A stretch of DNA of 64,000 nt from a virus: IMG/VR virus record IMGVR_UViG_3300025853_000048, positions 1 through 64,000 of that record. The stretch is one strand, 5' to 3'. Made by a program: the position numbers and the translations under genes. This document shows, piece after piece, positions 1-64,000 of the stretch. The notes below the pieces were generated by a model. It searched no databases. It was not told the origin of the DNA and saw nothing but the letters and a program-made list of their open reading frames with translations. Numbering within the stretch: position 1 is the stretch's first letter; every line of letters begins with the position of its first letter.

Positions 1-1144
1 GGGTATTTAGTTGCGCCCCGGTAACTGTTGTATCGAGGTCTGCTAAAGCATCTCCGGGTTGCATAGCTGAGTCGGCTAGCGTTCCCTGCGCCGCTGTTGC
101 ATAAGTCGCTGACAGATCGGGTATATTCCCGGAATGTATATCTGTCGCTCCTTGGTCACTTGTCCAATCAATGTGTTCGTTAGCAACAAAATTAAGCAGC
201 GTATCATGATCAATAGACCCTTCGTCGCCGGAAAACAAAAAGGTCCCGTCGGATAGCTCAGTATTAAATTGCGCTTTGGTTCCAGTTAATCCGACGATTG
301 ATGTCTGGTCTCCAGTGTTAGTTCCCGACAGATTGCCAAGATTAGTAACATCCGCCGCGGTCACATATTTGTGTGATGTAGAAGTATCATCAATGTCATC
401 CGCATCGAGGACCACTGCGCCGGTCTGGGAGTTGACGCTCTCGACGGCATCAGTCTGGTCATGCTTGGACCAGTTCGCCGCATAAGTGGCTGTGGAGGCG
501 TTGTCTGCAATAGCGACGATTTTATCTCCAATGGCGAAGGAGACACTATCAACAGTTCCGGCTACACTGACGTAATAAAACCAACCAATTTGAGCAGATC
601 CTCCTCCGGGGAATGTGCCCGCTGAGGCATCCCATACCCCTTTGTAGAGACCGCTAAGTTCCGAAGCTCCTCCACCATCAGCAAAGGATTTCACCCATCC
701 GGCAGTCACCAGTACTGTTTCTGCCGAACTGTCACCTGCCGCGGTATTCAGTATTGTCGTGACTCGAGCATCAGTACCACCAATCCGAATCCCGGAACTG
801 TTGATTGATACCTGCTCCGATGCGCTCGCCAGTATAGTAAGACCGCTGTCAGTGGTAACAATCGAGTTGTCTCCATCAGGTGAGAACAGCCCCGCTGATC
901 CAGCGACAAGTTTGACATATCCCGACGTTCCCGCATTCGTATAGATGTAAAGTTCGTCAGTTGCGGATGTCAGCGTTTTTAGCACATTGTCAAAAGTCAG
1001 GTCACTGGTTTTTAGCAACTTCCCGGTCGTGCCGTTGAACAAAGCCACTGCATTGTCAGTTGCGCTCGCTGGCGCAATGGCATAGACCGAGTTGTTCGAT
1101 GTGGAAGAAACAAGGGGTTGTGATCGAAAATTTAAATCTGGCAT
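1..1144 (-). CDS. tail fibre-like protein, partial (runs off the window start)
   Basis: Absent from the ORF track; translated manually from ATG at 1144: MPDLNFRSQP...ATDNAVALFNGTTGKLLK...YKGVWDASAGTFP...VESVNSQTGAVVL...GTNTGDQ. These motifs are typical of phage tail fibres. Confidence 0.75.
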   Translation of the reverse strand, partial: MPDLNFRSQPLVSSTSNNSVYAIAPASATDNAVALFNGTTGKLLKTSDLTFDNVLKTLTSATDELYIYTNAGTSGYVKLVAGSAGLFSPDGDNSIVTTDSGLTILASASEQVSINSSGIRIGGTDARVTTILNTAAGDSSAETVLVTAGWVKSFADGGGASELSGLYKGVWDASAGTFPGGGSAQIGWFYYVSVAGTVDSVSFAIGDKIVAIADNASTATYAANWSKHDQTDAVESVNSQTGAVVLDADDIDDTSTSHKYVTAADVTNLGNLSGTNTGDQTSIVGLTGTKAQFNTELSDGTFLFSGDEGSIDHDTLLNFVANEHIDWTSDQGATDIHSGNIPDLSATYATAAQGTLADSAMQPGDALADLDTTVTGAQLNT

Positions 1145-1145
1145 T

Positions 1146-1376
1146 TTATTCGGGGGTTGGACAACCCAGGGGACCGACCGATATGTGGGTGTCGTGGATT
1201 TTTAAAGTAAACTGTACCCGTATCTTCAGCGGCTCCTGGGATTCATTGGAGTCGGTTATTTCGGGTTTGGTGTTGGTCTGAGTTCGAACCACTCCGGGGG
1301 TTTCGGTCTTGGTGGTGGTCGAGGTTTGCCCTCTGCCTTCATCAACCTCAATTGTTTCTATTACGCTAGTAGCCAT
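1146..1376 (-). CDS. hypothetical protein (Thr-rich)
   Basis: 76-aa ORF tightly packed in the minus-strand structural operon. Confidence 0.55.
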   Translation of the reverse strand: MATSVIETIEVDEGRGQTSTTTKTETPGVVRTQTNTKPEITDSNESQEPLKIRVQFTLKIHDTHISVGPLGCPTPE

Positions 1377-1381
1377 TATGG

Positions 1382-1714
1382 TTATTTTATTGAGGATTCT
1401 GGAACCCTGCCGTAAGTAGTAGTTGAAAGATTGCCGCCACCCTGAACAGTAGTTGTCGTTCCCGTGTCCGACCCGGTTGTTTCGGTGACGATGGTATCAA
1501 TAACCTGTGGATTGGTGGACGATGCCGAACTGGTGATAATGAAATCATTGACGCCGTTCCAGGCGATCTCCATATCAAAATTGATTTCCGTGGGCAGTTC
1601 TATCTGCCGATTGTCATCAGTCAGCAATGTTTCGCCGGCTGCTTCCAGTTGCCTGACTAAGAACACGATAGCCTCGGAGACTCGGTTGTCATCGCCATCT
1701 TCAAAAATTATCAT
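1382..1714 (-). CDS. hypothetical protein, possibly virion-associated
   Basis: 110-aa ORF packed between operon neighbours. Confidence 0.6.
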   Translation of the reverse strand: MIIFEDGDDNRVSEAIVFLVRQLEAAGETLLTDDNRQIELPTEINFDMEIAWNGVNDFIITSSASSTNPQVIDTIVTETTGSDTGTTTTVQGGGNLSTTTYGRVPESSIK

Positions 1715-1735
1715 CTATTTAGGGGGATTAAAAGG

Positions 1736-2674
1736 TTACCAACCCCACGGGGTTCCTCGACTGGTTTGGGGTTTACCTCGGTCGGGCGCTTCCTGGTCAA
1801 GAATGCCCCGGGCGTGGCTGTAGTTTTGCTCAAGTTGCTGGGCTACTGCCTTGGCTTGCGGGCGGGTCCAGTCAAACAGAGATGAGGTTAGAAGTCGTTT
1901 TTCGGCAAACGGCATGATAACCGAAAGAATTTGCTGATCACTGTAGGGCAGGTCGATCGGGAAATGATTAATCTGGGTCCAACAGATAAAATCGCTTTCC
2001 AGTTCCAGGTCAAACCGAAGTGTAGTGGTTGATTCAGGTGAGGGGCCAACTTTGAGAATAAACCACTGTTCGCTGCCCGAACTATTGCCCGTCTCCATGA
2101 TCGAGTAATGGCGAGGTTCGCCAATGTTCCAGTCATCATACCAGTGCGATGCCCGGGAAGTCCATCGTTGCGAAGTGGAATGATAGGTGCCAAGTGGCGC
2201 ATGATCGGATGGAACTCGGTACAATTGATGAGTGCAACGGTACCCATCGAACACCCATGGGTCATTAGCGATCCGGCGAATCTTGCGGTTGTTAGCCATG
2301 TTGACCGCATCATAATAAAGCGTGGCGGTCTTGGTTCCGGTTTCGCCATGGTATTCGTCCATCAACGTTGCGGTCGTGTCTACTTCGTTTAACAGGCCGT
2401 CAATCTTGATCGTGCAACCGATCTCATCAGAGGCAAACGTGTAGTCAGTTACCGTTGTGCTGCCCTTGGTTACCCCTATGGTGACCGTTTTAGGCTCAGG
2501 CAGGGTCACGCTGGCAGTGGTCCGGGTCATGTGATCGGGGCAAAGCGTGGAAAACTCCATCAAAGCGAAAGATATGGCATCGGCCACTTCTTTACCCTGG
2601 CGCATGGTTAGCGCCGACAAATCGCCCGGATCGGTTTGGCGCATCAGGCGGTCAGCTAGTTCTTTAGTGGTCAT
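1736..2674 (-). CDS. putative head-tail adaptor/tail protein
   Basis: Likely start MTTKELADRL at 2674. Layout parallels 2900..3628 (N-terminal helix pair, GEPRHY / VGPSP / LPY motifs), typical of podovirus adaptor proteins. Confidence 0.55.
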   Translation of the reverse strand: MTTKELADRLMRQTDPGDLSALTMRQGKEVADAISFALMEFSTLCPDHMTRTTASVTLPEPKTVTIGVTKGSTTVTDYTFASDEIGCTIKIDGLLNEVDTTATLMDEYHGETGTKTATLYYDAVNMANNRKIRRIANDPWVFDGYRCTHQLYRVPSDHAPLGTYHSTSQRWTSRASHWYDDWNIGEPRHYSIMETGNSSGSEQWFILKVGPSPESTTTLRFDLELESDFICWTQINHFPIDLPYSDQQILSVIMPFAEKRLLTSSLFDWTRPQAKAVAQQLEQNYSHARGILDQEAPDRGKPQTSRGTPWGW

Positions 2675-2900
2675 GTCGGTCGGAATTAATGTAGGGTTTA
2701 CCAGCGTGATCAAGGTCGCTGATCTGGGTTTGGCAATGAGCGAGCATATCCATAACAACCTGCATCTCGGTGCGTGCGTGTCGTAACTGGGTGTGCCACT
2801 CAGTTGCAGCAACCAATTCCAGGGGTTGCGTCAACGTATGGACAGCCCTTACCAGGTTGCGGGCTTCGTTGACGATCTGCCTGACGGTTTGCTGCTCCAT
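2664..2900 (-). CDS. hypothetical protein
   Basis: 78-aa helical ORF overlapping both neighbours by a few nt. Confidence 0.55.
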   Translation of the reverse strand: MEQQTVRQIVNEARNLVRAVHTLTQPLELVAATEWHTQLRHARTEMQVVMDMLAHCQTQISDLDHAGKPYINSDRHDH

Positions 2901-3628
2901 TATGAGTCACTTGGGCGGGTTGAGTTAGCGGCTGCTGCAACGGTGGGTATAGTAACGCCAGCCCTTCTTAAAGCGTTGTTGGCCGCTTCCTGGAGTTTCG
3001 GAATCATCTGCACATCAAGGAGTTTGATCCGATTGGTGGACAAAGCCAGTTGATAGGCAGCGATTGGCAACAAGGTTGATTCCACGTATTTGTGGGGAAT
3101 AGGTAATACGGGTGATGGATCCGCGCAAAACGCATCAACCTCAATCCTGGGTGCCTCCAACTCTACCCTGACTGTTAGGGTTTCATCGGTATCTGGAGTT
3201 GGGGCGACCCAAAGATTGATTTGCGTGGCTTCTGCTGCATCGTCAATACCCTCTGCCTCATCGTAATACACGATAGGGCGGGACAGGGTTGTCTTACTGC
3301 TGGCCGTCAACGCGTCAAAGCCGTGGATGTCTGACAGGTAGGTTACCGGTTGTAGCGGTACATTATCGCTGGCCATAAATGGATTAGCGAGAACGCTTTG
3401 AACGTTGTCGGGTAGGGTGTATTTATTGGTGCCGTCCAGCAGCGAGACGGAGATCGTAGACCGGGAGTAATGCAACCGGTTAGCCCTCGGGATATCCGTC
3501 CACATGATCTGGAACGCCGCATTGGTGGCGTCGGTCACTTCCGAAAAGTAGTAACTATCGTAGGTGGTCGGATCGCCGGTTACGTTCACCCTCCGTAACA
3601 GTGCTTTGAGGAAGGCTTTAATGCTCAT
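2900..3628 (-). CDS. putative head-tail adaptor protein
   Basis: Motifs GTNKYTLP, RPIVYY, WVAPTPD, LPIPHKY; position downstream of the capsid gene. Confidence 0.6.
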   Translation of the reverse strand: MSIKAFLKALLRRVNVTGDPTTYDSYYFSEVTDATNAAFQIMWTDIPRANRLHYSRSTISVSLLDGTNKYTLPDNVQSVLANPFMASDNVPLQPVTYLSDIHGFDALTASSKTTLSRPIVYYDEAEGIDDAAEATQINLWVAPTPDTDETLTVRVELEAPRIEVDAFCADPSPVLPIPHKYVESTLLPIAAYQLALSTNRIKLLDVQMIPKLQEAANNALRRAGVTIPTVAAAANSTRPSDS

Positions 3629-3674
3629 GCTTTGGGAGAAAAGGAAATTCTAATGGAGTGGAAATTGACTGGGT

Positions 3675-4337
3675 TTAGATGCTGGTTAAATCGATAGTCC
3701 GCACGATCTCTTTGCCCTGCTTGGATCGCCGCTTCCCGGATTTGGTCAACGGGTAGCACCTGGCCGATTGCTTTTCAGAGTTCAACGATTTGATTTCAAA
3801 ATCTTTGTCATTCACGGTGATCGTGTCGCCTACCTCGTAGAGTTCAGTCAGATCGGACTGTTCCTCAACTGCAGGTTCTTCAGCGGTGGTTTCCACTTCG
3901 GCAGGTGCTTCGACAACCTTTACATCAACCGGCTCCTCAACAATAACCAATTCAGGTTCAGGCTGGACTACCGGGGCAGTTGTTTCTACCGGGGCAGTGG
4001 CATTGCTCAATGACAGGAGTTCTTTTTCTACTGCCAGCATATCGGAGCTTTGAACCTCTTTTTTGACCACTTCCACTCGAGGCATTGGGTAGCTGATCAC
4101 CTTGCGGTGGAAATCCAGAAATTCCTCTACCAGGCGCTCCCATTTCTTGTTGGCTTCGCTTTTGGTGAAGGTCTTCTTGCCTCTCTGCTCCTGGAATACA
4201 TGACGACCTTTCAACGGCCCTTTATCCTGGCGAATGTATTGGTGGCAGATTACCGGGGGTTCGTATTTACCCATCTCTGGGAAAGCGATATAGAAATCGC
4301 AGTCGGAAAAGTTAGCATCATCATTTTCAGTACTCAT
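3675..4337 (-). CDS. hypothetical protein
   Basis: 220-aa ORF with a Glu/Pro/Val-rich linker, directly after the capsid gene. Confidence 0.65.
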   Translation of the reverse strand: MSTENDDANFSDCDFYIAFPEMGKYEPPVICHQYIRQDKGPLKGRHVFQEQRGKKTFTKSEANKKWERLVEEFLDFHRKVISYPMPRVEVVKKEVQSSDMLAVEKELLSLSNATAPVETTAPVVQPEPELVIVEEPVDVKVVEAPAEVETTAEEPAVEEQSDLTELYEVGDTITVNDKDFEIKSLNSEKQSARCYPLTKSGKRRSKQGKEIVRTIDLTSI

Positions 4338-4411
4338 AAGGTAGTTGTAGTAATTGGTTTGATTTTTTCAGTCCGGAAACTTCCACTCTTTTATTGAAAA
4401 TCTCCGGGCTG

Positions 4412-4438
4412 AAAAGCTCCCGCGACTTGCGCGGGAGC
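4412..4438 (-). terminator. intrinsic terminator after the major capsid gene
   Basis: 9-bp stem GCTCCCGCG/CGCGGGAGC with a 5-nt loop, followed by TTTT on the minus strand. Confidence 0.7.
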
Positions 4439-4480
4439 CGATCAGTTTTTGTCACAGGGTCTTACAAGACCAGGGGAACA

Positions 4481-5932
4481 TTAGGCCATTTCAGGATCGA
4501 GATCCAAGCCTGGAATGTTGAGTGCGTGACAAACGGAAATAAATCCCGGTTTACGGTTTCTCGCATCTTCACGGGCTTTCTGGCCGAAGATCGAAGCGAG
4601 GTAAACCTGACGCTGGAAGCCGCCTTCCTGCTCGTCAACCATGCGCTTGTGCTTGAAGGAACCGTAACCGCGAAGCGCAGCGCCGGCACCCATCATGATC
4701 GACCAACCGTAAGGCACACAATCCTTGTTAACCAGGTAGATTGCAGCGCCCTCGGGGTGAGTGCGGGTGTTCTTGTCAGCATTCCAAGTCAATCCACCGA
4801 CATCCTGTCCCGATTTGAGGGCGCTATCGATAGTCAGTGTGGTACCGTCATTACTGGTATATTTGTAAAAACCGAACTTGCCGGGATCTGTCGCAGCGTG
4901 ACCAGGGTTGACAATAGCAACGTAGTAGTACGTTCCGCCATCAGTAGCCAACGTTTCGTCAGGACTCAAACGGTAAGCATAGTTCGGGAAATACCTGAAG
5001 AATTTAGCGCGAGTGTTAGTGGATGCATCAGCATAACCACCACCTTTGATCTCGTCAGCGTCATCAGCGTCAGTGAGTGCAACACCGAGTTCAGCTTTTG
5101 GAGACAAAACCGACCCAATGGCTCCTTGGCCATCGTGGTCGATTGGCGTGTACTCCTTGACTATATTTCCTCGCACGTTTGAGTACCCACCTTTGAAGAT
5201 GTAGTTCTCATTCTTGCTGCGCTCGGAAGCGTCACGCATGTTGCGGAGGTAATCCGGGTCACGCTCAAGCGAGTTCAAGGTTTCAGTTGTGGCAACCACG
5301 CAGTATTTTTTGATGGGTTGACCATCGTCGTAATACCCGACTTGAGCCGGCTTTCCATTCATCGTCTTGAGTTTTTGAGCAAACTCAGTGATGACATTGT
5401 TGCTCATCGTGTCAGTCTTCTTCAGGGTGTCAATCGAAGAGGCAGAACCGGCGAATTGCTGGTTACTGGACTGGGTGAGCTCTCGGAAAGTAAAGAAAAG
5501 GTTGTCTGTCTTAAGGCGCCCATTCCATTTGCCCTGCTCGAGTGGGAACTTGTCCTTGAACTCATTCAAGAGTGCGGACTGCTCCTCGGAACGAAGCGTG
5601 TAGGATGCACCGTGACGGAAGAAATCGACCTTCAGTTTGTAAGTGCCATTTTTCAGCGGCTCATACGCTGCGTCGGTGAATTTCTCGTCGCCAATCACTG
5701 GTTCATAATAAAATCCAGCGGTGGTCTTAAACACGACCTCGGAACCCTTTCCGGCTCCTGGTTCTTTCTTACACCAAATGAGGGCTTCCTCTGATGTCTT
5801 CTCAAACGGACGGAAAAAGTCCGTGCTTTGTTCGCCGACCTCGCAGTCATGCTGGTAGATAATCGGCATAAAGTCAGCCGCGTTAGTCCGGAGACTGTCT
5901 GCGGTGACGGCAATATGGTTGTTTAGTGCCAT
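4481..5932 (-). CDS. major capsid protein (DUF4043/N4-gp56-like)
   Basis: Follows portal and scaffold; motifs PVIGDE, LKVDFFRHG, SLERDPDY...A..R...NYIFKG, MGAGAAL; followed by a terminator. Confidence 0.8.
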   Translation of the reverse strand: MALNNHIAVTADSLRTNAADFMPIIYQHDCEVGEQSTDFFRPFEKTSEEALIWCKKEPGAGKGSEVVFKTTAGFYYEPVIGDEKFTDAAYEPLKNGTYKLKVDFFRHGASYTLRSEEQSALLNEFKDKFPLEQGKWNGRLKTDNLFFTFRELTQSSNQQFAGSASSIDTLKKTDTMSNNVITEFAQKLKTMNGKPAQVGYYDDGQPIKKYCVVATTETLNSLERDPDYLRNMRDASERSKNENYIFKGGYSNVRGNIVKEYTPIDHDGQGAIGSVLSPKAELGVALTDADDADEIKGGGYADASTNTRAKFFRYFPNYAYRLSPDETLATDGGTYYYVAIVNPGHAATDPGKFGFYKYTSNDGTTLTIDSALKSGQDVGGLTWNADKNTRTHPEGAAIYLVNKDCVPYGWSIMMGAGAALRGYGSFKHKRMVDEQEGGFQRQVYLASIFGQKAREDARNRKPGFISVCHALNIPGLDLDPEMA

Positions 5933-6036
5933 AATATTTAGTTGTTTTTAAGTATCAATTTTTGGGTTTAATAGTGTGATCCCTGTTGATCCCTTAAAAT
6001 CAGGTTGTGCGAGGTTTTCCGGCTAAGTTCGGTTGG

Positions 6037-7482
6037 TTAAAACGAGGTGTAACCGAGCGACTCTTTGAGACGTGCCCATTCGGCTTCGTCTACGGGAAGG
6101 TTGGCTAAATCGATATTGGGAGTTGAGGGTGTTTGAGCTCCGTTGCCTGCTCCCCCAGGAGCGGGTGCGGGTGCTGCCGCCCGTTGCCCGGGCATGGTTG
6201 ACAATGGTCGTTGAGACACCGGCACGGGCTGTTTAAGCGGGCTGGCCGGTTGTTGCTGCTGAACGGGTGCTGGGTTGGTTGGTGGCGCAGTCCTTGGCTC
6301 ATTACCCAGTTGCATGGCTACCATTCCCGCTATTTTCTGCGACCGCTGCGGGTCGTTCAAAAGCGGGTCGTTGGCCATGGCTAATCCTTGCGCGACTCGA
6401 TCGAATCGCGCCCGGAATTCACTACCGTCATCATCCAGTTCAGGATAGAGCTCGAATGTTTTGGCCTCATCAGTGTTGAAAGCAATCTGCTGCTGCTGTA
6501 CGACTTCAATTTGTCGGCGGGCAGACAGGGATTTTTCCAACGCTTCTTCAGCGGCTTTCATTTTCGCATCCACCTCGTCCTCATCCTCGAAATCCCGAGT
6601 CATCCGGTTGGCTTCATTTTGAAGTCGAACCGATTCGAGTTGGAATTCGTCAGCCTTGGATGCCAACTGATCGGGACTTAAGCCGTCAAAGTCGGGGTAG
6701 GGCTGAATAGAGATTGATTCATCGTGGGCCGTGCCGTCACCGTCCGTCCCGGTTTGCACCTGGTCCGGGTCAAGTTCTGCTTTAGCCATGGCGATAAGTT
6801 CCTCCATGGGTTTGAATTCATTGCCTTCTTCATAGCGAAGTTCGAATGCTCTCGCATCGACCTCGTTGTTCGGGCGAATCCGGTACCGCTTGTTGCCTGG
6901 TTCCCTCTCCTCTTCAGGAGGTGCGGGTTCAGCAGGGGTTTCAGCCGTTTCGGTCGCTGCCTCGTTTGCTGCCGCGGATTGCTCCTGCGGTGCTGGTTCT
7001 GGCTGCTGTTGTTGGGCCTGTTGTTGCTGTTGCTGCAGGATTTCGAGCGGATGCGGTATGTTCTTTGGAGGTCCAAAGGTATTAGAAAAACGGTCGTCGA
7101 AGGCGTAAGGATCGATCCCGTTGCTTTCTGCCATAGCTTTTTCATAAGCGTCCGGTTCAGCATCAGGGGATGTTCCCTGCGGTTGAGGTTGAGTTTCAGC
7201 CGTCGTCTGGGCGACTTCGGCTGGAGTGGTAGCGGTCACCGTCGTTTCTTCAACAGGGGCAGGAGCGGGATCCGGTTCAGGAGCAGGGGCAGGAGAAGCA
7301 TCAGCGTTAGCCAATGCCTGGTCGAGCATCATTTCCAAACCAGCACGCTGGTCTTCCCATTTGTTGGACTCCATTTCCAGGCCGGAAACAGAGGACGGGT
7401 CATAGTGATCAGCAGTGAGTGAGTCACCGCCATTGTCGTTAGTTGTTGTTTGAGCAGGAGATTTATCCATGATCTTAGTCAT
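6037..7482 (-). CDS. capsid scaffolding protein
   Basis: Acidic, Pro/Ala/Gln-rich low-complexity protein with a central helical region, immediately upstream of the capsid gene; AAGGAG SD upstream. Confidence 0.7.
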   Translation of the reverse strand: MTKIMDKSPAQTTTNDNGGDSLTADHYDPSSVSGLEMESNKWEDQRAGLEMMLDQALANADASPAPAPEPDPAPAPVEETTVTATTPAEVAQTTAETQPQPQGTSPDAEPDAYEKAMAESNGIDPYAFDDRFSNTFGPPKNIPHPLEILQQQQQQAQQQQPEPAPQEQSAAANEAATETAETPAEPAPPEEEREPGNKRYRIRPNNEVDARAFELRYEEGNEFKPMEELIAMAKAELDPDQVQTGTDGDGTAHDESISIQPYPDFDGLSPDQLASKADEFQLESVRLQNEANRMTRDFEDEDEVDAKMKAAEEALEKSLSARRQIEVVQQQQIAFNTDEAKTFELYPELDDDGSEFRARFDRVAQGLAMANDPLLNDPQRSQKIAGMVAMQLGNEPRTAPPTNPAPVQQQQPASPLKQPVPVSQRPLSTMPGQRAAAPAPAPGGAGNGAQTPSTPNIDLANLPVDEAEWARLKESLGYTSF

Positions 7483-7555
7483 GGTGCATAATCTCCTTTT
7501 AAGGGATCACAACGGGACGGTCAAAGGTGGTTGAGTATGGGAGGGGTGAAGGCAC

Positions 7556-7753
7556 TCACTCCTTATTGAGGCCCTCCAACTGCTCTGAAATCCGGTCCAG
7601 GCGAGCCATCTTTTTCTTTACCGAGATGGATGATGGAATCAACCCAATCAAAAAGCCCATCACCAACCCTGACATGAAAAACAAGGCTACGAACAATTCT
7701 ATTCCGGATGTGGATTGCCGGAACTCTTCCATGAGTGTTTGTAGTGTTGTCAT
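7556..7753 (-). CDS. small membrane protein
   Basis: One hydrophobic segment (LFVALFFMSGLVMGFLIGLIP). Confidence 0.55.
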   Translation of the reverse strand: MTTLQTLMEEFRQSTSGIELFVALFFMSGLVMGFLIGLIPSSISVKKKMARLDRISEQLEGLNKE

Positions 7754-7911
7754 TTCTTAGGATCTCGAACATAGAGGCGGAACCATAACGAACACCAGAA
7801 AATGGATGCAAACAATGCAACCGAATAACAGTAGTCGTTCAGGTTAGTGAAAAACAGGAACATGGCAATACTGATATAAACCAGGCCAAAAACAATTTGA
7901 AACGTCCTCAT
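7750..7911 (-). CDS. 53-aa two-TM membrane protein (holin-like candidate)
   Basis: Manual translation MRTFQIVFGLVYISIAMFLFFTNLNDYCYSVALFASIFWCSLWFRLYVRDPKK; ATGA overlap with the next gene. Confidence 0.55.
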   Translation of the reverse strand: MRTFQIVFGLVYISIAMFLFFTNLNDYCYSVALFASIFWCSLWFRLYVRDPKK

Positions 7912-7914
7912 TTT

Positions 7915-8346
7915 TTATAACGGCGGGTAGACACAAGGTCCAAGTGAAACCGATACATCATAATCCCCGGTGAAATCAACATCATGCAGGTAATCGCCCA
8001 ACACGTAATACGGATCATCTTCAATGCCGTCATGGGTCCAGCTATCCCCGGTAAGATTGTCAAAAATCCAACTCACCCCAAGCAGCGAGGAAATATATAT
8101 CCCGTCCGGATCGTAATCAATCCAGATACAATCTGTCGGGTCGCCAGGGATCTCAAGAATCCATTGCACGGTCGGTTTGCGAACATAGGTGAGTGTTTCG
8201 CCCCCGGGATGCAGACCGGGGTCGTAGTTAGTCCATTTGATCTCCAGGCAATCCCACGGGATATCACACCCGTTGATCGGACAGGAACAGCAGTCCTCCA
8301 ACATGGTATCCCGGTCCTGGGTAGTCGCTGCCATCAGATGCTGCAA
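7915..8346 (-). CDS. hypothetical protein
   Basis: 143-aa Asp/Cys/Trp-rich ORF in the operon. Confidence 0.55.
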   Translation of the reverse strand: MQHLMAATTQDRDTMLEDCCSCPINGCDIPWDCLEIKWTNYDPGLHPGGETLTYVRKPTVQWILEIPGDPTDCIWIDYDPDGIYISSLLGVSWIFDNLTGDSWTHDGIEDDPYYVLGDYLHDVDFTGDYDVSVSLGPCVYPPL

Positions 8347-8972
8347 ACGTGACTGACGCGTATATCATCCGGCTGGCACATGATCAGGATGATCCCACCA
8401 CCAAAACTGTAATCCAAAACGCGATCGGTTATTTTTGCCCATTCGGTATGCACCGTTCCAGTTGCGGCATCCCACTCGGGAACGCCTGTATCCCACTCGG
8501 GGATTGTGTCGGTCGGTTCTGAGGCAGACAGGATAAACTCGAAATCATCCAGTTCCCAGGATGTACCCCATTCCGACTGATTGGTCGGTGAAAAAGTGAT
8601 CTTGGTATAAACCTTGGTAACGCCAGATGACGGGGCTGTATTAGATCCCGAATCCTGAACCAAAACCGGACCCGTGTAAGACGGTTTCGGTCCACCGTAA
8701 GAAACTGCTGATTCATCCTGGGTAACCGCTCCGGTACTCGCGTTAACTGAAACAGTAAACCCTGAACAAGTGGAAACCGCATCACCGGTGCCGGTCGGTT
8801 TCACCAAAACAAAACCAGTTTTTCCATCGGCAAAGGTGTGTTCCAATTCCTCAAACTGACGCAGGAATTCAAGGGTTCGGTATAAGTCTTCCTGGAATTG
8901 CCGATTGCCAAGAGTCTGGGAATCAATTCCGGTTCCGGTTTCGGGGTGATCGGGGGATGTGTTGAAGATCAT
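8334..8972 (-). CDS. hypothetical protein, possibly virion-associated
   Basis: 212-aa Ser/Thr/Gly-rich ORF in the operon. Confidence 0.6.
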   Translation of the reverse strand: MIFNTSPDHPETGTGIDSQTLGNRQFQEDLYRTLEFLRQFEELEHTFADGKTGFVLVKPTGTGDAVSTCSGFTVSVNASTGAVTQDESAVSYGGPKPSYTGPVLVQDSGSNTAPSSGVTKVYTKITFSPTNQSEWGTSWELDDFEFILSASEPTDTIPEWDTGVPEWDAATGTVHTEWAKITDRVLDYSFGGGIILIMCQPDDIRVSHVCSI

Positions 8973-8975
8973 TTT

Positions 8976-9293
8976 TTACTCCCAACTTTCTTTCGCCATC
9001 TCAGCGGATTTCTTCTGCCAAACATCCACCCGCTTTTCGCAACCATCGACATGGCCGAGAAATTTCAGGATGGCTGCTCGAACCCGGGTTTCCACCTTGT
9101 ATTCCAGTTCATCAAGTTCACCGCCAAAAATCCGGTCATTCAACCGTGCCACTTCCCATTCTAAAAACGGTCGAAACGCTTCTGTCCATGCTTCCGAAGC
9201 ACGCCACTCGTTGACGTGTTCTTGCATTTTCTCCAGGCTTTCGATCTGCTCGGCAGTGAACGAAAGCGGTTCGTTATCGATTGGTGTTGTCAT
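8976..9293 (-). CDS. hypothetical helical protein
   Basis: 105-aa ORF in the operon downstream of the portal. Confidence 0.6.
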   Translation of the reverse strand: MTTPIDNEPLSFTAEQIESLEKMQEHVNEWRASEAWTEAFRPFLEWEVARLNDRIFGGELDELEYKVETRVRAAILKFLGHVDGCEKRVDVWQKKSAEMAKESWE

Positions 9294-9300
9294 ATAATGA

Positions 9301-9513
9301 TTAATCCTCGTTGTCTTCCAGGGCTTTCTCCATGCCCGCGATCCGCTCCTTTATACGATCTCGCAAATGCTTCCTTGCCGCTGCCTCGCTGTCACCGTGA
9401 CCGATTAGCAGGGTGTTGGGAACCGATAAGCCTTCGTGATCAATCAAGCGGGATACCCAGGTGTTGGCGTGGTGGGAATATTCGGGTTGTTCTGTGGTAA
9501 TTTCAAAGCTCAT
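9301..9513 (-). CDS. hypothetical protein
   Basis: 70-aa ORF with ATG start, packed in the operon. Confidence 0.5.
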   Translation of the reverse strand: MSFEITTEQPEYSHHANTWVSRLIDHEGLSVPNTLLIGHGDSEAAARKHLRDRIKERIAGMEKALEDNED

Positions 9514-9542
9514 CTACAAGTGATTTGACAGTCCCTGATTGT

Positions 9543-9746
9543 CTAAATCTTAACCCGTTTTCGGACCAAATAAACACATTTGTTAAAATCATCCGGAATA
9601 TCAACTTTTGGCGTGATATCCCGTCCCCAGAATCCGTTTTTAACTTTCACGATGTCAGCCCATACCCTGGCTCCTTCGATTCGGATGCGGCGTCTGCCCT
9701 CAATAGCAACCCGCATCGTTGTGTTTGGGATACGGGCAGCATTCAT
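9543..9746 (-). CDS. hypothetical protein
   Basis: 67-aa ORF with ATGA overlap to the upstream ORF. Confidence 0.45.
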   Translation of the reverse strand: MNAARIPNTTMRVAIEGRRRIRIEGARVWADIVKVKNGFWGRDITPKVDIPDDFNKCVYLVRKRVKI

Positions 9747-10027
9747 GAGGCTTTGGGGGTGGGCGGTTTAGGAGCACAGGCAGATTGAGGTGGGGGGTTG
9801 AAACCCGGATGATAAACAGCTAGTTGCCGCAACCATCTCTCCCGTCCAACCAATCGCGGCACCTCGCTCCGGTTAACCAGTGGTTCGGACAGGTTCTGGA
9901 CAGGTTCTGGCCGTCTGCCGGTCAGCATTTCAAACGCGTCTCCCATGCCCAAAGGTTGATCATTGTGGTTGTTGTTTTCTTGATTGGATGGTAGTGAATT
10001 TTCATTTTGGGGTGGGTTCATAAACAT
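9743..10027 (-). CDS. hypothetical protein
   Basis: 94-aa ORF following the portal gene. Confidence 0.45.
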   Translation of the reverse strand: MFMNPPQNENSLPSNQENNNHNDQPLGMGDAFEMLTGRRPEPVQNLSEPLVNRSEVPRLVGRERWLRQLAVYHPGFNPPPQSACAPKPPTPKAS

Positions 10028-10081
10028 GGCTCTATTGCAACCAGGGCTGCACCTGGCCGACTTGGTTTTGCCCTTTGGTAG

Positions 10082-12289
10082 TTAGGCAGTTAGTTCGGGG
10101 CGATTCGCCTGAGGCAGCAACATTTCCGGATCTCCGGTCATCATGTCGCCAGCCTGCCCTGGAATGGGTTGATCGGGGATCGGTTGAAAGTACTGTTCCG
10201 GATCGGGAATCTGGTAGGTGTTGAACAAGCGTTCAAAAAGTGGGGCAATCACGGCTTGGGCATGGGCAGGGTAAGCCATGAAGCGTTCCCAGGCGTCAAT
10301 TGCGGCCTGGGTCTGCACCAATTCCTGCTCACCCATGTAGGTCGTCAGGTTGATCTTGATGGTATATTCGAAGTCCCGGATGCTGGCCGGTTCCATCTCT
10401 TCGAACTGGTTGGAGCCATCCTTGAAAAAGGTAAATGTTTCTTTCTGGGAGAGGTTTGCAACGGTGATTTTGGCAAACATCTCGGTGGTATGCTGGAACC
10501 CGGGAATCAGGTGATCAATCAACGGCCCGATCATCTCTTGACCGGCCCTCTCGATATGTCGGATGCCTGTCGCCAGCTTGGCCGTATCCAGTCCTGCCAT
10601 TTGGGAATCATTGGCATTGGCCACTCCTCCCAGAGATTGCGCGTATTGCTGGGCGATTTCGACTATCTTCAGCAGGTAGTCATGCTTGATGTCGGTCAGG
10701 TAAACCCGCTGAATCACATCTTCGGCCTTGTAATCCTTTTTGAGAGTGTAGGTGTGATTATCGTTGAATCTCAGGAACGGGTTGTTATCTCCCTCGTACA
10801 CGCCATCTGGATTGAAGAAATCCACCCCACCTGAATCAGACTGGCTTTTGTTCATGCGATTGATGGACAAATCAATCAGTTCCTGCAATCCCCAAAACAA
10901 CCCAACTTGTGAACAGCCGTACCAACGGTTTTCCACAGGGTTGACTCGGATCACGCGGAATGGCCGGCGACCATCTGCCGTTACCCTGGCCGTGTAATCG
11001 TAGTAAATGGGACGGTTGTTGGTCAGGTCCATGACCAGCATGATTTCTTTTTCCTCGCCCGTGCCGAATACATCAAGACGCATGTAAAATTCGCCAACTT
11101 TGACCACGGGTGAACCCTGGTTTAGATCGGTTTCGTCCATCCTGTCGCCAGCCATGCCAGAGTGCGCCTTGGGCGTGCCGTCCGCTCCTGCCATGCTCTC
11201 CACCATCTCCAGGAAACGAGGATCGGAAATTGCTGCCCCTTCCGTGCCTCGCATGTGGCGTTGCACCAGGTCGGCAACGGCTTCGTCATAGACATGCAGC
11301 ACGCAATTGGCGGTGTCTACTGACTTGGCCTGCAGTGGGCAAAAGAAATTCTGGTAAGGAACCAGATCCACGTCAGCGCCCTCATAATGAACTTTCTGGC
11401 GTCGAACCAGTTGTGTTTCCCAAACCAAGTCCTCTGGTTTGAGAGTCATCGGCGACCGCTCGAGAACATAGACAATCTCGGAATTATCCGCAATTGGTTG
11501 TAAATCAGCGTTTAACAGGTCGCCGGTTTCAGGATCGTGTAAGGCAACCCAGATATCGTCATCAAATATGTAATCGCCATCCTCGGCAGTTAGCGGTTCC
11601 CGGGTAGCAGGATCCACGGCAACAGTAAATTCATCCTCATAGATATCATCGTCTACTTTATAGGTTCCTTTCAAGACTGCCTCACCATTGATAAAAATGC
11701 GGTCGATCGCCTGACCAAGCACGGTTTTGAGTTCGCTCTGCTCCGCTTTGAACTTCAGAAAGTGTTCCTGCAGTTCGGCAATCTCCTGACTCACCTGGCG
11801 CCGCGGGCGAGCCGAAAACCACGGATCGGTCTTGAGGAAATAGTTGTGGACCCGGGAAATCTGGTTTTGAACCTGTGTTCTCGCCGTGGGCAGGGTTATG
11901 TTTTGACTTTCGTAGATGTTCGGAGAGGGGTAGGCGTCTGACCGCCACTCCACATCCTGGTTGAAAAGTTTATCGTAAAGTTCGCGCTTAAGCATCCACT
12001 CCTCATTGAGCGCCATGAACCGACCAGGATCACTGGGAACCTGACCGAGACTGTGATAGCCCATCTCGTTCTCCATCTCCTTCTGACGGTCCAGAGCGAA
12101 CGCAATCATGAGTTGTTCCTGATGGCGATTCAGGCGCAGTGCCGGTCCCTGGAAAACCACCTCCGGGCGTTCGCTTTCGGGTAGACCGCGGGGATAGGCG
12201 CCCTCGTTAATCGGGAAATCATCTTCTCCAGGAAGGTGGGGTTTGCGGGCGCGTTCAAGAAATTCAGAAAGGTGCGAGGACGAGGACAT
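10082..12289 (-). CDS. portal protein (P22/podovirus-like)
   Basis: 735 aa; motifs DPWFSARP, FINGEAVLK, VPYQNFFCP, RRPF...NRWYGCS...LQELID, ATGI; upstream of scaffold and capsid. Confidence 0.8.
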   Translation of the reverse strand: MSSSSHLSEFLERARKPHLPGEDDFPINEGAYPRGLPESERPEVVFQGPALRLNRHQEQLMIAFALDRQKEMENEMGYHSLGQVPSDPGRFMALNEEWMLKRELYDKLFNQDVEWRSDAYPSPNIYESQNITLPTARTQVQNQISRVHNYFLKTDPWFSARPRRQVSQEIAELQEHFLKFKAEQSELKTVLGQAIDRIFINGEAVLKGTYKVDDDIYEDEFTVAVDPATREPLTAEDGDYIFDDDIWVALHDPETGDLLNADLQPIADNSEIVYVLERSPMTLKPEDLVWETQLVRRQKVHYEGADVDLVPYQNFFCPLQAKSVDTANCVLHVYDEAVADLVQRHMRGTEGAAISDPRFLEMVESMAGADGTPKAHSGMAGDRMDETDLNQGSPVVKVGEFYMRLDVFGTGEEKEIMLVMDLTNNRPIYYDYTARVTADGRRPFRVIRVNPVENRWYGCSQVGLFWGLQELIDLSINRMNKSQSDSGGVDFFNPDGVYEGDNNPFLRFNDNHTYTLKKDYKAEDVIQRVYLTDIKHDYLLKIVEIAQQYAQSLGGVANANDSQMAGLDTAKLATGIRHIERAGQEMIGPLIDHLIPGFQHTTEMFAKITVANLSQKETFTFFKDGSNQFEEMEPASIRDFEYTIKINLTTYMGEQELVQTQAAIDAWERFMAYPAHAQAVIAPLFERLFNTYQIPDPEQYFQPIPDQPIPGQAGDMMTGDPEMLLPQANRPELTA

Positions 12290-12371
12290 TCGGAATGAAT
12301 GACGTACAATGACATCGCCCGCAATCTGGCGGATACTTTTGGAAGGGTTTGAGAGGCTACACAGTTTAGGC

Positions 12372-12457
12372 TTGACTCCCTACCTGTCGAATTTGTTATA
12401 ATTGAGTTGGAGCGAAGGTCGCCTGATGCTCCCTCGCTCAACATTAACTGTTATGCC
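12372..12457 (+). promoter_or_regulatory. array A anchor site: sigma70-like promoter, L-box hairpin and R' core (attI-like candidate)
   Basis: TTGACT(12372)-N19-TATAAT(12397) with TGn extension, then a GTTGGAGCG...CGCTCAAC hairpin and GTTATGCC at 12450. Homologous to 47790-47877. Confidence 0.65.
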
Positions 12458-13272
12458 AAGAAAAGATCGAGTTGAGATAACTCCTTTTCGATTCTCTCTT
12501 TAGCAGTTTTAAAGTGTTCCGGGTCTTTTTCGATGCCGATGGCTTTCCGGCCCGTTCGGATTGCCGCGATAATGGTTGATCCACTTCCCATGAATGGGTC
12601 AAGCACGGTTTCCCCTTTTTTCGTATAAGTTTCAGTCATGTATCCGAGCAACGGAACTGGTTTTTCGGTCGGGTGATTCCTGCATTTAGGATCAACCACA
12701 TTATATTTCAGCACCGTCGAAGGCAGTCGCGTTGTATCTCCCCCTTTGTAATTTCGTGTATTCGTCCCGTGGTAGAGAACACCATCACTGCTGCCTCTCG
12801 CACTTTGCGTCGGGTTGTGCCCCCTCGTTCTCTGCGGGTAATATGACCCCGGATTTTGATAGAACACACAAATCTCTTCATGCTTCCTCAACGGTTGCCG
12901 TTTCCCGTGCAGGAAATTAGTAGCCATATTCTTTTCCCAAACCCACCAATATTTAAAGCGACCCTCTTGAGACATCACCAACCTGTGAGTAAACGGTTGA
13001 GAAGCAAACATGACGATTGGGAGTGTTTCGCCTCCAACTTTCCATAGGTCATCCCACGCACTCAGCCAATCTGTGTCATCCCAATCACAGGCGGTCGTGC
13101 CATACGGAGGATCAGTGATCACAGCATCTATACCGTTGAGATGCGGCAGGATTTCCAGACAGTCACCGTGATACAACTCCACACCATCAAAGGCATAACA
13201 AGGCGCAGCAGGTAAGGCCGTACCCTCTTGAGTCGGAGGCTGTACCCTGTTTGATCCTTTGTCCTGCTTCAT
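12451..13272 (-). CDS. N4-cytosine/N6-adenine DNA methyltransferase (beta class), cassette A1
   Basis: GDCLEIL, ITDPPYG, HPTEKP, VLDPFMGSGST, IGIEKD. Confidence 0.9.
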   Translation of the reverse strand: MKQDKGSNRVQPPTQEGTALPAAPCYAFDGVELYHGDCLEILPHLNGIDAVITDPPYGTTACDWDDTDWLSAWDDLWKVGGETLPIVMFASQPFTHRLVMSQEGRFKYWWVWEKNMATNFLHGKRQPLRKHEEICVFYQNPGSYYPQRTRGHNPTQSARGSSDGVLYHGTNTRNYKGGDTTRLPSTVLKYNVVDPKCRNHPTEKPVPLLGYMTETYTKKGETVLDPFMGSGSTIIAAIRTGRKAIGIEKDPEHFKTAKERIEKELSQLDLFLA

Positions 13273-13310
13273 TTGTTCCTCCCGGCCTACCTGTGCTCAA
13301 GCGTTATCTC
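13192..13310 (+). repeat. attC-like site A1
   Basis: GGCATAAC..GCAGCAGGTAAGGCCG...CGGCCTACCTGTGC..GTTATCTC, with two unpaired bases in the left arm. Confidence 0.85.
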
Positions 13311-14092
13311 TGAAATAATTCCTCCTGCACCTCATGGTGCGCCTTTGTTGGTTCGTTCAGCGGCAACACTTCCTGGAGCATCCTTTGAGCCGCTATCTCG
13401 CAGTATTTTTCCTGCATCTCGATTCCTACACATTTCACCCCGGCATCCTTACACGCTCGTAGGGTGGTTCCTGATCCCATCCACGGATCGAGGACGGTTT
13501 GCACGTCTCCAGCTTGCATTAGCGCCCACGCCATCACCGCGAGCGGTTTTTGCGTCGGGTGCCACCGGTCTTCGTTGCCTTTCCGCAACATCCCATGCCA
13601 TTGGTGCCGCTTCAACCTGACAGGACCATCAATATTAGTCCATGCGAGTTCAGCGTCCGCATAGTAATTTTTCCCGTTCTCCTTATCCCACACAAGCCAA
13701 CAACTTGTAACCGGAAGCGGGTAATAATTCCCGCCGAAAATAATTTGGGTTTTACATTTCTCCCTAGCTGTTCTCATGGTCAATTCATCAACAGGTTTCT
13801 CATCCCACTCATTACTCCCATAACTACCTCTAGGAGCTTTAGATTTACCGAACTGTTCTGCCTCTTGATCATCTCTTCGGCCTCGTCGAGCAAGTCCATA
13901 CGGAGGATCGCACAGCAGCAGATCGAACGGCCCCAGATGCGGCATGATCTTCCCGCAATCCCCGTGGTATATCGTCACGTAGTCGTCCGAATAGTAAGGA
14001 GATAACAAGTCGCAGCAGGTAAGGCCATTCAATAGGGTACAATCGTCCACTGTACCCTGTTGAGTCTGTCCTGTATCCTTTGTTTCCGTCAT
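13304..14092 (-). CDS. N4/N6 DNA methyltransferase (beta class), cassette A2
   Basis: YHGDC, LCDPPYG, HPTQKP, VLDPWMGSGTT. Confidence 0.9.
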   Translation of the reverse strand: MTETKDTGQTQQGTVDDCTLLNGLTCCDLLSPYYSDDYVTIYHGDCGKIMPHLGPFDLLLCDPPYGLARRGRRDDQEAEQFGKSKAPRGSYGSNEWDEKPVDELTMRTAREKCKTQIIFGGNYYPLPVTSCWLVWDKENGKNYYADAELAWTNIDGPVRLKRHQWHGMLRKGNEDRWHPTQKPLAVMAWALMQAGDVQTVLDPWMGSGTTLRACKDAGVKCVGIEMQEKYCEIAAQRMLQEVLPLNEPTKAHHEVQEELFQR

Positions 14093-14119
14093 GGCCTACC
14101 TGTGCTCAAGCGTTCTGCT
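13999..14119 (+). repeat. attC-like site A2
   Basis: GAGATAAC..GCAGCAGGTAAGGCCAT...ATGGCCTACCTGTGC..GTTCTGCT. Confidence 0.85.
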
Positions 14120-14360
14120 CGGAATAATTGAAGTCTTTCTCGTATTCTCGAAGGGCGAGCAACAGCCCCGTCGAAACATCTGCGATCCTCTGCGCCTCAC
14201 CCACTTCATTCCTCCGAATGCACAGATAGGCGCGGTGGTTGAGTTCGCGTAGGATTGCCCCGACTTCAGTAGGGTTGTAGATGTCATCCTCGGAAGCAGA
14301 ACAAGTCGTGGATGAACAAGGTTCATTCCTTCCTTCGTCAGTCATTTCACCTGTCATCAC
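14106..14360 (-). CDS. hypothetical protein, cassette A3 (paralogue of the N-terminus of 52533..52925)
   Basis: TEVGAILRELNHRAY...GEAQRIADV resembles ITVGQLLREIVHRCH...DRAKELAEI. Confidence 0.65.
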   Translation of the reverse strand: MMTGEMTDEGRNEPCSSTTCSASEDDIYNPTEVGAILRELNHRAYLCIRRNEVGEAQRIADVSTGLLLALREYEKDFNYSEQNA

Positions 14361-14374
14361 TCATACGTTCTCCC
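14295..14374 (+). repeat. attC-like site A3
   Basis: AGCAGAAC..GTGGATGA...TCATCAC..GTTCTCCC. Confidence 0.8.
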
Positions 14375-14391
14375 ATGGCCTGCTTGGCGTT

Positions 14392-14805
14392 CTACATAAA
14401 CTCGATCAAAGCTTCCCCCGATGATGTGGCGTGCTTCATGTGGATGTTGGTTCCGGAATCCAGGGCAAATATAGCCTCTGTGCCGTCACCACCACGGATC
14501 ACGGACCCGATCTGGTTTTCTGCCTCAGTCGGCGTTGTATCTGCAGCCATCCCGGTATCGCCGGGAGTTTCATCGATTGCTACAGTTATTTCGCCAGCCG
14601 ATTCGTTGGTGATTCGCACCTGATGCGCTCCGGATGGGATCGGAACTGTCAATTCAGTATCTGCCGAAGCGTCAAACGCCACCCGAATATGCTGGTTGAA
14701 AGTCTTGCGGAGATCGGGAACACCGCGGGTAAACTGGAAAGAGGTGTCGCCAAGCGTTTCATTGGACCGTGCTGTCCCGCCGACCATTTTAAGTTCGTTA
14801 CTCAT
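14392..14805 (-). CDS. hypothetical protein, possibly virion-associated
   Basis: 137-aa ORF with a beta-rich composition. Confidence 0.6.
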   Translation of the reverse strand: MSNELKMVGGTARSNETLGDTSFQFTRGVPDLRKTFNQHIRVAFDASADTELTVPIPSGAHQVRITNESAGEITVAIDETPGDTGMAADTTPTEAENQIGSVIRGGDGTEAIFALDSGTNIHMKHATSSGEALIEFM

Positions 14806-14825
14806 AATTAGGGGATAAAGGGTTT

Positions 14826-14975
14826 CTATTTCTCGGTGATCACTTCCTTGGCCAAATAGGCGGCATCTCCAGCCACACGGATAGCGCGAAAGATTTGATC
14901 ATCTGACATGCGGGCGCATGAGGAAGTGGAAACCAGGGTGAAAACAACAAACAAGAGGGGTATCAGGTTCTTCAT
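14826..14975 (-). CDS. small lipoprotein (49 aa)
   Basis: Manual translation MKNLIPLLFVVFTLVSTSSCARMSDD...VITEK; signal peptide with a lipobox-like TSSC. Confidence 0.65.
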   Translation of the reverse strand: MKNLIPLLFVVFTLVSTSSCARMSDDQIFRAIRVAGDAAYLAKEVITEK

Positions 14976-14983
14976 TGGGCAAA

Positions 14984-15011
14984 AGATTAAGTCATCTTAA
15001 CATTTTGGCAA
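14984..15011 (-). promoter_or_regulatory. sigma70-like leaderless promoter of the lipoprotein gene
   Basis: TTGCCA-N16-TAATCT-N8-ATG. Confidence 0.6.
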
Positions 15012-15032
15012 TCATAAACTCTTCAGGGAACG

Positions 15033-15063
15033 AAAAACGGGAAGTCTTGCCCGACTTCCCGTT
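15033..15063 (-). terminator. intrinsic terminator after the giant gene
   Basis: 11-bp stem AACGGGAAGTC/GACTTCCCGTT with a 6-nt loop, running into a T tract on the minus strand. Confidence 0.75.
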
Positions 15064-15134
15064 CCCTGTTTGTGTTTGCTGCGAATTCGTGAATTGGATG
15101 TTTGGTGGAGCAAATTATTCACGAAAGTTTAGTT

Positions 15135-18100
15135 TTATCCCCGGGCATCCTGCCGTTTCTTAATCTCCGCATCGCTCGGTGGTCTGCCGCCCCTACGGAA
15201 GAAGGACTTCCTGGCTGCTGACTGGGCATCGCTGATGCGTTTTTTCAGCCTTTCCTTATCCCTCTCCTTGGGGTTTTTCGCGGCTGATTCGGAGACGCCG
15301 CGTAAAGCTCTTTTGACTGCCACTCCTCGCATCCGCTTCAGTTCATTTTGCTGCAAGGAGGTAAGTTTTACCGTCTCTCCAGTGCGCGGATCTTTGTAAG
15401 TCCTGGTGCTGGTCAAATATGGGTACCACTTCTCATTGGGGTTGGCGTCATTCCAGTTCTTGGCTAGGGTGTCAGCTCTGCGGGTTTCTTCGTTGGGCTT
15501 GATGCCCGCTGCCAAGAACTGGCGACTGAACCATTTGCCGGTCTTTTCAACCGGTTTGCCATCCAGATCAACCTTTTTAGGCGCTCTAACGCCTCCTGAG
15601 ACAGCATTGAGCGTTCTGGCCTTCCAATCCATACCCTTGGTGTCCCGCTTGTAGGGATCGGCGTTACGGATGGTCTGAGGGATGAAATTAGGCATGATCA
15701 TTCTGGACAGGTTTTCAGGGATTTCAGCCACCAAATCAGATGGTTCTTTTCTTCCCGCTCCTCCCAAAAGGCTAGTCAGGGCATTAACTCCGCTCAACGG
15801 CGTACCTTCAGAGATGTTGTATTGAGCTCGTCCAATCACATCATTGAAGATCGAAGCGATATCCTCACCGTTACGGAGTCCCGTAACGCTGCGGTTCAGA
15901 TCAACCAAACCGGCGATAATACCCGATACCGGATCCAGCTTTGCGTAAGAGAATACCGGTTTACCCTTCCAAAGAACCATCATTGGTCCGCCCTTCATGC
16001 GGTTGAGCAATTCCAGACTGTTTTTGTCCTCTACTCCAAAAGCCCGGGTGCCGGTGATGCTGATTAGTTTATCCTCGTCATCGTCCTCTCCTTCGCCTAA
16101 AGCACTGAGAATCAGAAGTCCAATGGCAGCGATAGCCTGATCAGCTACATCGCGCAAGAAAAGCCCTGGAGTGTCACCGTTGTATTGCTCGATGAACGTT
16201 TTGCCATTGCTGCCCTTAACCGTTGCTGCCCATCCCATCTTGCCGAGTACCGGCAACAGGTTGAACCCAGTTCTCCGCAAAGTTTTCTTAGTCAAGTTGT
16301 AGGGAGTCGAAACAAACGGGAATATGATCGTCAATCCGAGTTTGGCCATTGTCCCGGCCCCGGTATCCTGTTTGAAATCAAGTAACTTGCGGACTGCGTG
16401 ATCTGCCAGGTTGCCGCCGTCTTTTTTCCTCTTGATTTCATCCTGTGAGGTGATCGACTTGCCGAACTCATTAGCCAGCACCCATGCGTCACTGCCGAAG
16501 ATGCGGACTTCGCCAGCCATGAATTTCTCTAACGCGTTGCCAGTCAACCCTTTGGCTTTGCCGAGTCGGTAAGCTTGCGCCCAAACATCCAGGTGGTTGC
16601 CGAGTGACTGGAAGAACACATCCATCGTGGAAAGAATACGGAACGAGGTTCTTGCTATCTCACCCCATCTGCCGCCGATAGCGGTGCGAATCACATCCAC
16701 CTTGCCACCGTGCTCAACGTCGGACTGGGCTGTGATCTCACTCTCCAGGATATTGCCGTCTTGTGCCTGGACTGTTCGGGCAGCGAATGATATCGCTGCC
16801 TTGACCGCTTTCGGCCAAGCTTTCCGCATGTATTTGAATTCTCCAATCTGAGGCCCGGATGGGTCTTTGATGATCAGGTTCAATGCCGCTTCCATGCGCC
16901 TCTGGATAACGTGTTCCAGGCCGAAGTTGGCAACGTTGGCAAAGATGTTCATCGCCTGAGTTCCGACTCCTGAAAGCATCGCTGATTGCATGTACTCAGT
17001 AAACGAATCAATGATGTTGCCCATCGCGGCATTGGAGTAGTTGATCAGGCGGGTGATTTGCACCTCGTTTGTCGGATCGAACTTACTGCTGTCGAACACG
17101 TCCTGCATACCAGTTATCCCCGGCATCTTCGATACGGCTTTATTCATCAGCGCCAATCGCTCCCTGTTGATCCTCCTGGCGCGTCGTAACCGCTCATCCT
17201 GTGTGATGCCCCGGTCATTAATCTCGGCGCGTTGAGCGACCCGCGGGCGGGCTAGAATGCGAGCGTAGCGGTCTAACTGTCGTTCACGCTTATTGGTGTG
17301 TGGATCCCCCCTGTTCACCGCGTCACTGACTGAGTAGGCCAGTAGCATCGCATCGTCAATTGCTGCCTGGTTGCCGCTCGCCAGGGCATCTGCCATGACC
17401 TGCGGTAACAGGATTTGAGCCACCTTGATGTCAACCGGTTTGGTCAGGGTCAACTGGTTGGCCGCATCCTTGCCGACACTGGCCACTGGTTGTCTAATCG
17501 TGTCCAGCAATTCGGACAAGAGTTGGGCACGATCTCCTTGCGCTACCCGCTCCCGGGCAGCGTCATCCCATTTTTCGTGGGATTCGCGGTCATTGGCGGG
17601 CAGGTCGTCCAGATTGACCGGCTGGTTCATCTGGTTCGCGGCAGCGGTCGCCGCGGAGTAGAGGCTTAAATTAGGCTCGGTCGATTCAGCTATTTCTTTC
17701 AATGCTGCCGAAACTTCGGGATCGTTGACGTGTTGAGCAAATTGCCCAGCCGCCATTTTGGCATCATCCAGTTCCTCTACTTCGTGTTCCTGTAGCTCGA
17801 AAACCATGCCATCTTCATCTCGGTGGCGAAATGTCAGTCGATTGATTTGCTGAATCAGGTTACTTAACCGCTGTCCCTGGTCCTCGTCCTCAATATCAGA
17901 CATCAGGTTTTCATCCGGTTCGCCAAACGATGCAACAATCAAACCCGTGTGGCCGCTGGTGGAAATCCTTTGAAAGGTGGAACCCTTGGCCATATTATCC
18001 TCGACGAACTTCTCAGCTTCCTCCCTAGTGTTAAATCGCTTGGCCCATACGATCGGCTTAACTCCATCCACCTCAGTGGAAAACCGGATAGTTACCAAAT

Positions 18101-21100
18101 CAGAAGTAGTCCAAAGACGGGATGAAGGTGATATAGGCATTGTAAATAACTCATAACTCATCTCAATCGGGTCATGCGGCCTTGGCTCGGTTTGCGTGGG
18201 AGCGGCAGCGGAAAACAGAATTGATTCGCTCTGGTCGTTGAAACGCTCGGATAGCGGGACTCCAGTGAACGGATCGGCGGATTTGATCTGGTTGGGGGAA
18301 AGAACAAAGACAGATTCATCCCCGATAGATTCCACTTCGTTTTCGTAAATTACCCCGTCAATACCTTTTGCAAGCAATGCCCTTTGCAATTCTTGGTATG
18401 TGAAATCGGCATCCATTATCTGATCGATTTCAGAATCGGAAAGCGTTCCTTCTGGGAGGTTCTGAATAATGTCCCACGCTCCCCATGTCCCAAGATCCGG
18501 CATTCTTACGAGATTATCAGTCTTCAGGAAAACCTTGAGAGGGTCTAACGTTTTGGGTTGTTTATCGACAAATTCCTGAGCCTCTTCTTCAGTCTTAAAA
18601 GGCCCCCTGCCGTCGTTGTCTTCACTGGACCAAACCCAATAAGTGTTGTCCTCTGTATCATGTTCGATCTCGAATTCAACATTATCACGACCTTTGGCAA
18701 TGTCTCTCGCCGCTGAAAGGTTGCCGAAATGGGCGCCTTCGACATCCCTTAGATCAAAAGTATCGAAATCATAATCTGACCAATGATACCACGGACCGTT
18801 CGTAAATCCCGCATCCTTCGCCGCTTCATCCACCAACCTCTGGGACTCTGCGGTTTCCTCTTCGGTGATGGTCCCGGCGTTGTGCTTGGCTTCCAGTTCG
18901 GCGTGGCGGGCGTTGCGGTCGCGGGCTGGGACCGATGCAGCGGAGTAGAGTTGCGGGGATTGGTCTGGTGTCTTGAGCGAATCGTAAACTTCGCGGATGT
19001 TCTGAAAATCACCCCAGGTTCCTTCAGGAACATAAACCCATTCGTCCTCTCCCGCTAAATCGCTGTAGACTTCTGAGCCGTCCACTTCAAGACTTGTGGT
19101 TTGAGAATTTTCTGAGTTGGATTCATGCGATCCTGCGTATTCTTTCTTGAAAGATACCCAATCACCAGCTTCAATCTCGACTCCCTGCGGAGCGGCACGG
19201 TAAATAGTAACTTCACCGCTGCCCGCATTGTAGTAATCATCACGCTCGCCAGGCAGTCCCATTCTTGCGCGTCCCAGTCGGGTTAAGTTGCGTCGGGAAA
19301 TATCGAATAGGCTAGGCGAAAGAGCTTCATCGAACTCATCAAAACTTTCAGCCCAATCTACCAGTTCCTGTAAAGCGGTATCAAAATCATCTGATAGTTC
19401 TGGAATATTGGCTAATCTAGTTTGGCGATGCCTCAAGAAGTCCCGCCTTTCTTTCTCTTCGGCTTTTCTTTTTACCTGCTCTGGGTCGCGATTGTTGATG
19501 TCCTGAAAGACTTCACCGATGACGCGCCCTTCTGCAGTGGATGCGCTATTATCAACTGAATCGGTAATGTCAATGCCTCCGAAGAAAAAGTGAGGCTTGT
19601 ATTCAATATCCCAAACCACCGCTCGTTTCTTGTTCTTGTAGATAGCAACTGCGAATGGGTCACCGAGAAACTTTTCGCTGTTTTCCATCGTTGGCCTAAT
19701 CATATTGGGATGATCGCGCCAGAGTGAGGCAAACTGATCAATTACTGATTCTCTGTCATCGGATCGAAGGCGCATCAGTAAATCTTGACCTTCTGGTAAC
19801 GGCTCGGTTTCCTGATCCCTCTCATTCGCCGCCCGCGAAGGATCAACTTCGCCGCGGGCGGCGTCGTTATTACTCATCTGTGGGGAACTAACGCCAGGAT
19901 TGGCAGGTTGTCCACTGCTTGCCGCGGAATAGAGGGCAGGGTTGGTTCGTTTGGATCTTTCTTGAATAAAGATACGATGCTCATACTCTGACTTGGCGTC
20001 ATTTTGAGCCATTTTCAAAGTGTCGTTATAGTAATCGGGGAATTCCACAACTCCATCAAAAGCGACCTGGTATCCCTTATCGCTCTTAATGATCTCTATT
20101 ACAGGTTCTTTATCCAGCAAAGATTCAGTATCTTCAAAATTGAACTCAGGATAATTCCCTGATTCGGCTAAAGCGTCTCCACCTAATTCCTCTTCTATTC
20201 CCAAAGTGGACGGGTCGAGAAGAATTTCATTATCCGCTCCAGAGTTGCTCAATGGGATTCCGCTTACTCTGTAAATAGGTAAATCGGAACCCGATAAATA
20301 ATCCTGAGTTACAATCACTTCTCCCATATCAGTCTCCTCTCCCTGCCCGTCCAAAAGGAATAGTTCACCATCCGCGTCACGAAAACCTTTGTAAACCGAT
20401 ACTCCTTTTTCAGACTTCTGAGAAAGGTGATTGAAAGACGCTTTTCCTTTTTTTGGTTTACCAAACCTGTAATAACCGACTTCAATTTTTCTTTTGGCCT
20501 GAAATCCCGAGGGGTGCTCAACCCATACTTCATGCATTGGCGTTTCCCGCGTGCTTGCGGCGGAGTAGAGAGCGGCACCCTGGTTGCCGCTACCCCTCGC
20601 CACAAACTCGTCATCCCGGTCAAACACCGCTTCTTCCTCGCGGTCACTGATGATGATCGGATCGATGAAGTGTAACTGCCCATCAATCAGGAACACGTTG
20701 TCCCGCTTGATGTCGCGGATTTGCAGGTCGCCTTTGCGCCAGCGGCCTTCACCTTCAGAAGTAAACCCAATTTCGGCCATCTTTGCCGCAACTGCTTTCT
20801 CCCAGTCGGCTTTCTTCGACTTACGGGCAACCCTGGGGTCGTGTGCCGGCTGGCTGATCACCACCCGATAACCACCGTCATGCAAGATCACTCCTTCGAA
20901 CCGGAAACCCGAACCAAGCAAGGTGTTAGCCGCTTCCAGTCGATCGAAGTATCCGATCAAGTCCTGGAAGTTATTCAGCCCGAACCCGAATCCGGGAGCG
21001 TGGGCAATCTTCAATACGCGACTGGAATCATTAGGATCAACCCCGACCTGGTGCTCTGCACCTGCCATGCTCGGATCATCAAACAATTCCTCGTATCGTG

Positions 21101-24100
21101 AGCTCAGATCGTCTCTTACGCGGATTTGTCCGCTTTCTGCCGCGGCCCTGAGGACTCGCTGGTCTTCCGCTCGCTCGGCCTTGCGTCTGGCTCGGAACGT
21201 TTCCTCCGGTGTTCGATCCTGGCGAGGTGTTTCGCGAAGGGTTTGCCGTGCTTGGCGGATGGTTTGGGTGTCTTGTCCATGGTTTGATAGTTTATCATTA
21301 GTTTGAGTGCCACGCAACGGGGTTGCTGCGGAGTAGAGTTGCGGTGAAGATTCTGGATCCCATATCATTGACTCCATAGTCCTGAAATCTTTATTCCTCC
21401 CAGTATTCCTCACGAACCCTAAATTCTTGTAGAATGTTTCTAATCTCTTTTTTGAAGAAGCTCCATGAACCGTATCTGGTGTAAGAGCAATCGTCATGCC
21501 CATAGAGGATGCTAATCCTTGCAACTGTTCCATTTTTGCAGTCCCTATTCCTTGCCCTCTTTGGTTCTCAGGGACTACTATTTTAGACAGCGTGATAATT
21601 CCACGATGTTCTGAAATATAAGAATCTATACCTTCTTTCTCCCATTCATTCATCAATTCCTGAAGATGAATATTCGCATCAATGTCCTGAGGATCGGCAT
21701 TGGGATAGCCAAACAACCTAGAAAACTCGTTTGATAGTTCCCCTTTTTTGTTTTTGAAAACCGGAGCAGAGGTGTCTTTGAAGTCGAAATATAAGTCATC
21801 TCCTTTGGTGTAGAAGTCTACATCGTCTCCCTTGAAGGACGACTCAAGATTTCTGGCACTAACCTCGTTACCTGAAACCTCCAATCCAAACCCCGTACCC
21901 GCAACCGGTTCAAGGGTAAATTCAGGGTGTAGCAACATATCAACGTGCTTCAACCCCAATATCCCCATTTGCTTTAGAAAATTACCTTGCTGGTAAAGTT
22001 CTTCACCTATATCGTTCCGGTTTGATCCCGATCCACCAAAAATCTCTGAAAACGATTCGCTCATCCCGCCGTTTTCATCGAAGACTTCTTCACTCCATAA
22101 GTCCAGACCTTGATGGGTGAACGTGAATGGGAATGGGTCGTTTTTACCAGCGTTGTAACTCATTAGCAACTCAACCGGCTCGCCATCAAAGTAAAATCTT
22201 GTGGAAGCGTCGTACATTTCTCCAGACTCACTTAAGGCAGGCGTAAAATCACCGCTATGATCAATAACAAATCGATCGGATAGCATCCCTCGGTTCTGCC
22301 AATCAGCAATCTTACCCATCAGTGTGAGGAGTTTGCTTTCATTAAAGAAATCTCGCGGTATTACCCGCTCGTACGATTCGTCATTCCATCCTGCCATTGG
22401 TGCTGCCGCGGAGTAGAGTTGCGTTCCCTGCTCGGTTTCTTCCAGTTGATTAGTGTCGGTCTTGGTTGAATTCCAGACGGTTCCAGGTTTGAACTTAGTT
22501 GGCTCACTCTCCTTTTTGGACGGTTTTGTGATTTCAACCAAATAAGTATTCACTCCGGTTTGGCGGAAACTTTCCTGTCCCTTGAAAGAGCCTTCTGGTA
22601 ATTGTTCGTATTCACCGCCTACCGAATCTAGCCATTCGCGAAATTCTTTCTTGGATTTTGTCTCGCCGAAGAACGGACTGGCACTCATCACTGCCACAAC
22701 TTTGCCTCCAGGTTTAACCATTTCGTAAGCCCTTTGGACGTGTTGCATATCCTGCCCGTTCTCAAACGGCGGATTCATGATCACCGCATCATAAGGCTGA
22801 TCGGTTTCGAAGGTGGTAAAGTCTCGGGATACCAAATTGATCTCCTTGTCCTCCAGGATATCGCGAAGGGTGGAATCAATCTCGATCGCGTCCACCTCGG
22901 CACCGGCTTCAACCAGTGATTCAGCAATGTCTCCTTTACCTGCGGATGGTTCGAGAACTCGATCACCTCCGCCGATTCCCGCCCTCTCAATCATATCTTC
23001 AATGATTGGCTTCGGAGTAGGGAAGAATCCGTCTATCTTTCTGCCTATCAGGGCGCGTTCTCTGGCCTTCGCGGGGTCTTCCTGTGTCTTCGCACCCTTA
23101 TACTCCAAAAACTCTCTCAGGGCGGCTCTTAGGGCCACCAGATCATCGATTCCCATGCGCTTGGTGCGGTCATAGTCCTCAAACTTCCAAGCGATGTCAT
23201 CCCAGTAGGTTTTACCCCGGTCGTTGCGAGTCTTTTTGGCCAGTTCGCGGATATTTTCGATGTCTTGAGCGTTGGAAGTCTCCAGTGATTGTCCATCATG
23301 GCGATTCATGGATATCTTGGCCACTTTGTTGGCGAGCATCTTCGCGCCCTTGGTGTTTCGGCCAGCTTCGACCATTTGCATCAGCGTGCTTTTATCAATG
23401 TATACGGTTGGGTACTTGGCTTTCGCCATTTGATCCGGTGTGGCGGGTTCGTTGCTGTGGTCCTCTTTCCATCCGCCGTCTCTTTCGCGTTGGGCTTCCC
23501 CTTTGGCTTGCTCGGCCAGTTTGTAGAGCGTTTCGATGTGGGATGCCGCTTTGATGCCGTCCAGGTGTGTAGCTTTCCCGCTTTCAATCGCATCCGCCAA
23601 ATTTCGCAAGGTGGTTGCGAATGCTTTCTGACCTCGGGCCTTGCTCTCCGCTCCTGCTGCCATTCTGGCCTGGCGAGCGGTATTCTGGCGACGATCTTGA
23701 TTCAGTGCCTCATCAGCGGTCTTGTCCATCCGGTCAGCCATGCTGCGGAATCGCTCGGCAGTCTTACTGTTCGCGGCAGTTTCCTTTTCCTGCTCCTGCT
23801 CAGTGGCATCGACGGTTTCACCTTTCACAACTGCCTCAAACTGTCGTGCTGCTTCCATGGTCTTGAACTGAAACCCTGGGATCGCGCCGTCTTTGCTGTA
23901 GCGACTGTAGTATCCACCCAATTTCTTGGCAGCGGCATTCAGGCTGCGGTAAACATCTTTGTCTACTCGGTCTGCCAACTTCACAACAAACAGATCATGG
24001 CCATGCTTGGTATGCACGGTTTTCTCGATCGACGTTTCGGTATCAGTTTTAACGCCCGTGACCGAAACTTTGGATTCTTTCTGTGCCTGCTCCAATTCCT

Positions 24101-27100
24101 TTCGGTTGATGCCTCTAATCTCGTCAAATTGGACGAGTTGCTCAGGAGATAAGCGGTTTTCGCCACGGTCCATGATCCGCTTACGGGCCTCATACGGACT
24201 ACGAATCGCGTTCAGTTCCTTGATTTCATCCTGGGTAAGTTCGGCTGTGCCTTGCTTGTAAACGAACTGCTCCCACTCATCCAGGGTTTCAGGATTGGTC
24301 AGAGCTTTTTCTTTTGCTGCTTTCTTCTCTTGGCGTTCCTGGAAGTCGGATTGGATCTTTTCATCGGTCCATTTCTCAACCGCTTTGTCCATCTGTTCGC
24401 GGCGGGCTTTCTTCCAGTCGCTTCCAAAAGAATAACTCAACGATTCACCGGGGTTGAATATACCCTGCAAGTTTTCGTGAGCGGTTCGCACTGCGTCGGC
24501 TTTATTGTCGGGTTTGCGATAGCCTTGGAACCTGGCCAGTTTCTTCATGGTCAGTTTGGCAAGTTCCGCCTCTATGGCATCCTCGTTTTCCTTGTATTGG
24601 CTCCATGCTTCGCGGACTTGATCCGCAGTCACTTTGCCATCGATAATTTGACCGTTGAACTCAAGCAAGTTTTCAAGGGAGTCTACAGCAGGAATTGAAT
24701 CCGCCTGTTTCGATGCTTCAGGCGTTTGGCTTTCTGCCACTTCAGCACTCTTTTGCTGGATCTTCTGATCAACCATGTGAATCCGCTCTTTAATATTGCG
24801 GATATCCCGACGCAATTTGTCGGTTTCCATGTTGTATCCACCACTGATCAAAGACTTGCCATTTGCAATCGCTTCCTCGCGAGTATCAGGACCGAAACCG
24901 GTGCCGTAATTAACCCATTGCTTGCGGCCATTGATGTCAGTAACTTCAAGTGCCTTGCCTCCCTCTTTCTTCACCGGCCCAAACGGTTCTTTTTCCTCGA
25001 CCTGGTATTCAGCTTTTCTGGCAGCATCGCGCTCCGTCTCTAACTGATCCATCTGAGCTTCAAGCAACTCGGCTTTCATCTTGTTCTTTGCCCGAGTCTT
25101 GATCATGCTGGCAATTGACTTGAAAGCCTTGTCCCCTTTGAGTAGCCCTAAAGCGTCCTCAAGAGAAACGATTTCAGTTTTACCGTCTTTGGTTTCCACG
25201 CTGAACAGGTGGACCAGTTTTCGCCCTGTCCGGTCGGATAGTTCGGCGTTGTCGAAATCTGAAACCCTGGCGTCTACCAGACCACCTTCATAAGCATCGT
25301 ACTTGACGCCTCCAGTCCATCGCCATTCGTAAGAAACGATCTTGCTGCCATCGCTAACCGGAATTGGTTTGGCGAAAATGATGGTTTCAGTAGGTTTTGT
25401 CCTGCCTGGGGGCGCCTGCTTGCTTTCGCTCTCAGGCAAACCTTTGCTTTCTGTTTTATTAGAATTTTGATCCTTCCTCTTCCGATCCTGCTCCCGCTGT
25501 TTATCCGGAGTCATTCCGGGTTTAAACACTTCGATCTCAGCGTTAGGAAGCATTGGTACCCACTCGGTTGTGGGGTTATCTCCGATTGAGCCGATTAGCA
25601 CGTTAACAAACTTGCTTCCCTTCCTCTCTCTTACCTCGTAAACTCGCTTGCGACCATCTTTGAAATAATCGACTGCGGGAATGTCCCGCCCAACAGCATC
25701 CTTGACGGAAATATTCTCGGTAACGCTGGTATCCAAAACCTGCCATTCGCCGTTCTCTTTGCGGACGTGGTAACCTTGGGATTTCATTCCCGCCTTATCA
25801 GTTCGCCACGCTTCCCAAAATGAATTATTCGGTTCGGCGATGCGGGCGTTTTGGGGCATCCCCTTGATTTCGACCATCTCAGTTTTGCCCCACTTCAATC
25901 CGAAGCCTTCGCGACCTCGCTGGCGCTTCAAGTCAACCCACATCGTCTTACCTGCTGATTCAGGTAGGCCGACCTGACTTTGGATAGATTGCGTCGGATC
26001 AAAACCAATCTCTTCGAAGTATTCTCCTTTGTCGTAGGGTTCTGACACCCTCTGAACTCCTGCCGTCCAATATTGCTTGTTGCGCGGAGTGTTCTTCAAC
26101 CCGAGAACGAAAAGCGGGGTATCCCAACCTTTTTCGCCATAGGTTTCGACCACTGCCACGGCAAGATCAAGATCGATATCAGACTTCGCTATCAAGCCTG
26201 ATTGCCGCTTGGTTTCGTTCTGAATGATATCAATTTCTTCCTGTCTCTGCTCGTCGGTTGTCACCGCGTCCAGGAACTTCTGGCGACCACTGAGAAAAGC
26301 GGCATCGAGTGCCTTCTTGCGGTCTTCAAAGATTTGTTTCTTAGTCTTTGGTTTTTCATCGAACAACTGTTCCTGCCCGACCTCTGCATCCTTCTCGGCA
26401 TCGGTGCGGGTGTCGGGAGCCTCGAATTCCGTTTCTACGGTCTGCTCTCCCACCAGGGAGAAGTCCTCTTCCACGCCCGCGACCTGGAACATGTCGGCGT
26501 TGTCATTGATTTCGGTCTGGTTGGTTTTATCCTTCCTAGTTGCAGCAACGATAGTCTTGACATTCTCCACGCTATCCAGGCTGGTCTTCATGCTCTTGAG
26601 CGCCTTGATGGTTTCGCTCATCGCTTCAAGTCCCCGCTTGAATTTGACCGGTTTGGCGATTAGATCGAGTTCAAAAGCACTCGCGATGCCCAGTAGAGCG
26701 CCGACTGGATCTCTCTGCTTAATGTCGATCCCTGTACCGATAGCGTCGGCAACCATGCCCACGGGTCCAGGAATCAACCCTACTGCGGAAGCGGTGAGCT
26801 CCGCGGCGTTAAGAAATAGTTCTTCCTCCAGTTTCGCGGCTTCCTCCGTGCCAAGGGTTTCCAGTTCCCGGATCGCATCAGGAACGGTCTTTGTAAGCAT
26901 TTGCTTGCTCAAAGTTACCAGCTTCTTGCGGGCTTCCTTGCGTTGCTCGTTGGTGATCGCCTTGGACCGGGAAACCGCTATTTTGATTTCAGCCTCGATC
27001 GCATCAAAGTCATCGCTAAGTTTTTGGAAGGGTGACTGTTGACTTAATTCTCCTTCTTCGCCTTCCTTCGTGCTTTCTGCCAGAGTCTTTTCGGCGGCAC

Positions 27101-30100
27101 CGGTTTCCGGGAAGCCTGCGATTCGGTTGATTTTGGCGAAGTAGGTTTCTGGGCTTTGGTCTTGTCGTTCATCGTTAAATATATCCTCGGTTTGGGATGC
27201 GTCATCACGGTTTTTCTGTTCGCGTTGTGCGAACGTTAAATATTCCCGAAGCGTCTCATCGAACGGGAATTCGTTAGAACTCCGGTCTTTCTTCAGCTTC
27301 GTTGAAGTCACCAGGTCATCCAGTAACAGTTGACCGATCTCAGAGAGTGGTTCGCTGACCAGTTCGGCTTTACGGTTGGTCAGCCAGTCGGACAGGTTGC
27401 GGAAGTTGCCCTGCTCGACTGCGTGCATTCCCGACCGCAGGGAAAGGATCGCTTCGACCACATCGCCTGCCAGGGACAAATCATCGTCGAGTTTCGCCAG
27501 TTCCGGCGCTACCTTGGCAACTGCGGAGACGATGCGCTTGCCGCCGTCGCTCTCCAGTATAGCGGTAACATCAGCGGAGTCTTTCCCTGCCTTTTCCACT
27601 AGACGAGTCACAAATGCTGCCATGACTCGACGGGATGCTTCGGCCTGGTCAAATTCTCCCGATTGGGTCCGGGTGATTCCCCTGGCAGATTGTTCCAGTT
27701 TGGTGGCGACTGCCCGCAGAGAATCGGCGGTGAGTTGATTATTGACGTTGAACCGCAGCCCGGACAGGGTGCTGTAGCCGATGGCTTCGGCATCAAGTAA
27801 CGCCTGCTCGGAAACGGATTCGCCGAGTCCGCCCTGTTTCGGGTTGCTTTCGACCACGAAAGATCGTTGATCGCCACTGGTGAACTCAATCACTTCGCGG
27901 ATAAGGACCGGTTGTTTGACCCCGGCAAGATTAATGCCTTCTTCCTGCGCAAAATCGCGAACCGCAGTTTCGTAGGCCATGGCGTTGCCCCGTTCGTAGG
28001 CGAGGCGTATTCCGCTCGATCTTCCGTTTCCGGCGATAACGCTTCCGCCTGAAACAACCGGAGCGCCATCGTTGGCCTTGCGAGAATCTAGCAGGAAGTC
28101 GGGATCGATGGATGAAGCGATTCGCTCTATCTGCTCCATCGAAGAACGATTCCCGCTTCTCTGTCGGGTCTGATCAGCATTGATCTCTGCCTCGATCATC
28201 CCGTCTAAATCTGTGGCATCAACCACCCTGTAACGGAAAGTCGCCTTGGCCCCGTTCGGGGTTCCGGTTGAAATAGTGCCGTCAATATCGGCCACATCCG
28301 GGCTTTTCGCGCCATCTGCGGGGCTTTTCTGTCCGGTATTAGGTTTCCTGACAGTTACTGCCGGTTTCTTGTAGTTGATTGGTGTATAAACTGTTCGACC
28401 GGATTTGGTGCCCTTCTGAGCGTTGGAAAGATCAACGTCGTAACCTCTCCTTGAGAGTGCTTCGTAAACCCTGTAGGCAGGCTCCGAAACATAGTTGTCT
28501 GACATAACATCTTTCCCATCCTCATGCGCCTTGTCAATAATCGCCTGGTAAGCCTTAATTCCCAACTTCTTGCCCTGATGTATTCCTTGCAGGGTGGATT
28601 TATGGATTCTTACTTTACCTTCATACTCACCGGCAGTCACGTACCCGACTTCTACGTCTTTTTCATCCCGTATCGAAGCTCTAAAACCATCCTCAGAAAG
28701 TTTAATTGACCCTTCTTCCTCGAAAACGCTCTCGTCCAGGTCGAAGACTCCGGTGTTGCCGGGGTGCTTGCCTGCCTTCGCGGTCTTCTTCGATTTGGTT
28801 TGCGCGAATTCCTCCAACCGTTGCACTTGCTCTTCGGTGATCGGAGCCAGTTTATTTGGAGCATTAACGTCATCCCAATCAGCCTCCCGCTTCTGGCCTT
28901 TATCGACCATGAAGACCTTGGAAATGAAATCTTGCGCTTCCACCCCTTCTTTACCGATGCTCGCCTCGCTGTAGCCGAGCAACTCTTCAATCACTCTGTC
29001 TTTGTCATTGCGAACCGATACAACATCGCCAACTTGCGTCCTTCTCAGGGCGAACATGACTTCAGCAACCCGGGAAAAGAATGCGCCTTTTAGACCTTCA
29101 TCCTTGCTCGCTTCTTGATGGGAGAGATCTGCGATTCGTCCCGCTTCCTTCTGCAACTTCAAGCTTCCGGCGTAGGTTTCGATGGCTTGCTCTGCCAATG
29201 CAATAGGATCGGTTTTCTTCGCTGCGGTCTTCTTCTTGGGGGTTTGCACAGCAACCTCTGAGAGGTCCATTTCCACTATTTGCCCTATCAACTCCTTTGG
29301 CCCCGGCTCGACAATTGTTCCTGAGAAAATACCGTTACCCAAATCATTAGTGACCTCAACACTCCTGAAAATACTGCTACCGGTTGGGTCGTAATAAATA
29401 ACCTCACCTACGTTGGGGTATTTTGTGACACCTGGATGAGGTCCGGGGTGTCTTTTTGAATCTTCTGAAAGGTCTACTCCTGTTATGTTTACCAGGCGGT
29501 CTTTATAGGATTCTATCGCTGCCTCAACCTCGTAGATTGACAACCATCCACCCGTTTTTTTCAACAACTCAGATTTAGCCTTATCGGTCTTGAGTTCATT
29601 GTAGCGACTTGTAATACTGAAAAGATCACCAAGGCGTTTGCGGTGCGCAACTTCTGAAGCTGATTTGGGAAGTGCTTTTCTGGGGTTATCACTCCACAAT
29701 TCAAGTTTCTTGCCTGGGGCTGACTTTGCAAAAATAGCAGCGCCTTCCCCTAGACGTTTCTCTTCCGCATCTTCAAAGTCTTTGCCGGTTTCGCCTTTGA
29801 TTTCATTGATCTTATCCTGATAGGATTTACCATCCCTCCGTTCTTTTTCTTCCCAGAACTGAACGGCGTCTTCAATTCGTTGAGACTCAACTGGAAGAGC
29901 GTTGTACCGTTCACTTTCGGCGCTTATATCAGCAAGAAGTTTAGACTCAACATTATCAAGATAATCTTTCACCCCGACCCAGAAAAACAGATTCTTATTT
30001 GGGCGGACATTGGCACTTGATGAGAAATTACGAACTTTCTCTCTAACCATGTTAAGCATGGAATTCACCTTATCCAGATCCCTATTTAATCCTTCAACAT

Positions 30101-33100
30101 AATGAGATCCAACCCCCGTGGTTCTGGCAGTATTTTTCCATTCCGGTAATTGTTTCTCTGCGTATTCAACCCCCCTCTTCCATTGTTCATCTGACTGGCT
30201 ATGTTTATCCCATGCGATCAGTTTTGTGTTACCAGCTGAATCCGTGGTGCGTTTTGATTTGGTTAGCGTGTCAGGTTTCTCTTCAGCAACTTTCTTCTTA
30301 GCCTTCGGCTTCCGGGTTTCAGCTTTCGGGGGTTCCCCTTCCAGCGCCCTTTTCTGAGCTTCAAACTTCTTCCGGCCCTCCGCGGTCAACTCCTGAGTAC
30401 CATCTTTCTCGAACTTCTTCTTATAGATGATGCCGTTATTGGCCAGCACCTTGGCGCTGCCGGGGTGACCTTTCTTGCCTTCGCCGATGGCCATCATGGC
30501 GCGGACCTGGGCGGCATTTAAACCGTCTGGACGCTCGCTCTTGCCGGTCTTGGCGGCGTGGATGGAGTAGCCGGTTTTGAGAAGTTTCAGCTCATTACTC
30601 ACCACTTCCATGGTTTCCTGGCTGCGGTCACCGAGGATGAATTTCTCCAGTGCCGGATTGATCATCAACCCGTCCGCTTCACCTTCCTTGGAACGTTGCA
30701 ACTGGCTAGGCGTATCGGCGTCGCCCATATCAACCACCAGGATACGCAGATCCAGAAGTTGGTCGTATTCCTCCGGTGACAAATCCTCGCCGTTGATCCA
30801 TTTTTTCAGCTCTTCAGCGTGGCGGATATCGACTGTTTTCTCAGTGGTGTCCTGTGGATCCTGGGCGAGCGGTTTGCCCTGCCAGTCGAGCGGGAGTAAA
30901 GATCCCCGTTCTTCGTTCTTGGTTCCTGGTTCTTCGTTGGTTGCTGGCCCCATCGGGATGTTGCGACCGTCCACCTTGCGGTGGAATTCCTCGTACTGGC
31001 GCAACTCTTTGTCGCTTGGCTTTTTAGCTCTGCGACCAATGGCGAATAGGTGCATATCGTCTACTCCCAGCTTGAGAGCAAACTCCCGCTCACTATCCGA
31101 AATGTAGGATTGTTGATCGTGTAGAGTCAGGTTGCCTTCGCCTCTTTGGTAAATGCGATACAAACCGTCTTCGACTTCCCGTTTCGAGAATCCCTGATCC
31201 ATCACGATGGGGACCAGTTCTCCCAAGGAAACCATGCTGCCGGGGTTGTCTGATAGCCGCGTTGCCACCTTGGCAATTTCAGCGTCCACGGCGGGGCGGT
31301 TCGGGTAATCGGCTATTCCGTTTTCAGTCGGGAAGGATTCTTGAGTTTCTCCGCCCTCATAAACCGCGAATCCCTCATCGATCAGGTATTGCTTGTCAGC
31401 TTCATCGAGCGATTCCTCGCCCTCATGGACTAGGCGTTGCAATACCTCGTCGTCCTTGCCCTTGAGTAGGCCGGTGTAGACGTTGATCGGTTTGAACTTC
31501 TGGCGCAATTCATCGAGATCTTTATCGACAACCGAGTAGGTGCCCTGCGATGGGTCGTAGTTGTCATCGATATCGCTCTTGCTGAATCCGGCTTGCTCGG
31601 CCTGCTCGATCAGCTCCAGCTTCATTTCGCTGGTCTTGGCCTTGGCGTATTTCCGGCGCAACCCGGCCAGTTTCTTGCGGCGCGGAGCCTCTTGCTTGTC
31701 CCGCTCGATGGCTTCGGCGTGTCTTTCTGCCCGTTGCTGGTCCTCGGACTTGGCCTTCTTCTGTCGTTCGCGGGTGGTTGCTGCCCGGGCCTTGTCGCGC
31801 TCTGCTACGTATTCCTTGGAGTTGCCAGCTTTGATATCGTTCACGCTGCGGCGCTCCATGTGGTCGCCAGATCCAGCAATGATGATCTCATCGAAGATGT
31901 CCCGGATTTCGTTGGGCAACTCGCCCTTCAGGTGAGCATACAGGTTCCTGGCAATCTCTTTGACCACCCGGAACGCTTCCTTAATCTTGTCGCTGGCTCC
32001 CTGGGGGAATTTACCTCTGCGGAAATATTCCTCGGCGTGTTCCGCGAATTTCTCTTCTGACTCCGGACTCCAATCGTCGGTTGCTTCACCGTAAAATTCA
32101 TTGAGTCGATTACCGATTTCAGTTCCCTTAAGCAGTTCACGGTCGAGGTGAATGATTTCGTGAAGCAAGGTGATGGCGTCGGCCTTGCCCTCGATCAGGC
32201 CGATGAGGTTATCGGCGCGACGGTAGAAGCCCTTGATTGCGCGGCCCTTGCCGCCACGCTGAAGCAGGATCGCGTCTTCCGGTGCGATGTTTTCGCTCGA
32301 ATACGGCGCGATGGCGGCGCGTTGCTCGGCGGTGAGGTTCGCCCGGGACTGGACGTCGCGGGCCTCGATCTCGCCTGCGGTGCGACGGTAATCCCTGTCT
32401 GGTGCAAAAATTCTCTTCTCACGTTCTTTTTCGTATTTCTCTTTTTCGTGTTGATACCATTCCCGCGCCTCATCGATGTCTGACATCATTTCCGTCAGTT
32501 CCAATTCACGTGGATCTATCTCCCTGTCTGCTAACCGAGAATACTTCTTCGCCGCCAGTTGTGCATTTTCAGCATCCAGTTGTGCCGCCGATCTGCGCTT
32601 GTATTTCTCAGCTAGTTCTTCCGCGTGCTTGATCCGCAGTTCGTGCCGTTTACGAAGTTCTTCTACCGGTGTTGTTCCGTTCTCTTCGGCAGATTCAAAA
32701 TATTTGGTCACCATGAACTTTCGACTGACTTCTTTGTTCAATCGGTCGAAATCTTCATCAGCCATTTGCATACCTTGGCGATGCTCTAGCGGAGAACTCC
32801 CTCTTGCGAATCCTTCTCTATGCTGAATAGCGTGTTGAATTTCGTGCAGGAGAGAACTCAACCCCCTTCCTTGTGCGCCTATCGAAATTCTCTCTTTTCC
32901 TCCAATGTTAATATAAACCGCATCTATTCCGTCTTTCAACGAAACTGGAATCTTGCCAATCTCAGGATATGCCTCAAACAAAGCCGTATGATCCAGCAAA
33001 TCGCGCAACTCAACTTCTTCAGTGTCGCCGTTTTTCAACAGATCTAGAACCTCATCGTAAATCTTCGCACCCTCGTCAGGAATCTCCCAACGCATCTTGC

Positions 33101-36100
33101 CGTCGTACTTCCCAGGGAACCAACCCGTAGCGGCGCGGATCGTCTCGCTGTCCCTGCCTGCCGCCGCCATCGCCTTGGCTGTTTCCAGGCTGTCGGCCAT
33201 GAACTGCGGCACCTCGGCGTTCTCGCCCGCGAACTGGTAGAGGATCGAGTCTTTGTCGGAGTCGAAGCGTTGGGAGAGCGGGATGACTTCGCCGTCTTTG
33301 TCGTAGGTGACAGGATCGGCTGATTTGATCTGGTTGGGGTTCGTTGTCACATAAACAGTAGATGAACCAGCTTCCGCGTCATCCATCCAACTATCACCTA
33401 TGTCTTCAAATATAATACCATCGTATTTTGTGTCATCAAAATTCCTTACTACATCTTGAGTGCTGCTACCGTGCTCCGAACTCAACTCATCCCATTTTTC
33501 TCCTTTGGCATCTATAACCAAAGGTGTTTCCATTTTTAAATAGACATCGTATACTCTTTCCCCACTTGCATATCCATCGGCGTTCCACCAATCATCAGTG
33601 AAGTAGGAAAAATCGTTGAAAACCTCGATGTTTTCCGCATGGCTAGTTCCATGATAAGCAGGGCCAATATTATATCCTGCCTCTTTTGCTGCCTCATCAA
33701 TCAACCTCTCCACAGTGTTTAGATCCCCAGCCTCAACAGCCGCCAGATACTCCCTATCGCGCTCCTCATCCACCTGCTTGAGCGTATCCCGGCCCCGCGC
33801 CTTGCGAACCTTATCCGGCACCTGCGCCAACGCCTCAATCGAGAATTCAGCCTCGCTCAATCCGGCCTCTTTACGCAGCTTTTGCGCCCCGGCGATCAGT
33901 GCGCCGGCCAGGTCGGTCAGGGCGTTGATTTCGTCGTCGGTCTTGGCTAGTCCGAGCTTGCGGCTCAGTTCGGTCAGTCCGGCTGAGATTCTTTCGTATT
34001 CCTGCTGCTGCTTCGGCGTGAATTTCTTTTTGGAGAGGGTGTCGGTGATGGTTCCGGCAGTTGATGATGCATCTTTCGCTTTCGCTTTCTTCCGCTTGGG
34101 CTTCGATAGCGTGTCCAGGTCCAGATCACCACTGGCGAAATCATCGGGATTGGCATCGGTCTTGGGCTTCGGAGTGGGTGCAGCTTGCTTACCACCTGTC
34201 AAATACTCAGCCAATGCAGCGGGCGCTTTATTCAAGTTACGCTTGGCTTGCGCGATCTGCTTGCTTTCTCCAGGCAGAGCGAGACGAGTTTTACCTTTCT
34301 CATCAGTCGGGACGTACCCTTGATCAATCATATCCAGCAGGTAGGTCAACTGACTGGCCTTTTCGCCGGGACGTTGTTTCTTAAGGGCATCCTCGATGGC
34401 ACCCTTGTCCCTCGGTGTGGCATCCAGTGAACTCAGGTAATCAATCAGGACTTCGGCTTCCCGAGCGGGCATTCCCTCAATATCAGGCTGGAAATCACGG
34501 CCCGCTGCCTTGCGCTGGTTCATCCAGTTTTCATCGTAGTAAGCATCAGTTCTGCTCACCGCATCGTAGAAGTAGGAACCGATGCTGTTGCTCTGAATGA
34601 TTGCCACTTCCTCAATGATCAATTGCTGGCGCATATCCTCGGGCAGGAAATCCAAAGCTTTGTGCAACCTGCCAACCAGGTCCGGTTTGGAAATCTGGTG
34701 GTGATATTCTTCTTCCAGTGCCTTGATGTTATTCTTGGCCTGACGTTTCAGTTCCTCGGGACTGGTCTTATTGCGTCGGAACAGGTTAGCCATCTTGTCC
34801 ATGATTGAATCAAGCTTGGCTTTGGCTTCGGCGATGATCGGCAGATTCTTGACCGAATCCCAGATACTCTTCTCAACCCCTTTCAAGGTGTCTTCCGCTT
34901 TCGCCCGTGTGGTTGGGTCTAACTCGGCGAGAATCGCGTTGCGGCGTTCTATCGCTTCGTTTCGGTTCGCCTGCTTCTGACGCAAGTTCTGCATCAGTGT
35001 CGGCGGGATATTGACATAGGAATAGGTCTGATTGCGGTCGGATTCGTAAACCACCCGCATAGCGCCTGTTACAGGATTCCAACCGATCTTGGTGATAGTC
35101 CGCGATCCGTGCTTGAGTCCCGACGTGGCAATCCACTCCATATCCGGGTCTTCCGGAAGTTGCGGCTCGAGCAGTTCAGCCCGCTCCCTGCCGGTCATCC
35201 CTGGTTGCACTTCAAGATCAGGCTTCGGTTCGGGTGCGGTGGCTTTTTCCTCACCCAAAAGCATGATTTCGTCCAGCACCTTGCGGACTTCGGCGGGAAT
35301 ATCGTTGTGGATCGGTGATCCGGCCAGTTGCGCGTAGATGCCGCGTATAACTTCTGCTACCTTGGCCAGTGCTGCCTTCAACCTGTCCGGTAACCCATCA
35401 GGGAAGTCTCCGTCCCGCATATAGCGTTCGACGTGACGGGCAAAGACTTCTTCCTGGTCATCGGTCCATTCGTCGGTAGCGATGCCGTACGCGGCGTTCA
35501 GTTCGCTACCGAGATCAGTGCCCTTGAGCAGTTCCCGGGACATGTGCGCCACCTCATGCATGATGGTGGATTCGTTGGCCTTGCCCTGGATTAGCCCAAT
35601 CAGGTTCTGTGATCGGTCGTAAAAGCCCTGAGGGTCGCCATGCTCATCCTTGGAGAAGAGGATGATTGCCTCTTCCTTGGCAATGTTCTCGATATCGTAA
35701 GGTTCGACCAATGCGCGGACCTTGGCGTCGTAGGTGAGTCTGCCCTGAGTGTCGCGGGCTTCGATCTCGCCCGCCGTGCGCTGGTAGTCGGCAAAACCTT
35801 TCTCAGCGGCGCCTATCCCGTCCGGTCCTTCAATTTCCTGAATACGAGCAACATACTCGCTTCGTTCGCCCATCAGGTAGTCATACCTCTCTTTATTGCC
35901 CTCTTTGGACGCAAGGGACATCTCTTCATTGAGATACATGACGTACCGGTTGAGGTCGTCCACGGTTTCCTTGTAGTTACGAATATTATTTTGGAAGTTG
36001 CCACCCTTGGCGAAGCCTTCCTCTTCCTGAATCCAGTGCTGAATTTCATGAATCAGGGTAGATAGTGCGTCTTCCTTGTTCTTAGCCCTAACCGTGATTT

Positions 36101-39100
36101 GCGGCTGCAGGTCGAACAGTCCTTCCGATTCGCGGTTTTCGTAGGGTTGGAATTCTCCACCCTCATCCTTTACATCAGGGCCAATTGTGATAATCAGGTC
36201 CACGTTGCCTACATCGGGGTATGCTTCGTAAAGTTCTGGGTGATCAAGAATATCGCTGACAAAAGTTGCCCTGGTGTAATCAGATTGAACTGGTCGCACG
36301 GTGTATCCGGAATCCAGCTTGTTGAGTTTTGTCACTTCAGCATCCGCTCCTGCCTGGTCGTCATACCCGGAAACCTCGTTGCCTCTGGAGTCCACAACGT
36401 TGTAAACGGTTGCGGAATCGCTCACGCCATCCTTGAAGGAAGCGCCTTTATCCGGAATCTCCCACCGCATCTTGCCGTCATACCTGCCTGGGAACCAGCC
36501 GGTCACGGCCCGGATCTCCTTGGCCGACTTACCTGCCGCTGCCATGGCCTTGGCTGTCTCCAGTGTGTCCTGCATTACCTCTGGAATAGCGGCAGTTTCG
36601 CCAGCGTATTGGGTAAGCACGCCTTCCTTCTTGTCGGTCATCCGCTTCAACCGCTGGAAGACCGCTTTTTGCCGGTTCGGCTTCAGGCTGGCGACATTGT
36701 TCAGGAAGTGAGCGGTAACCATTCCCAGGGCTGCGTCATTTTCACGATCGCCAGTTTCCAGGAAAGTAACCATCTCGCGTACCGCTGCATTGACCGATTT
36801 CGGGTCATTCAGGTCGGCGGTTTGTGGAGTCTTGCCCCCCGCTTGCTCTTGGAGCTTCTTGCGTGCGGTTTCCCGCTTGTCTTGATCACTGACTTCCTTC
36901 TTTCCAAGGTTGCGCGGTGGCGTGTAGCTCGATTCGGCTTGGCTGCTCGCCTTGGCTATGCCGGTAGTCGTGGGGGGAACCGTTTCCGCCACAACACCCT
37001 TTTTCCCGGCAGTTGTGGCGGCTTCGACCGGCTCGACAATCGCCTTCATCGGCTGAAACTCGCCAACCCCATCGTGCATGTTCCAGCCGGGGCGGATCAC
37101 TCGCACTTTTTCACCGCGGACCACGTTGCTTTCGCCCGCGTGTAATCCAGGATCGGCAGAAACAACCTCGCCTTCTGCCCCGATCTCGATGAATCCAGCA
37201 TCGCGAAACATCTCGTTAATCAGCTCGCGGGTTTCATCGTTCTCTGCGTGCCTGTAGGCCGTCTGTAGCTGTATAAAAAACTTGCGTTGCACTTCTGCCG
37301 TGGAAGCATCGATGTGATTAATGCTCCTGCCGGTAATGCCTTTCGCCTCGTCCGCGAATACCGTTTTGATCAAACTGTTGAATGATGCACGCATGGACTT
37401 CATCACCGCTTTCGGAACGGTTTTACTCTTATCCATTTCGCGCATCTTCGCCTTGGCGTTGGCAACTGCTGTACGGAATTCTGCCGTCTTATCGTCCACC
37501 TGGGCTTCCTCCACCACCTCAGGGTTCCGCATCTCATCCAATCGGCGCTGAAAATCCTGGCGATTGCCAACTAAGTGCGTCGAGTAGTTGCGCTTGTAAG
37601 CATCAAACAGTTGATCGTCATCAGCCTTGCCGTCGAAACTCTCCTGCAGGAAGGTGATGTTCTTGGCGAAGGTTTCGGGGGTGATGGGAACTTGCTTGGA
37701 TTTCGGCTTCTTGGTGCTGGGCGCTTTACTCCCGGATTCCTCGCCCTTCCACTCATCGACCACCTTCTGCCCAGCCTCGGTAATCTCATACTCTCCGGCC
37801 TCGTTAAGCCTCGCGTAAGCCTCCGGGCGCTCTTTGGTGGTGTTGGTGAGGAAAGATAGATATCGCTTGCCAGCGGGCCTGTCCGTGTCTCCTGCGAGGT
37901 TTAGCAGGGCATCAAACATGGATGCGCTGGAAATACCTTTCGGAAACTTCGGTTTTGCGCCTTTCGCGGCGTGAATTTCGATATTTTCAGCCAACGACGG
38001 CGTTTTGGCGTCCAGATCCGGACCTGCCGCCTGCCGCATCTGGTTGAGACGTTTGACAATCCGTTTCCTCTGATCGATGGCCATTGCCTTGGTTTCCGGA
38101 TCCTTGATCTCGGTAATCATCCGGGATAGGTTTTGCGCCACCTGCTTGAGCCACCTGATAATGACCGGCATCATGTATTCGATACCCTCAATCTCTGTAA
38201 CCCGACCGGCAAACTCCTTGTCCTGGATGATCATCCGGTGGAATTCGTGAGCGCCTAGAAAGTCTCCTTTTTTCAGACTGGAGAAACGATCAACCGGTTC
38301 ATGCCCCAGGTACTGTTTCAGATATGTGATAATTTCCGGCGTACCCTTTGCTACCTGATCGATAAATTCATCGCTAATATCCAACGACTCGCTCCGAGCA
38401 ACTTCCTGATCGATTATTTCGACAGCTTCTAGGGCATCTTCCCGGTATTGTTTCGGGACGCCTTTTAGACGGGAAATAAAGTATGATCGCTCCACTTCTC
38501 GTTTGATATCTTCAGGCAAGGCTCGCCATAACTCTTTAGCCTCTCTTATCGACAACTCCTCTAGTGCCGCCTGGTGAATCAACTCCTCACTGAGTAATAC
38601 AGCAATCCTTTCCTGGGAGTAACCGCTCCTGGCCAGCCACCCCAGATCGACCTTCAGGGCAACATCGCCATTGGGTAACTTGCGGACGCTCATCGCCGTG
38701 CCGGAAGCGACTTCCTCAAGGCCAACTTGTTGAATTTCTTCAATCGGTCCGTAAACAATACCCCCTGGAAACGCACGCTCGCCATACTTGGCAACTTCCA
38801 ACTCGATCACCTCTGCAACTTTTTCAGCCTTTTTCTGGTAAGTGGGAGGGATTTCATCGATTGCCACGGCAAGATCATCGGTACCCTGGTCATTCGGCAC
38901 GATGTAATCCCTTTTCTCCGGCAACGGATCAGGAACCTTGTTGCCTTTAGGTTTCGGGTAGGCCTGCTTCTGCTTCGGACGCTTGCGCTCGGTCGGCTCC
39001 TTGCGCTTCGGCTTGATCACCGATTCAATGCCGTCAGTCAGTTCTCTCAGTGCCGGGTTTTCATCCAGGTTGTTGTAAATCCAGTTCAGGAACTTCTTCA

Positions 39101-42100
39101 GGTAGCGGCGGAAATGAGGCGATGAGGTGCGCCCGTTAAACTTGCCCTCGATAATTGCACGGGTTGCTTCGGAAACCTTCTTTGCCGGGGTCAACCCATC
39201 GAATCCATTGTATTCCTTGAGCATCAGCCCGTGCAAAACTTTGTCGTACTGCGGGGAACGCGGGTCGAACGCCTTGGATGCGGCATCGATCAGCTCCGGA
39301 TTATCGGCGGCAAACACCCGTTGCGCGGCGTGAACTCCCTCGTGGAAGATGGTTCGCTCGATCTGGGCAACGGAGCGACGCTTGTTCTGGTCTTCGAAGA
39401 TCACAATCGCCGGATTGCCGTCGCTATCAGTGACGGTTACGCCAGTTCCCTTGCGGGATAGGCTCCTACCGAGCAATGCTTCGCCGTGCGCCTTGTTCTG
39501 CGCCACGATAACGCGTACCCCGCTGGCCTTCAGGGTGTCCAGCATCGCCGACTGGTTGCCGATCGCCCGGTTGATCTTTTTGATACTGGATAAGGTTTCA
39601 TCCTTTTGTGGGGCAGGAGTCTTCGGCTTCTTGGCTTTCGGTTTCTTTTTTGCAGGTGCCGCTACCTGGTCAGCCCTGACCAAGGTGATATCGTAATCAT
39701 AGGGATTGATCGTTTCATCCCCCGGAATCTGGGGGGCTACCTTGCGCAACGCTTCTTTGGAAGAAGAGGCGATGGAGGTGGGCACAGTAAACGTTTGATC
39801 ACCGGTGAGAGATGAGACACTCCAGTAATCACCACCCCCATCGCTGCTTAGAGATTCACCACCGGTCGAAACTTCTTCCGGTGATGCTATTGATGAGTTT
39901 GCGTCATCAGCATCTTGTTCCAAAGTAGAGTCCGCAACTGTTTTTTCTTCTTCCTCGGTCGATTTAGGGTCAGTTTCAGGTTCTGCTTCAACTTCTTGCT
40001 CTGCGGGAGCGGAAAACTTGGCCTTGGCCGTCTCGTAATCCATCGTGAGGAACGCTTCTGCCGCTTCAGGGAATATTGCCTTTGCCTGATCATGCGCTTC
40101 TTCGGTGATAACTGGGACCGGTCCTTCCGGGCTATCAACTATTTCATAAACTGGTGAGTTCAGGTGTCCAACGGGAGACTTGAGTGCAGGATGGTCAAGG
40201 TTCACCGCTTTGTTGTCTGCCCCTATCCTGACCGCTGCCGCTGCCTGAAGGGTGGCTATGTAGTTAGCCATCGCCCTTTTGTAGGCTCCCGCATTACCCT
40301 CCGGGTCAGCTTCCTCTGCCTGCTTTGCCTCAGTTGCCGCGTCTTTGGCCGCGTTGATAGCGCCTTCAATCTCGGCGGAAAAGCCTGCCGCCATTTTGAC
40401 GCTCTGGCGAATCTGGGTCAACCGGTCAGCTTCGATTTCCTCGATCCTCTCCACAACCGCCTTTTTGCCTTCGATGTCGTCCTCTGCCTTGCCCTGGTAT
40501 TCCTGCAAGAGTTTATCGATCTCTGCTTCTGCGTCCCGGGAACCGTAAGAAGCAATATCGCCAACCAGTCTTTGCGCGGCTTCGATTTCCTCCTGCTGGA
40601 TAAATTCATCGGGTTCCACATACTCATTGATCCGGTCAAACACATCTCCCGGGTCGCCCGACAATTCGCTTTTAAGCTGCTCTCCGGAAAGCATGGCCTG
40701 CTTGACCATTTCAGCAATGCTTCTTGCTCGCTCATTGATTTGTTGTTCACGAATTTGCGGAGCATCCCCGATGATGCTGCTAATCCCGGACAATCCAGCA
40801 GCCCCGGAACCAATGGCACCACCAATCCCGGCACCCATCCATACCCCGTCGATGACTTGATCCCAATTAACTCTTCCGTCATCCATGAATCCCTGGATGG
40901 CCTCTTCTTTTCCTTCATCAAAGCCTTCCTCGATTATTTCAGGGAAACCATGCTTGGCGAATCCTTCGGCTGCTGAATCCCAAAACTCCGGTGACCGAAC
41001 ATAGTTAAGAAATTTGGCATCCACATCCGGGTTGTTTTTCGCCCATTTGGCAAATGCTGGCATATCCAAGTCGCCAGCCTTGCGCTTGAATTTATTCAGG
41101 ACGGCCAGTTCACCAGTCGCTCCAAATGCGCCAACAATGGCCGATGAAGTCAACCCTTGTACTACTCCAACCCCAACCGCATGATCCAGCGCATCCGCGT
41201 GGGACATCCCTTTTTCAATGCCCTGCTTGTAGCTTCGACTCACGGCAATACCGAAACTTGCCGATCCCGCTTCACCCATTGCTGTCGCAAAACCAGACCT
41301 GGCTGCCCATTTCGAAACTTGTTTCTCAATCTGTTCTTCGGCGGCATCTTTGCCTATCTTCTTGGTCAGTTCGCTGCCTATCTTTTTCTTGAGTACTTTT
41401 TTCCCAACGGAACTTACCGCTGTGGCTGCACCCAATGAAAAAATCATGGAGGGGAGTTCTGAAAACACTTCTGAGACAAATTCGTTGGCCACTTGTGATA
41501 CACCACCTCCGATTGCCCCTGACTGGACAAGTGCAGAAAATTCTTCACTTGTTTCGTTTGCTCCCGTTAACCACTCCTCTTTGCCTGTGATACCCCCGGC
41601 AACCCCTCTCAGGATCATTTCGAATTCGCCCACAGCACTGCCAGCAGCAGCGAGAACCCATTGGATGGCTTTCTCTGAAAGGTTCTGCTGATCCAGGTAG
41701 GCTTCAATCAATTCTGCCTCGCTCTCGTGCGGGTTATTCTGCTCGAATTTAAGGAAACCTGTCAACCCTATGGGAACATCTGTGTTGACGCCCCGTACGG
41801 AGATTTTGCGTAAAGCTTCTGCCACCTTGGGTGCTGAAATGTTTCGAGCGTGTTCAAATTCTGCCTTTGCTTGCTCTATCTTCTCAGGGTCATCAGTAAG
41901 CTTGGATAACTCGGCATCTAGGGCAGGGGTATCGAAAAGGTTTAACGATCCCACATTTAGTTGCAAATTTCCCGATTGCAGTTCCCGGACCTTCTGCCCC
42001 GGCAACCATCCGGAATGCCTTTCTTGCAAATCGCGAACGATGCGATCTTTCTGAGTTCTGGGGATGTTGTATTTCTCAGCTAGTTCTTCCGCGTGCTTGA

Positions 42101-43922
42101 TCCGCAGTTCGTGCCGTTTACGGGCTTTTTCCTGCTCTTTCTCATCATCCCGGGGTTTAAAGTTATCAACCAGTGCTTTTGCCGTCCGCTTGACTTCCTC
42201 CTGCCAGTCTTTAGCTTCCTTTTGGTCGTAATTGCCTTCCGTTTCTCTAAATTTCTTGTAGAGATCCTTGGTGAAATCCTGCTGGTTGGAGATTGATTTT
42301 TGGAATCTTTCCCAATCTTTCTTGCTGGAAAGCTTACGCCGCTCATCCAGTTTTGATTGCTCGGCTTTGGTTTGCTTGTCAAACTTGGTTAGCTTTTCGT
42401 TTGCCTGCTTCTGTCTTGCCTTGAGCTCTTCCTGCTTCTGGAGTTGGAAATCGCGAATCATCGCGTTCTTTTTATCCAGGTCTGCCTGATCTGTGGCTTT
42501 GCCTAAAGAATCGGCAAATTCGGAGACTTCCTTTTTTGCTTCGGCCCCGAAAGCTTCCAACTCCTCGTTGACTGTTTTCAGCATAGCTTCCCGCTTGCTG
42601 TTCCGACCAAGGGCGAATTCGTTAATATTCTTCAGGTTCTCATCCTGCTGAATATACATTTCCCGCAAATCGTCAGCCAGGTTGCTGGATAAAGGATCTT
42701 TTCTCAGATTGGCAATCGCCTTGTCTCGTTGCTCCTCAACCTGATCAATTTTGAGTTGTTCTTTGGTCTTCGATCTACGCTCATTTTGCGCCTTGATCTC
42801 GCCTTTCTCCCGCTCGAGTCTCGCTTTGTTGCGCTCGATCTGGGCAGTTACTTTCTGCCGCTTCGCCGCCAGTTGTGCATTTTCAGCATCCAGTTGTGCC
42901 GCCGATCTGCGCTTGACAGCAGTTTCACGCTCCTCTTTTTCCAGTGCCGCCAACTCAGCCTCCGCAGCTTCGTTTACTGCTGCCTCCCGCTCTCGCAAGT
43001 CGGCCATCCTGGCGGCAGTTTCAGCCCTTCCCGCTTTCTCTATTTCCTTGCGGTCGGTTTCGGTTGTGGCGCCATCCCGGCGAGTACGGAAAATATCGTC
43101 CTCAATCTCCCAGGCTTCTCCCTTTAGTTTCTGGTAACTGGGCTTTAATTTACGATACGCTTCCAGCTTTTCCTTTAGTCGGATGACATCCGGGGTGTAT
43201 TCCTCAGGAGTCCACTCGCCATAGCCTTCATCTTGCCATTCCGCTTCGGAGTTTTCGTGATCATCCTCATCGTAGACAACCCCAAACTCATTGTACCCGA
43301 GTCGTTCAAGTTTGGTCGCCACTTCATCCTTGCGTAGGCGCAACTCCTCCAACGACGCCTTGCTGGCTTCCTCGGCCTTTTTCCGCTGCTCTTCCTGGGC
43401 TTTTTCTGCCTCTAGTTTCTTCCATTCCTTGTCAGTATGTAACCACCTGGAGACTCCATCCACGTCCTTATAGGTTTCGCGCCCGATCTTCTTTGCCTTG
43501 CGCTCAAATTCAATGTTGTAGTGGTCTTTCTCGCGCTTCGCCTTTGCTTTGGCTTCATCTTCTGCAGCTTTGCGTTTGGCTTCCTCTGCCTTTGTTTTAG
43601 CCGCCTGTTTTGACGCCTGTTCGCGCTTCTTGTCTTCCTGCTGCTTGTACCATAGCGAATCATCTGCTGCGTCCTGGCGCTGTTCTCGCGCTATCTCATC
43701 CTGGTAACCGCTCCTGACAAATGAGTTTTGCAGGTCGGAATAGCGAAACGGCATCCCGGAGGCTGCTTTGCCGCTCGGTCTGGTCGTAGAGTTTCCGAAC
43801 AGGGGTTTATGCCCCGTCGTGGATGCTGGTTGGATCGGCTCGGTATCAGGTTGAGATTGCTGATCAAATTTGTCGTCATTGATCAGTCGTTTCTTCGGCT
43901 TGTCGTCGTAGTCGTTGCCCAT
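15135..43922 (-). CDS. giant polyvalent protein (9,595 aa), probable internal virion/ejection protein
   Basis: Uninterrupted 28.8-kb ORF. N-terminal coiled coil; Gly/Ala hydrophobic segments; five HExxH motifs; two LPD23-like units (TGWF...DGKMRWEIPD); two ART-PolyVal-like domains (YH...DG.I...PNQIKSA); two GNATs; DdrB/ParB-like domain (GNGR); N6-MTase (LEPSAGKG, MNPPF); kinase-like domain (GAEH, DIKRDN, FIDP); C-terminal FPFV.TP.N region. Confidence 0.9.
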   Translation of the reverse strand: MGNDYDDKPKKRLINDDKFDQQSQPDTEPIQPASTTGHKPLFGNSTTRPSGKAASGMPFRYSDLQNSFVRSGYQDEIAREQRQDAADDSLWYKQQEDKKREQASKQAAKTKAEEAKRKAAEDEAKAKAKREKDHYNIEFERKAKKIGRETYKDVDGVSRWLHTDKEWKKLEAEKAQEEQRKKAEEASKASLEELRLRKDEVATKLERLGYNEFGVVYDEDDHENSEAEWQDEGYGEWTPEEYTPDVIRLKEKLEAYRKLKPSYQKLKGEAWEIEDDIFRTRRDGATTETDRKEIEKAGRAETAARMADLREREAAVNEAAEAELAALEKEERETAVKRRSAAQLDAENAQLAAKRQKVTAQIERNKARLEREKGEIKAQNERRSKTKEQLKIDQVEEQRDKAIANLRKDPLSSNLADDLREMYIQQDENLKNINEFALGRNSKREAMLKTVNEELEAFGAEAKKEVSEFADSLGKATDQADLDKKNAMIRDFQLQKQEELKARQKQANEKLTKFDKQTKAEQSKLDERRKLSSKKDWERFQKSISNQQDFTKDLYKKFRETEGNYDQKEAKDWQEEVKRTAKALVDNFKPRDDEKEQEKARKRHELRIKHAEELAEKYNIPRTQKDRIVRDLQERHSGWLPGQKVRELQSGNLQLNVGSLNLFDTPALDAELSKLTDDPEKIEQAKAEFEHARNISAPKVAEALRKISVRGVNTDVPIGLTGFLKFEQNNPHESEAELIEAYLDQQNLSEKAIQWVLAAAGSAVGEFEMILRGVAGGITGKEEWLTGANETSEEFSALVQSGAIGGGVSQVANEFVSEVFSELPSMIFSLGAATAVSSVGKKVLKKKIGSELTKKIGKDAAEEQIEKQVSKWAARSGFATAMGEAGSASFGIAVSRSYKQGIEKGMSHADALDHAVGVGVVQGLTSSAIVGAFGATGELAVLNKFKRKAGDLDMPAFAKWAKNNPDVDAKFLNYVRSPEFWDSAAEGFAKHGFPEIIEEGFDEGKEEAIQGFMDDGRVNWDQVIDGVWMGAGIGGAIGSGAAGLSGISSIIGDAPQIREQQINERARSIAEMVKQAMLSGEQLKSELSGDPGDVFDRINEYVEPDEFIQQEEIEAAQRLVGDIASYGSRDAEAEIDKLLQEYQGKAEDDIEGKKAVVERIEEIEADRLTQIRQSVKMAAGFSAEIEGAINAAKDAATEAKQAEEADPEGNAGAYKRAMANYIATLQAAAAVRIGADNKAVNLDHPALKSPVGHLNSPVYEIVDSPEGPVPVITEEAHDQAKAIFPEAAEAFLTMDYETAKAKFSAPAEQEVEAEPETDPKSTEEEEKTVADSTLEQDADDANSSIASPEEVSTGGESLSSDGGGDYWSVSSLTGDQTFTVPTSIASSSKEALRKVAPQIPGDETINPYDYDITLVRADQVAAPAKKKPKAKKPKTPAPQKDETLSSIKKINRAIGNQSAMLDTLKASGVRVIVAQNKAHGEALLGRSLSRKGTGVTVTDSDGNPAIVIFEDQNKRRSVAQIERTIFHEGVHAAQRVFAADNPELIDAASKAFDPRSPQYDKVLHGLMLKEYNGFDGLTPAKKVSEATRAIIEGKFNGRTSSPHFRRYLKKFLNWIYNNLDENPALRELTDGIESVIKPKRKEPTERKRPKQKQAYPKPKGNKVPDPLPEKRDYIVPNDQGTDDLAVAIDEIPPTYQKKAEKVAEVIELEVAKYGERAFPGGIVYGPIEEIQQVGLEEVASGTAMSVRKLPNGDVALKVDLGWLARSGYSQERIAVLLSEELIHQAALEELSIREAKELWRALPEDIKREVERSYFISRLKGVPKQYREDALEAVEIIDQEVARSESLDISDEFIDQVAKGTPEIITYLKQYLGHEPVDRFSSLKKGDFLGAHEFHRMIIQDKEFAGRVTEIEGIEYMMPVIIRWLKQVAQNLSRMITEIKDPETKAMAIDQRKRIVKRLNQMRQAAGPDLDAKTPSLAENIEIHAAKGAKPKFPKGISSASMFDALLNLAGDTDRPAGKRYLSFLTNTTKERPEAYARLNEAGEYEITEAGQKVVDEWKGEESGSKAPSTKKPKSKQVPITPETFAKNITFLQESFDGKADDDQLFDAYKRNYSTHLVGNRQDFQRRLDEMRNPEVVEEAQVDDKTAEFRTAVANAKAKMREMDKSKTVPKAVMKSMRASFNSLIKTVFADEAKGITGRSINHIDASTAEVQRKFFIQLQTAYRHAENDETRELINEMFRDAGFIEIGAEGEVVSADPGLHAGESNVVRGEKVRVIRPGWNMHDGVGEFQPMKAIVEPVEAATTAGKKGVVAETVPPTTTGIAKASSQAESSYTPPRNLGKKEVSDQDKRETARKKLQEQAGGKTPQTADLNDPKSVNAAVREMVTFLETGDRENDAALGMVTAHFLNNVASLKPNRQKAVFQRLKRMTDKKEGVLTQYAGETAAIPEVMQDTLETAKAMAAAGKSAKEIRAVTGWFPGRYDGKMRWEIPDKGASFKDGVSDSATVYNVVDSRGNEVSGYDDQAGADAEVTKLNKLDSGYTVRPVQSDYTRATFVSDILDHPELYEAYPDVGNVDLIITIGPDVKDEGGEFQPYENRESEGLFDLQPQITVRAKNKEDALSTLIHEIQHWIQEEEGFAKGGNFQNNIRNYKETVDDLNRYVMYLNEEMSLASKEGNKERYDYLMGERSEYVARIQEIEGPDGIGAAEKGFADYQRTAGEIEARDTQGRLTYDAKVRALVEPYDIENIAKEEAIILFSKDEHGDPQGFYDRSQNLIGLIQGKANESTIMHEVAHMSRELLKGTDLGSELNAAYGIATDEWTDDQEEVFARHVERYMRDGDFPDGLPDRLKAALAKVAEVIRGIYAQLAGSPIHNDIPAEVRKVLDEIMLLGEEKATAPEPKPDLEVQPGMTGRERAELLEPQLPEDPDMEWIATSGLKHGSRTITKIGWNPVTGAMRVVYESDRNQTYSYVNIPPTLMQNLRQKQANRNEAIERRNAILAELDPTTRAKAEDTLKGVEKSIWDSVKNLPIIAEAKAKLDSIMDKMANLFRRNKTSPEELKRQAKNNIKALEEEYHHQISKPDLVGRLHKALDFLPEDMRQQLIIEEVAIIQSNSIGSYFYDAVSRTDAYYDENWMNQRKAAGRDFQPDIEGMPAREAEVLIDYLSSLDATPRDKGAIEDALKKQRPGEKASQLTYLLDMIDQGYVPTDEKGKTRLALPGESKQIAQAKRNLNKAPAALAEYLTGGKQAAPTPKPKTDANPDDFASGDLDLDTLSKPKRKKAKAKDASSTAGTITDTLSKKKFTPKQQQEYERISAGLTELSRKLGLAKTDDEINALTDLAGALIAGAQKLRKEAGLSEAEFSIEALAQVPDKVRKARGRDTLKQVDEERDREYLAAVEAGDLNTVERLIDEAAKEAGYNIGPAYHGTSHAENIEVFNDFSYFTDDWWNADGYASGERVYDVYLKMETPLVIDAKGEKWDELSSEHGSSTQDVVRNFDDTKYDGIIFEDIGDSWMDDAEAGSSTVYVTTNPNQIKSADPVTYDKDGEVIPLSQRFDSDKDSILYQFAGENAEVPQFMADSLETAKAMAAAGRDSETIRAATGWFPGKYDGKMRWEIPDEGAKIYDEVLDLLKNGDTEEVELRDLLDHTALFEAYPEIGKIPVSLKDGIDAVYINIGGKERISIGAQGRGLSSLLHEIQHAIQHREGFARGSSPLEHRQGMQMADEDFDRLNKEVSRKFMVTKYFESAEENGTTPVEELRKRHELRIKHAEELAEKYKRRSAAQLDAENAQLAAKKYSRLADREIDPRELELTEMMSDIDEAREWYQHEKEKYEKEREKRIFAPDRDYRRTAGEIEARDVQSRANLTAEQRAAIAPYSSENIAPEDAILLQRGGKGRAIKGFYRRADNLIGLIEGKADAITLLHEIIHLDRELLKGTEIGNRLNEFYGEATDDWSPESEEKFAEHAEEYFRRGKFPQGASDKIKEAFRVVKEIARNLYAHLKGELPNEIRDIFDEIIIAGSGDHMERRSVNDIKAGNSKEYVAERDKARAATTRERQKKAKSEDQQRAERHAEAIERDKQEAPRRKKLAGLRRKYAKAKTSEMKLELIEQAEQAGFSKSDIDDNYDPSQGTYSVVDKDLDELRQKFKPINVYTGLLKGKDDEVLQRLVHEGEESLDEADKQYLIDEGFAVYEGGETQESFPTENGIADYPNRPAVDAEIAKVATRLSDNPGSMVSLGELVPIVMDQGFSKREVEDGLYRIYQRGEGNLTLHDQQSYISDSEREFALKLGVDDMHLFAIGRRAKKPSDKELRQYEEFHRKVDGRNIPMGPATNEEPGTKNEERGSLLPLDWQGKPLAQDPQDTTEKTVDIRHAEELKKWINGEDLSPEEYDQLLDLRILVVDMGDADTPSQLQRSKEGEADGLMINPALEKFILGDRSQETMEVVSNELKLLKTGYSIHAAKTGKSERPDGLNAAQVRAMMAIGEGKKGHPGSAKVLANNGIIYKKKFEKDGTQELTAEGRKKFEAQKRALEGEPPKAETRKPKAKKKVAEEKPDTLTKSKRTTDSAGNTKLIAWDKHSQSDEQWKRGVEYAEKQLPEWKNTARTTGVGSHYVEGLNRDLDKVNSMLNMVREKVRNFSSSANVRPNKNLFFWVGVKDYLDNVESKLLADISAESERYNALPVESQRIEDAVQFWEEKERRDGKSYQDKINEIKGETGKDFEDAEEKRLGEGAAIFAKSAPGKKLELWSDNPRKALPKSASEVAHRKRLGDLFSITSRYNELKTDKAKSELLKKTGGWLSIYEVEAAIESYKDRLVNITGVDLSEDSKRHPGPHPGVTKYPNVGEVIYYDPTGSSIFRSVEVTNDLGNGIFSGTIVEPGPKELIGQIVEMDLSEVAVQTPKKKTAAKKTDPIALAEQAIETYAGSLKLQKEAGRIADLSHQEASKDEGLKGAFFSRVAEVMFALRRTQVGDVVSVRNDKDRVIEELLGYSEASIGKEGVEAQDFISKVFMVDKGQKREADWDDVNAPNKLAPITEEQVQRLEEFAQTKSKKTAKAGKHPGNTGVFDLDESVFEEEGSIKLSEDGFRASIRDEKDVEVGYVTAGEYEGKVRIHKSTLQGIHQGKKLGIKAYQAIIDKAHEDGKDVMSDNYVSEPAYRVYEALSRRGYDVDLSNAQKGTKSGRTVYTPINYKKPAVTVRKPNTGQKSPADGAKSPDVADIDGTISTGTPNGAKATFRYRVVDATDLDGMIEAEINADQTRQRSGNRSSMEQIERIASSIDPDFLLDSRKANDGAPVVSGGSVIAGNGRSSGIRLAYERGNAMAYETAVRDFAQEEGINLAGVKQPVLIREVIEFTSGDQRSFVVESNPKQGGLGESVSEQALLDAEAIGYSTLSGLRFNVNNQLTADSLRAVATKLEQSARGITRTQSGEFDQAEASRRVMAAFVTRLVEKAGKDSADVTAILESDGGKRIVSAVAKVAPELAKLDDDLSLAGDVVEAILSLRSGMHAVEQGNFRNLSDWLTNRKAELVSEPLSEIGQLLLDDLVTSTKLKKDRSSNEFPFDETLREYLTFAQREQKNRDDASQTEDIFNDERQDQSPETYFAKINRIAGFPETGAAEKTLAESTKEGEEGELSQQSPFQKLSDDFDAIEAEIKIAVSRSKAITNEQRKEARKKLVTLSKQMLTKTVPDAIRELETLGTEEAAKLEEELFLNAAELTASAVGLIPGPVGMVADAIGTGIDIKQRDPVGALLGIASAFELDLIAKPVKFKRGLEAMSETIKALKSMKTSLDSVENVKTIVAATRKDKTNQTEINDNADMFQVAGVEEDFSLVGEQTVETEFEAPDTRTDAEKDAEVGQEQLFDEKPKTKKQIFEDRKKALDAAFLSGRQKFLDAVTTDEQRQEEIDIIQNETKRQSGLIAKSDIDLDLAVAVVETYGEKGWDTPLFVLGLKNTPRNKQYWTAGVQRVSEPYDKGEYFEEIGFDPTQSIQSQVGLPESAGKTMWVDLKRQRGREGFGLKWGKTEMVEIKGMPQNARIAEPNNSFWEAWRTDKAGMKSQGYHVRKENGEWQVLDTSVTENISVKDAVGRDIPAVDYFKDGRKRVYEVRERKGSKFVNVLIGSIGDNPTTEWVPMLPNAEIEVFKPGMTPDKQREQDRKRKDQNSNKTESKGLPESESKQAPPGRTKPTETIIFAKPIPVSDGSKIVSYEWRWTGGVKYDAYEGGLVDARVSDFDNAELSDRTGRKLVHLFSVETKDGKTEIVSLEDALGLLKGDKAFKSIASMIKTRAKNKMKAELLEAQMDQLETERDAARKAEYQVEEKEPFGPVKKEGGKALEVTDINGRKQWVNYGTGFGPDTREEAIANGKSLISGGYNMETDKLRRDIRNIKERIHMVDQKIQQKSAEVAESQTPEASKQADSIPAVDSLENLLEFNGQIIDGKVTADQVREAWSQYKENEDAIEAELAKLTMKKLARFQGYRKPDNKADAVRTAHENLQGIFNPGESLSYSFGSDWKKARREQMDKAVEKWTDEKIQSDFQERQEKKAAKEKALTNPETLDEWEQFVYKQGTAELTQDEIKELNAIRSPYEARKRIMDRGENRLSPEQLVQFDEIRGINRKELEQAQKESKVSVTGVKTDTETSIEKTVHTKHGHDLFVVKLADRVDKDVYRSLNAAAKKLGGYYSRYSKDGAIPGFQFKTMEAARQFEAVVKGETVDATEQEQEKETAANSKTAERFRSMADRMDKTADEALNQDRRQNTARQARMAAGAESKARGQKAFATTLRNLADAIESGKATHLDGIKAASHIETLYKLAEQAKGEAQRERDGGWKEDHSNEPATPDQMAKAKYPTVYIDKSTLMQMVEAGRNTKGAKMLANKVAKISMNRHDGQSLETSNAQDIENIRELAKKTRNDRGKTYWDDIAWKFEDYDRTKRMGIDDLVALRAALREFLEYKGAKTQEDPAKARERALIGRKIDGFFPTPKPIIEDMIERAGIGGGDRVLEPSAGKGDIAESLVEAGAEVDAIEIDSTLRDILEDKEINLVSRDFTTFETDQPYDAVIMNPPFENGQDMQHVQRAYEMVKPGGKVVAVMSASPFFGETKSKKEFREWLDSVGGEYEQLPEGSFKGQESFRQTGVNTYLVEITKPSKKESEPTKFKPGTVWNSTKTDTNQLEETEQGTQLYSAAAPMAGWNDESYERVIPRDFFNESKLLTLMGKIADWQNRGMLSDRFVIDHSGDFTPALSESGEMYDASTRFYFDGEPVELLMSYNAGKNDPFPFTFTHQGLDLWSEEVFDENGGMSESFSEIFGGSGSNRNDIGEELYQQGNFLKQMGILGLKHVDMLLHPEFTLEPVAGTGFGLEVSGNEVSARNLESSFKGDDVDFYTKGDDLYFDFKDTSAPVFKNKKGELSNEFSRLFGYPNADPQDIDANIHLQELMNEWEKEGIDSYISEHRGIITLSKIVVPENQRGQGIGTAKMEQLQGLASSMGMTIALTPDTVHGASSKKRLETFYKNLGFVRNTGRNKDFRTMESMIWDPESSPQLYSAATPLRGTQTNDKLSNHGQDTQTIRQARQTLRETPRQDRTPEETFRARRKAERAEDQRVLRAAAESGQIRVRDDLSSRYEELFDDPSMAGAEHQVGVDPNDSSRVLKIAHAPGFGFGLNNFQDLIGYFDRLEAANTLLGSGFRFEGVILHDGGYRVVISQPAHDPRVARKSKKADWEKAVAAKMAEIGFTSEGEGRWRKGDLQIRDIKRDNVFLIDGQLHFIDPIIISDREEEAVFDRDDEFVARGSGNQGAALYSAASTRETPMHEVWVEHPSGFQAKRKIEVGYYRFGKPKKGKASFNHLSQKSEKGVSVYKGFRDADGELFLLDGQGEETDMGEVIVTQDYLSGSDLPIYRVSGIPLSNSGADNEILLDPSTLGIEEELGGDALAESGNYPEFNFEDTESLLDKEPVIEIIKSDKGYQVAFDGVVEFPDYYNDTLKMAQNDAKSEYEHRIFIQERSKRTNPALYSAASSGQPANPGVSSPQMSNNDAARGEVDPSRAANERDQETEPLPEGQDLLMRLRSDDRESVIDQFASLWRDHPNMIRPTMENSEKFLGDPFAVAIYKNKKRAVVWDIEYKPHFFFGGIDITDSVDNSASTAEGRVIGEVFQDINNRDPEQVKRKAEEKERRDFLRHRQTRLANIPELSDDFDTALQELVDWAESFDEFDEALSPSLFDISRRNLTRLGRARMGLPGERDDYYNAGSGEVTIYRAAPQGVEIEAGDWVSFKKEYAGSHESNSENSQTTSLEVDGSEVYSDLAGEDEWVYVPEGTWGDFQNIREVYDSLKTPDQSPQLYSAASVPARDRNARHAELEAKHNAGTITEEETAESQRLVDEAAKDAGFTNGPWYHWSDYDFDTFDLRDVEGAHFGNLSAARDIAKGRDNVEFEIEHDTEDNTYWVWSSEDNDGRGPFKTEEEAQEFVDKQPKTLDPLKVFLKTDNLVRMPDLGTWGAWDIIQNLPEGTLSDSEIDQIMDADFTYQELQRALLAKGIDGVIYENEVESIGDESVFVLSPNQIKSADPFTGVPLSERFNDQSESILFSAAAPTQTEPRPHDPIEMSYELFTMPISPSSRLWTTSDLVTIRFSTEVDGVKPIVWAKRFNTREEAEKFVEDNMAKGSTFQRISTSGHTGLIVASFGEPDENLMSDIEDEDQGQRLSNLIQQINRLTFRHRDEDGMVFELQEHEVEELDDAKMAAGQFAQHVNDPEVSAALKEIAESTEPNLSLYSAATAAANQMNQPVNLDDLPANDRESHEKWDDAARERVAQGDRAQLLSELLDTIRQPVASVGKDAANQLTLTKPVDIKVAQILLPQVMADALASGNQAAIDDAMLLAYSVSDAVNRGDPHTNKRERQLDRYARILARPRVAQRAEINDRGITQDERLRRARRINRERLALMNKAVSKMPGITGMQDVFDSSKFDPTNEVQITRLINYSNAAMGNIIDSFTEYMQSAMLSGVGTQAMNIFANVANFGLEHVIQRRMEAALNLIIKDPSGPQIGEFKYMRKAWPKAVKAAISFAARTVQAQDGNILESEITAQSDVEHGGKVDVIRTAIGGRWGEIARTSFRILSTMDVFFQSLGNHLDVWAQAYRLGKAKGLTGNALEKFMAGEVRIFGSDAWVLANEFGKSITSQDEIKRKKDGGNLADHAVRKLLDFKQDTGAGTMAKLGLTIIFPFVSTPYNLTKKTLRRTGFNLLPVLGKMGWAATVKGSNGKTFIEQYNGDTPGLFLRDVADQAIAAIGLLILSALGEGEDDDEDKLISITGTRAFGVEDKNSLELLNRMKGGPMMVLWKGKPVFSYAKLDPVSGIIAGLVDLNRSVTGLRNGEDIASIFNDVIGRAQYNISEGTPLSGVNALTSLLGGAGRKEPSDLVAEIPENLSRMIMPNFIPQTIRNADPYKRDTKGMDWKARTLNAVSGGVRAPKKVDLDGKPVEKTGKWFSRQFLAAGIKPNEETRRADTLAKNWNDANPNEKWYPYLTSTRTYKDPRTGETVKLTSLQQNELKRMRGVAVKRALRGVSESAAKNPKERDKERLKKRISDAQSAARKSFFRRGGRPPSDAEIKKRQDARG
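21116..21280 (-). CDS. candidate nested 54-aa ORF in an alternative frame of the giant gene
   Basis: Preceded by TTGCGT(21317)-N17-TAAACT(21294, TGn-extended)-N8-ATG, the same geometry as other promoters in the window. Confidence 0.4.
   Translation of the reverse strand: MDKTPKPSAKHGKPFAKHLARIEHRRKRSEPDARPSERKTSESSGPRQKADKSA
32547..32654. repeat. 108-bp composite of exact copies of 42861-42915 and 42067-42122
   Basis: Direct nucleotide comparison: 55 bp and 56 bp identical, sharing TTG at their junction. Confidence 0.95.
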
Positions 43923-43950
43923 GGCTTGATTTCAGTGAATGGAAAATAGC

Positions 43951-43985
43951 GAAATACTCCGATCAAATTTTGACCGGAGTATTTC
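43951..43985. promoter_or_regulatory. 35-bp inverted repeat just upstream of the giant gene
   Basis: GAAATACTCCG-atcaaattttgac-CGGAGTATTTC. Confidence 0.6.
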
Positions 43986-44252
43986 TGAGGGGAGTTATGT
44001 GGGGAAATTGGAAATGTTTAGTGCGGTGAAAGGTGGAGCTCCGTGTCAAATTTCGTCGTCAGAGATTATCAGTTTGGGATCCCTGATCAAAGTTCGTCGG
44101 TTCTTGGCTTTCTTCTTGGCCATCGCTTTCTTTTTGCGCTTCTTCAGCGGCATTGGCAGCGGCAGGCCGAGGCGGGAAAAATGCTTCGGCATGAACTCCG
44201 GGTCGTTATCCCGGAGAGTGACAGCGTTGGTTCCTGTGTGGTTATCCATAAC

Positions 44253-45128
44253 TTACAGTTTTGCGAAAAGATCCCTCCGGGCGTTTACCTTCTTCTGTGA
44301 TTTAGGCGCATCTTTCTGACGTGAATCCATGGTCGAATCCCACACGCTGGAGAAGCGGTTTTCTGCGGTCGCGTAGTCTTTCTTTTTCTGGGCTTTCGCC
44401 TTATCGCGTTCAGCGATCTTTTTATATTCAGCGTCAATCTTGGCTTGCGTGCCGGCACTTACTCCGGACCGCTTGGCTAATACCCCCTGGTTGCCTTTTT
44501 TACCTGTGTCGGCGTCTCCAGGAGTTTCCATGAAACCTTCCTTTTTACCTGGCGGCAGGTCTTCGGGCTTTTCTTTCCCGGGTTGCGGTTTAGCGGCCTG
44601 ACCGGCTGCTGGTAAACCCAGCCTGCCATTGTTGTCCTGCATCTCGCGATTGGATCGCACATCCAGCATGTTGGCTCGATTCTCGTATTTCTTGCGAACC
44701 GAGTCATGCAGGTTTGCGTACATGCTCCGGGCCTTCTCCTCTGCCTGTCCCTGGTTCAACCCTTTAAATGGGCCTTCCCGGTAGATGAATCCAGGCTTCT
44801 TACTGCCGCCTTTCATCCGCGGGGTTCCGCTCAACGCCAATCCACGGGAAAGGAACGCCTCAAACCCGCCCGCACGGCGGTTTTGGGATGGTGGAATCAG
44901 CGGTTTTGCTGCCGCTGGCTTATCTGCCGCTGGCTTATCTGCCGCTGGCTTATCTGCAACGGCGGCTTGCTGACCCTGGCCTGTCGGCGCGTTCTGGCTC
45001 ATAGGCTTCGGGGCTTGCGGCGATCTGCCAGACGACATGATCGAAAAGCTGGTGCCGCCTTTGGGTTCTGAAATGCCCGATGCGGCCATTTCCTCAGGAG
45101 TCATTTTCTTTTTAGGGAGTTGATACAT
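44253..45128 (-). CDS. basic low-complexity protein, possible internal virion protein
   Basis: 291 aa, Lys/Ala/Gly/Pro-rich, ADKPA x3 (15-bp tandem repeat); upstream of the giant gene. Confidence 0.65.
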   Translation of the reverse strand: MYQLPKKKMTPEEMAASGISEPKGGTSFSIMSSGRSPQAPKPMSQNAPTGQGQQAAVADKPAADKPAADKPAAAKPLIPPSQNRRAGGFEAFLSRGLALSGTPRMKGGSKKPGFIYREGPFKGLNQGQAEEKARSMYANLHDSVRKKYENRANMLDVRSNREMQDNNGRLGLPAAGQAAKPQPGKEKPEDLPPGKKEGFMETPGDADTGKKGNQGVLAKRSGVSAGTQAKIDAEYKKIAERDKAKAQKKKDYATAENRFSSVWDSTMDSRQKDAPKSQKKVNARRDLFAKL

Positions 45129-45146
45129 AGTGGATGGGAGTAAAAT

Positions 45147-45536
45147 CTAACTTGCCGGGGCCAGTGATCCGCCGTTTTCCAGGGTTTCGCGGATATGAGC
45201 CATCAACGCGTCTGCCTGTCGGCGACCCATAGCACTCATCGATGCAATCTTCGCCCGGAGCTCCTGGATACGTGCTACACGGTTCTGCTGTTCGCTCCGA
45301 TTGCGTTCCAGGGCTTCCTGATCCCGCATGATGGCGTGGACCTGCTCCTGATTCTCGAGACGGGCAATCCGCTCTTGGTTGATTCGGATTTCCCAGGCCA
45401 TCTTCCGCTTATTGAACTTCGGCGGACCTTTGATAAACTTACTCCGAGTGGAGTAAGAATCAGTGTGGCGGATATGGAGCTTCTTCGCCTTTCGGCGGGC
45501 TTTATGACGGGCGCGGTATTGTTGGCTTTTCGACAT
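45147..45536 (-). CDS. hypothetical basic coiled-coil protein
   Basis: 129-aa ORF; TTGATT-N17-TAAAAA-N8-ATG upstream. Confidence 0.6.
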   Translation of the reverse strand: MSKSQQYRARHKARRKAKKLHIRHTDSYSTRSKFIKGPPKFNKRKMAWEIRINQERIARLENQEQVHAIMRDQEALERNRSEQQNRVARIQELRAKIASMSAMGRRQADALMAHIRETLENGGSLAPAS

Positions 45537-45769
45537 ACAACCGCTTTTTAGAGCGAGTTAGCCGAATAATCAAAACCGTGGCAACAGGTGGTTCAATATG
45601 AGAGAGTTAAATATTGCCCCCTTTGATTTTTGAAAGCAATAATGGAGGATTTGATATACCTACCTACCTATCATGATGGCTTGATCTATGCCTATGCCGC
45701 TAGTTTGAAAACAATTTCACTTCCTCGCCGTTGAAGATGTAAATTCCCTTCTCCGGCATCACTTTCTCA

Positions 45770-46336
45770 TTAATTCGCGAATCCTTCGGTTGCTCTATGC
45801 CCGCACCTTGCGTAACACTTTCGGACGTTCTCCCACGCTTCCCTGTCGCAATCCATACCCAGAGGGCGGAAACTGGAATCTCCTCTTTCTCTCTGATCGT
45901 CATCATGATTGAATGCTGCCTCCAATTCCTTTTCGATCAATGCTTGTGTGTTGGGGTTTATTTGATCCCAGTTTTCTGCCAGGGTTTCAGCGAACAGGAT
46001 GGTCGAACCCGTCATGCGTCCAAGATAGTAGCGGAACGAACAAAAGATCAGGTCATTGATATCCCAGCACTTCTTCTGAGGATTATCGTGTGATCTCAGG
46101 ATGGCTATTGCCTCATTCTCTGATAAACCATTCTGATCGAGGTAAACTCTTAGCAAATCAGCGAACTCGACTTGTTGGTACCGCTTGAGTCTGGCTCGGT
46201 CGGGTTGCGTGTCTAGCCAACTGGCTGAAACAGCGTAGCACCAGGCCAACGTGGTTGTAAGTTCTGATTGATCGAGTGCTGATACCCTCTTTGATTCCTC
46301 GGTAAGAAGATCGATCGCTGACTTTGACTTGCTCAT
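45770..46336 (-). CDS. hypothetical protein
   Basis: 188 aa; contains SFRYYLGRMT and GMDCD...W, seen in small phage proteins. Confidence 0.65.
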   Translation of the reverse strand: MSKSKSAIDLLTEESKRVSALDQSELTTTLAWCYAVSASWLDTQPDRARLKRYQQVEFADLLRVYLDQNGLSENEAIAILRSHDNPQKKCWDINDLIFCSFRYYLGRMTGSTILFAETLAENWDQINPNTQALIEKELEAAFNHDDDQRERGDSSFRPLGMDCDREAWENVRKCYARCGHRATEGFAN

Positions 46337-47445
46337 TATTCTTCAACCATGCTCACCTGGACTTCAACAGTGGGATCTTCTCCGTTAGTAACGACGGTGA
46401 AACTGGAAAACCCTGTTGGTTGGTCTCCGTCCTGTGCGTCTCCCATCGCTCCTGTATTGGCATGAGTTACGGTAACGACGGATCCTGAAGCACTGGCTGA
46501 ATAATCTGCATCCCCATTAATCGCTGCGGCAATGGTGGTTGCCAGGGTGTCATCATCCATTGTATCAGTCACTGTGGTTATCTCTACGCTTCTGGTTAAT
46601 GCTGCAGACCCTGATGGTTCTGCGGTCCCCGTGTCGCCAACGTCAATCCAAAACCCCACTGTTCCTGCATCATCACTGAGTTGGATGTAGGTGCCATCCA
46701 GAACGCCCTGATCAGCCCCGTTTGTCGTGACGGTAAAGTCGGTAAATCCTGTTGTTTGAGCTCCGTCTTCCCCGTCCGCTACATCTCCCTCGGTGGCGTG
46801 GGTTACGGTAACGACTGATCCGGAAACCGTAGCAGAAAATTTACTATCAGCATTAATCGCTGTGGCCATCTTGGCTGCTACAACTAAAGCCGTGTCGTCA
46901 GTGGCAATTGTTGTTACCTCAACACTTCTGGTCAGTGCCGCAGATCCTGCCGGTTCACTGGTTCCCGAGTCATCGGTATCAATCCAGAACCCTACGGTAC
47001 CGGACTCGTCACTGAGTTGGATATACTTACCATCCAGAGAATCTGAAACATCCGCAACAGCCGTGAACGTTTCGACCTGGGCGACCGCTCCGGTCCCCGT
47101 CACATCGAATGACTCGACCTGGGCAACGACATAACTTTTAAGATGTAACGCGTTGCCGTTTAACCGCATGATAAATGACTCGCCAGGGTTGATCCGGAGC
47201 GGGTAGTTGGTTCCGTCATCGCCGGCCCTGACGTAATTGGTTGCATCCAGGTTTTTGATCCGGGCAACTCCAATAGTTGCAAGATCTCCCTTATCAACTG
47301 ATATGCCAGAAGAGGTGGCGGATGCGATGGTTTCCAGGTACAGATCGCCAGAGACATCGATTTTTTGCTGCTCGGCAGTCCGTTTGAGACTGGCGCCGCC
47401 TTTATCAAATTCGAATGATGTGAGTAGGTTTATTTCGTCGGCCAT
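46336..47445 (-). CDS. putative virion structural protein with an internal duplicated domain
   Basis: Two ~120-aa repeats (LDG.YIQLSD..GTVGFWID....GSAALTRSVE.TT....SGSVVTVTHA). Confidence 0.7.
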   Translation of the reverse strand: MADEINLLTSFEFDKGGASLKRTAEQQKIDVSGDLYLETIASATSSGISVDKGDLATIGVARIKNLDATNYVRAGDDGTNYPLRINPGESFIMRLNGNALHLKSYVVAQVESFDVTGTGAVAQVETFTAVADVSDSLDGKYIQLSDESGTVGFWIDTDDSGTSEPAGSAALTRSVEVTTIATDDTALVVAAKMATAINADSKFSATVSGSVVTVTHATEGDVADGEDGAQTTGFTDFTVTTNGADQGVLDGTYIQLSDDAGTVGFWIDVGDTGTAEPSGSAALTRSVEITTVTDTMDDDTLATTIAAAINGDADYSASASGSVVTVTHANTGAMGDAQDGDQPTGFSSFTVVTNGEDPTVEVQVSMVEE

Positions 47446-47512
47446 GTTATTTGGGGGTTGGTGGTTTTAATAGGGGGTATTTATAACACCTTTATTTACA
47501 AAACTTAAGTAA

Positions 47513-47770
47513 TTATTTCACCTGGTAAAAGAAAACTCCCTCCCGGGAATCAAGATTGATTTCGCCGATGAACACCATGTTTTGAAGCAGGGTGATCCAC
47601 CATTCCAGGGATCGTTTGCGGTTTCGATAGAACTTGTTGAACTCAGTGGCGGTTTTCTCTCTGTGGAAATATTGCTTTAATTCTGCTACCTCTTCCGAGA
47701 AGGCCTTGATTTCCTTGCGGATCTCCTTCTTGCGTCGGGATATGCTTAGCTCTGCTGTTGAGTTCTTCAT
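47513..47770 (-). CDS. hypothetical protein
   Basis: Likely start MKNSTAEL at 47770 (85 aa). Confidence 0.5.
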   Translation of the reverse strand: MKNSTAELSISRRKKEIRKEIKAFSEEVAELKQYFHREKTATEFNKFYRNRKRSLEWWITLLQNMVFIGEINLDSREGVFFYQVK

Positions 47771-47789
47771 GATTGTGGTGGTTTTTGTC

Positions 47790-47877
47790 TTGACTGGGTG
47801 GGTTGCGGTTCTGTTAAAATGATGTTGGAGCGCGAGGTCGCCGAGGGCTCCCCGGCTCAACTAATTACTGTTCTCCT
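47790..47877 (+). promoter_or_regulatory. array B anchor site: sigma70-like promoter, L-box hairpin and R' core (attI-like candidate)
   Basis: TTGACT(47790)-N19-TAAAAT(47815) with TGn extension, GTTGGAGC...GCTCAAC, and GTTCTCCT at 47870. Confidence 0.65.
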
Positions 47878-48739
47878 GAGATAACTGCTCCTTAAGTTCC
47901 ATCAGTTCATCAATGATTTCATCCTGGCGCCAAGGGTCAATTTTTTCCCATTCCATTTTCGTGTCCAAGTCCTCTCTACCACAGGAATCCACGCGCATCA
48001 TGCAGTTCAGAATCTCTGCCGCCACCTGCGGCACTATCGCGTTTCCGAGTCCTCTAAGTCGGTCCAATGCTCGGGGTACCCCATCAAAATCTCGACAGAA
48101 ACAGGATCCCATTTCAATTTGGCGTATTCCGTTCCCCTCAATTTGTTTTGGCTCCCACCTGCTTCCTGGACTGTTCCGTTCCATTTTTCGCTTCCCGCGC
48201 ACGGCGTGGGCAAGAATCCAGACTCTATCTCTCCGATGTTGCGCCCCGATGGCACAAGCCGGAATAATGATTGCCTGCGCGGAGTAGCCAATCCCCTCCA
48301 AGTCAGAAAGCACTTCATCGAGGCCCATCGTGATGTGACCAGCAACATTTTCACACAATGCCCAACGGGGTCGGAGGTGTCCAAGAATTCGCAATAGTTC
48401 CGGCCAGAGGTGACGGTCATCTTCCGCGCCTCTTCGCTTCCCGGCGCTACTGAAAGGTTGGCAAGGGTATCCTCCGGTAATAAGCTCAATTGTTCCATAG
48501 TTATCAGGGTCTAAAGTTTTTACGTTGTCGTGGATTGGTACGCCGGGGAAGTTCTTCGCCAGCACCTTTTGCGCCCATGGGTCTACCTCGCAGAACCCCA
48601 CGGTTTCGATTCCTCCGACCATGCGAGCTGCCAGGGCGAAACCACCGATACCGGAGAACAGGTCGAGATGCCGCAAAGGAGAACAAGACGCAGCAGGTAA
48701 TGCTTCATCCCGTTGGTCTGTTCGCATACCTGTGCTCAT
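47861..48739 (-). CDS. C5-cytosine DNA methyltransferase, cassette B1
   Basis: LDLFSGIGG, GGYPCQPFS, ENV, QHRRDR, LGNAIVP. Confidence 0.92.
   Translation of the reverse strand: MSTGMRTDQRDEALPAASCSPLRHLDLFSGIGGFALAARMVGGIETVGFCEVDPWAQKVLAKNFPGVPIHDNVKTLDPDNYGTIELITGGYPCQPFSSAGKRRGAEDDRHLWPELLRILGHLRPRWALCENVAGHITMGLDEVLSDLEGIGYSAQAIIIPACAIGAQHRRDRVWILAHAVRGKRKMERNSPGSRWEPKQIEGNGIRQIEMGSCFCRDFDGVPRALDRLRGLGNAIVPQVAAEILNCMMRVDSCGREDLDTKMEWEKIDPWRQDEIIDELMELKEQLSQENSN
48034..48498 (-). CDS. alternative-frame ORF overlapping the C5-MTase
   Basis: 154-aa ATG-started ORF with MEQLSLLPED...EARKMTVTSG...LPTP...VEILMGYP..WTDL, a pattern I recall from overprinted frames of phage C5-MTases. Confidence 0.5.
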   Translation of the reverse strand: MEQLSLLPEDTLANLSVAPGSEEARKMTVTSGRNYCEFLDTSDPVGHCVKMLLVTSRWASMKCFLTWRGLATPRRQSLFRLVPSGRNIGEIESGFLPTPCAGSEKWNGTVQEAGGSQNKLRGTEYAKLKWDPVSVEILMGYPEHWTDLEDSETR

Positions 48740-48749
48740 ACGTTCTGCT
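48677..48749 (+). repeat. attC-like site B1
   Basis: AGGAGAAC..GCAGCAGGTAATGC...GCATACCTGTGC..GTTCTGCT. Confidence 0.85.
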
Positions 48750-48811
48750 AGTAAATCCCCATCATCATCTCATCCTCTCCTCCAGCACTTTCCACGAAGG
48801 AAATAGGGGCA

Positions 48812-49147
48812 TTAGGATTCCACTTTTCCGCTTTCTCTTGCTCTGATCCATCCGTCTTCCCAGACGTTGGCGATGATATTTTCGGCGTCTCCTTCTCCGA
48901 GTCCGTATTCGAGGAGGATGTTTCTGATTCTGTGGTAGTATTCATTGTCTGTAAATCCGAGCCAGTCGCGACCCCAAGGGGATCCTGTGCAATCTGTTCC
49001 CGAGAAGTCTATCTTGATATTGATGTCCACAACCCCGTCAGCAGAACAAGACGCATCAGCCAATGACTGTTCTTTAGGTTTTTTATCGTCTGATTCCGTT
49101 GGTTTATCGTTTTGATCACTCATCGTTTTTTGTGGTTGCGCCGTCAT
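48812..49147 (-). CDS. hypothetical protein, cassette B2
   Basis: 111-aa ORF starting inside attC B2. Confidence 0.6.
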   Translation of the reverse strand: MTAQPQKTMSDQNDKPTESDDKKPKEQSLADASCSADGVVDINIKIDFSGTDCTGSPWGRDWLGFTDNEYYHRIRNILLEYGLGEGDAENIIANVWEDGWIRARESGKVES

Positions 49148-49169
49148 GGCTGTGCTTCAGCGTTCTCTC
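49040..49169 (+). repeat. attC-like site B2
   Basis: AGCAGAAC..GCATCAGCCAATGAC...GTCATGGCTGTGC..GTTCTCTC. Confidence 0.85.
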
Positions 49170-49170
49170 T

Positions 49171-49995
49171 TTAAAATAACTCCGGTTGAGGTGGGGCGTG
49201 GTGCTCGGCTTTCGGCTCCGAGAAGTCGAGGACTTCCTGAAGCATCCTTTGGGCTGCTATCTCGCAGTATTTCTCCTGCATCTCGACCCCCACGCATTTA
49301 ACCCCGGCATCTTTACAGGCTCTTAACGTGGTCCCTGATCCCATCCACGGATCGAGAGCAGTTTTTACATCTCCCGCCTGTTGGAGTGCCCACACCATTA
49401 CGTCCAGAGGTTTCTGGGTTGGATGGTCCCGCTTTTCCGATCCTTTTCGAGCCATTCCATTCCACAGATGTTTTTTTATTCGCATCGCTCCATTGAGATT
49501 GTTCCACGCCATCTCACCATCAGCGAAGTTTCCATTCATTTCCTTATCCCAGACTAGCGGCCCTTTGCACGGCGGCAGATCGTAGTAATTCCCCCCGAAT
49601 ATGATTTGTTTTTCGCAGATATTCCGCGCCAGTTCCATTACCCATCTTGGGACTGGTTCTTTATCCCAGTCGGTCAGTTCGTAGGTTCGCTTCGCAACTC
49701 TCCGATGTCCGCTCCCTACTATATTCCCGCTTGCTTTGTGCATCGCTTTATCGGCTCCGATACCATAAGGTGGATCACACAGAAGCAGATCAAACCTCCC
49801 TAGATGCGGCATTATCTTCCCACAGTCGCCGTGATAGATCGTCACATAATCGTCCTGGTAGTAGGGACTGTACAGTGTACAGTCATCCGCTGTACACTGT
49901 ACAGTCGGCTCGTCTGGAGAGAACAAGACGGTGGAGCCAATGCTATCCTCTATGTCGTTTTTCGTGGTTTTCATCGTCGTTCGTTCGGATCGCAT
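49171..49995 (-). CDS. N4/N6 DNA methyltransferase (beta class), cassette B3; close paralogue of A2
   Basis: LCDPPYG, HPTQKP, LDPWMGSGTT; long stretches identical to 13304..14092. Confidence 0.9.
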   Translation of the reverse strand: MRSERTTMKTTKNDIEDSIGSTVLFSPDEPTVQCTADDCTLYSPYYQDDYVTIYHGDCGKIMPHLGRFDLLLCDPPYGIGADKAMHKASGNIVGSGHRRVAKRTYELTDWDKEPVPRWVMELARNICEKQIIFGGNYYDLPPCKGPLVWDKEMNGNFADGEMAWNNLNGAMRIKKHLWNGMARKGSEKRDHPTQKPLDVMVWALQQAGDVKTALDPWMGSGTTLRACKDAGVKCVGVEMQEKYCEIAAQRMLQEVLDFSEPKAEHHAPPQPELF

Positions 49996-50017
49996 GGCTC
50001 ACCTTTAGCGTTCTAAT
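49917..50017 (+). repeat. attC-like site B3
   Basis: GAGAGAAC..GGTGGAGCCAATGC...GCATGGCTCACC..GTTCTAAT. Confidence 0.85.
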
Positions 50018-50468
50018 TCAGTGCCTCTGGGTAACAAATATACTCGCCCAGCTTCTCCATACGATACTCCCAAATACCGCCTTCCACCCGCTTCTTATGG
50101 ACATCGTAGCGACTGCCTAAGACCTTGTGGACCTTATCCTTGCGGAGATCTCGCAACCTGGCTGATATACCAGCCGCGGACTCTGGCGGATAGCCTGCTT
50201 CCTGGGCGATGTCCCCTAAGGTGCGCCACTTGCCATCGGTCATCACCTCGTAAACGGCGGTCAGTTGTTTGCCTAGTCGTTTCGTGTCCTCCGCTTCGAT
50301 ATTCGGACCATCAAAATTGAACTCATCTTGCTCTATCATCTCTCTCTCTTGTCTTTTTAGGTTGTAGATACGGTTTTCCCACTTTTCGGCCCGCTTGGAA
50401 TCGCCCTTCTCCAGGGCGTTTTCCATGTAGATACCGGCCTTGCAAATTCTCTCGTCGATATCGGTCAT
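50013..50468 (-). CDS. winged-HTH DNA-binding protein
   Basis: VYEVMTDGKWRTLGDIA...ISARLRDLRK...WEYRM. Confidence 0.7.
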   Translation of the reverse strand: MTDIDERICKAGIYMENALEKGDSKRAEKWENRIYNLKRQEREMIEQDEFNFDGPNIEAEDTKRLGKQLTAVYEVMTDGKWRTLGDIAQEAGYPPESAAGISARLRDLRKDKVHKVLGSRYDVHKKRVEGGIWEYRMEKLGEYICYPEALN

Positions 50469-50821
50469 CTTTTAAAACTGGATAGTTTTTTGTCGCAGTA
50501 TATCTCTTTGTCATATTCTACATCGGGATCAAACCTCCATCCAGATCCGTGTGGTCTTTCGACGCTCCCTCTAACTACCCTTCCTGTTGCAAATTCAACG
50601 CATTGATACCACTGCATTTCATCTGCTTGCTGCCAAGTAGCGACGATTTCTTCAACGGATTCGAACGAGCCTACATAATCAGACCATCCACCACCTGCAT
50701 AGTAGCATTGTGGAGATCCAAACATTAGGTACGGTTTAGTTGTATTAGCTCTGAGAATGGCTACAGCTTGGCTTTCCGTTATGCCTATCTCGTCAATTGC
50801 TTGTGCTAGTATATCCATCAC
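50465..50821 (-). CDS. hypothetical protein
   Basis: 118 aa; 4-nt overlaps with both neighbours. Confidence 0.6.
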   Translation of the reverse strand: MMDILAQAIDEIGITESQAVAILRANTTKPYLMFGSPQCYYAGGGWSDYVGSFESVEEIVATWQQADEMQWYQCVEFATGRVVRGSVERPHGSGWRFDPDVEYDKEIYCDKKLSSFKR

Positions 50822-51036
50822 TTCACCCCAATCGCCTTTTTGATTTCTTCAGTCGATCCATCTCCTTCCAGCATCTCGATCACTTCGGAAAAAGGTTTGA
50901 AATGCGGGTTGCTCGATTTGCTCTCTTCCGCTCGCGACTGATTTGACAGTCCTTTATTCCGAAAAATCCGGTCGTAGTTGGCGCGAAACTGATCGCCGTT
51001 CACGGGTCGTGGTTTATCTCCTTTGCCTGCACTCAT
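50818..51036 (-). CDS. conserved small phage protein
   Basis: N-terminal GKGDKPRP...F..NYDRIF motif. Confidence 0.65.
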   Translation of the reverse strand: MSAGKGDKPRPVNGDQFRANYDRIFRNKGLSNQSRAEESKSSNPHFKPFSEVIEMLEGDGSTEEIKKAIGVK

Positions 51037-51195
51037 CTTAATCTCATCTCATCTTGCACGGAAGCCCGAGGCAGGATTAACCAAGGTAAAAAACACTCTG
51101 CCCCGGGTTTCGTGATCTTGGCGGCAGTCTTTTTGGAACGCCGCCCCAACAGGGCATTGTATGGAAAAATTGATTGTTTTCAAATGTTAATTTGC

Positions 51196-51489
51196 TCATT
51201 TTCGGCCCTCTTCAGCAACCCGGACTGCGTTGCGGACCAGGCTGGTGAATATTGACAACTGGGTCTTGGGGGGTGCGCTCCTGTGTCCCCGTTCCCGTGC
51301 CATGTGGAAATAGCCGCAGAATTCGCATTTGTAGACAATCAGCGGGGTTCCGGATTTCTTCTCTGATTGCGCTTTAGCGGTCAGTGCGAGTTTGCGCCTT
51401 TTGTAAGCGTGCTTGCCGCATTTTCGGGGTAGTTTGGCGACCTTTTCGTGTGCTCTGCGTTGCCTAGGTTTCTGTGTTCTTTTGCTCAT
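51196..51489 (-). CDS. small basic Cys/His protein
   Basis: CGK..Y...A...YKCEFCGYFHM. Confidence 0.6.
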   Translation of the reverse strand: MSKRTQKPRQRRAHEKVAKLPRKCGKHAYKRRKLALTAKAQSEKKSGTPLIVYKCEFCGYFHMARERGHRSAPPKTQLSIFTSLVRNAVRVAEEGRK

Positions 51490-52531
51490 CTTTTTCGCTC
51501 AATACGTTGGTTTCAAAAGCCCCGCTCATATTGGTGTGGTTGTAGGTCTGGTTCGTTATATCCAAACCGCTATGCCCTAGTTTGTAACTGATCTCCTCCA
51601 GCGTCATGCCTTTCTGATAGGCGTGCGTGGCGACCGAGTGACGCAACATGTGCGGTGTGCATTTCGGCAACTGGTGTGCCTTGCAAAGTTTGTTCAGAAA
51701 ATCATTTACCCAGTGCCGGGAGTAGCCCACCCATTGCCCATGTACCTTGTGCGAGAAGATCGGTTCAGTCTCATCGTCGCGGCCTTTGTCCTGGATGTGC
51801 TTTTCGATCCTGACAGCGATCCTGTACGGGATCTCCACTCTGCGTGTCTTCTTGCCCTTGGTGTTCTCTGATCGAAAAATGAAATAATGCTGCCCTGTGG
51901 CACCGTCTCTGCGGAAGTCCTGCGCCTGGAGTGATATGAATTCCGTTACCCTGGCACCAACTGAGTAGAGCGTGTAGAACGCCAACCATCGGATCTGATC
52001 GGCTGTTCCTGCCGTGCCTTTGTCCTTGCGTTCTTCGAGCACGTCCAGCCATCGCTCCACCTCCGGTTCACTCAGAACCTTGTCTTCGATGATTCTATCG
52101 GGCCGCTGCAGTTCGATTTCAACTCCGACGTTATACTGTAGATAACCCAGTCTTTGCGCGTATGACATCAGGGATTTAATCGGATCAATGCGAGTGCGGA
52201 TCGATGCGGGTTTGAGCGTCTGTCCGTTGGGTAACGTTTCCGCTTTGACCTGATCGACGTATTCAGTCATGTCTGCCAGGGTGACGGTTCGTAATGGTTT
52301 TTCCCAGCCGATAAAATCTCGGAACTTGCGGATATTGAGCGCGTAAGTCTCCTGCGTGTTCTCCGATGGACGGGAGCGGATAAACATTTCGATTAGGTGA
52401 TCGTCGTCCCGAGCTCCGGACATATCCGGTTTCGGCTGGTGCGGGTGGTCGATCGGGGTGCCGACTGCATACTGCTTCCGCTCTGCGATGTCGCCAGGTT
52501 CGGGGTCCAGGATTTCGAATTCTTCAGGCAT
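51464..52531 (-). CDS. tyrosine recombinase (XerC/D-like)
   Basis: SAM-like N-domain (SENTQETY); catalytic R (GARVTE), K (TKGKKTR), HxxR (HMLRH), H (LGH), Y (QTYNH). No IntI-specific insert visible. Likely start MPEEF at 52531. Confidence 0.9.
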   Translation of the reverse strand: MPEEFEILDPEPGDIAERKQYAVGTPIDHPHQPKPDMSGARDDDHLIEMFIRSRPSENTQETYALNIRKFRDFIGWEKPLRTVTLADMTEYVDQVKAETLPNGQTLKPASIRTRIDPIKSLMSYAQRLGYLQYNVGVEIELQRPDRIIEDKVLSEPEVERWLDVLEERKDKGTAGTADQIRWLAFYTLYSVGARVTEFISLQAQDFRRDGATGQHYFIFRSENTKGKKTRRVEIPYRIAVRIEKHIQDKGRDDETEPIFSHKVHGQWVGYSRHWVNDFLNKLCKAHQLPKCTPHMLRHSVATHAYQKGMTLEEISYKLGHSGLDITNQTYNHTNMSGAFETNVLSEKDEQKNTET

Positions 52532-52532
52532 T

Positions 52533-52925
52533 TTAAACTCTCTGCAATTCACCGGATAAAACATCGTGTTCAATACACGGATCAATAATTTCCCAGCCCA
52601 GTTCTCTTAAATCGTCCTGGACATCACACATTTCCGACCACGCTTCTTTTGGGTCTAGCTCGTAAGCATAGTCATATCGGAACCAGGGGCGACCACCTGA
52701 TTCCCCGATCGTCACGTTGGAGCGAACGCTGATCAGTTCGGATAGGGATTTCGGAGGGGGTTTCAGATCGCACATATTAAGAGCCTTGGAAATATTCTCG
52801 CCAATCTCTGCCAACTCCTTGGCGCGATCCTGATTGCCTTCTCTTGCCTCTTTATGACACCTGTGGACGATTTCGCGCAACAATTGCCCTACAGTTATCT
52901 CACTTAACAAATCTTCTTTATTCAT
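52533..52925 (-). CDS. hypothetical protein
   Basis: 130-aa ORF in the operon. Confidence 0.6.
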   Translation of the reverse strand: MNKEDLLSEITVGQLLREIVHRCHKEAREGNQDRAKELAEIGENISKALNMCDLKPPPKSLSELISVRSNVTIGESGGRPWFRYDYAYELDPKEAWSEMCDVQDDLRELGWEIIDPCIEHDVLSGELQRV

Positions 52926-53202
52926 CTTTTCCTCTCAGTTGCCCGATCACTGCCGCTTCTTGACTGCGGATGTAGGCATTGAAAACCTCGCCTCGCGAAA
53001 CCTTCTTTTCCTCCACGTATTGAGCAAGGATCGGGTTGAGCTCTAACAACCGGTTAATGATAGTATACGCAGGGCAGTAGTGGCCGGAATTGGGGATTTC
53101 CTCACCACAATCATCGCAGTCGCAGCGTTGCGATAGCGAAATCATTGTGCCGTCGTCGTCCCAAAAAACCAATTGCGCTGACTCTTCCTTTTCTTCACTC
53201 AT
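52918..53202 (-). CDS. hypothetical protein with Cys motif
   Basis: CDCDDC...HYC; 8-nt overlaps with neighbours. Confidence 0.55.
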   Translation of the reverse strand: MSEEKEESAQLVFWDDDGTMISLSQRCDCDDCGEEIPNSGHYCPAYTIINRLLELNPILAQYVEEKKVSRGEVFNAYIRSQEAAVIGQLRGKDE

Positions 53203-54055
53203 CTAACTTTGTTGCTCTCACATAGGTAGGAGCTACCCATTTGATGATTTTTTCTTTCCTTCCCTTCCCTGTTCTGAAGGTATGGAAATGGCCAATTCGG
53301 TAATGAGCCTTTCGGAAATCAACCGTTCCTCCACCTTCCCTTTCTCTGGTTTTGTAGTCCTTGGATGTGATCCTTGTGACCGAAAGCCCAGGGGATTCCC
53401 TTAGGCGCTTTCTTATAGGACTCATTTTTCTTGATCTTTCATGGATCTGCTTCTTTTCCATATCAAGATTCGATGTGAGTAGGCACATGATTGTAGCTTT
53501 AATTATTCGCAGTGGCTCGCAATTGTTGGTGAAATCAAAATTCTTACTAACCTCGGCAGTATATACCCCCCTGTAGTCTTTCTTGGTCTTAACCCATGAG
53601 ACTAATCTTATATATTCTTGATCATAAACAAAGCAAACCCCATGCAGGAACACCTTATCATCTTTTTCAACAACTCCCTGCTGGACCCAGCACGGATCTT
53701 CCGACTCCATTTTGACATTTATTGCAATGGGGATGTTTATTTGGAGATCGTAGGTTTTAAGATCTTCACGTGAAAAATATGATGTTTGTTGATAGATGTC
53801 CTTGAACAATTCGCGGTCCACATCAACAACTTTCCTCGTCGCTAAATAAGCCCCAGCCATATAACATGCCCTCGCATCATCTTTGCTTTGTTTATACGCG
53901 CCTTCGTAAGTCTCGCTTGCTGTCGCTATTTCCTCCTCAGTCATGTCTGGAAGGACTGGGCTAAAACTACGAAACCCGAATTTAATCAGTTCGCTAGCCT
54001 CATTAGATCTGCTTGCTTGACTCGCGTACTCGTTTATCACTGAATCGACCATCAT
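53195..54055 (-). CDS. hypothetical phage protein
   Basis: C-terminal H.R.GHF....G.GR.....KW..P..V motif. Confidence 0.7.
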   Translation of the reverse strand: MMVDSVINEYASQASRSNEASELIKFGFRSFSPVLPDMTEEEIATASETYEGAYKQSKDDARACYMAGAYLATRKVVDVDRELFKDIYQQTSYFSREDLKTYDLQINIPIAINVKMESEDPCWVQQGVVEKDDKVFLHGVCFVYDQEYIRLVSWVKTKKDYRGVYTAEVSKNFDFTNNCEPLRIIKATIMCLLTSNLDMEKKQIHERSRKMSPIRKRLRESPGLSVTRITSKDYKTREREGGGTVDFRKAHYRIGHFHTFRTGKGRKEKIIKWVAPTYVRATKLDE

Positions 54056-54132
54056 ATCTGCGAAGCCTTTCTATATCTTCTTTCTCATCTTTGTTAATGT
54101 TCTCTAATCTTATATACACCCATAATTACCAA

Positions 54133-54160
54133 ACTCAACATAAGTCGGGTTTTGTTAAGT
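54133..54160 (-). repeat. dif-like site D1
   Basis: Minus strand ACTTAACAAAA-CCCGAC-TTATGTTGAGT (11-6-11). Confidence 0.55.
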
Positions 54161-54164
54161 TTTT

Positions 54165-54353
54165 TCATGGTAATCCATCACTTCCTACCCAACCCATCGC
54201 TACCGGATCGGTTTCCTGCCAAAACTCCCCGATGTAATCAACCATTTCCAGTATGTCCTCTCTCGGTTTATCCTGACGGATCATTCGCAACAGTTCCATC
54301 GTGGCATCCTCGAAACTCGGTTGAGTCTCTTCCAGGTATTCAACTAAGCTCAT
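54165..54353 (-). CDS. hypothetical protein
   Basis: 62-aa acidic ORF. Confidence 0.5.
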   Translation of the reverse strand: MSLVEYLEETQPSFEDATMELLRMIRQDKPREDILEMVDYIGEFWQETDPVAMGWVGSDGLP

Positions 54354-54357
54354 GTCT

Positions 54358-54549
54358 TCAAATCTCGTTATTGCGCGGTATCTCCAAGCCTTTTTTGCGA
54401 AAGAACGCTTCCACCTTTGCTTCGTTCGATGCGATCCGCAGATCCGTTTCTATATCTCCACCCTGCATAGCTTTCTCCTGATTCTCCCGGTTGATCTGCT
54501 TTGCTGCTTCCAGGATGGCTGAAATATTCTTTTTTTCTTCTTCGGTCAT
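54358..54549 (-). CDS. hypothetical protein
   Basis: 63-aa ORF. Confidence 0.5.
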   Translation of the reverse strand: MTEEEKKNISAILEAAKQINRENQEKAMQGGDIETDLRIASNEAKVEAFFRKKGLEIPRNNEI

Positions 54550-54559
54550 AATTCAACGT

Positions 54560-55330
54560 TTAATTTTCTAACGCTTTTCGGTCGAGCAGGTCGTGCATCT
54601 CTTGCTTCATTTCCACTTCGCTAACCATCGTCCAACCCTTCCAGCTACCTCTGGAGTCTTTTTGGTGCAGTGAACAAAGCCCGTTAGAAGCTCGGCACCG
54701 ACCCGTTTTCTCGGGATGTGTCCAAACCATATCTTCGGGCTGGAAAAGGTGTTCGTGAGTCCTGACGAATTCGCTGATGTTTACAACTTTATAAACCACG
54801 TTTTCGGGCGACCTTAGATAGCACCGCTTCGACCTCTTGTTTTGTGGCCCCTTTGCTACTACGGGAGCCACCTGTGGTCTACCTCTCATTTTTTCCGCCC
54901 CTCGTTCGTATGATTCGTCATCGCGGAACTTGTTTCCCTTCATGAACTGCGAATGAGCTTCGTTCTGCTCTTTTGAGTGCTTCCGCCCCCTATGTGCTTC
55001 GCTGATCTTTTTAGCTTTTATAGCCGCTCCTTCGGGAGTTATTTTCCACCGTCCTTCCGCATGTGCTAGTTTGACAGACTTGCTCATCTTGTCGCGCATC
55101 TCCTGGGGTTTTTCCTTCCCTTTCCACGGCTGATAATGACCTTTGCAATATCTCGCTGTCTTAGCGATCGATTTTATGCGCTCGCCACAACCACAAGCGC
55201 ATAAAGGTTTTTCTTTTTTTCGCGCCCTTTGCCGATAGGCAGCAGCGTTGCATTTTGTTGAGCAGTATTTCTGCGCTTTGTATGGAACGAAAGGAGTTCC
55301 GCAAATTAAACATTCTTTTTTGCTTTCCAT
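54560..55330 (-). CDS. Zn-finger/NUMOD3-like DNA-binding protein (homing-endonuclease-related)
   Basis: CLICG...YCSTKC, CACGCGE, KISEAHRGRKHSKE, GSWKGW; no HNH or GIY-YIG motif seen. Confidence 0.65.
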   Translation of the reverse strand: MESKKECLICGTPFVPYKAQKYCSTKCNAAAYRQRARKKEKPLCACGCGERIKSIAKTARYCKGHYQPWKGKEKPQEMRDKMSKSVKLAHAEGRWKITPEGAAIKAKKISEAHRGRKHSKEQNEAHSQFMKGNKFRDDESYERGAEKMRGRPQVAPVVAKGPQNKRSKRCYLRSPENVVYKVVNISEFVRTHEHLFQPEDMVWTHPEKTGRCRASNGLCSLHQKDSRGSWKGWTMVSEVEMKQEMHDLLDRKALEN

Positions 55331-55351
55331 ATTCTCTTTAACTTTTCTATA

Positions 55352-55379
55352 GTTCAACACAAGTCTGCTTTTGTTAAGT
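55352..55379 (-). repeat. dif-like site D2
   Basis: Minus strand ACTTAACAAAA-GCAGAC-TTGTGTTGAAC. Confidence 0.5.
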
Positions 55380-56158
55380 TATTCGCCTGGTTTCCCGTGC
55401 GAGTCTGCCTCTGCCATACAGAACAGTCCGCATTGAATATTCGGGTCAGACCCTTTAGGTTCTCCCTCTTCTATTTCGTCCAGGAAGATTGATGCTCGAT
55501 CTCCATTCTTGGTGACTCGGTTAATTGTTATATTGAGCTCCCTTTCCAGTTTGGCCGTTCGCTCGAATTGCTCCGGAAAGTGTTTACGAACTCGCTTCCA
55601 GTAATCTATAGAATCGCGGGCCTTAACGCACCCGATGCAGTTATTATTGCGGAACCCCAGTTTATACATCTCTGGCAGTTCGATCCCCACCCGATCCAGC
55701 ATCCCGAAGCAATCTTCTTTGGTTAGGCACCGATCAATCAAAGGGCACTCGATAATCCTTTCGTTGTTGTCTCGTTGCCATCTTTTCAGTCGCCGGGATT
55801 CATCGGCTGTATAGCCAAAGATTTCCGTGTCCCCTAACTGCCAGACCTTATCACCTGGTTTTTTCTTCAGTTCCCCGGTGCATGGTGCGCCGTGATGGGA
55901 TACCAGAAATTTGCGTGCTTCAAATACTTCATAAATATTGTCGAACTTTTCGCTTTTCAGGATTCTGACCGGCTGGCCAAACCACTTCTCACAATCAACA
56001 ATAAACCGCTTGTTGTCTGGATGTTCGCTGCCAGTGTCGCAATACACCACCTCCACCTTGCTATACTTCTCAATAGCGATTTTCGTGGCTACAGCAGAAG
56101 CTGCTCCGCAACTAAAATGGGAGACTACACGTCCTGATGGTTTTACTTGTTGGTTCAT
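55379..56158 (-). CDS. PAPS-reductase-family (PP-loop) protein
   Basis: FSCGAASAVA, DTGSEHPDN.RF, PCT.ELKK, GF.NNNCIGCVK, CGLFC. Confidence 0.8.
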   Translation of the reverse strand: MNQQVKPSGRVVSHFSCGAASAVATKIAIEKYSKVEVVYCDTGSEHPDNKRFIVDCEKWFGQPVRILKSEKFDNIYEVFEARKFLVSHHGAPCTGELKKKPGDKVWQLGDTEIFGYTADESRRLKRWQRDNNERIIECPLIDRCLTKEDCFGMLDRVGIELPEMYKLGFRNNNCIGCVKARDSIDYWKRVRKHFPEQFERTAKLERELNITINRVTKNGDRASIFLDEIEEGEPKGSDPNIQCGLFCMAEADSHGKPGE

Positions 56159-56305
56159 TTAGATAGCTTTTAGAATCGCTTTCCCTCCAATCACCCCTAG
56201 AGCTATTGCAGCAATATGACTTAGTGGCTCAGATAACGGCAATGCCCAGATTATTAGTGCGCCGATCACGATATTAATTAGGGCATTGGATAATTTGTTG
56301 CTCAT
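56159..56305 (-). CDS. small two-TM membrane protein
   Basis: MSNKLSNALINIVIGALIIWALP...IAAIALGVIGG. Confidence 0.5.
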   Translation of the reverse strand: MSNKLSNALINIVIGALIIWALPLSEPLSHIAAIALGVIGGKAILKAI

Positions 56306-56310
56306 AAAAA

Positions 56311-56336
56311 ATTTAACAAAATTACTTGTGTTGAGT
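56311..56336 (+). repeat. dif-like site D3 (4-bp spacer, degenerate)
   Basis: ATTTAACAAAA-TTAC-TTGTGTTGAGT. Confidence 0.45.
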
Positions 56337-56513
56337 ATCGCTATCACTCAACGCTTCTAAAGCATCGTTAAGAACTTCAGTTAGATTGACGTTGTTTAGC
56401 CTCGCCCATTTCTTGAGATGGGGGTCAATCTTCACCTGAGTCCTCTTCCAGCCTTCTCGGCCTTTGGATGCGTTCGCTCGCCCTGTCATTCCGTGAGGTT
56501 TTCTTTTTGGCAT
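56322..56513 (-). CDS. ribbon-helix-helix (CcdA-like) DNA-binding protein
   Basis: 63 aa from MPKRKP; KRTQVKIDPHL...A...NVNLTEVLNDALE. Confidence 0.65.
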   Translation of the reverse strand: MPKRKPHGMTGRANASKGREGWKRTQVKIDPHLKKWARLNNVNLTEVLNDALEALSDSDTQHK

Positions 56514-56555
56514 ACCTATAAATACTGCATTTCTATCATACATACAAATGAATTG

Positions 56556-56583
56556 TTGACTTTTGTTCTTTTGGGTGTATAAT
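56556..56583 (+). promoter_or_regulatory. strong sigma70-like leaderless promoter
   Basis: TTGACT-N16-TATAAT-N8-ATG(56592). Confidence 0.8.
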
Positions 56584-56591
56584 TGGATTGT

Positions 56592-56999
56592 ATGAATAAC
56601 TCTAGTTCGTCTAAAGTTAGGCTTGTGCTTCGGGTTGATGAGGGAACTCAACAGACCGAACGGAAGCAGAGTGGTTGGAAGTGGGGAGATCCTGCTCCTG
56701 CCTTTCCTGGCGTTGTGACTGATCGTATGAAAGAAATCTACCCTCATGCGGTAGCTGGACTTGAATGCGATTGCCTTAGCAACAGTTGGGATTGTGCCTT
56801 GATTGTCACCCTCGCCGAGGGTGACAATGGGCGTTGGTTTATTGGTGGTGATGCCGTTGATTTGAAAGACGGAATTGCTTACGATGCGTGGTATGATTTC
56901 GACGAGTTTCTCACGGAAGAGGAACTTGACGAAGGATTCCCCTCGAAAGAGGCAGCGATAGCCAAAGCAAAGGATGCATGGGATTCCTCTTTTGACTAA
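56592..56999 (+). CDS. acidic hypothetical protein, own transcription unit
   Basis: Own promoter and downstream terminator; opposite strand to the bulk of genes. Confidence 0.7.
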   Translation: MNNSSSSKVRLVLRVDEGTQQTERKQSGWKWGDPAPAFPGVVTDRMKEIYPHAVAGLECDCLSNSWDCALIVTLAEGDNGRWFIGGDAVDLKDGIAYDAWYDFDEFLTEEELDEGFPSKEAAIAKAKDAWDSSFD

Positions 57000-57013
57000 A
57001 ATCATATCAACCC

Positions 57014-57041
57014 AAGCCCGGGCGGAAGCGTCCGGGTTTTT
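57014..57041 (+). terminator. intrinsic terminator
   Basis: AAGCCCGGGCG-GAAG-CGTCCGGGTT followed by a T run. Confidence 0.7.
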
Positions 57042-57054
57042 GGGGTACCTAGTT

Positions 57055-57237
57055 ATGGATAAAAACGAATACGATAAAATTGTCATGATCACTTACAACA
57101 ACCTTGCAATGGGCAACCTCATTCCGACGTTATCATTTTGCGAGAAATGGGTGGCTCGGCAGTTCAATCTTAAAGTCGGCGGAAAGGCTATGGAAGTAGC
57201 TTATGATGCACTCACTAAATTCGGAGTTACTCCTTAA
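57055..57237 (+). CDS. hypothetical protein
   Basis: 60 aa from MDKNEY, between two terminators. Confidence 0.5.
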   Translation: MDKNEYDKIVMITYNNLAMGNLIPTLSFCEKWVARQFNLKVGGKAMEVAYDALTKFGVTP

Positions 57238-57250
57238 CCTTAACCAACTC

Positions 57251-57284
57251 AAAAGCCCCGGTGTTCGCGCACTGGGGCTTTTTT
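57251..57284. terminator. bidirectional intrinsic terminator
   Basis: AAAAGCCCCGGTG-TTCGCG-CACTGGGGCTTTTTT between convergent genes. Confidence 0.75.
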
Positions 57285-57376
57285 GTGCTTGAGTTGATGC
57301 CATGCATTCCACGCATAACTCGCCTGACTCCGCTGTGTAAATCAGTCTACGACTGCACTCAAGACAGTATCTTTCT

Positions 57377-58309
57377 TTACTCATAATCTCCGTACACTTC
57401 GCAGGATTCCGAACACGATCCATCAGGAACATCAAGCACATCATCAAAGTCTATTTCTTTATCAGAGTATGGTTCAAATTCTGTGCTTTTAGCTTCCTGG
57501 ATCAGTTCATTGGTAGTTATATCTCCGCGGAAAAATCGCCGTACTCCTGTCTTGCCCGCGGCAGCCTTCACTTGCGAATATTTTTCGTCCATCTTTTTTG
57601 GGAAAGTGAAAATTGATTCGTCCTCAAGTACTAACGTCATCAACTTGCGCTTACTCTTCTTCCAGCACCACTGGCAGTTTCCCCAGTGATCGCCAGGGAG
57701 TTGTAAATCAAACGGCCAGGATAGGCATTCCTTTTTTACCATCTCCATAGTTACTCGCATGTAAGCAAGGGGATAAACAAACCTGTTCTTTTCTGCGTTG
57801 ATGCTTAGTCGGTCCCATTCGTCGGAGCGGATGCCGATCGCTGTATCATAGTTGAGTTTTGCGCCCCTCACCCAGTCGTGAATCTTCAAGTAACTCTCCA
57901 TCACTTCCGTTTTGAGCCTAGACGTACATTGCGGCAGTTCCCTATTCGGAATTCCATACTTTCGGATATAGTCCTCAAACGGTCGGCCATCTCTGGAAGC
58001 GGTTTCGTAATCTACGATCCTGTGCCTAATACCCACTCCCTCCGCTCCTACCTCGGCCTCCAACCACACTGTCTCGAAATCAAAGTGGTCATCGCACTGC
58101 TTGATGAAGTCCAACGTCCTCGGGTCTTCGCAACCTGTATTAGCAAAGGTGACAATAATATTCTGGTAGCGGTCGCGGAGGTGCTCGAAGATAAACTTGG
58201 TCATCACCGCAGACGTGCGGCCCCCGGAAAATGATATAGACAAATTGTCCGAATACTGAGGAACATCCCCCAAAGTGGGGGCCATAAAATTGAACTCGCG
58301 TTGGGTCAT
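57377..58309 (-). CDS. PAPS-reductase-family (PP-loop) protein
   Basis: ISFSGGRTS, FANTG.E...TL.F, CT..LK, IGIR.DE, GNCQWCWKKS, CSESCE. Confidence 0.85.
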   Translation of the reverse strand: MTQREFNFMAPTLGDVPQYSDNLSISFSGGRTSAVMTKFIFEHLRDRYQNIIVTFANTGCEDPRTLDFIKQCDDHFDFETVWLEAEVGAEGVGIRHRIVDYETASRDGRPFEDYIRKYGIPNRELPQCTSRLKTEVMESYLKIHDWVRGAKLNYDTAIGIRSDEWDRLSINAEKNRFVYPLAYMRVTMEMVKKECLSWPFDLQLPGDHWGNCQWCWKKSKRKLMTLVLEDESIFTFPKKMDEKYSQVKAAAGKTGVRRFFRGDITTNELIQEAKSTEFEPYSDKEIDFDDVLDVPDGSCSESCEVYGDYE

Positions 58310-58315
58310 TTTATA

Positions 58316-58343
58316 AGTCTACAAAATTGGACTTATGTTGAGT
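58316..58343 (+). repeat. dif-like site D4
   Basis: AGTCTACAAAA-TTGGAC-TTATGTTGAGT. Confidence 0.55.
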
Positions 58344-58770
58344 TTTTTGGAGGATGTATTTTGCTTCCTCCGAAAGTGGTGGGGTTTGTCCATTCTAAAT
58401 GATCGTCAACTTCCGGGGTGAACGCCAGGTAAGTCGCCACACCTCCTTCCGTTGCCCGGTCAGTTTTGATTTGCACTTTCCATAGTTGCTTCTCGATCTC
58501 CACAAACCTTAATCGATTGACAGAATCCATCTCTCGCACGGTTGGTTTTTCTAAAACATGAATAAAGCGCTTCCCTGATGATAATGAAATAACATGGAAG
58601 CCGGTTTTCTCGCTCCTGGTGAACGCAGCCGTCAGGATCAACTCGTCATCGCGCCTGGTTTGATCTTCGGTCATCCTCGGTGTTACTTTTGCTTTTAAAC
58701 TCTCCACACCACCAACCTTTTTGTACTTCGGGAAAATCGTCATCTCGATGCCCTTCGACAATGCCTCCAC
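58333..58770 (-). CDS. hypothetical protein (start uncertain)
   Basis: ORF overlapping 58646..58897; stop codon lies inside site D4. Confidence 0.45.
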   Translation of the reverse strand: MEALSKGIEMTIFPKYKKVGGVESLKAKVTPRMTEDQTRRDDELILTAAFTRSEKTGFHVISLSSGKRFIHVLEKPTVREMDSVNRLRFVEIEKQLWKVQIKTDRATEGGVATYLAFTPEVDDHLEWTNPTTFGGSKIHPPKNST

Positions 58771-58897
58771 TCTCCCCTATTGGAGAAACAGAAATGCTTG
58801 GCGGGAATCGGCGGCACTCGAAAGCAAGGTAGCCACCTGCATCCCAGTTAAAGCTGAATTCACAATTCTCGCAGGACTTTAATCTCGTTTCACTCAT
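58646..58897 (-). CDS. small Cys-rich phage protein
   Basis: CENCEF...CRRFPP...FP.V....WCGEFK; promoter TTGACA-N16-GACATT-N8-ATG at 58906-58933. Confidence 0.7.
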   Translation of the reverse strand: MSETRLKSCENCEFSFNWDAGGYLAFECRRFPPSISVSPIGESGGIVEGHRDDDFPEVQKGWWCGEFKSKSNTEDDRRSNQAR

Positions 58898-58937
58898 CTT
58901 TCTTGAATGTCAGAGATATTGAGAGACTGTCAAGTTA

Positions 58938-59291
58938 ATGAACCTTGACCTCCTATCCACCTACCTGGAAGAACAGCAGATTTCCGAATCCGAAGCGATT
59001 GGAATCTTGCGGGCCAACCTGGATTCATTTCGGGAGGCGACCGGCAGGAATATGAAGCGACTAGGTTGGTTCAGAATACCATTCATGGATGAGGCTGACT
59101 TTTTCCCTGCCGTTATTGCTCATTTGAGCATCCATAACAGGAAATTGACTGAAGGAGGGCATATGGTTGAATACCTGGCTGAACACCCGTCATTTGATCC
59201 AGTTGCAAAAGACGCGACTGTCCCACAATACAGGTTGCAGATCGACCGTGTGCCAAACGGCGAGACTGACTGCCTCTTCGTGCGGATCTAA
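58938..59291 (+). CDS. hypothetical protein
   Basis: 117-aa ORF divergent from 58897; shares an N-terminal motif with 45770 and 50465. Confidence 0.6.
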   Translation: MNLDLLSTYLEEQQISESEAIGILRANLDSFREATGRNMKRLGWFRIPFMDEADFFPAVIAHLSIHNRKLTEGGHMVEYLAEHPSFDPVAKDATVPQYRLQIDRVPNGETDCLFVRI

Positions 59292-59299
59292 AGTCGCCT

Positions 59300-59788
59300 T
59301 CACAGCGCGTTGCGCGGCGAATAAGAAGGTGGTCGATACTCGCTGGACCGATTTTCTTTCAACCATTTAAGCAACCCCTTCCGTGATTTTGGCTCAACCG
59401 CTGGTTCAGGCCTGGGTGTCGCCCGGGTTGTCGGTCTTGGACTCGCCTTGGGCTTTGGTTTCCTGGCGATCGGTTTCTCGATGGCTGGTTTGAATTCCTC
59501 AATCTCTTCCTCTGCTGGCAAGAGTTTGTGCATCTCCCAATCCCTGCTATCAACCGGCACAATGATCGGTGGTATTGTTATGGCTTCGGGAACCGGCTTT
59601 TCGATTGGCGGGAGCTCCGGGGTAAACCCTGCAGCGGTGACGATCCTGAGTTGTCGATCTTCCTCGCTTGCATCTGCGGGCGTTTCGACTGGATCAGGGT
59701 CAGTCCAGATGCGACTCCAGTTTTCATAAGTGTAAATGAGTAAAATCAGGGTCAAAAAAGTAATGATCGTGACGAAGTGTTTTTTCAT
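59300..59788 (-). CDS. membrane-anchored Pro-rich protein
   Basis: MKKHFVTIITFLTLILLIY N-terminal anchor. Confidence 0.55.
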   Translation of the reverse strand: MKKHFVTIITFLTLILLIYTYENWSRIWTDPDPVETPADASEEDRQLRIVTAAGFTPELPPIEKPVPEAITIPPIIVPVDSRDWEMHKLLPAEEEIEEFKPAIEKPIARKPKPKASPRPTTRATPRPEPAVEPKSRKGLLKWLKENRSSEYRPPSYSPRNAL

Positions 59789-59808
59789 GATAGGGGGATG
59801 GGGTAAGA

Positions 59809-61623
59809 TTAATTCCATTGTCCGCCTCGCTTGTCCTGCTGGTTCAGATCCTGCTCCAGTAACTGCAAGTCGCGGGGCAGTTCTTTCTTGATTACCTGGG
59901 CTACATACGGTGTTGCAAGACCGATAAAAGTGATCCCGATGGCTAACGCCATTACGTCGTCATCGTGTTTCCCGGGAGCGGCTTCGGCTTTGCCGGATGG
60001 ATGCACTATAAAATCTTCCAATTCCTGCACCAGTGGCCGGTCCAGGATTTCGAGTCCATCCATCGGGGTGTTGTATTCGCGGATCGCAGTCGCCAGCATT
60101 TCGATCATGCGGTTGCGGCTTCCGGTGCCAGCCTGCCCCCCGGTGGTCTGGATGCCATACATTCCGGTGGACTTCTCTTTTCTTGCGTTGCCTTTGCGAT
60201 CGGTGGTCATCTGCTCGTAAACGTCTGCCCCTTTTTTGAGCAGTCCCGCGATCAGTCCCCGCTCCTGGTTGGCTTCCGGAATGATCTTGCAGTTGCCGTA
60301 AAACTGGCTCATGCGCCAGATATCTTCGGTCAACAAATCGATGTCCAGCCTGCACTTGTAAGCGAGTCGGCACACCACCTTGGGCGGTTTCCACGCATGG
60401 GTAAATTCATCCATGTAACCCGAGCGGATCACCAGGGCTGAATGACAATCCATGTCATCCGGGTTGGTGTAGCGGGCAGTCATCGTATCAACTGCGATCA
60501 GATATCGGAGCGGCGCCACTGGTTGCTCATAGAGAACAAACTTGGCATATGACTCCTCGGTAGGAATGAATGCATAGCGGTTGTTTTGCCCTTCCAGGAG
60601 TCCAAATTCAGGATGCGCCAAAACGGATTGCTGGCGAAAGTGAGCCAGACCAACCGAGTTAAACCGCTGGTTGGATGTGCTGTGGAACGCCTCTTCCTCG
60701 GTTGCAGGAAACTCCCGCTTCATGGTGGCGGGTTCCTTCTTTGCGATTTGATGAAACGCACTGCGATACCAACGGATCTGGCTGGATTCGAGGTTGAACC
60801 GCTGCACCATGTCGCGCTCATCCGCGGTATAGGTTGTTTCAATGTGACGTTCCTGCTCGGGGATCGGGTGCAACTCCCTGTGCTGGTCGTGGACATACCA
60901 GGGAGAAAAGATCTTGATAAACCCACTGTCTGCCCACTCGCCCGCCTTGGCTTCCTCCAAACTGACGGCTGATTGGTAGTATTCGTAAAACGGACCAGTC
61001 GGGCCTCGAGCCGTTGACTCGAGCACAACGCAAGTTTCGGGCAGCATCGGGACGCATGACAGAATCCCGGCCAGCACCTGGTCAGCATCGCATACCCCAC
61101 CCTCTCTCCAGCGTGCAGCTTCCGTGCAAAGCACGAAATGGAAGGCGTTGCCTCGTCCCGCTTCCGGATCGCCAGCCGTTTCATGCAAGCACCTGGAACC
61201 GTTAGAGAATACCGCTTTCTCGGCCTGAACATCCTTGCTGATTCCCCAGTTCATTAGGTCGGTGGATGCGTACCGTTTAAAATATTCCCAGAGTGACTTT
61301 ACCTGGTCATCCTGCCCGCCAATCACGCAACCCTCAATTGAGCGAGTCAGCATAAACCAGTACAGAGCGGCAACAATAATGGTGGATAACCCGACCTGCC
61401 GGGGTTTCAAGATAACCAGTCGTATTGGCCGATTGTTAGTCAAACACCAACCGATCGCATCGCAGATTTCCTGCTGCATCGGGTTGAGGATCGGCTGGAC
61501 AATCTTACCCCGCTTGTCTTTAATCCGGGCATACGCCGAAAACCAGTTAGCGAAGCCATCACGCGGATCCGACACCATTACGCGTTCTACCGCTGCCGGA
61601 TCAAGGATTGCTTTCTGGGTCAT
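59809..61623 (-). CDS. terL: terminase large subunit
   Basis: LNPMQQ, ILKPRQVGLST (Walker A), LCTEAA (Walker B), VLESTARG, IAVD, IPEAN, HDDDVMALAI. Confidence 0.92.
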   Translation of the reverse strand: MTQKAILDPAAVERVMVSDPRDGFANWFSAYARIKDKRGKIVQPILNPMQQEICDAIGWCLTNNRPIRLVILKPRQVGLSTIIVAALYWFMLTRSIEGCVIGGQDDQVKSLWEYFKRYASTDLMNWGISKDVQAEKAVFSNGSRCLHETAGDPEAGRGNAFHFVLCTEAARWREGGVCDADQVLAGILSCVPMLPETCVVLESTARGPTGPFYEYYQSAVSLEEAKAGEWADSGFIKIFSPWYVHDQHRELHPIPEQERHIETTYTADERDMVQRFNLESSQIRWYRSAFHQIAKKEPATMKREFPATEEEAFHSTSNQRFNSVGLAHFRQQSVLAHPEFGLLEGQNNRYAFIPTEESYAKFVLYEQPVAPLRYLIAVDTMTARYTNPDDMDCHSALVIRSGYMDEFTHAWKPPKVVCRLAYKCRLDIDLLTEDIWRMSQFYGNCKIIPEANQERGLIAGLLKKGADVYEQMTTDRKGNARKEKSTGMYGIQTTGGQAGTGSRNRMIEMLATAIREYNTPMDGLEILDRPLVQELEDFIVHPSGKAEAAPGKHDDDVMALAIGITFIGLATPYVAQVIKKELPRDLQLLEQDLNQQDKRGGQWN

Positions 61624-61639
61624 TTAAAGGACTGTCAAA

Positions 61640-62113
61640 TCAGTTGAGTTTCAGGGCGGCGAAGCTGGTATCCTGGCCTTCGTATCCCTCAAACCATTCG
61701 GCCAGGTCGCCTTCCATGGACGGGCTGGGTAACGTGTAATTCTGGAGTTTGAAAAGATGTTTGAAAGGTTTCCCCGGCATTGGTTCGCGGTGATGAAATT
61801 CAACGATCTGCCCGTCTTCTTCCTCATCGAAAAACCGGCGAATAATATCCCGAATCTCCAGGGGTGTCGGTTCCCGCTCCTCAATCGTCGTAGTGCCATG
61901 CTTACGAACCTTTTCCATGGCCATGACTGCCAAATGATCCCAACCCATATGGAGTTCGCTGGCCCAAACACAAAGCCAAACTTTGGAGTCAAACGGGATA
62001 TAGTATCGTCCCTCAACCGAGTTTAAATCCAGGTCATCGGTGTTATCTTCATCGGCCTTCAGGTCGTTGCTATGCTTGAATTGGGTGATTACGTCGGATA
62101 GATCGTCTCTCAT
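61640..62113 (-). CDS. hypothetical phage protein
   Basis: WDHL.V...REPT..E...I.R.FF.EE...VEFH...HL motif. Confidence 0.6.
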   Translation of the reverse strand: MRDDLSDVITQFKHSNDLKADEDNTDDLDLNSVEGRYYIPFDSKVWLCVWASELHMGWDHLAVMAMEKVRKHGTTTIEEREPTPLEIRDIIRRFFDEEEDGQIVEFHHREPMPGKPFKHLFKLQNYTLPSPSMEGDLAEWFEGYEGQDTSFAALKLN

Positions 62114-62114
62114 G

Positions 62115-62504
62115 CTAATATTGAATGTAGGATTTTCTCTGTTGCAGTACGTCCACGTAGGAACGCATAATTTGCAGTTGTTTGCTCAAAAGCGACTTCA
62201 CTTCATCCGCTTTCGGATGTCGTTTGTGTGGCTTTTCCTGCTTGATAACTCGTTCCAGATCAAAGATTTCCTCTTTCATCCGGTTCTGTTCCGCGAAGAT
62301 CTTTTTATCCGAGTTCTGGACGCGGCCTTTAGTGAACTCAACGCACGCTTTGCGCGAGTAATAGCGTATCCCGGGAGCGGGCGACGTGCCCTCCGGTATC
62401 AGTCCTTTTTTAACGTATCTCCTTAGCGATGAATAGCTTCTGTTTAGAATAATCAGGGCTTCATCCTTGGTGATTTGATCAGTATCCCTCTCGTAATCAA
62501 TCAT
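62115..62504 (-). CDS. excisionase/MerR-like HTH protein with a helical C-terminal domain
   Basis: ITKDEALIILNRSYSSLRRYVKKGLIP...RYYSR; C-terminal LLSKQLQIMRSYVDVLQQR. Confidence 0.65.
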   Translation of the reverse strand: MIDYERDTDQITKDEALIILNRSYSSLRRYVKKGLIPEGTSPAPGIRYYSRKACVEFTKGRVQNSDKKIFAEQNRMKEEIFDLERVIKQEKPHKRHPKADEVKSLLSKQLQIMRSYVDVLQQRKSYIQY

Positions 62505-62611
62505 AATTAACCATGTCCAGTGAAAAAACTAGAATGGTTGATAATGGGAGAGGGGATGATTGTCAAGTAATACTTATTATTTTTATAGCTAATCTATTAA
62601 TTTAGCACGCG

Positions 62612-62662
62612 TTTTTCATCGTCTCTCGTTCGGATCGCATGGCTCACCTTTAGCGTTACGAA
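62612..62662 (+). repeat. truncated attC-like site (right arm only), copy of B3
   Basis: 62626-62657 is identical to 49981-50012 over 32 bp. Confidence 0.85.
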
Positions 62663-63486
62663 TTCACTTTAACTTCTGCCCCCCATGATGCCACCAAATC
62701 TCGCCCTTTCTCAGTCAAGTCCGCGTAGATTTTGCGACGATCTAGGGTGTTGCCGAACCGATCCTTGGTGCCAATAACCCCCGCTGAAACCTTAATGATA
62801 TAGCCATTTTCCAACAAGGTGTCCGTGATGCCCGTTGTCGCAGCAGTTGAGACATCCAGGAAAATTGTCAGGTCAGTCATCGATGCCAGACGATCGTAAT
62901 TGCTGGCAATGAAATCGCAGTAAATGAGACTTTTGACCGTGTTGACCGAGCGCATCGCATTGGCGTCAACCAGGGTGATATCCAGGTGGATCGAAACATC
63001 AACAATCGTCCCGAGTCGCCTCGCGTTGTCTTTGCGGATCGTGTGGGGCGCGAACAGTTTACGCATCTTCTGAGCGTATTCTGACGTTCGCCAACCCGTC
63101 ACCTCCATAATGTAATCATCCCCTCTGTCCCAATTTAAAGACGAAAAATCAATCTGGTTTCCAAATATCCGGCGTTGTTCCCGAACATAGTTAACGGCTC
63201 GATTGTTCTCTTCGGCCAATACATCGTCGCCTTTTGACCAGTCAAGTTTCGTCCAATCCAGACCCGAGCTGACAGTTTCCGGTGCGTCCTCGTTACGCCA
63301 ACGCGTGACGGTTGAAATAACAACGCCGGTTCGTCTGATAATGTCTTGGTTGGACTCCCGCTCCCAGTTGATCCCGGCTCGGGTTTTAGCGTAAAATTCT
63401 TTTGGTGGTCGGGGGTTACTAATACTCATCTCTTTCTTTATACCTTCTATTTTTTTACTAACAAACTCAGTCAAGACCTCACCCAT
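62656..63486 (-). CDS. DNA-binding protein with W-repeat HTH units and a C-terminal MarR-like wHTH
   Basis: Repeats INW/LDW/LNW...D; C-terminal DRRKIYADLTEKGR. Confidence 0.65.
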   Translation of the reverse strand: MGEVLTEFVSKKIEGIKKEMSISNPRPPKEFYAKTRAGINWERESNQDIIRRTGVVISTVTRWRNEDAPETVSSGLDWTKLDWSKGDDVLAEENNRAVNYVREQRRIFGNQIDFSSLNWDRGDDYIMEVTGWRTSEYAQKMRKLFAPHTIRKDNARRLGTIVDVSIHLDITLVDANAMRSVNTVKSLIYCDFIASNYDRLASMTDLTIFLDVSTAATTGITDTLLENGYIIKVSAGVIGTKDRFGNTLDRRKIYADLTEKGRDLVASWGAEVKVNS

Positions 63487-63648
63487 GCACTCCTAAATTA
63501 CTCTCTACCTCCTTTCTACACACATTCGAACAAACAACAACTCAAAACAAAGTGTGCCCGGATGGGGTCTTGACTGAAGCGGGATTGATTCACCCCGCCT
63601 GTCAGTGGCGGTTTGTTCTGGGAGGGGGACGGGCTTTGGCCATGGTTA

Positions 63649-64000
63649 CTAAGCAGCTTCCTTTACGTTGTCTACGATCTTGCTGGATTGCGGCTGGTAT
63701 AGTTTCATTATCTTTGCTTTTCTTTGTTCCTGAGCCTTCCACTTCGCGATGACTCTTTTGTCATTCTTGATCGTCGATAGGCTCACTTCAAAAATCTCTG
63801 CCAAATCGGGTGTTCGGCTAATGTTTTCCTCTTCCATCAGGAGTTGAACTTTCTGGCGCCGCTCCAGGGCTTCCAGCGAACTCCATGCCATGGGGATCAT
63901 GCGTTGCTTGTAATTCCCTACTTCGCATGTGTCGGCAATCATAACGCTACGTTCATCCTTATCGGGGATAGCGGTGCCGCCAAACAGTGGTATGACATTC
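63649..64000 (-). CDS. HTH protein, probably 5'-partial
   Basis: DLAEIFEVSLSTIKND HTH; frame stays open to the window end (NVIPLFGG...). Confidence 0.55.
   Translation of the reverse strand, partial: NVIPLFGGTAIPDKDERSVMIADTCEVGNYKQRMIPMAWSSLEALERRQKVQLLMEEENISRTPDLAEIFEVSLSTIKNDKRVIAKWKAQEQRKAKIMKLYQPQSSKIVDNVKEAA

Follow-up and report, generated by a model that had tools for sequence, protein, structure and literature searches.

Probable integron-type cassette arrays with reversed genes in a freshwater phage

Integrons are devices with which bacteria stockpile genes, and many of the cassettes in chromosomal integrons are anti-phage defences. Do hairpin-bounded genes in a phage genome form an array of the same kind, even though each of them runs against its attC site? 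The locus that raises this question lies at 12450-14374 of a 64,000-nt stretch of DNA (positions 1 to 64,000 of IMG/VR virus record IMGVR_UViG_3300025853_000048), which we analyzed as a whole and refer to as the window. The record is a freshwater phage of 89,449 nt (86% complete), and its SU10-type portal confirms the phage carrier named in a first-pass annotation of this DNA. The locus (array A) holds three cassettes, each closed by an attC-type hairpin, and a second array (array B) lies further along the window (Table 1). We consider it very probable that arrays A and B are real integron-type cassette arrays in a phage, with reversed genes that start in their own attC.

Table 1. Coordinates of array features in the window
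Feature	Positions	Strand	Remarks
Anchor A, attI-type head of array A	12372-12452	+	Conserved hairpin GTTGGAGCG...GCTCAAC, then ATTAACTG↓TT; crossover G at 12450
Cassette A1, body and own attC	12451-13303	+	From TT past crossover to G of next GTT; own-end complement 8/8
N6/N4 DNA methyltransferase, 273 aa	12451-13272	-	PF01555, E 4.1e-27
attC A1	13192-13310	+ (top strand)	R'' GGCATAAC, 5-nt spacer, L'' with two bulged bases, loop, L', 6-nt spacer, R' GTTATCTC
Cassette A2	13304-14112	+	Own-end complement 8/8
N6/N4 DNA methyltransferase, 262 aa	13304-14092	-	PF01555, E 1.9e-16
attC A2	13999-14119	+	Fold z -3.35; structural alignment and covariance model
Cassette A3	14113-14367	+	Own-end complement 8/8
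Small ORF, 84 aa from first start (GTG)	14106-14360	-	Without family match
attC A3, weakest site	14295-14374	+	61.4 bits (seed member); non-canonical fold, z -1.36
Anchor B, attI-type head of array B	47790-47872	+	Ends AATTACTG↓TT
Array B	about 47870-50017	+	Three cassettes: 47871-48742, 48743-49162, 49163-50010
Array B attC sites	48677-48749, 49040-49169, 49917-50017	+	Repeat arms, folds, covariance model
Array B C5 methyltransferase ORF	47861-48739	-	First cassette
Array B ORF without assigned function	48812-49147	-	Second cassette
Array B N6/N4 methyltransferase ORF	49171-49995	-	Third cassette
Xer-like tyrosine recombinase, 373 aa, not an IntI	51464-52585	-	1.4 kb past distal end of array B
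Solitary attC right half (loop end, L', spacer, GTT)	62608-62657	+	92% identical to right half of site B3

Architecture and covariation of the attC-type hairpins

The three hairpins of array A lie where the first-pass annotation had placed them, with AAC...GTT on the + strand, and the attC-type architecture that it claimed for them gains support from compensatory changes. AAC and GTT ends that form the R box occur at each of the six window sites, and this pairing is unchanged throughout the 62 sites scored. Folding the minus strand of the six window sites yields in each case a 5-6 bp R stem, unpaired spacers, and an L stem of ~13 bp with two bulges on the 3' arm. In every attC-type site of the structural scan the unpaired spacers measure 5 nt (left) and 6 nt (right). 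The L-stem bulges (alignment columns 17 and 24) sit on one arm only, the '' arm, and are set apart by a 6-bp stem. In bottom-strand letters, the bulge distal to the R box is T in 12/12 aligned sites (column 24 is an invariant A on the top strand), and the proximal one is C or A instead of the customary G. Spacers, bulges and a 6-bp stem that match these are described for attC bottom strands in the excerpted text of PMC5027507, according to which bases past the conserved triplet are not essential. The R' boxes in the window (GTTATGC, GTTATCT, GTTCTGC, GTTCTCC and GTTCTCT) fit the GTTRRRY consensus at GTT only, and a GTTAGGC R' is found in some relatives (L033). Among the array A sites, attC A1 scores 105.7 bits with a covariance model of whose seed it is a member; attC A3 apparently needs three bulged bases when read by eye, and was missed by a strict structural scan of the window.

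The case for the hairpins rests on covariation and on the geometry of the cassettes rather than on folding energy. Single hairpins, and the folding energy of most sites, are unexceptional against shuffles: for the six window sites, 55, 1, 19, 14, 41 and 13 of 200 shuffles fold equally well as bottom-strand DNA. Across an alignment of 12 sites, by contrast, 93.1% of cells are paired and 12 of the 18 pairs have changed on both sides; 0/500 shuffles are as good, and slid alignments reach 25-41% paired. An alignment of 64 distinct sites, fitted to the covariance model, has 96.5% of cells paired, with all 13 L-stem pairs changed on both sides, compared with 31.6-39.9% paired in its slid controls. 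The arms are also repeated, with two copies of the 22-nt right arm and three of the 23-nt left arm (at most 3 mismatches) in the window, where shuffles lead one to expect 0 (100 shuffles). Within the window the covariance model matched the six sites and nothing else, and it had 0 matches in 269,677 nt of chance-matched loci.

Reversed cassette genes and their cargo

In all six cassettes of the window the ORF is on the bottom strand of attC, opposite to canonical cassettes, and its start is in the L' arm or next to it; the canonical form, a promoterless top-strand ORF running from attI/Pc to attC, is seen in none of the six. As the first-pass annotation had it, the three array A ORFs are on the minus strand and start inside hairpins, and their translations contain the leaders ALPAAPCYA, GLTCCDLLS and PCSSTTCSA. 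The 273-aa ORF begins at an ATG in the loop of attC A1, after GGGAGG, and its TAA stop overlaps the crossover TTA. The ATG of the 262-aa ORF abuts L' of attC A2, and its TAA lies inside R' of A1. An alternative ATG for the 84-aa ORF occurs at about 14345, after AGGTGA. Of the array A stop codons, those at 12451-12453 and 13304-13306 fall within the R' box, and the one at 14106-14108, a TGA, is in the spacer of the neighboring A2. The cargo proposed earlier, two DNA methyltransferases and a small phage protein, stands for the methyltransferases (Pfam N6_N4_Mtase); the third gene is an 84-aa ORF for which Pfam, NCBIfam and PHROGs gave no family match. The 262-aa methyltransferase of A2 has a paralogue in array B, relative to which the arm of attC A2 is an in-frame insert of 27 nt.

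The same polarity recurs beyond the window. Among 36 cassettes with an R match of at least 7, the longest ORF is on the bottom strand in 30 and the start lies in the cassette's own attC loop in 25; in loci with methyltransferase homologues, 58 of the 60 model matches are on the strand opposite to the methyltransferase. Judged from these sequences, the reversed layout is common to a family of phage integrons. This polarity places the ribosome-binding site and the start codon either in the loop of the attC or at the loop-side end of L'. Some 10-30 codons at the start of the gene are thus attC sequence (L'', spacer, R''), and the stop codon lies within the R box of that cassette or a few bases past it, in the spacer of its neighbor. 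A cassette therefore supplies its own translation start and slots into a phage operon that runs leftward, to the anchor; among IntI-bearing relatives the operon extends into intI. A scan for consensus promoters found none within the six attC sites, and most start codons follow the stop of the upstream gene at a distance of 14-47 nt. Once transcribed, the L'/L'' stem may mask the start region until it is opened by ribosomes that finish the upstream gene at this distance. The methyltransferases would shield phage DNA from host restriction.

This arrangement invites the thought that the hairpins act at the RNA level, in the minus-strand mRNA, serving translational coupling or RNase III-type processing in DNA that does not move. 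The mRNA has the bottom-strand sequence, so that the same fold is possible, and the stem encloses the ribosome-binding site and start of every cassette gene, with most upstream stops close by. However, G-U or U-G pairs occupy 7 of 1139 cells in the 64-site alignment, unlike in RNA helices, and this scarcity of wobble pairs favors a constraint at the DNA level. An RNA element predicts neither complementarity between sequences ~250-850 nt apart, nor precise insertions and deletions, nor reordering, and no family in Rfam matched. We find an RNA element in immobile DNA scarcely credible; an RNA role may exist alongside mobility.

Own-end complementarity and cassette exchange

In bacterial integrons, the R'' end of a cassette's attC complements its first bases. 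The first 8 bp complement the left end of the cassette's own attC in 6/6 window cassettes, including the two that start at anchors. The three 8-mer pairs listed for array A in the first-pass annotation are exact (GTTATGCC at 12450 with GGCATAAC at 13192 in A1, GTTATCTC at 13303 with GAGATAAC at 13999 in A2, and GTTCTGCT at 14112 with AGCAGAAC at 14295 in A3), and by eye the complementarity ends at 8 bp in each. In relatives, R' of one site and R'' of the next are complementary at 8/8 in 31 of 43 adjacent pairs and at 7/8 in 5 more, against a background of 2/57 within the same site and 1.6% of 2807 unrelated pairs; some of the 12/43 pairs under 8/8 are probably due to missed sites.

The two window arrays, as their sequences read, begin at one shared attI-type anchor. 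Anchor A is homologous to anchor B and to positions 4052-4116 of the related contig L026, which are 98% identical to anchor B, and the two stem positions at which anchors A and B differ are compensated on the other arm (by eye). The last ~10 nt of both anchors match the intI-proximal junction, ...AATT[AC]ACTG↓TT, of IntI-bearing phage contigs. Array heads consist of an anchor or attI without attC and array tails of a full attC, a layout that fixes polarity independently of the bulged bases and agrees with the strand assignment based on them.

Insertion of the cassettes as circles at G↓TT, as had been proposed for array A, gains weight both from the generality of the own-end complement and from cassette-precise gain and loss at G↓TT among relatives. 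In L026 the anchor is joined straight to a 306-nt cassette (...ACTG↓TTCTGCT), and array B has its C5-methyltransferase cassette inserted exactly there, with GTTCT alone shared at the insertion junction. Contigs L038 and L039 are distinguished by a 396-nt cassette gained or lost at G↓TT, and by the place of another cassette. In one public run (X8; the runs were examined as assembled contigs), two contigs depart from the window right after the GTT of A2 (14114) and enter another cassette. Excised circles did not show up among these assembled contigs. Cassettes 92-98% identical to those of the window occur in other orders and positions in related contigs: the 750-nt body of A1 is found end to end as the fifth cassette of L026 and the second of L012, with different left neighbors, and the A2 body is 75-91% identical in L024, L025 and L019, with other right-hand neighbors. 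Junctions at cassette boundaries share only 5-6 nt.

Could ordinary recombination have done this? The promoter/stem-loop cassettes of T4-type phages have an early promoter and are exchanged when their repeats recombine homologously, and the hairpins could likewise be conserved intergenic repeats whose ~20-nt arms let genes be shuffled with no site-specific recombinase. As in those cassettes, repeated structured intergenic elements here flank small accessory genes, in plastic parts of the phage genome, and are tied to gene shuffling. The arms are long, near-identical repeats, and some rearrangements, the 27-nt insert in A2 included, fall away from G↓TT: the attC core beside one methyltransferase body (MTase1) comes in two versions, which share 21 nt and then part inside L'', with a loose end at 13212 in run X12; a near-identical A2 attC core heads the L012 array, beside backbone DNA; and a chimeric half-site is present in L019, L024 and run X8. 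Unlike T4-type cassettes, however, the arrays have no promoter flagged in any attC, and their junctions are site-specific at G↓TT. Homologous recombination also leaves unexplained the 8-bp own-end complement (31/43 vs 1.6%), the GTTCT-only junctions, the one-sided bulges with their 6-bp spacing, and the presence of IntI and attI beside the arrays of relatives. As the whole account it strikes us as very unlikely, and homologous recombination probably adds to site-specific recombination rather than replacing it.

Under the integron-type reading, cassettes were most likely inserted singly, as circles, at the attI-type anchor. Each unit has the geometry of a canonical cassette: the TT after the G↓TT crossover, one gene, and its own attC hairpin at the end. 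We infer that an IntI-type tyrosine recombinase acts on the folded bottom strand and that replication follows, as in bacterial integrons.

The integrase and the relation to known integrons

A search of the whole 89,449-nt record for IntI found none; its two tyrosine recombinases are both Xer-like. With three sites per array in a record lacking IntI, each array qualifies as a CALIN (at least two attC sites, no IntI nearby). Relatives do encode such an enzyme. G002 and G003 each have a 321-aa integrase ~1.7 kb from their arrays, with TIGR02249 (integron integrase) as its best family at 194 bits, under the NCBIfam cut-off of 265, and IntI4 (2a3v, E 1.4e-32) as its best solved relative in a match that covers the IntI-specific stretch. 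An IntI with the extra ~35-residue domain near patch III, encoded beside attI, is absent from the record and present in G002, G003 and three further IntI contigs (L089-L091). The latter contain 14 sites, 14/14 on the strand opposite to intI and 13/14 upstream of it. At a cut-off of E<=1e-20, 342 metagenomic sequences are related to the phage IntI. No tyrosine recombinase at all is encoded in G001, a relative whose genome is complete (terminal repeats, 100% by CheckV) and whose array counts 9 sites; arrays can thus persist without a resident enzyme.

Because related phages encode an IntI-type integrase beside their arrays, a phage-borne IntI, acting in trans or lying in the missing 14% of the record, is as likely a source as a host enzyme; a search for a bacterial genome carrying the attC arm of these phages found none. 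The recombinase may come in trans from the host or a co-infecting relative, or be encoded in the unassembled 14% of the genome; alternatively, the arrays may now be reshuffled by other routes only.

Genuine sites might also be worked here by the phage's own Xer-like recombinase (51464-52585) instead of IntI. It is the sole well-scoring tyrosine recombinase in the record and encoded near array B, and XerC/XerD are, in the excerpted text of PMC5027507, the only other tyrosine recombinases known to take single- and double-stranded substrates. Yet it sits at the distal end of the array, whereas the intI of relatives is at the anchor end; it is without the ~26-residue stretch found in IntI, and no close relative of it was found in IMG/VR; and G001 retains its array without any tyrosine recombinase. 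We rate this enzyme an improbable candidate.

Alternatively, the arrays could be fossils, built in an IntI-bearing ancestor or a bacterial integron and now fixed as immobile operon genes. Neither the record nor the complete G001 has an IntI, the R' boxes are off consensus, and the chimeric sites and the solitary half-site at 62608-62657, which has no left arm and goes undetected by the covariance model, would represent decay. Against this stand the 92-98% identical cassettes in other orders and positions and the contigs from other samples that branch exactly at GTT. The 8-bp complement and the bulges are intact in 6/6 window cassettes, which suggests continuing selection. Fossil arrays are a reading that we hold to be doubtful.

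The arrays share with bacterial integrons the AAC/GTT ends, 5-6 nt spacers, '' arm bulges with a 6-bp stem, variable loop and G↓TT crossover, and likewise the cassette of body plus distal attC, apparent insertion at an attI-type head and, in relatives, an IntI-type enzyme beside attI. They differ in their phage carrier, in ORFs on the bottom strand that start inside their own attC, in R' boxes that in the window are not GTTRRRY, and in the lack of intI in the record. The phage operon reads toward attI/intI and not away from Pc, so a new cassette becomes the last gene rather than the first.

Phage CALINs with methyltransferases were published in 2023 (Qi et al, 2023; PMC9892861). The excerpted text of that study reports attC clusters without IntI in virulent and temperate phages (17 CALINs of at least two sites each in 10,705 genomes), complete integrons that resembled bacterial imports, five cassette-borne DNA methyltransferases including N6_N4_Mtase, recombination by IntI1 of 5/6 phage attC sites tested, and an array border in phage TJE1 with a hairpin bearing inverted GTT motifs. 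Antisense ORFs starting in attC, a shared attI-type anchor and a phage IntI clade are not found in the same excerpts, and the reversed design with its start in attC seems not to have been described before, nor its spread. Neither TJE1 nor P12002L yielded a match to our covariance model. When P12002L is read by eye, positions 29960-30095 form a canonical attC that runs antisense to the methyltransferase gp35. Work on synthetic sites indicates, in its excerpted text, that attC can be embedded in almost any sequence, coding sequence included, since recognition is structural (Nivina et al, 2020; PMC7439510). Compared with those engineered attC sites in coding sequence, the natural cassettes use an embedded attC as N-terminal coding region and start.

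A more far-reaching reading, on which we are evenly divided, is that of a distinct phage-adapted integron class. It would have its own IntI clade and attI, bottom-strand genes, a hairpin that is at once recombination site and translation start and leader, and arrays that act as exchangeable anti-defence stores, with the enzyme borrowed in trans by IntI-less phages. If so, each cassette captured would join the 3' end of an operon leading into intI, as a coupled gene, and these stores of methyltransferases and many small unknown ORFs would mirror the defence stores of bacterial chromosomal integrons.

Overall, our findings suggest that phages run the integron device in mirror image, swapping methyltransferase and small-gene cassettes among related phages with single-base precision, and they raise the question of how the cassettes of IntI-less phages get moved. 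If this is true, the arrays would be a natural setting in which to test what determines strand choice and expression logic in integrons, and, since every cassette is delimited by attC, would allow candidate anti-defence genes to be harvested by sequence. They would also explain, in concrete mechanistic terms, why the accessory regions of phages are plastic.

Two attC arrays with a common fold

The first-pass annotation had read one stretch of this phage genome as an integron-type cassette array whose genes run antisense to their attC sites. All three sites of this array (array A), their AAC...GTT ends and three exact 8-mer pairs are present where it had placed them, and the ORFs start within the hairpins and encode the leader peptides it had listed. 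A second array (array B) is of the same kind, with three further sites and three further 8/8 pairs. It carries genes for a C5 methyltransferase and for a paralogue of array A's second methyltransferase, along with an unknown 111-aa ORF. The window contains one conserved 22-nt right arm twice and one 23-nt left arm three times, against an expectation of 0. One attC right half stands alone and may be what is left of a third array; it comes after the stop of a neighboring ORF and before a short ORF and an AT-rich stretch.

Coordinates of the arrays and associated features in the source record
Feature	Position	Strand	Remark
Portal, SU10-type	10082-12289	-	
Anchor A	12372-12452		motif at 12372-12402, top strand
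Array A (cassettes A1-A3)	12450-14374	+ (attC top strand)	hairpins 13192-13310, 13999-14119, 14295-14374
9,595-aa ORF	15135-43922	-	45% of window
Long direct repeats in 9,595-aa ORF	32547-32663, 42067-42915		
Anchor B	47790-47872		motif at 47790-47819, top strand
Array B (cassettes B1-B3)	47870-50017	+ (attC top strand)	
Repeat family D13	54135-54164, 55354-55383, 58318-58347		~30 nt, at gene junctions
Solitary right half of attC	62608-62657	+	92% identical to right half of site B3
ORF beside the half-site	62656-63486		
Second tyrosine recombinase	81663-82220		beyond window; 391 aa; PF00589 at 29.7 bits

Folded as minus-strand (bottom) DNA, the six sites share one plan: a 5-6 bp R stem, unpaired spacers, an L stem of ~13 bp with two bulged bases, both on the 3' arm, and a large loop. 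The fold energies are mostly unremarkable (55, 1, 19, 14, 41 and 13 of 200 shuffles equal the six sites), and we therefore base our case on comparing the sites with one another. Within 12200-14600 there is no match to any Rfam family, and a loose regular-expression scan for AAC...GTT pairs proved too noisy for use.

We aligned the window sites with sites from related metagenome contigs. In the resulting 12-site alignment, 93.1% of cells are paired and both partners vary at 12 of the 18 pairs. This pairing was reached by none of 500 shuffles, and sliding the partner by 1-3 columns reduced it to 25-41%. A covariance model built from the alignment recovered the six window sites, each on the plus strand, and nothing else there, with no match in 269,677 nt of chance-matched loci. 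The model collected 64 distinct sites. In their alignment, which was fitted to the model and so leans toward structure, 96.5% of cells are paired and each of the 13 L-stem pairs has compensatory changes. Wobble pairs occupy only 7 of the 1139 cells, a rarity that points to constraint on DNA, beyond RNA alone. As described in PMC5027507, attC bottom strands carry AAC in R', spacers of 5-6 nt, and bulges on the '' arm only, with a 6-bp stem between the bulges and a conserved T at the far one. The phage sites agree in geometry with that description but differ in the near bulge, where C or A takes the place of G.

The source record, an IMG/VR virus entry, is linear, 89,449 nt long and 86% complete (CheckV); the window covers its bases 1-64000. 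The public runs holding it are labelled freshwater metagenomes in 21 of 22 rows and marine in one, with no RNA run listed among them. Around array A every gene lies on the minus strand, in the order SU10-type portal, two N6/N4 DNA methyltransferases (MTase1 of cassette A1 and MTase2 of A2), a small ORF, and then the single 9,595-aa ORF. The latter contains long direct repeats, and two of its internal repeat families, D4 and D12, have GCGGAGTAGAG in common.

Reversed cassette genes, anchors and integrases

Two independent lines place the attC top strand on the plus strand: the bulge-bearing side of the sites, and the presence of an anchor lacking an attC at the head of each array and a full attC at its tail. 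Whereas genes of canonical integron cassettes lie on the top strand, all six window cassette genes lie on the bottom strand. The start codon of each falls in the attC loop or at the inner end of L'; the stop is found either in the gene's own R box or in the neighbor's spacer. Across ten arrays, the longest ORF counted from its first start codon, a crude criterion, is on the bottom strand in 30 of 36 cassettes and starts within its own attC in 25. Moreover, in loci fetched with a methyltransferase, 58 of 60 model matches are opposite in strand to that gene.

The two window arrays begin at homologous anchors. A copy of this anchor, 98% identical over 65 nt, also opens the array of the related contig L026, where the array occupies a different place in the genome. 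In the viral contigs G002/G003 and L089-L091, the anchor-type end of the array encodes a 321-aa integrase that is divergent from the attC top strand and co-oriented with the cassette genes, which are thus read toward it. The best NCBIfam family for this protein is integron integrase, at 194 bits (below the 265-bit cut-off), and its best solved relative is IntI4, in a match that covers the IntI-specific stretch. At E<=1e-20 its metagenomic relatives number 342, of which the best 120 are 70-100% identical; sources call them XerD wherever they are named. The junction beside the integrase start codon is conserved as ...AATT[AC]ACTG|TT, identical to the final ~10 nt of both anchors in the window, and on the basis of this junction sequence we read the anchors as putative attI-type sites.

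Both window anchors and that of L026 (~4040-4062) also carry on the top strand TTGAC[TC], a gap of 18-19 nt, and TATAAT or TAAAAT, with a preceding TG in both window anchors. This motif would face into the array, antisense to the cargo; a consensus scan did not flag it because the scan permits spacers of 16-18 nt only. In G003, the cassette nearest attI and intI (L088/L048 280-1134) encodes a 284-aa protein with Cys-rich motifs.

The 89,449-nt record itself encodes no IntI; its two tyrosine recombinases are both Xer-like, the better one without the IntI stretch and the second one weak. Queries with the Xer-like recombinase and the portal found no close relatives in IMG/VR. Three copies of the D13 repeat lie 1.5-6 kb from the better-scoring Xer-like recombinase, encoded at 51464-52585, and could be its own substrates. 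The whole genome of G001, a complete viral record with terminal repeats and a nine-site array, encodes no tyrosine recombinase; its array (L033 1-3200) carries small ORFs of unknown function, one Dam-type methyltransferase and one N6/N4 methyltransferase. A 16-nt right-arm pattern gave five matches in IMG/VR, all by chance and none a relative, and a 19-nt left-arm pattern gave three viral and 31 bacterial-genome matches, again all by chance. Exact matching against one genome per species found no host integron or bacterial genome with this attC arm. With MTase1 as query, tblastn matched 1657 records of cultured phages, none reaching 60% identity, and did not help to locate related arrays.

Cassette gain and loss at G|TT

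Of 43 pairs of adjacent sites, 31 show an exact complement between the R' octamer of one site and the R'' octamer of the following one, and five more show a complement at 7/8 positions; the count omits L018, L019 and L024, which carry single or partial sites. The two ends of the same site are complementary in 2 of 57 cases, and unrelated pairs, excluding those between arrays with cassettes in common, in 1.6% of 2807. The MTase1 body (750 nt) is found over its full length in the related contigs L026 and L012, where it is the fifth and the second cassette, respectively. A 219-nt body is identical in these two contigs, with the same right-hand attC and different left-hand attCs.

Precise gain or loss at G|TT among relatives, the comparison by which the first-pass annotation proposed to check its reading, is seen. 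In L026 the anchor is joined directly to a 306-nt cassette, and in window array B the C5-methyltransferase cassette lies between the G and TT of that junction. Two near-identical viral contigs, L038 and L039, are distinguished by the presence or absence of a single 396-nt cassette at G|TT and by the position of another. In addition, contigs of another sample match the window up to and including the GTT of A2 and diverge from it directly afterward. We also considered a crossover at the left AAC, with cassettes composed of an attC followed by a body on the right. Two observations led us to reject it: the unit that array B has and L026 lacks consists of a body with its attC on the right, and arrays close with a full attC.

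Since several rearrangements fall elsewhere than G|TT, the conserved arms probably also serve as places of exchange. In contigs of a public run (X8), two joints connect 13558 to 13721 and 13573 to 13896. Both fall within MTase2 itself, off the attC borders, and at 88% likeness they probably derive from paralogous or related methyltransferases.

Relation to published phage integrons

Qi et al. 2023 (PMC9892861) screened 10,705 phage genomes and reported three complete integrons, one In0 and 17 CALINs (attC clusters without IntI), with five cassette methyltransferases and recombination of five of six phage attC sites by IntI1. Thus attC arrays that carry methyltransferases in phages have already been published. 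The published phage CALINs are not linked to this family by our model, which found no match in Tetrasphaera phage TJE1 and a single one, at E 0.63, in Polaribacter phage P12002L. By eye, P12002L 29237-30060 holds a canonical attC, TGCCTAAC...GTTAGCA, whose pairing partner at the start of the cassette is GTTAGGCA. Methyltransferase gp35 is antisense to this attC, and its ORF starts outside it. The covariance model missed this site.

In the literature as far as it was accessible to us, we found no account of antisense cassettes that start in their attC, a point on which the full CALIN tables of PMC9892861 may bear, and no description of a shared attI-type anchor and an apparent phage IntI clade. 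Within that scope, three features appear to lack a published description: the systematic reversal of genes, the use of attC as start site and leader, and the shared attI-type anchor together with an apparent phage clade of IntI. Overall, the arrays are a real feature and were correctly read at first pass. Phage attC arrays are a known kind, and what appears to set these apart is the reversed polarity of their genes and the start of those genes within attC.

Follow-up and report, generated by a model that had tools for sequence, protein, structure and literature searches.

The viral record studied here is 89,449 bases long and about 86% complete; the window, i.e. the whole stretch of DNA that was analysed, corresponds to its first 64 kb. 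According to the ORF list, nearly all long ORFs of the window lie on the minus strand. Two sites in it harbour related elements, designated A and B. Element A is located between the stop of an ORF coding for an N6/N4 DNA methylase (12451-13272, minus strand; Pfam PF01555) and the start of the portal gene (10082-12289, minus strand; Pfam SU10_portal), which begins to the left of the element. Element B is located between the stop of a C5 methylase ORF (47861-48739, minus strand) and a small minus-strand ORF starting at 47770. To the right of each element, three imperfect palindromes resembling attC sites are found. Their left arm, A[GT]AACAAG, is found at exactly six positions of the whole record (13195, 14002, 14298, 48680, 49043 and 49920), and the right arms of all six palindromes end with CGTT[AC]T. 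In these cassettes, attC also holds the start codon of the gene. The first cassette of array A (12451-13200, minus strand) extends over 750 nt from TT to its own ...GGCATAAC and lies outside element A.

Relatives of the portal protein were found neither in viral contigs nor, by tblastn, among 50,697 phage records. Distant blastn comparison of the region 12000-15200 with phage records gave a sole match, the methylase gene of two Aeromonas phages. A Shine-Dalgarno-like word precedes only 20 of 82 chosen sense-strand ORFs. Neither in the window nor in L025 was a tRNA or tmRNA detected. At 15036-15063, just past the stop of a 9,595-aa ORF, a clear hairpin with a T-run is present, and the gene-sense strand reads there as an intrinsic terminator. 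Finally, an attC remnant at 62600-62660 consists of loop and right arm (92% similarity to 49963-50012) and is devoid of the left arm; its start codon opens a frame that stops after 5 codons.

Anatomy of elements A and B

The earlier note had regarded 12372-12457 and 47790-47877 as homologous to each other, and this is borne out by global alignment, in which 59 of 83 aligned columns are identical. Divided by parts, identity amounts to 21/35 in the promoter part and to 38/48 from the hairpin to the terminal G. Local score of A against B is 29 (1000 shuffles: maximum 18, mean 7.7). All motifs listed in that note were found at their positions in both elements. The borders need adjustment, as the last 7 bases of each interval (TTATGCC and TTCTCCT, respectively) are already part of the first cassette: in reverse complement, they match exactly the left end of the attC carried by this cassette. 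The element itself is a unit of about 80 nt, extending from TTGACT through the G of ACTG/TT (slash marks the putative recombination point).

On the plus strand, element A opens with the -35-like hexamer TTGACT (12372-12377), which is also present in B and reads TTGACC in a third version of the element; the spacers behind it diverge. After 19 nt, the -10-like hexamer TATAAT (12397-12402) is found, with the TG of a TGn motif at 12394-12395. Then follows an imperfect hairpin of 37 nt (12406-12442; GTTGGAGCG ... CGCTCAAC), whose arm ends with GCTCAAC, then ATTAACT, and then G/TT at 12450/12451. The segment from GCTCAAC over 7 nt to the G (12436-12450, plus strand) resembles an inverted core-site arm with spacer and crossover G. 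The putative recombination point is placed at 12450/12451, where identity of the copies breaks after ACTGTT, the TT being cassette-derived.

Organization of element B is analogous. The TTGACT hexamer (47790-47795, plus strand) is separated by a 19-nt spacer from TAAAAT (47815-47820), which together with TG at 47812-47813 makes up a TGn plus -10-like segment at 47812-47820, plus strand. The imperfect hairpin is 38 nt in length (47824-47861) and is followed by TAATTACT and by G/TT at 47870/47871, the putative recombination point; GCTCAAC is here 8 nt from the G (47855-47870, plus strand). The loop block AGGTCGCC is kept between A and B. The stop codon of the first cassette ORF of array B (47861-47863, minus strand) lies inside the element, which thereby supplies the last codons and the stop.

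The 10-mer GTCTTGACTG, located over the -35-like hexamer of B, has exactly three copies (47787, 63468 on the minus strand, and 63567). The latter two make up inverted repeat I23, which surrounds the start of ORF 62656-63486. If one mismatch is allowed, 7 occurrences were found against a mean of 3.7, which is not above chance.

Copies in other contigs and the cassettes behind them

In total, 13 copies of the element were detected. Two of them are those of the window; the other 11 come from viral and metagenome contigs (L008, L013, L027, L028 with two copies, L041, L047, L049, L051, L056 and L058). Among 21 viral stretches matched by pattern, two (L008 and L013) contain true copies and the other 19 are chance matches; among 33 metagenome stretches, true copies are found in eight, i.e. 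nine copies as L028 bears two, and the other 25 are due to chance. When bacterial and archaeal genomes (one for each of 185,579 species) were searched with one element pattern, all 36 matches were chance and no true copy was retrieved. A pattern with free loop yielded L008 and L013 again and no new hairpin variants; its match in L059, lying inside a 1184-aa ORF, was rejected as chance. An nhmmer profile of the three element versions, run against L059-L075 and the genome, detected A and B only. All copies originate from a few related freshwater or estuarine sample series, and L008, L013, L056 and L058 look like one phage.

The B-type hairpin is present in all 11 outside copies. When copies are anchored by their hairpins, identity ends right after ACTGTT in all 13, and nine different sequences then follow. 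In 12 copies, the 8 nt starting with GTT recur 233-815 nt downstream as exact reverse complement followed by AAG[AG]CG. This recurrence falls on the left arm of attC and is the mark of an integron-type cassette, in which the remainder of R' pairs with its own R''. The expectation that copies are followed by attC-bounded cassettes is thus borne out in 12 of 13 cases. The thirteenth copy (L028 at 12347) has 552 nt of downstream sequence, too short to judge; its cassette is a 99% match to the 750-nt cassette of the window.

Three cassette types are first behind the element in one phage and internal, behind an attC, in another. The cassette with a 111-aa ORF is second in array B of the window and first in L047 and L051 (87% over 102 aa), and the first cassette of L013 is the second cassette of L027. 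The cassette of the methylase 12451-13272 heads the array in the window, where the element is of A type, as well as in L028 (99%), where it is of B type; in the L051 array, this cassette is internal (96% over 273 aa). The element, for its part, remains constant: 65 of 65 positions of B (47813-47877) are identical in L008 and L013, and their flanks are otherwise unrelated, as these contigs share with the window otherwise only genes that lie at the record's ends in the window.

The element resides in at least four different left-hand contexts. To the left of A lies the portal gene, to the left of B a small ORF, and in copies of the L013 type a 445-aa ORF is found there. In L027 and at L028 12347, the left neighbours are lysis genes encoded on the strand of the cassettes; in L047 and L051, they are lysis genes of the other strand, which run toward the element. 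At L028 8093, a second, convergent cassette array takes this position. In this last copy, hairpin and G/TT are kept and the promoter half is missing, which indicates that the promoter is not needed for a dock to exist. The region L028 7600-9000, in which two cassette arrays converge on one hairpin, is peculiar also in other respects. Cassettes of the opposite strand end there at an inverted attC arm that is fused 9 nt before the hairpin, in the place of the promoter half; on the other side, the first cassette has an attC without right arm. The region looks like an inversion or a hybrid site.

Reads were compared over 44000-53999. The freshwater runs X7 and X13 each contain one contig in which 47869 is joined to 48742, so that the second cassette adjoins the element as it does in L047; these joints lend weak support to cassette variation, their short side being 25 letters only. 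Two further joints, 47874 to 49920 and 47876 to 48731, also have short sides and may come from relatives. In addition, a 980-nt contig of X7 joins 48506-48673 directly to 47031-47842, stepping back by 1643 nt; it may be an assembly artefact.

Part of the earlier proposal, namely that the element is a platform of attI/Pc type, agrees with these data: the element is constant, the cassette varies exactly at G/TT, and attC-bounded cassettes follow in 12 of 13 copies. Its other part, a Pc-like promoter, is a prediction from sequence and is treated below. Comparison of the copies thus supports the view that the element represents a constant docking end of the arrays, apparently attI-like in position and behaviour.

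Predicted promoter and hairpin

Hexamers of element A (TTGACT and TATAAT) match the consensus in 11 of 12 positions and those of B (TTGACT and TAAAAT) in 10 of 12, with TGn in both. Twelve of the 13 copies retain TTGAC and TAWAAT, across three divergent spacers (19, 19 and 18 nt). Two left contexts of the third element version share sequence only from 4 nt upstream of TTGACC. In the 89-kb record, TTGAC-N17-21-TANAAT has three occurrences on the plus strand and none on the minus strand, the mean of 200 shuffles being 0.44 per strand; the third occurrence (56556, plus strand) precedes a real plus-strand ORF. Sense-strand promoter candidates of the phage itself resemble sigma-70 promoters, too, and its sense gaps are enriched in TTGACA (6 found, 2.1 expected by length). 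In all 12 promoter-bearing copies, the predicted promoter is directed into the array and antisense to the first cassette ORF, precisely as the earlier note had described for A and B.

Several observations count against promoter function. The optimal spacer of sigma-70 promoters is 17 +/- 1 nt, and spacers of 18-19 nt are longer than this optimum. The 19-nt spacers of A and B exceed the range of 16-18 nt (the third version has 18 nt), and A and B were not listed by a promoter scan allowing such spacers only. No gene is found in the sense direction of the predicted promoter, and the copy at L028 8093 does without the promoter half. Moreover, docks of another type (see below) possess TATAAT or GATAAT 5 nt before GTT and no -35, so that TAWAAT may be a feature of the recombination site and not a -10 box. 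Since both hexamers are conserved over divergent spacers, a promoter is nevertheless probable, and we lean slightly towards the view that the unit carries a sigma-70-type promoter reading into the array, antisense to every first cassette.

Orientation of this putative promoter bears on one of its suggested roles, exposure of single-stranded attC. By integron convention, the plus strand is here the top strand, as single-base bulges are on its R''-L'' arm; the folding bottom strand is therefore the gene-sense strand (for the rule on top and bottom strands, see PMC9892861 and 10.1101/2022.09.11.507474). The predicted promoter would use the bottom strand as template, like Pc, and would not expose it. 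Folds and strand rule taken together thus argue against this role.

Other promoter-like sites were noted in the record. The one at 56556 (TTGACT-N16-TATAAT, plus strand) is located 8 nt before the ATG (56592) of an ORF ending at 56999, from which a small minus-strand ORF (56330-56513) diverges. The segment 56556-56999 represents a plus-strand module in an otherwise minus-read genome, situated among repeats at 54135, 55354 and 58318 (family D16). A fourth plus-strand site, TTGACT-N16-TATATT, lies outside the window in an intergenic gap (86148-86270), with an ATG 7 nt after it that opens a frame of 29 codons. TAnnTTTG is absent from sense-strand gaps of the whole record. A minus-strand promoter of the portal gene (TCGACA-16-TAAACT, 12390-12363) was considered and rejected for lack of conservation in B.

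The hairpin folds better on the gene-sense strand. In A, folding energy of RNA is -20.5 kcal/mol on the minus strand (z -3.1) and -16.5 kcal/mol on the plus strand (z -2.0); in B, values are -18.4 kcal/mol on the gene-sense strand and -15.3 kcal/mol on the plus strand (z +0.37). The difference is partly due to one G-U pair on the gene-sense strand that is an A-C mismatch on the plus strand. Comparison of A with B reveals one clean compensatory pair (A-U to G-C), and a second one if the bulge is placed differently; with one compensatory pair in two hairpin variants, covariation is not significant, 246 of 500 shuffles being as good. A peptide encoded across the hairpin was rejected, because reading frames differ between A and B.

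Seen on the gene-sense strand, the hairpin follows closely on the stop of the last cassette, and it is found between convergent genes in L047 and L051 and at L028 8093. In B, the hairpin is followed on this strand by AUCAUUUU, UUUU coming after four other bases; in A, no U-run follows the hairpin. A terminator scan called neither A nor B on either strand, and the same scan called 15036-15063. It is conceivable, although we consider it the less probable case, that the hairpin marks a transcript end or serves as an insulator.

Relation to attC sites and integron platforms

Elements A and B are not similar to the six attC-like sites, as the earlier note had pointed out: local scores are 5-12 in either orientation, which equals background, and the six sites score 10-56 among themselves. 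Descent of the element from the attC family of 49920, with which it shares similar arm words, was rejected on the same ground, local alignment being at background. Folding of single-stranded DNA leads to the same distinction. Two attCs of the window close with an AAC/GTT stem on both strands; both strands of A and B form the internal hairpin only, with flanks unpaired and no closing R''/R' stem. Since this stem cannot form, the element was rejected as an attC. The statement that AAT of the -10-like box takes the place of AAC in R'' is only roughly right, as AAT is 3 nt from the stem and AAC in attCs is 6 nt from it.

We considered three other explanations of the element. One of them, close to the locked attC of the earlier note, holds that it is a degenerate attC, which belonged to a former last cassette, lost the R'' arm, is no longer excisable and marks where the array ends. 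The order of boxes (GTT-type arm, AAC-type arm, spacer and GTT) indeed recalls three of the four core sites of attC, and the flanks stay unpaired, so that the absence of a closing stem stands. Similarity to attC does not, alignment to all six attCs being at background. Nor does the element move with one cassette, as an attC would: it has nine different neighbours, at different genome positions, and as it remains in place when cassettes vary, it is not the site of a particular cassette. We regard such an origin as quite unlikely; as it concerns origin, it would in any case be compatible with use of the element as a dock.

The remaining two explanations invoke transcription. According to the former, the hairpin is a terminator or insulator ending an accessory operon, the promoter is an unrelated antisense or regulatory start, and the inverted GTT-type arms form a secondary insertion site like attG. 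Position of the hairpin right after the last cassette stop, on the strand where it folds best, its location between convergent genes and the AUCAUUUU tract of B would suit this explanation. So would reports on other systems: in phage TJE1, an attC cluster borders a predicted terminator with two inverted GTTRRRY motifs (PMC9892861), and integrases can insert cassettes at GWT sites of genomes (10.1101/2022.09.11.507474). Such attG sites are described as secondary, double-stranded targets outside attI and attC, with GTT or GWT at the cleavage point, and cassettes inserted in them depend on nearby promoters (10.1101/2022.09.11.507474). They are numerous and weakly defined; here, one long conserved unit is reused. 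On the other side stand the negative terminator scan for A and B and the lack of a U-run in A. Further, nine junctions at one G/TT together with the conserved loop block AGGTCGCC point to a reused sequence-specific site. This explanation therefore appears unlikely to us. The latter assumes a small RNA gene whose promoter and hairpin would make a short structured RNA of the plus strand, adjacency of cassettes being secondary. Hexamers would indeed place the start at the first bases of the hairpin, and hairpin and loop are strongly conserved. Yet the whole window contains no Rfam family at gathering thresholds, and matches around both elements are at chance level only (E 1.7-5.4). The plus strand carries no U-run and folds more weakly than the minus strand (z +0.37 for B), and one copy is without promoter. 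We give this last explanation hardly any credence.

We therefore return to the element as a dock. In our opinion, each element is probably the fixed docking end of a row of integron-type cassettes, as judged from sequence comparison. Cassettes, which carry their own folded attC, would be joined to the phage genome at G/TT by a tyrosine recombinase, as happens at attI. The GCTCAAC of the hairpin 3' arm, 7-8 nt before the crossover and inverted with respect to GTT, would provide the geometry of a 'simple site' to which the recombinase may bind. Transcription from the putative promoter would start at about the first base of the hairpin and read into the array. The recombinase may come from elsewhere and act on the docks in trans.

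As to candidate enzymes, no integron integrase is present in the record, which at about 86% completeness could be missing one, nor beside A or B. A Xer-like tyrosine recombinase of 373 aa (51464-52585, minus strand), 1.4 kb past the far end of array B, is a candidate only. Its product contains PF00589 (73-75 bits), and its PDB matches are Xer proteins, with no IntI among them. In NCBIfam, XerA, XerD and XerC score 92-97 bits and TIGR02249 46 bits (cut-off 265), all below cut-off. A second tyrosine integrase, of phage type (391 aa, at 81.7-82.2 kb), is encoded outside the window, in the region 81663-82960; apart from these two, no recombinase was found in the record. A T-arm-like word, GGTTCGATTCC, lies about 0.7 kb from it, and no whole tRNA was found there by ARAGORN. 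This region may be an attP built on the 3' end of a tRNA; if so, the phage would be temperate. The L013 record contains no integrase.

Arrays of other phages were collected by means of the methylase cassette and parsed by complementarity of cassette ends. As this parsing also gives false pairs (for example five on the plus strand of the window, 1765-2682 nt, without attC arms), only rows with attC-like arms or with a dock after AAC were used. Docks of these phages read AAC/A..., with A past the crossover where attCs have G, and contain an AAY word 4-8 nt from GTT. In L067 and L069 (5686-9989) and in L068 (7572-12528), such a dock terminates arrays of backward cassettes, up to eight in number, and the last cassette differs between L067 and L068. 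The dock is located 49 nt before the gene of a 321-aa IntI-like recombinase, whose best family is TIGR02249 (194 bits, below the cut-off of 265; one stretch, positions 14-314 of 315). With the window, these docks share the backward array, the ATTATA/TATAAT motif and AGTTAAT as the first 7 bases after AAC/, as in element A; unlike A and B, they have neither hairpin nor -35 and are adjacent to a recombinase gene. The same kind of array thus exists with an IntI-like enzyme beside its dock, and docks of the window are orphans. Since docks of the other phages lie directly beside an IntI-like gene, a recombinase acting in trans may serve those of the window. The available stretches of element-bearing contigs gave no match to the IntI-like protein of L067, and the product of 51464-52585 is 26% identical to it over 208 residues.

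Integron platforms include an attI site and a Pc promoter (PMC4618277; 10.1101/2022.09.11.507474), and attI1 contains a simple site of two inverted integrase-binding sequences together with DR1 and DR2 (PMC4618277). Like attI, the element is constant at the head of a cassette array, with the junction at G/TT. The GCTCAAC arm fits RYYYAAC, the inverse core of integrons, and precedes GTT by 7 nt (A) or 8 nt (B), as in the simple site, and GTTGGAG in the 5' arm and GTTAWAA, overlapping the -10-like box, are direct GTT-type words reminiscent of DR1 and DR2; both likenesses are resemblance only. The predicted promoter points into the array, like Pc. In contrast to integron platforms, the element has no adjacent intI and the record no IntI-type enzyme, cassette genes run against the predicted promoter, an internal hairpin of 37 or 38 nt is present, and the element occurs at two places in one phage as well as in unrelated flanks in other phages.

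Phage-borne attC clusters without integrase (CALIN) have been described by Qi (2023), several of them with DNA methylase cassettes (PMC9892861), which is a feature they share with the arrays of the window. Shewanella prophage M16-3 has the same attI in two places, at the head of a complete integron and at that of an array lacking the integrase (PMC9892861). The clusters shown as typical in that report have cassettes in the usual orientation, and the parts of it available to us describe neither a recurring shared dock with different first cassettes nor a dock promoter. Our limited literature search, which covered printed texts, found no promoter- and hairpin-bearing orphan dock shared by phages. 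New here are the anatomy of the dock (hairpin, inverted core arm and conserved hexamers), the element copies in further contigs with their nine junctions, with none among 185,579 species genomes searched by one pattern, and the connection with a dock of different construction that adjoins an IntI-like gene.

Going further, one may speculate that the unit of about 80 nt is a portable landing pad, passed among phages that have no integrase of their own and rely on recombinases acting in trans, with promoter and hairpin as parts of the mechanism; we regard this extension as improbable. For example, antisense transcription or extrusion of the hairpin could make the double-stranded site accessible to recombination, or could keep a freshly docked methylase gene silent until needed. 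Bacterial integrons are not known to possess such a regulatory layer.

Phages escape restriction by carrying DNA methylases. A shared dock for methylase cassettes would explain fast exchange of these genes among unrelated phages of one water body, and orphan docks raise the question of the enzyme that serves them. In integrons, as a rule, Pc expresses the nearest cassette. A conserved promoter directed against its cargo, unlike this rule, would be a simple testable case of array control outside bacteria.

Follow-up and report, generated by a model that had tools for sequence, protein, structure and literature searches.

Unrelated modules in a giant phage protein are separated by one recurrent peptide

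What does a short peptide do that recurs seven times in one giant phage protein, each time between unrelated modules? The protein is encoded by an uncultured freshwater phage with a podovirus-like record of 89,449 bases (~89 kb; IMG/VR record IMGVR_UViG_3300025853_000048), the first 64,000 nucleotides of which constitute the window analyzed here. Its gene (minus strand, 15135 to 43922; 9,595 amino acids according to the open reading frame list and translation) makes up about one-third of the record and is located between the terminase (59809 to 61623) and portal (10082 to 12289) genes. Pfam matches were obtained for LPD23 (103 bits), ddrB-ParB (93.7 bits), Kinase-PolyVal (27.1 bits), a methyltransferase, and GNAT; together with an ART-PolyVal-like module, these are domains of the polyvalent type.

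The peptide, L[YF]SAA, is found between residues 7169 and 8754 in the minus-strand frame of the gene. Six of the seven junctions read LYSAA and one (J6) reads LFSAA, while amino acid composition predicts only 0.0101 copies of LYSAA. A six-frame search of the 89,449-base record found the strict motif nowhere else in the genome, and it is absent from the capsid, scaffold, and portal proteins. All seven sites had been recorded in a first-pass annotation, with coordinates correct within 3 nucleotides. J1 (22404 to 22418, residue 7169; this and all following features are on the minus strand) directly follows a methyltransferase-containing region (22458 to 24779, residues 6382 to 7155; phrog_15406, E = 8e-205) that shares 35 to 39% identity with virion proteins of F116-like and other phages; homology to the F116-like proteins ends at about residue 7140, 29 residues upstream of J1. 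At J2 (21324 to 21338, residue 7529), most high-scoring segment pairs (HSPs) that align the GNAT module with those of other polyvalent proteins terminate between residues 7519 and 7535. J3 (20556 to 20570, residue 7785) is followed by J4 (19920 to 19934, residue 7997), which uses the Tyr codon TAT and is a one-mismatch copy at the DNA level. J5 (18936 to 18950, residue 8325) marks the N-terminal border of the ART-PolyVal-like module. The ART-PolyVal tail PLSERF..SILF ends in the Leu-Phe of J6 (18204 to 18218, residue 8569), the most divergent DNA copy (CTG TTT TCC GCT GCC), and the ART HSP stops at residue 8571, within the junction. J7 (17649 to 17663, residue 8754) starts an 837-amino-acid C-terminal piece that includes a conserved C-terminal domain (15198 to 17135, residues ~8930 to 9575).

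The position following the two alanines is A, T, or S at all seven junctions, and the flanks are poor in hydrophobic residues (0.19 versus 0.27 gene-wide; P = 0.006). A Met occurs within 15 residues past five of the seven (25% expected; P = 0.012), as had been remarked before. The accompanying idea that the modules are captured stand-alone genes found no match: a word-seeded search of limited sensitivity among proteins of 30 to 930 amino acids returned nothing at E ≤ 0.001. The N-terminal 7,168 residues contain no junction copy; thus, most of the protein would remain one piece if the junctions were cut.

The six modules between the junctions comprise 185 to 360 amino acids (555 to 1080 nucleotides) each. 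They are mutually unrelated (no pairwise similarity at E < 0.01 by BLAST) and differ in composition, in agreement with the first-pass annotation; GC3 values of modules 1 to 6 are 0.433, 0.602, 0.401, 0.451, 0.525, and 0.508, compared to 0.577 ± 0.063 for the N-terminal part. Three of the functional labels that the annotation had assigned were supported by Pfam or BLAST. Module 1 (21339 to 22403, residues 7174 to 7528; 355 amino acids, or 360 with the trailing junction) consists of an unknown N-terminal part and a GNAT domain (Acetyltransf_7, E = 3.6e-05, below the cut-off) that is 39 to 51% identical to its counterparts in other polyvalent proteins. Module 2 (20571 to 21323, residues 7534 to 7784) matches Kinase-PolyVal (PF18762) just above its cut-off of 27 bits. 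Module 5 (18219 to 18935, residues 8330 to 8568) is ART-PolyVal-like, with 42% identity over ~230 amino acids to the ART-PolyVal module of the polyvalent protein P0010 and similarity to the N-terminal ART of the same giant protein (residues 3405 to 3565); its Pfam score of 19.2 bits is below the cut-off of 31.2. The label "ART-like" given to modules 3 and 4 was not supported. Module 3 (19935 to 20555, residues 7790 to 7996; labeled up to residue 8001) had no Pfam match at E ≤ 1, no PDB sequence match, and no BLAST match to ART modules. Module 4 (18951 to 19919, residues 8002 to 8324; labeled up to residue 8329) combines an unknown part with a domain common to other polyvalent proteins; this C-terminal part matches P0012 (BLAST, 41% identity, residues 8236 to 8301) and P0028, and the only Pfam match of the module was Cupin_3 (E = 0.075), with none to ART. 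Module 6 (17664 to 18203, residues 8574 to 8753) is of unknown function and has no noteworthy Pfam match.

Relatives carry private peptides at module borders

Only the C-terminal domain of ~650 amino acids, the sole part common to all members, defines the large, uncultured family of which the giant protein is a member. This domain gave 917 matches at E ≤ 0.001, is C-terminal in the listed full-length members, and is common to all 99 members of at least 3000 amino acids. None of its His, Ser, Cys, or Glu residues is invariant across 23 sequences.

In many members, module borders are marked by a different recurrent peptide that is private to the protein, for example L-x-QSER, L-x-AAPL, or L-x-A-GPLP. 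A significantly recurrent 4- to 6-mer was detected in 49 of the 125 members of at least 1500 amino acids; some of these are tandem repeats or low-complexity sequence (PDRPMG and TPEATP), and the junction-like ones were chosen by eye. The latter are dispersed and have differing flanks: L[NLF]-QSER and L[FDNS]-AAPL occur six times each, L-x-A-GPLP four to seven times, L[FQK]T-SPLP four times, ALFSSP five times, and L-x-SRRA six times. Of 27 hand-picked motif sets, 21 have a position that is hydrophobic in all copies. For an unpicked test, the 4-mer following each of 37 ART-PolyVal tails was counted within its protein: 15 of these 4-mers recur at least three times; four control offsets gave 1, 0, 3, and 1 of 37. 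ART modules flanked on both sides by the motif of their host protein are found in P0133 (residues 1930/2131), P0007 (5058/5253), and the giant protein (8325/8569). Judged from these sequences, the family pattern is a conserved Leu and one variable residue, followed by a few residues, small or Pro-rich, that are specific to the lineage.

Codon identity at the relatives' junctions is at chance level in 10 of the 11 cases tested, the exception being L095 (P = 0.004). Since the codons are free in these 10 relatives, selection acts on the peptide and not on the DNA.

The junction peptide is most likely a putative protease site

Because relatives have other private peptides between their modules, the peptide probably serves as a signal for cutting. 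Thus, we read the junction peptide as a protein-level signal, most likely a putative protease site: L-[YF]-S-A-A-[A/T/S] would split a polyprotein-like chain, a proposal to which we give somewhat better than even chances and in which we infer cleavage, enzyme, position, and timing alike. The chain would consist of a very large N-terminal part, the six unrelated effector modules, and the conserved C-terminal domain, with the peptide lying in polar, linker-like sequence at all seven seams. A protease that recognizes it would release six pieces of 185 to 360 amino acids and the 837-amino-acid C-terminal piece, and cutting may take place in the capsid or after injection. Cleavage had been suggested in the first-pass annotation, and comparison with the relatives' border peptides and free codons strengthens this part of it. 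Two of its details fared worse. The cut position LYS/AA was a guess, as the family pattern fits a bond near L-x/S equally well, and the protein's own zincin peptidases are doubtful cutters.

The giant protein contains five HExxH motifs, compared to 0.17 expected. One zincin-type pair of candidate peptidase motifs (35544 to 36050; HEIQH at residue 2625 and HEVAH at residue 2789) matches DUF6782, a putative metallopeptidase (E = 8.9e-05), and MPTase-PolyVal (E = 0.054), both below the cut-off. A second pair (32148 to 32846; HEIQH at residue 3693 and HEIIH at residue 3921) adjoins an LPD23 copy (E = 8.3e-16), and a single HEGVH (39330 to 39344, residue 1527) is weakly SprT-like. Among family members in which a k-mer recurs, 34 of 42 lack HExxH, and BLAST and phmmer found none of the giant protein's zincin regions in relatives except for one SprT-like match. 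This makes it unlikely that the family relies on a shared embedded zincin. A search of the head genes of this phage and of the conserved neighbors in related loci yielded no prohead protease.

This empty protease search fits an alternative that we regard as unlikely, in which the chain acts uncut and the peptide serves as a private linker or docking tag, i.e., a short linear motif for a co-evolving phage partner or a module spacer. Such a partner might be a chaperone or part of the portal, packaging, or ejection machinery. A dispersed, lineage-specific peptide conserved at the protein level in linker-like sequence is expected from such a tag equally well, and according to the text of Iyer et al. 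(PMC5512222), transfer without processing occurs for the virion RNA polymerase of phage N4 and for plasmid ArdC/TraC1. However, a docking tag has no obvious use at every seam of unrelated enzymes. In some family members, the modules enclosed by junctions include a sigma factor, which one would expect to function detached from a chain of several thousand residues. Moreover, sites that recur at domain borders and are specific to a lineage are characteristic of viral polyproteins.

Junction codons are conserved in this phage

At the DNA level, the 11-mer GCGGAGTAGAG (plus strand) has seven matches with at most one mismatch, compared to a mean of 0.77 in shuffled sequences, none of which (0 of 100) reached seven. 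The matches are five exact junctions, the one-mismatch junction (19924), and an unrelated site on the other strand (11736); three junction copies share the longer GCGGAGTAGAGTTGCG, so that the five copies and three extensions reported initially were confirmed. The Leu codon is CTC at six of the seven junctions and the Ser codon TCC at all seven, while these codons account for 14% and 24% of the gene's Leu and Ser codons, respectively. The synonymous-site conservation is real: identical codons are used in 60 of 99 same-residue pairs versus 27.6 expected, a value reached in 0 of 5000 simulations. This excess of codon identity goes beyond what a purely protein-level signal explains.

One way to accommodate it is that both layers are used, the peptide as a cleavage or recognition signal and the fixed codons as short homology for in-frame exchange among co-infecting relatives. 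Such a dual role, which we consider less probable than docking, would combine the protein-level evidence with the codon identity and the mosaic composition of the modules. On the other hand, no exchange event was seen in contigs of four runs, IMG/VR, or JGI metagenomes, the first Ala codon varies in its third base across the junctions (G, A, C, G, T, T, and G), which speaks against simple recent copying, and selection for exchangeability would be a weak force.

Less likely again is that the conserved DNA (CTCTACTCCGC-N-GCA, coding strand) is itself the functional unit, an in-frame crossover site for modules with the peptide as a by-product. The codon identity and CTC usage would fit, as would the GC3 range of 0.40 to 0.60 expected of parts with different origins, the excess codon identity in L095, and the presence of an integrase in the same genome. 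However, identity extends over just 11 to 17 nucleotides and does not reach beyond the motif, whose first Ala codon is fully variable at its third base. The junctions show neither an inverted repeat nor an RNA structure, and most relatives retain the peptide with codons at chance. No second contig with two motif copies was found in IMG/VR (no match to a 17-base pattern and 71 single matches to a 14-base pattern) or in JGI metagenomes (40 single motif matches, all in unrelated proteins). Contigs of four runs keep the module order without joints or module-skipping DNA, a weak test at a depth of 2 to 6. Thus, of the crossover site proposed in the first-pass annotation, the excess codon identity stands for this phage, but most relatives lack DNA identity, and a DNA role, conceivable for this phage, is not a general explanation across the family as judged from the compared junctions. 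Chance, composition, or misassembly can be dismissed, given the LYSAA count, the shuffled controls, and the bridging of six of the seven junctions (including J2, J3, and J7) by contigs of other samples with at least 31 nucleotides on either side and zero differences.

Comparison with known systems

Phage prohead proteases include T4 gp21 and the phiKZ/SPN3US gp245 type, with motifs named LxE and AxE. The parts of the head-processing literature considered here describe packaged or ejected proteins that are cut inside the capsid at a short recurrent motif (PMC5694885, PMC10052503, and PMC7411985). The present case differs in the missing prohead protease, the absence of the motif from capsid, scaffold, and portal, and the motif class. 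In the polyproteins of eukaryotic RNA and large DNA viruses, recurrent, lineage-specific sites (those of picornavirus 3C, potyvirus NIa, adenain, poxvirus I7L, and ASFV pS273R) are located at domain borders. Likewise, the giant protein unites unrelated enzymes in one chain with a recurrent lineage-specific border site, here a putative one. The order of a hydrophobic residue followed by small ones resembles an adenain- or poxvirus-type site, which we take as a lead only. Unlike those viruses, the host of this protein is a bacteriophage, and the likeness is one of pattern, with no homology claimed.

Closest in kind are the polyvalent proteins of phages and conjugative elements described by Iyer, Burroughs, Anand, de Souza, and Aravind in 2017 (PMC5512222), whose text predicts that embedded peptidases release the domains and draws the polyprotein analogy. 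The giant protein corresponds to these in being a multidomain protein near head genes with zincin-type motifs. It differs from the accounts in that text by a defined peptide at seven seams, by private versions in relatives, and by relatives of which most lack HExxH. The text names no cleavage or junction motif ("junction" refers to Holliday junctions only, and "linker" and "conserved motif" do not occur), and its supplementary alignments may show such tails. Our literature search found no description of such a junction peptide.

Also comparable are gp60 of Pseudomonas phage H66 and the F116-like "PLxRFG domain" virion proteins. The H66 protein has 3,787 amino acids and is annotated as verified in the virion by mass spectrometry. 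It has the methyltransferase region in common with the giant protein (37.6% identity over residues 6401 to 7140 of the latter) but differs in its C-terminal domain (NCBIfam tail-700, E = 6.5e-241), which has no such match in the giant protein, and in having no significant recurrent k-mer. We propose that the product of the giant gene is a polyvalent protein of the virion type that would be built like a viral polyprotein, with L-[YF]-S-A-A as this lineage's probable private version of the family-wide pattern.

Gene context and domains of the giant protein

The source record spans 89,449 bases at an estimated completeness of 86%, and the window is its first 64 kb. On the minus strand, a single open reading frame (ORF) at 15135..43922 encodes a giant protein of 9,595 amino acids (aa), according to the ORF list and its translation. 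In this IMG/VR virus record, the giant gene is located between the large terminase (59809-61623) and the portal (10082-12289), which is the phage/virion context of polyvalent proteins. Its neighbors are phage head and tail genes, and the window also encodes a tyrosine integrase (51464-52585), two DNA methyltransferases (12451-14092), a low-complexity scaffold-like protein (6037-7482), the major head protein (4481-5932), and an SU10-type adaptor (2900-3628). Pfam placed signature PolyVal/LPD families of the giant protein above their curated cut-offs, namely, LPD23, which is present in two copies (103.1 bits; cut-off, 27), ddrB-ParB (93.7 bits; cut-off, 27.6), and Kinase-PolyVal (27.1 bits; cut-off, 27). 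ART-PolyVal scored 19.2 bits, under its cut-off of 31.2, and methyltransferase and GNAT domains were also detected. A PHROG family of phage proteins matches aa 6382 to 7155 (E = 8e-205). One polypeptide thus combines several unrelated effector or enzyme domains, as judged from the Pfam domains and from the mutually unrelated modules described below. The giant protein belongs to the polyvalent proteins described by Iyer et al. (2017; PMC5512222). Two coiled-coil stretches of its N-terminal part, RKRHELRIKHAEELAEKY and RRSAAQLDAENAQLAAK (donor stretches near aa 337-355 and 601-620), were seen in the translation to recur adjacently within the second zincin region (window 32547-32654; aa ~3757-3792), and the peptide HAEEL was found three times in the protein.

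Seven junction peptides separate unrelated modules

The peptide L[YF]SAA occurs at aa 7169, 7529, 7785, 7997, 8325, 8569 (as LFSAA), and 8754, all in the final quarter of the protein, and the next residue is A, T, or S in each of the seven copies. These recurrent junctions between unrelated modules, noticed in the first-pass annotation, were confirmed: LYSAA was observed 6 times versus 0.0101 expected, and a six-frame scan of the whole record restricted the strict motif to the giant ORF. The pieces between consecutive junctions (modules 1 to 6) comprise 185 to 360 aa and show no mutual similarity at E < 0.01; module 5 alone matches the giant protein's own N-terminal ART copy. As in a polyprotein, a short site recurs at the borders of functional units. 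GC3 values of modules 1 to 6 were 0.433, 0.602, 0.401, 0.451, 0.525, and 0.508, and that of the N-terminal part was 0.577 ± 0.063. Hydrophobic residues are scarce within 15 positions of the motif on each side (0.19 versus 0.27; P = 0.006), and a Met lies within 15 residues after five of the seven junctions (P = 0.012). The order of the array recurs with zero differences in contigs from other samples, which span six of the seven junctions; therefore, the array is not an assembly artifact.

The assignment of modules 3 and 4 as ART-like received no support from Pfam or from BLAST against ART modules. Module 4 ends with a domain that is also present in other polyvalent proteins, and comparison of the array modules with PDB sequences gave nothing under E = 0.09. 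The modules had been likened to captured stand-alone genes; a word-seeded search of limited sensitivity among proteins of 30 to 930 aa returned no such homologue at E ≤ 0.001. About 90 near-identical Acinetobacter proteins of 2,270 aa (P0039-P0129), named "GNAT family N-acetyltransferase," share ~50% identity with the GNAT of module 1 and appear to be polyvalent proteins of prophages or plasmids. In all four metagenome runs that were compared with the window (X4, X7, X12, and X16), there are contigs of other organisms whose match is confined to ART-PolyVal-like stretches of ~30 nt at 18265-18296, encoding ..NQIKSADP..., and at 18808-18844. These contigs diverge on both flanks, which is the source of loose ends in the run comparison. 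The matches indicate that the ART core is conserved at the DNA level across phages of the same waters.

A C-terminal domain unites a family of giant proteins

Family-wide homology is limited to the last ~650 aa of the giant protein (window 15198-17135). A first search with this C-terminal region yielded 8 giant proteins; in a library of 1.84 billion proteins, 917 carry the domain at E ≤ 0.001. It forms the C-terminus of the listed full-length members, in proteins of up to 7,117 aa, and is common to the giant protein and to all 99 members of at least 3,000 aa. Except for one fragment that is 100% identical, the best relatives in this library are at most 36% identical. The domain contains the motifs FPFV(R/K)TPYN and EGDDDDD.K..ITGS (loci L078-L157). 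It had no Pfam, NCBIfam, or PDB sequence match, was absent from cultured phages in a collection of 50,697 records, and differs from the "PLxRFG tail-700" domain that takes the same position in F116-like phages. When IMG/VR was scanned with the C-terminal piece as a single protein, no relative was confirmed. The giant gene lies directly upstream of the portal gene in 65 of the 81 sources examined (present phage counted), and the order in related viral contigs is giant gene followed by portal, scaffold, and capsid genes.

The C-terminal domain also occurs at seven loci of bacterial genome assemblies, two of them inside Sphingomonas chromosomes. These two family members of ~1,500 aa (L201 and L202) are probably prophages, since they lie within large Sphingomonas chromosomal contigs; no recurrent motif was found in them, and they could offer a culturable way into the family. 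Sigma-70 region 2/4 modules were observed inside the giant proteins of the relatives P0133 (aa 3619-3653), P0196 (aa 2614-2661), and P0002-P0006. Pfam gave Sigma70_r4_2 at E = 4.4e-07 and Sigma70_r4 at E = 9e-4, flanked by two QYSGPVPP junctions; precomputed Pfam lists and one JGI name formed the further basis. These modules suggest that the sigma-bearing relatives inject their own sigma factor. The giant protein matches just the first part of their sigma-bearing pre-C-terminal region (aa 8776-8898; E = 1e-5).

Relatives carry private junction peptides

L[YF]SAA was present in none of the first eight relatives, several of which have recurrent peptides of their own (T-LSAA-R, S-LLSR, and L-x-A-GPLP). 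Of 125 family proteins of at least 1,500 aa, 49 contain a recurrent 4- to 6-mer above a Bonferroni-corrected Poisson threshold, and a recurrent k-mer was also found in 30 of 80 related loci; some of these k-mers are tandem repeats or of low complexity. Dispersed junction-type peptides with differing flanks include L[NLF]-QSER-[IV]A, L[FDNS]-AAPL, and L-x-SRRA (six copies each), A-LFSSP (five), L[QY]-AAPL-D (four to five), L-x-A-GPLP (four to seven), and L[FQK]T-SPLP, L[YGS]A-TERP, and L-x-A-ADRP (four each). Of 27 motif sets chosen by eye, 21 have one position that is L, I, V, M, or F in all copies.

A test that did not depend on picked motifs was anchored at the conserved tail of ART-PolyVal, RF[DN]....SIL (37 tails; 32 nonredundant proteins). 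The 4-mer after the tail recurred at least three times in the same protein for 15 of the 37 tails, compared to 1, 0, 3, and 1 at control offsets of -60, -40, +20, and +40. The host protein's own peptide brackets ART modules on both sides, and a widely shared module of ~330 aa is likewise bracketed in the related proteins P0260 (1607/1946), P0234 (4280/4601), and P0255 (3990/4299). Polyvalent proteins outside the family have GNAT and ART modules ending in ...VLYQS, ...DLFAG, and ...ILYSG, which points to L-[YF]-small as a common tail that was made uniform in the present lineage. The tripeptide L[YF][SQA] by itself is too common for a signal; across 35 polyvalent proteins, it was not enriched (125 observed versus 118 expected).

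L[YF]SAA as a putative cleavage site

On the basis of these sequence comparisons, the best-supported, albeit unproven, reading of L[YF]SAA is that of a putative cleavage site. The giant protein would be made as a single chain and packed with the DNA, as inferred from where the gene lies and from its partial homologue H66 gp60, a virion protein according to an annotation based on mass spectrometry. By analogy with H66 gp60, the giant protein may be packaged and injected; unlike in the giant protein, no recurrent motif was found in this homologue. Cuts at the seven seams would separate six effector modules from an N-terminal piece of ~7,170 aa and an 837-aa C-terminal piece, and each freed enzyme would act alone in the infected cell. 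The first-pass annotation had suggested cleavage at LYS|AA by the protein's own zincins. Its cleavage reading stands, but neither the enzyme (see below) nor the bond is supported: a cut at or just after L-x would fit as well as LYS|AA, since the peptides share a Leu and one variable residue, after which come small or Pro-rich residues specific to each lineage.

The main rival explanation is that the junction peptide serves as a docking or linker peptide and is not cleaved. Iyer et al. (2017; PMC5512222) predicted that embedded peptidases process polyvalent proteins and likened them to polyproteins; the available portions of that text name no site. For phage phi24B, a 2026 preprint describes a virion polyvalent protein of 2,811 aa and, in its accessible part, does not mention processing of the protein, while the corresponding part of PMC9503650 adds nothing further on cleavage sites. 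A full-text literature search retrieved no text that describes junction peptides of polyvalent proteins. The junctions also differ from prohead-protease systems of the T4/phiKZ type, in which capsid, scaffold, and portal precursors contain the same motif and the head module contains the prohead protease gene. Here, a six-frame scan did not find such a distribution of the motif, and PHROG and Pfam profiles, within the sensitivity of sequence profiles, detected no prohead protease among the head-module ORFs.

Codon identity at the junctions

L[YF]SAA had also been proposed to mark a DNA crossover site, with CTCTACTCCGC as the DNA site at which modules would be gained, lost, or exchanged. Five junction copies have the plus-strand sequence GCGGAGTAGAG in common, with one base changed in a sixth copy. 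Allowing up to one mismatch, the DNA 11-mer gave seven matches (one of them unrelated) versus a shuffle mean of 0.77, and 0 of 100 shuffles reached seven. The anticipated conservation of synonymous sites was indeed present in this phage: 60 of 99 codon pairs are identical versus 27.6 expected from simulations, and none of 5,000 simulations scored as high. Leu is encoded by CTC in six of seven junctions (14% of Leu codons), Ser by TCC in all seven (24%), and the second Ala by GCA in five of seven. As in cassette exchange, the borders share a DNA core beyond the needs of the peptide, with identity over just 11 to 17 nt; it stops at the motif edges, save for CGCAA in three copies. In the first Ala codon, the third base varies across the junctions (G, A, C, G, T, T, and G), which disfavors simple recent copying because this codon would then be alike too. 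No consensus structure was found for the junction RNA. Antisense to the junctions, there was no ORF of more than 35 aa, and plus-strand ORFs behind a reverse-strand GGAG comprise 2 to 35 aa. The codon identity of the present phage thus has no explanation from RNA structure, an antisense ORF, or simple copying, and no factor is known to us that would select for it at the nucleotide level.

For eleven relatives, the junction codons were set against simulations that drew on the codon usage of the gene concerned. Ten relatives were at chance (for example, 18 of 50 codon pairs identical versus 16.0 expected for LFSSP and 18 of 75 versus 24.6 for AGPLP), without conservation of the junctions at the DNA level; the exception was LKSQ in locus L095, with an excess at P = 0.004. 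These results indicate that selection at the family level acts on the peptide. Exchange of modules by short homology therefore cannot be the general function of the family junctions, although it is possible for the junction DNA of the present phage.

No second contig with two or more copies of the DNA motif was found in IMG/VR or in the JGI metagenomes. A 14-base pattern had 71 single matches in IMG/VR. The 17-base pattern had none there and 40 single matches in metagenome contigs, which are in short or unrelated frames and lack a tblastn match to the giant protein; five were read, and the two longest (L171 and L174) encode an unrelated Gly/Met-rich protein. The predicted skipping of modules was not seen, nor were module swaps, in contigs of X4, X7, X12, and X16, which at a depth of 2 to 6 constitute a weak test. 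These contigs are near-identical to the window, with zero joints and zero indels; the uncovered parts in X12 and X16 are uninformative. Contigs of X16, a 2014 marine run, displayed 1, 9, and 4 differences in three pieces of the C-terminal domain (15071-15928) and none in five pieces of the array (17673-22228). If this contrast is real, strains may differ less in the module array than in the anchor domain; at a depth of 2 to 6, noise is possible.

Candidate proteases

The giant protein contains five HExxH motifs versus 0.17 expected, and its peptidase scores (MPTase-PolyVal, E = 0.054; DUF6782, E = 8.9e-05) are both under the cut-off. Among 99 large members, 30 have an HExxH versus 5.1 expected from composition, which indicates real zincins in a minority of the family. 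BLAST found the zincin regions of the giant protein in none of the 99 members of at least 3,000 aa. The cleaving role proposed for these zincins was not supported, as 34 of the 42 members with a recurrent k-mer have no HExxH; for the present phage, the protein's own zincins are a possible junction protease. In four relatives with strong junction peptides, Pfam detected PBECR5, ART, InPase, Zeta toxin, ddrB-ParB, and sigma-70 region 4 domains and no peptidase domain. The conserved neighbor genes gave no match to a protease. The C-terminal domain was rejected as a protease, having no invariant His, Ser, Cys, or Glu among 23 sequences and no PDB sequence match.

That every lineage has its private peptide suggests co-evolution with an enzyme or partner encoded by the phage. 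We regard it as improbable that all elements hold jointly, i.e., that an uncultured podovirus-type family of at least 900 members packs a giant ejection polyprotein with private junction peptides, that a co-evolving protease other than an HExxH zincin acts on them, and that the junction codons double here as a DNA site for in-frame module insertion. With a defined seam peptide and private versions of it in relatives, the processing predicted in 2017 becomes directly testable. The seam peptide also provides a rule for splitting thousands of unannotated phage-protein residues into units. If the codon-level identity in the present phage is functional, it would show how module arrays grow.
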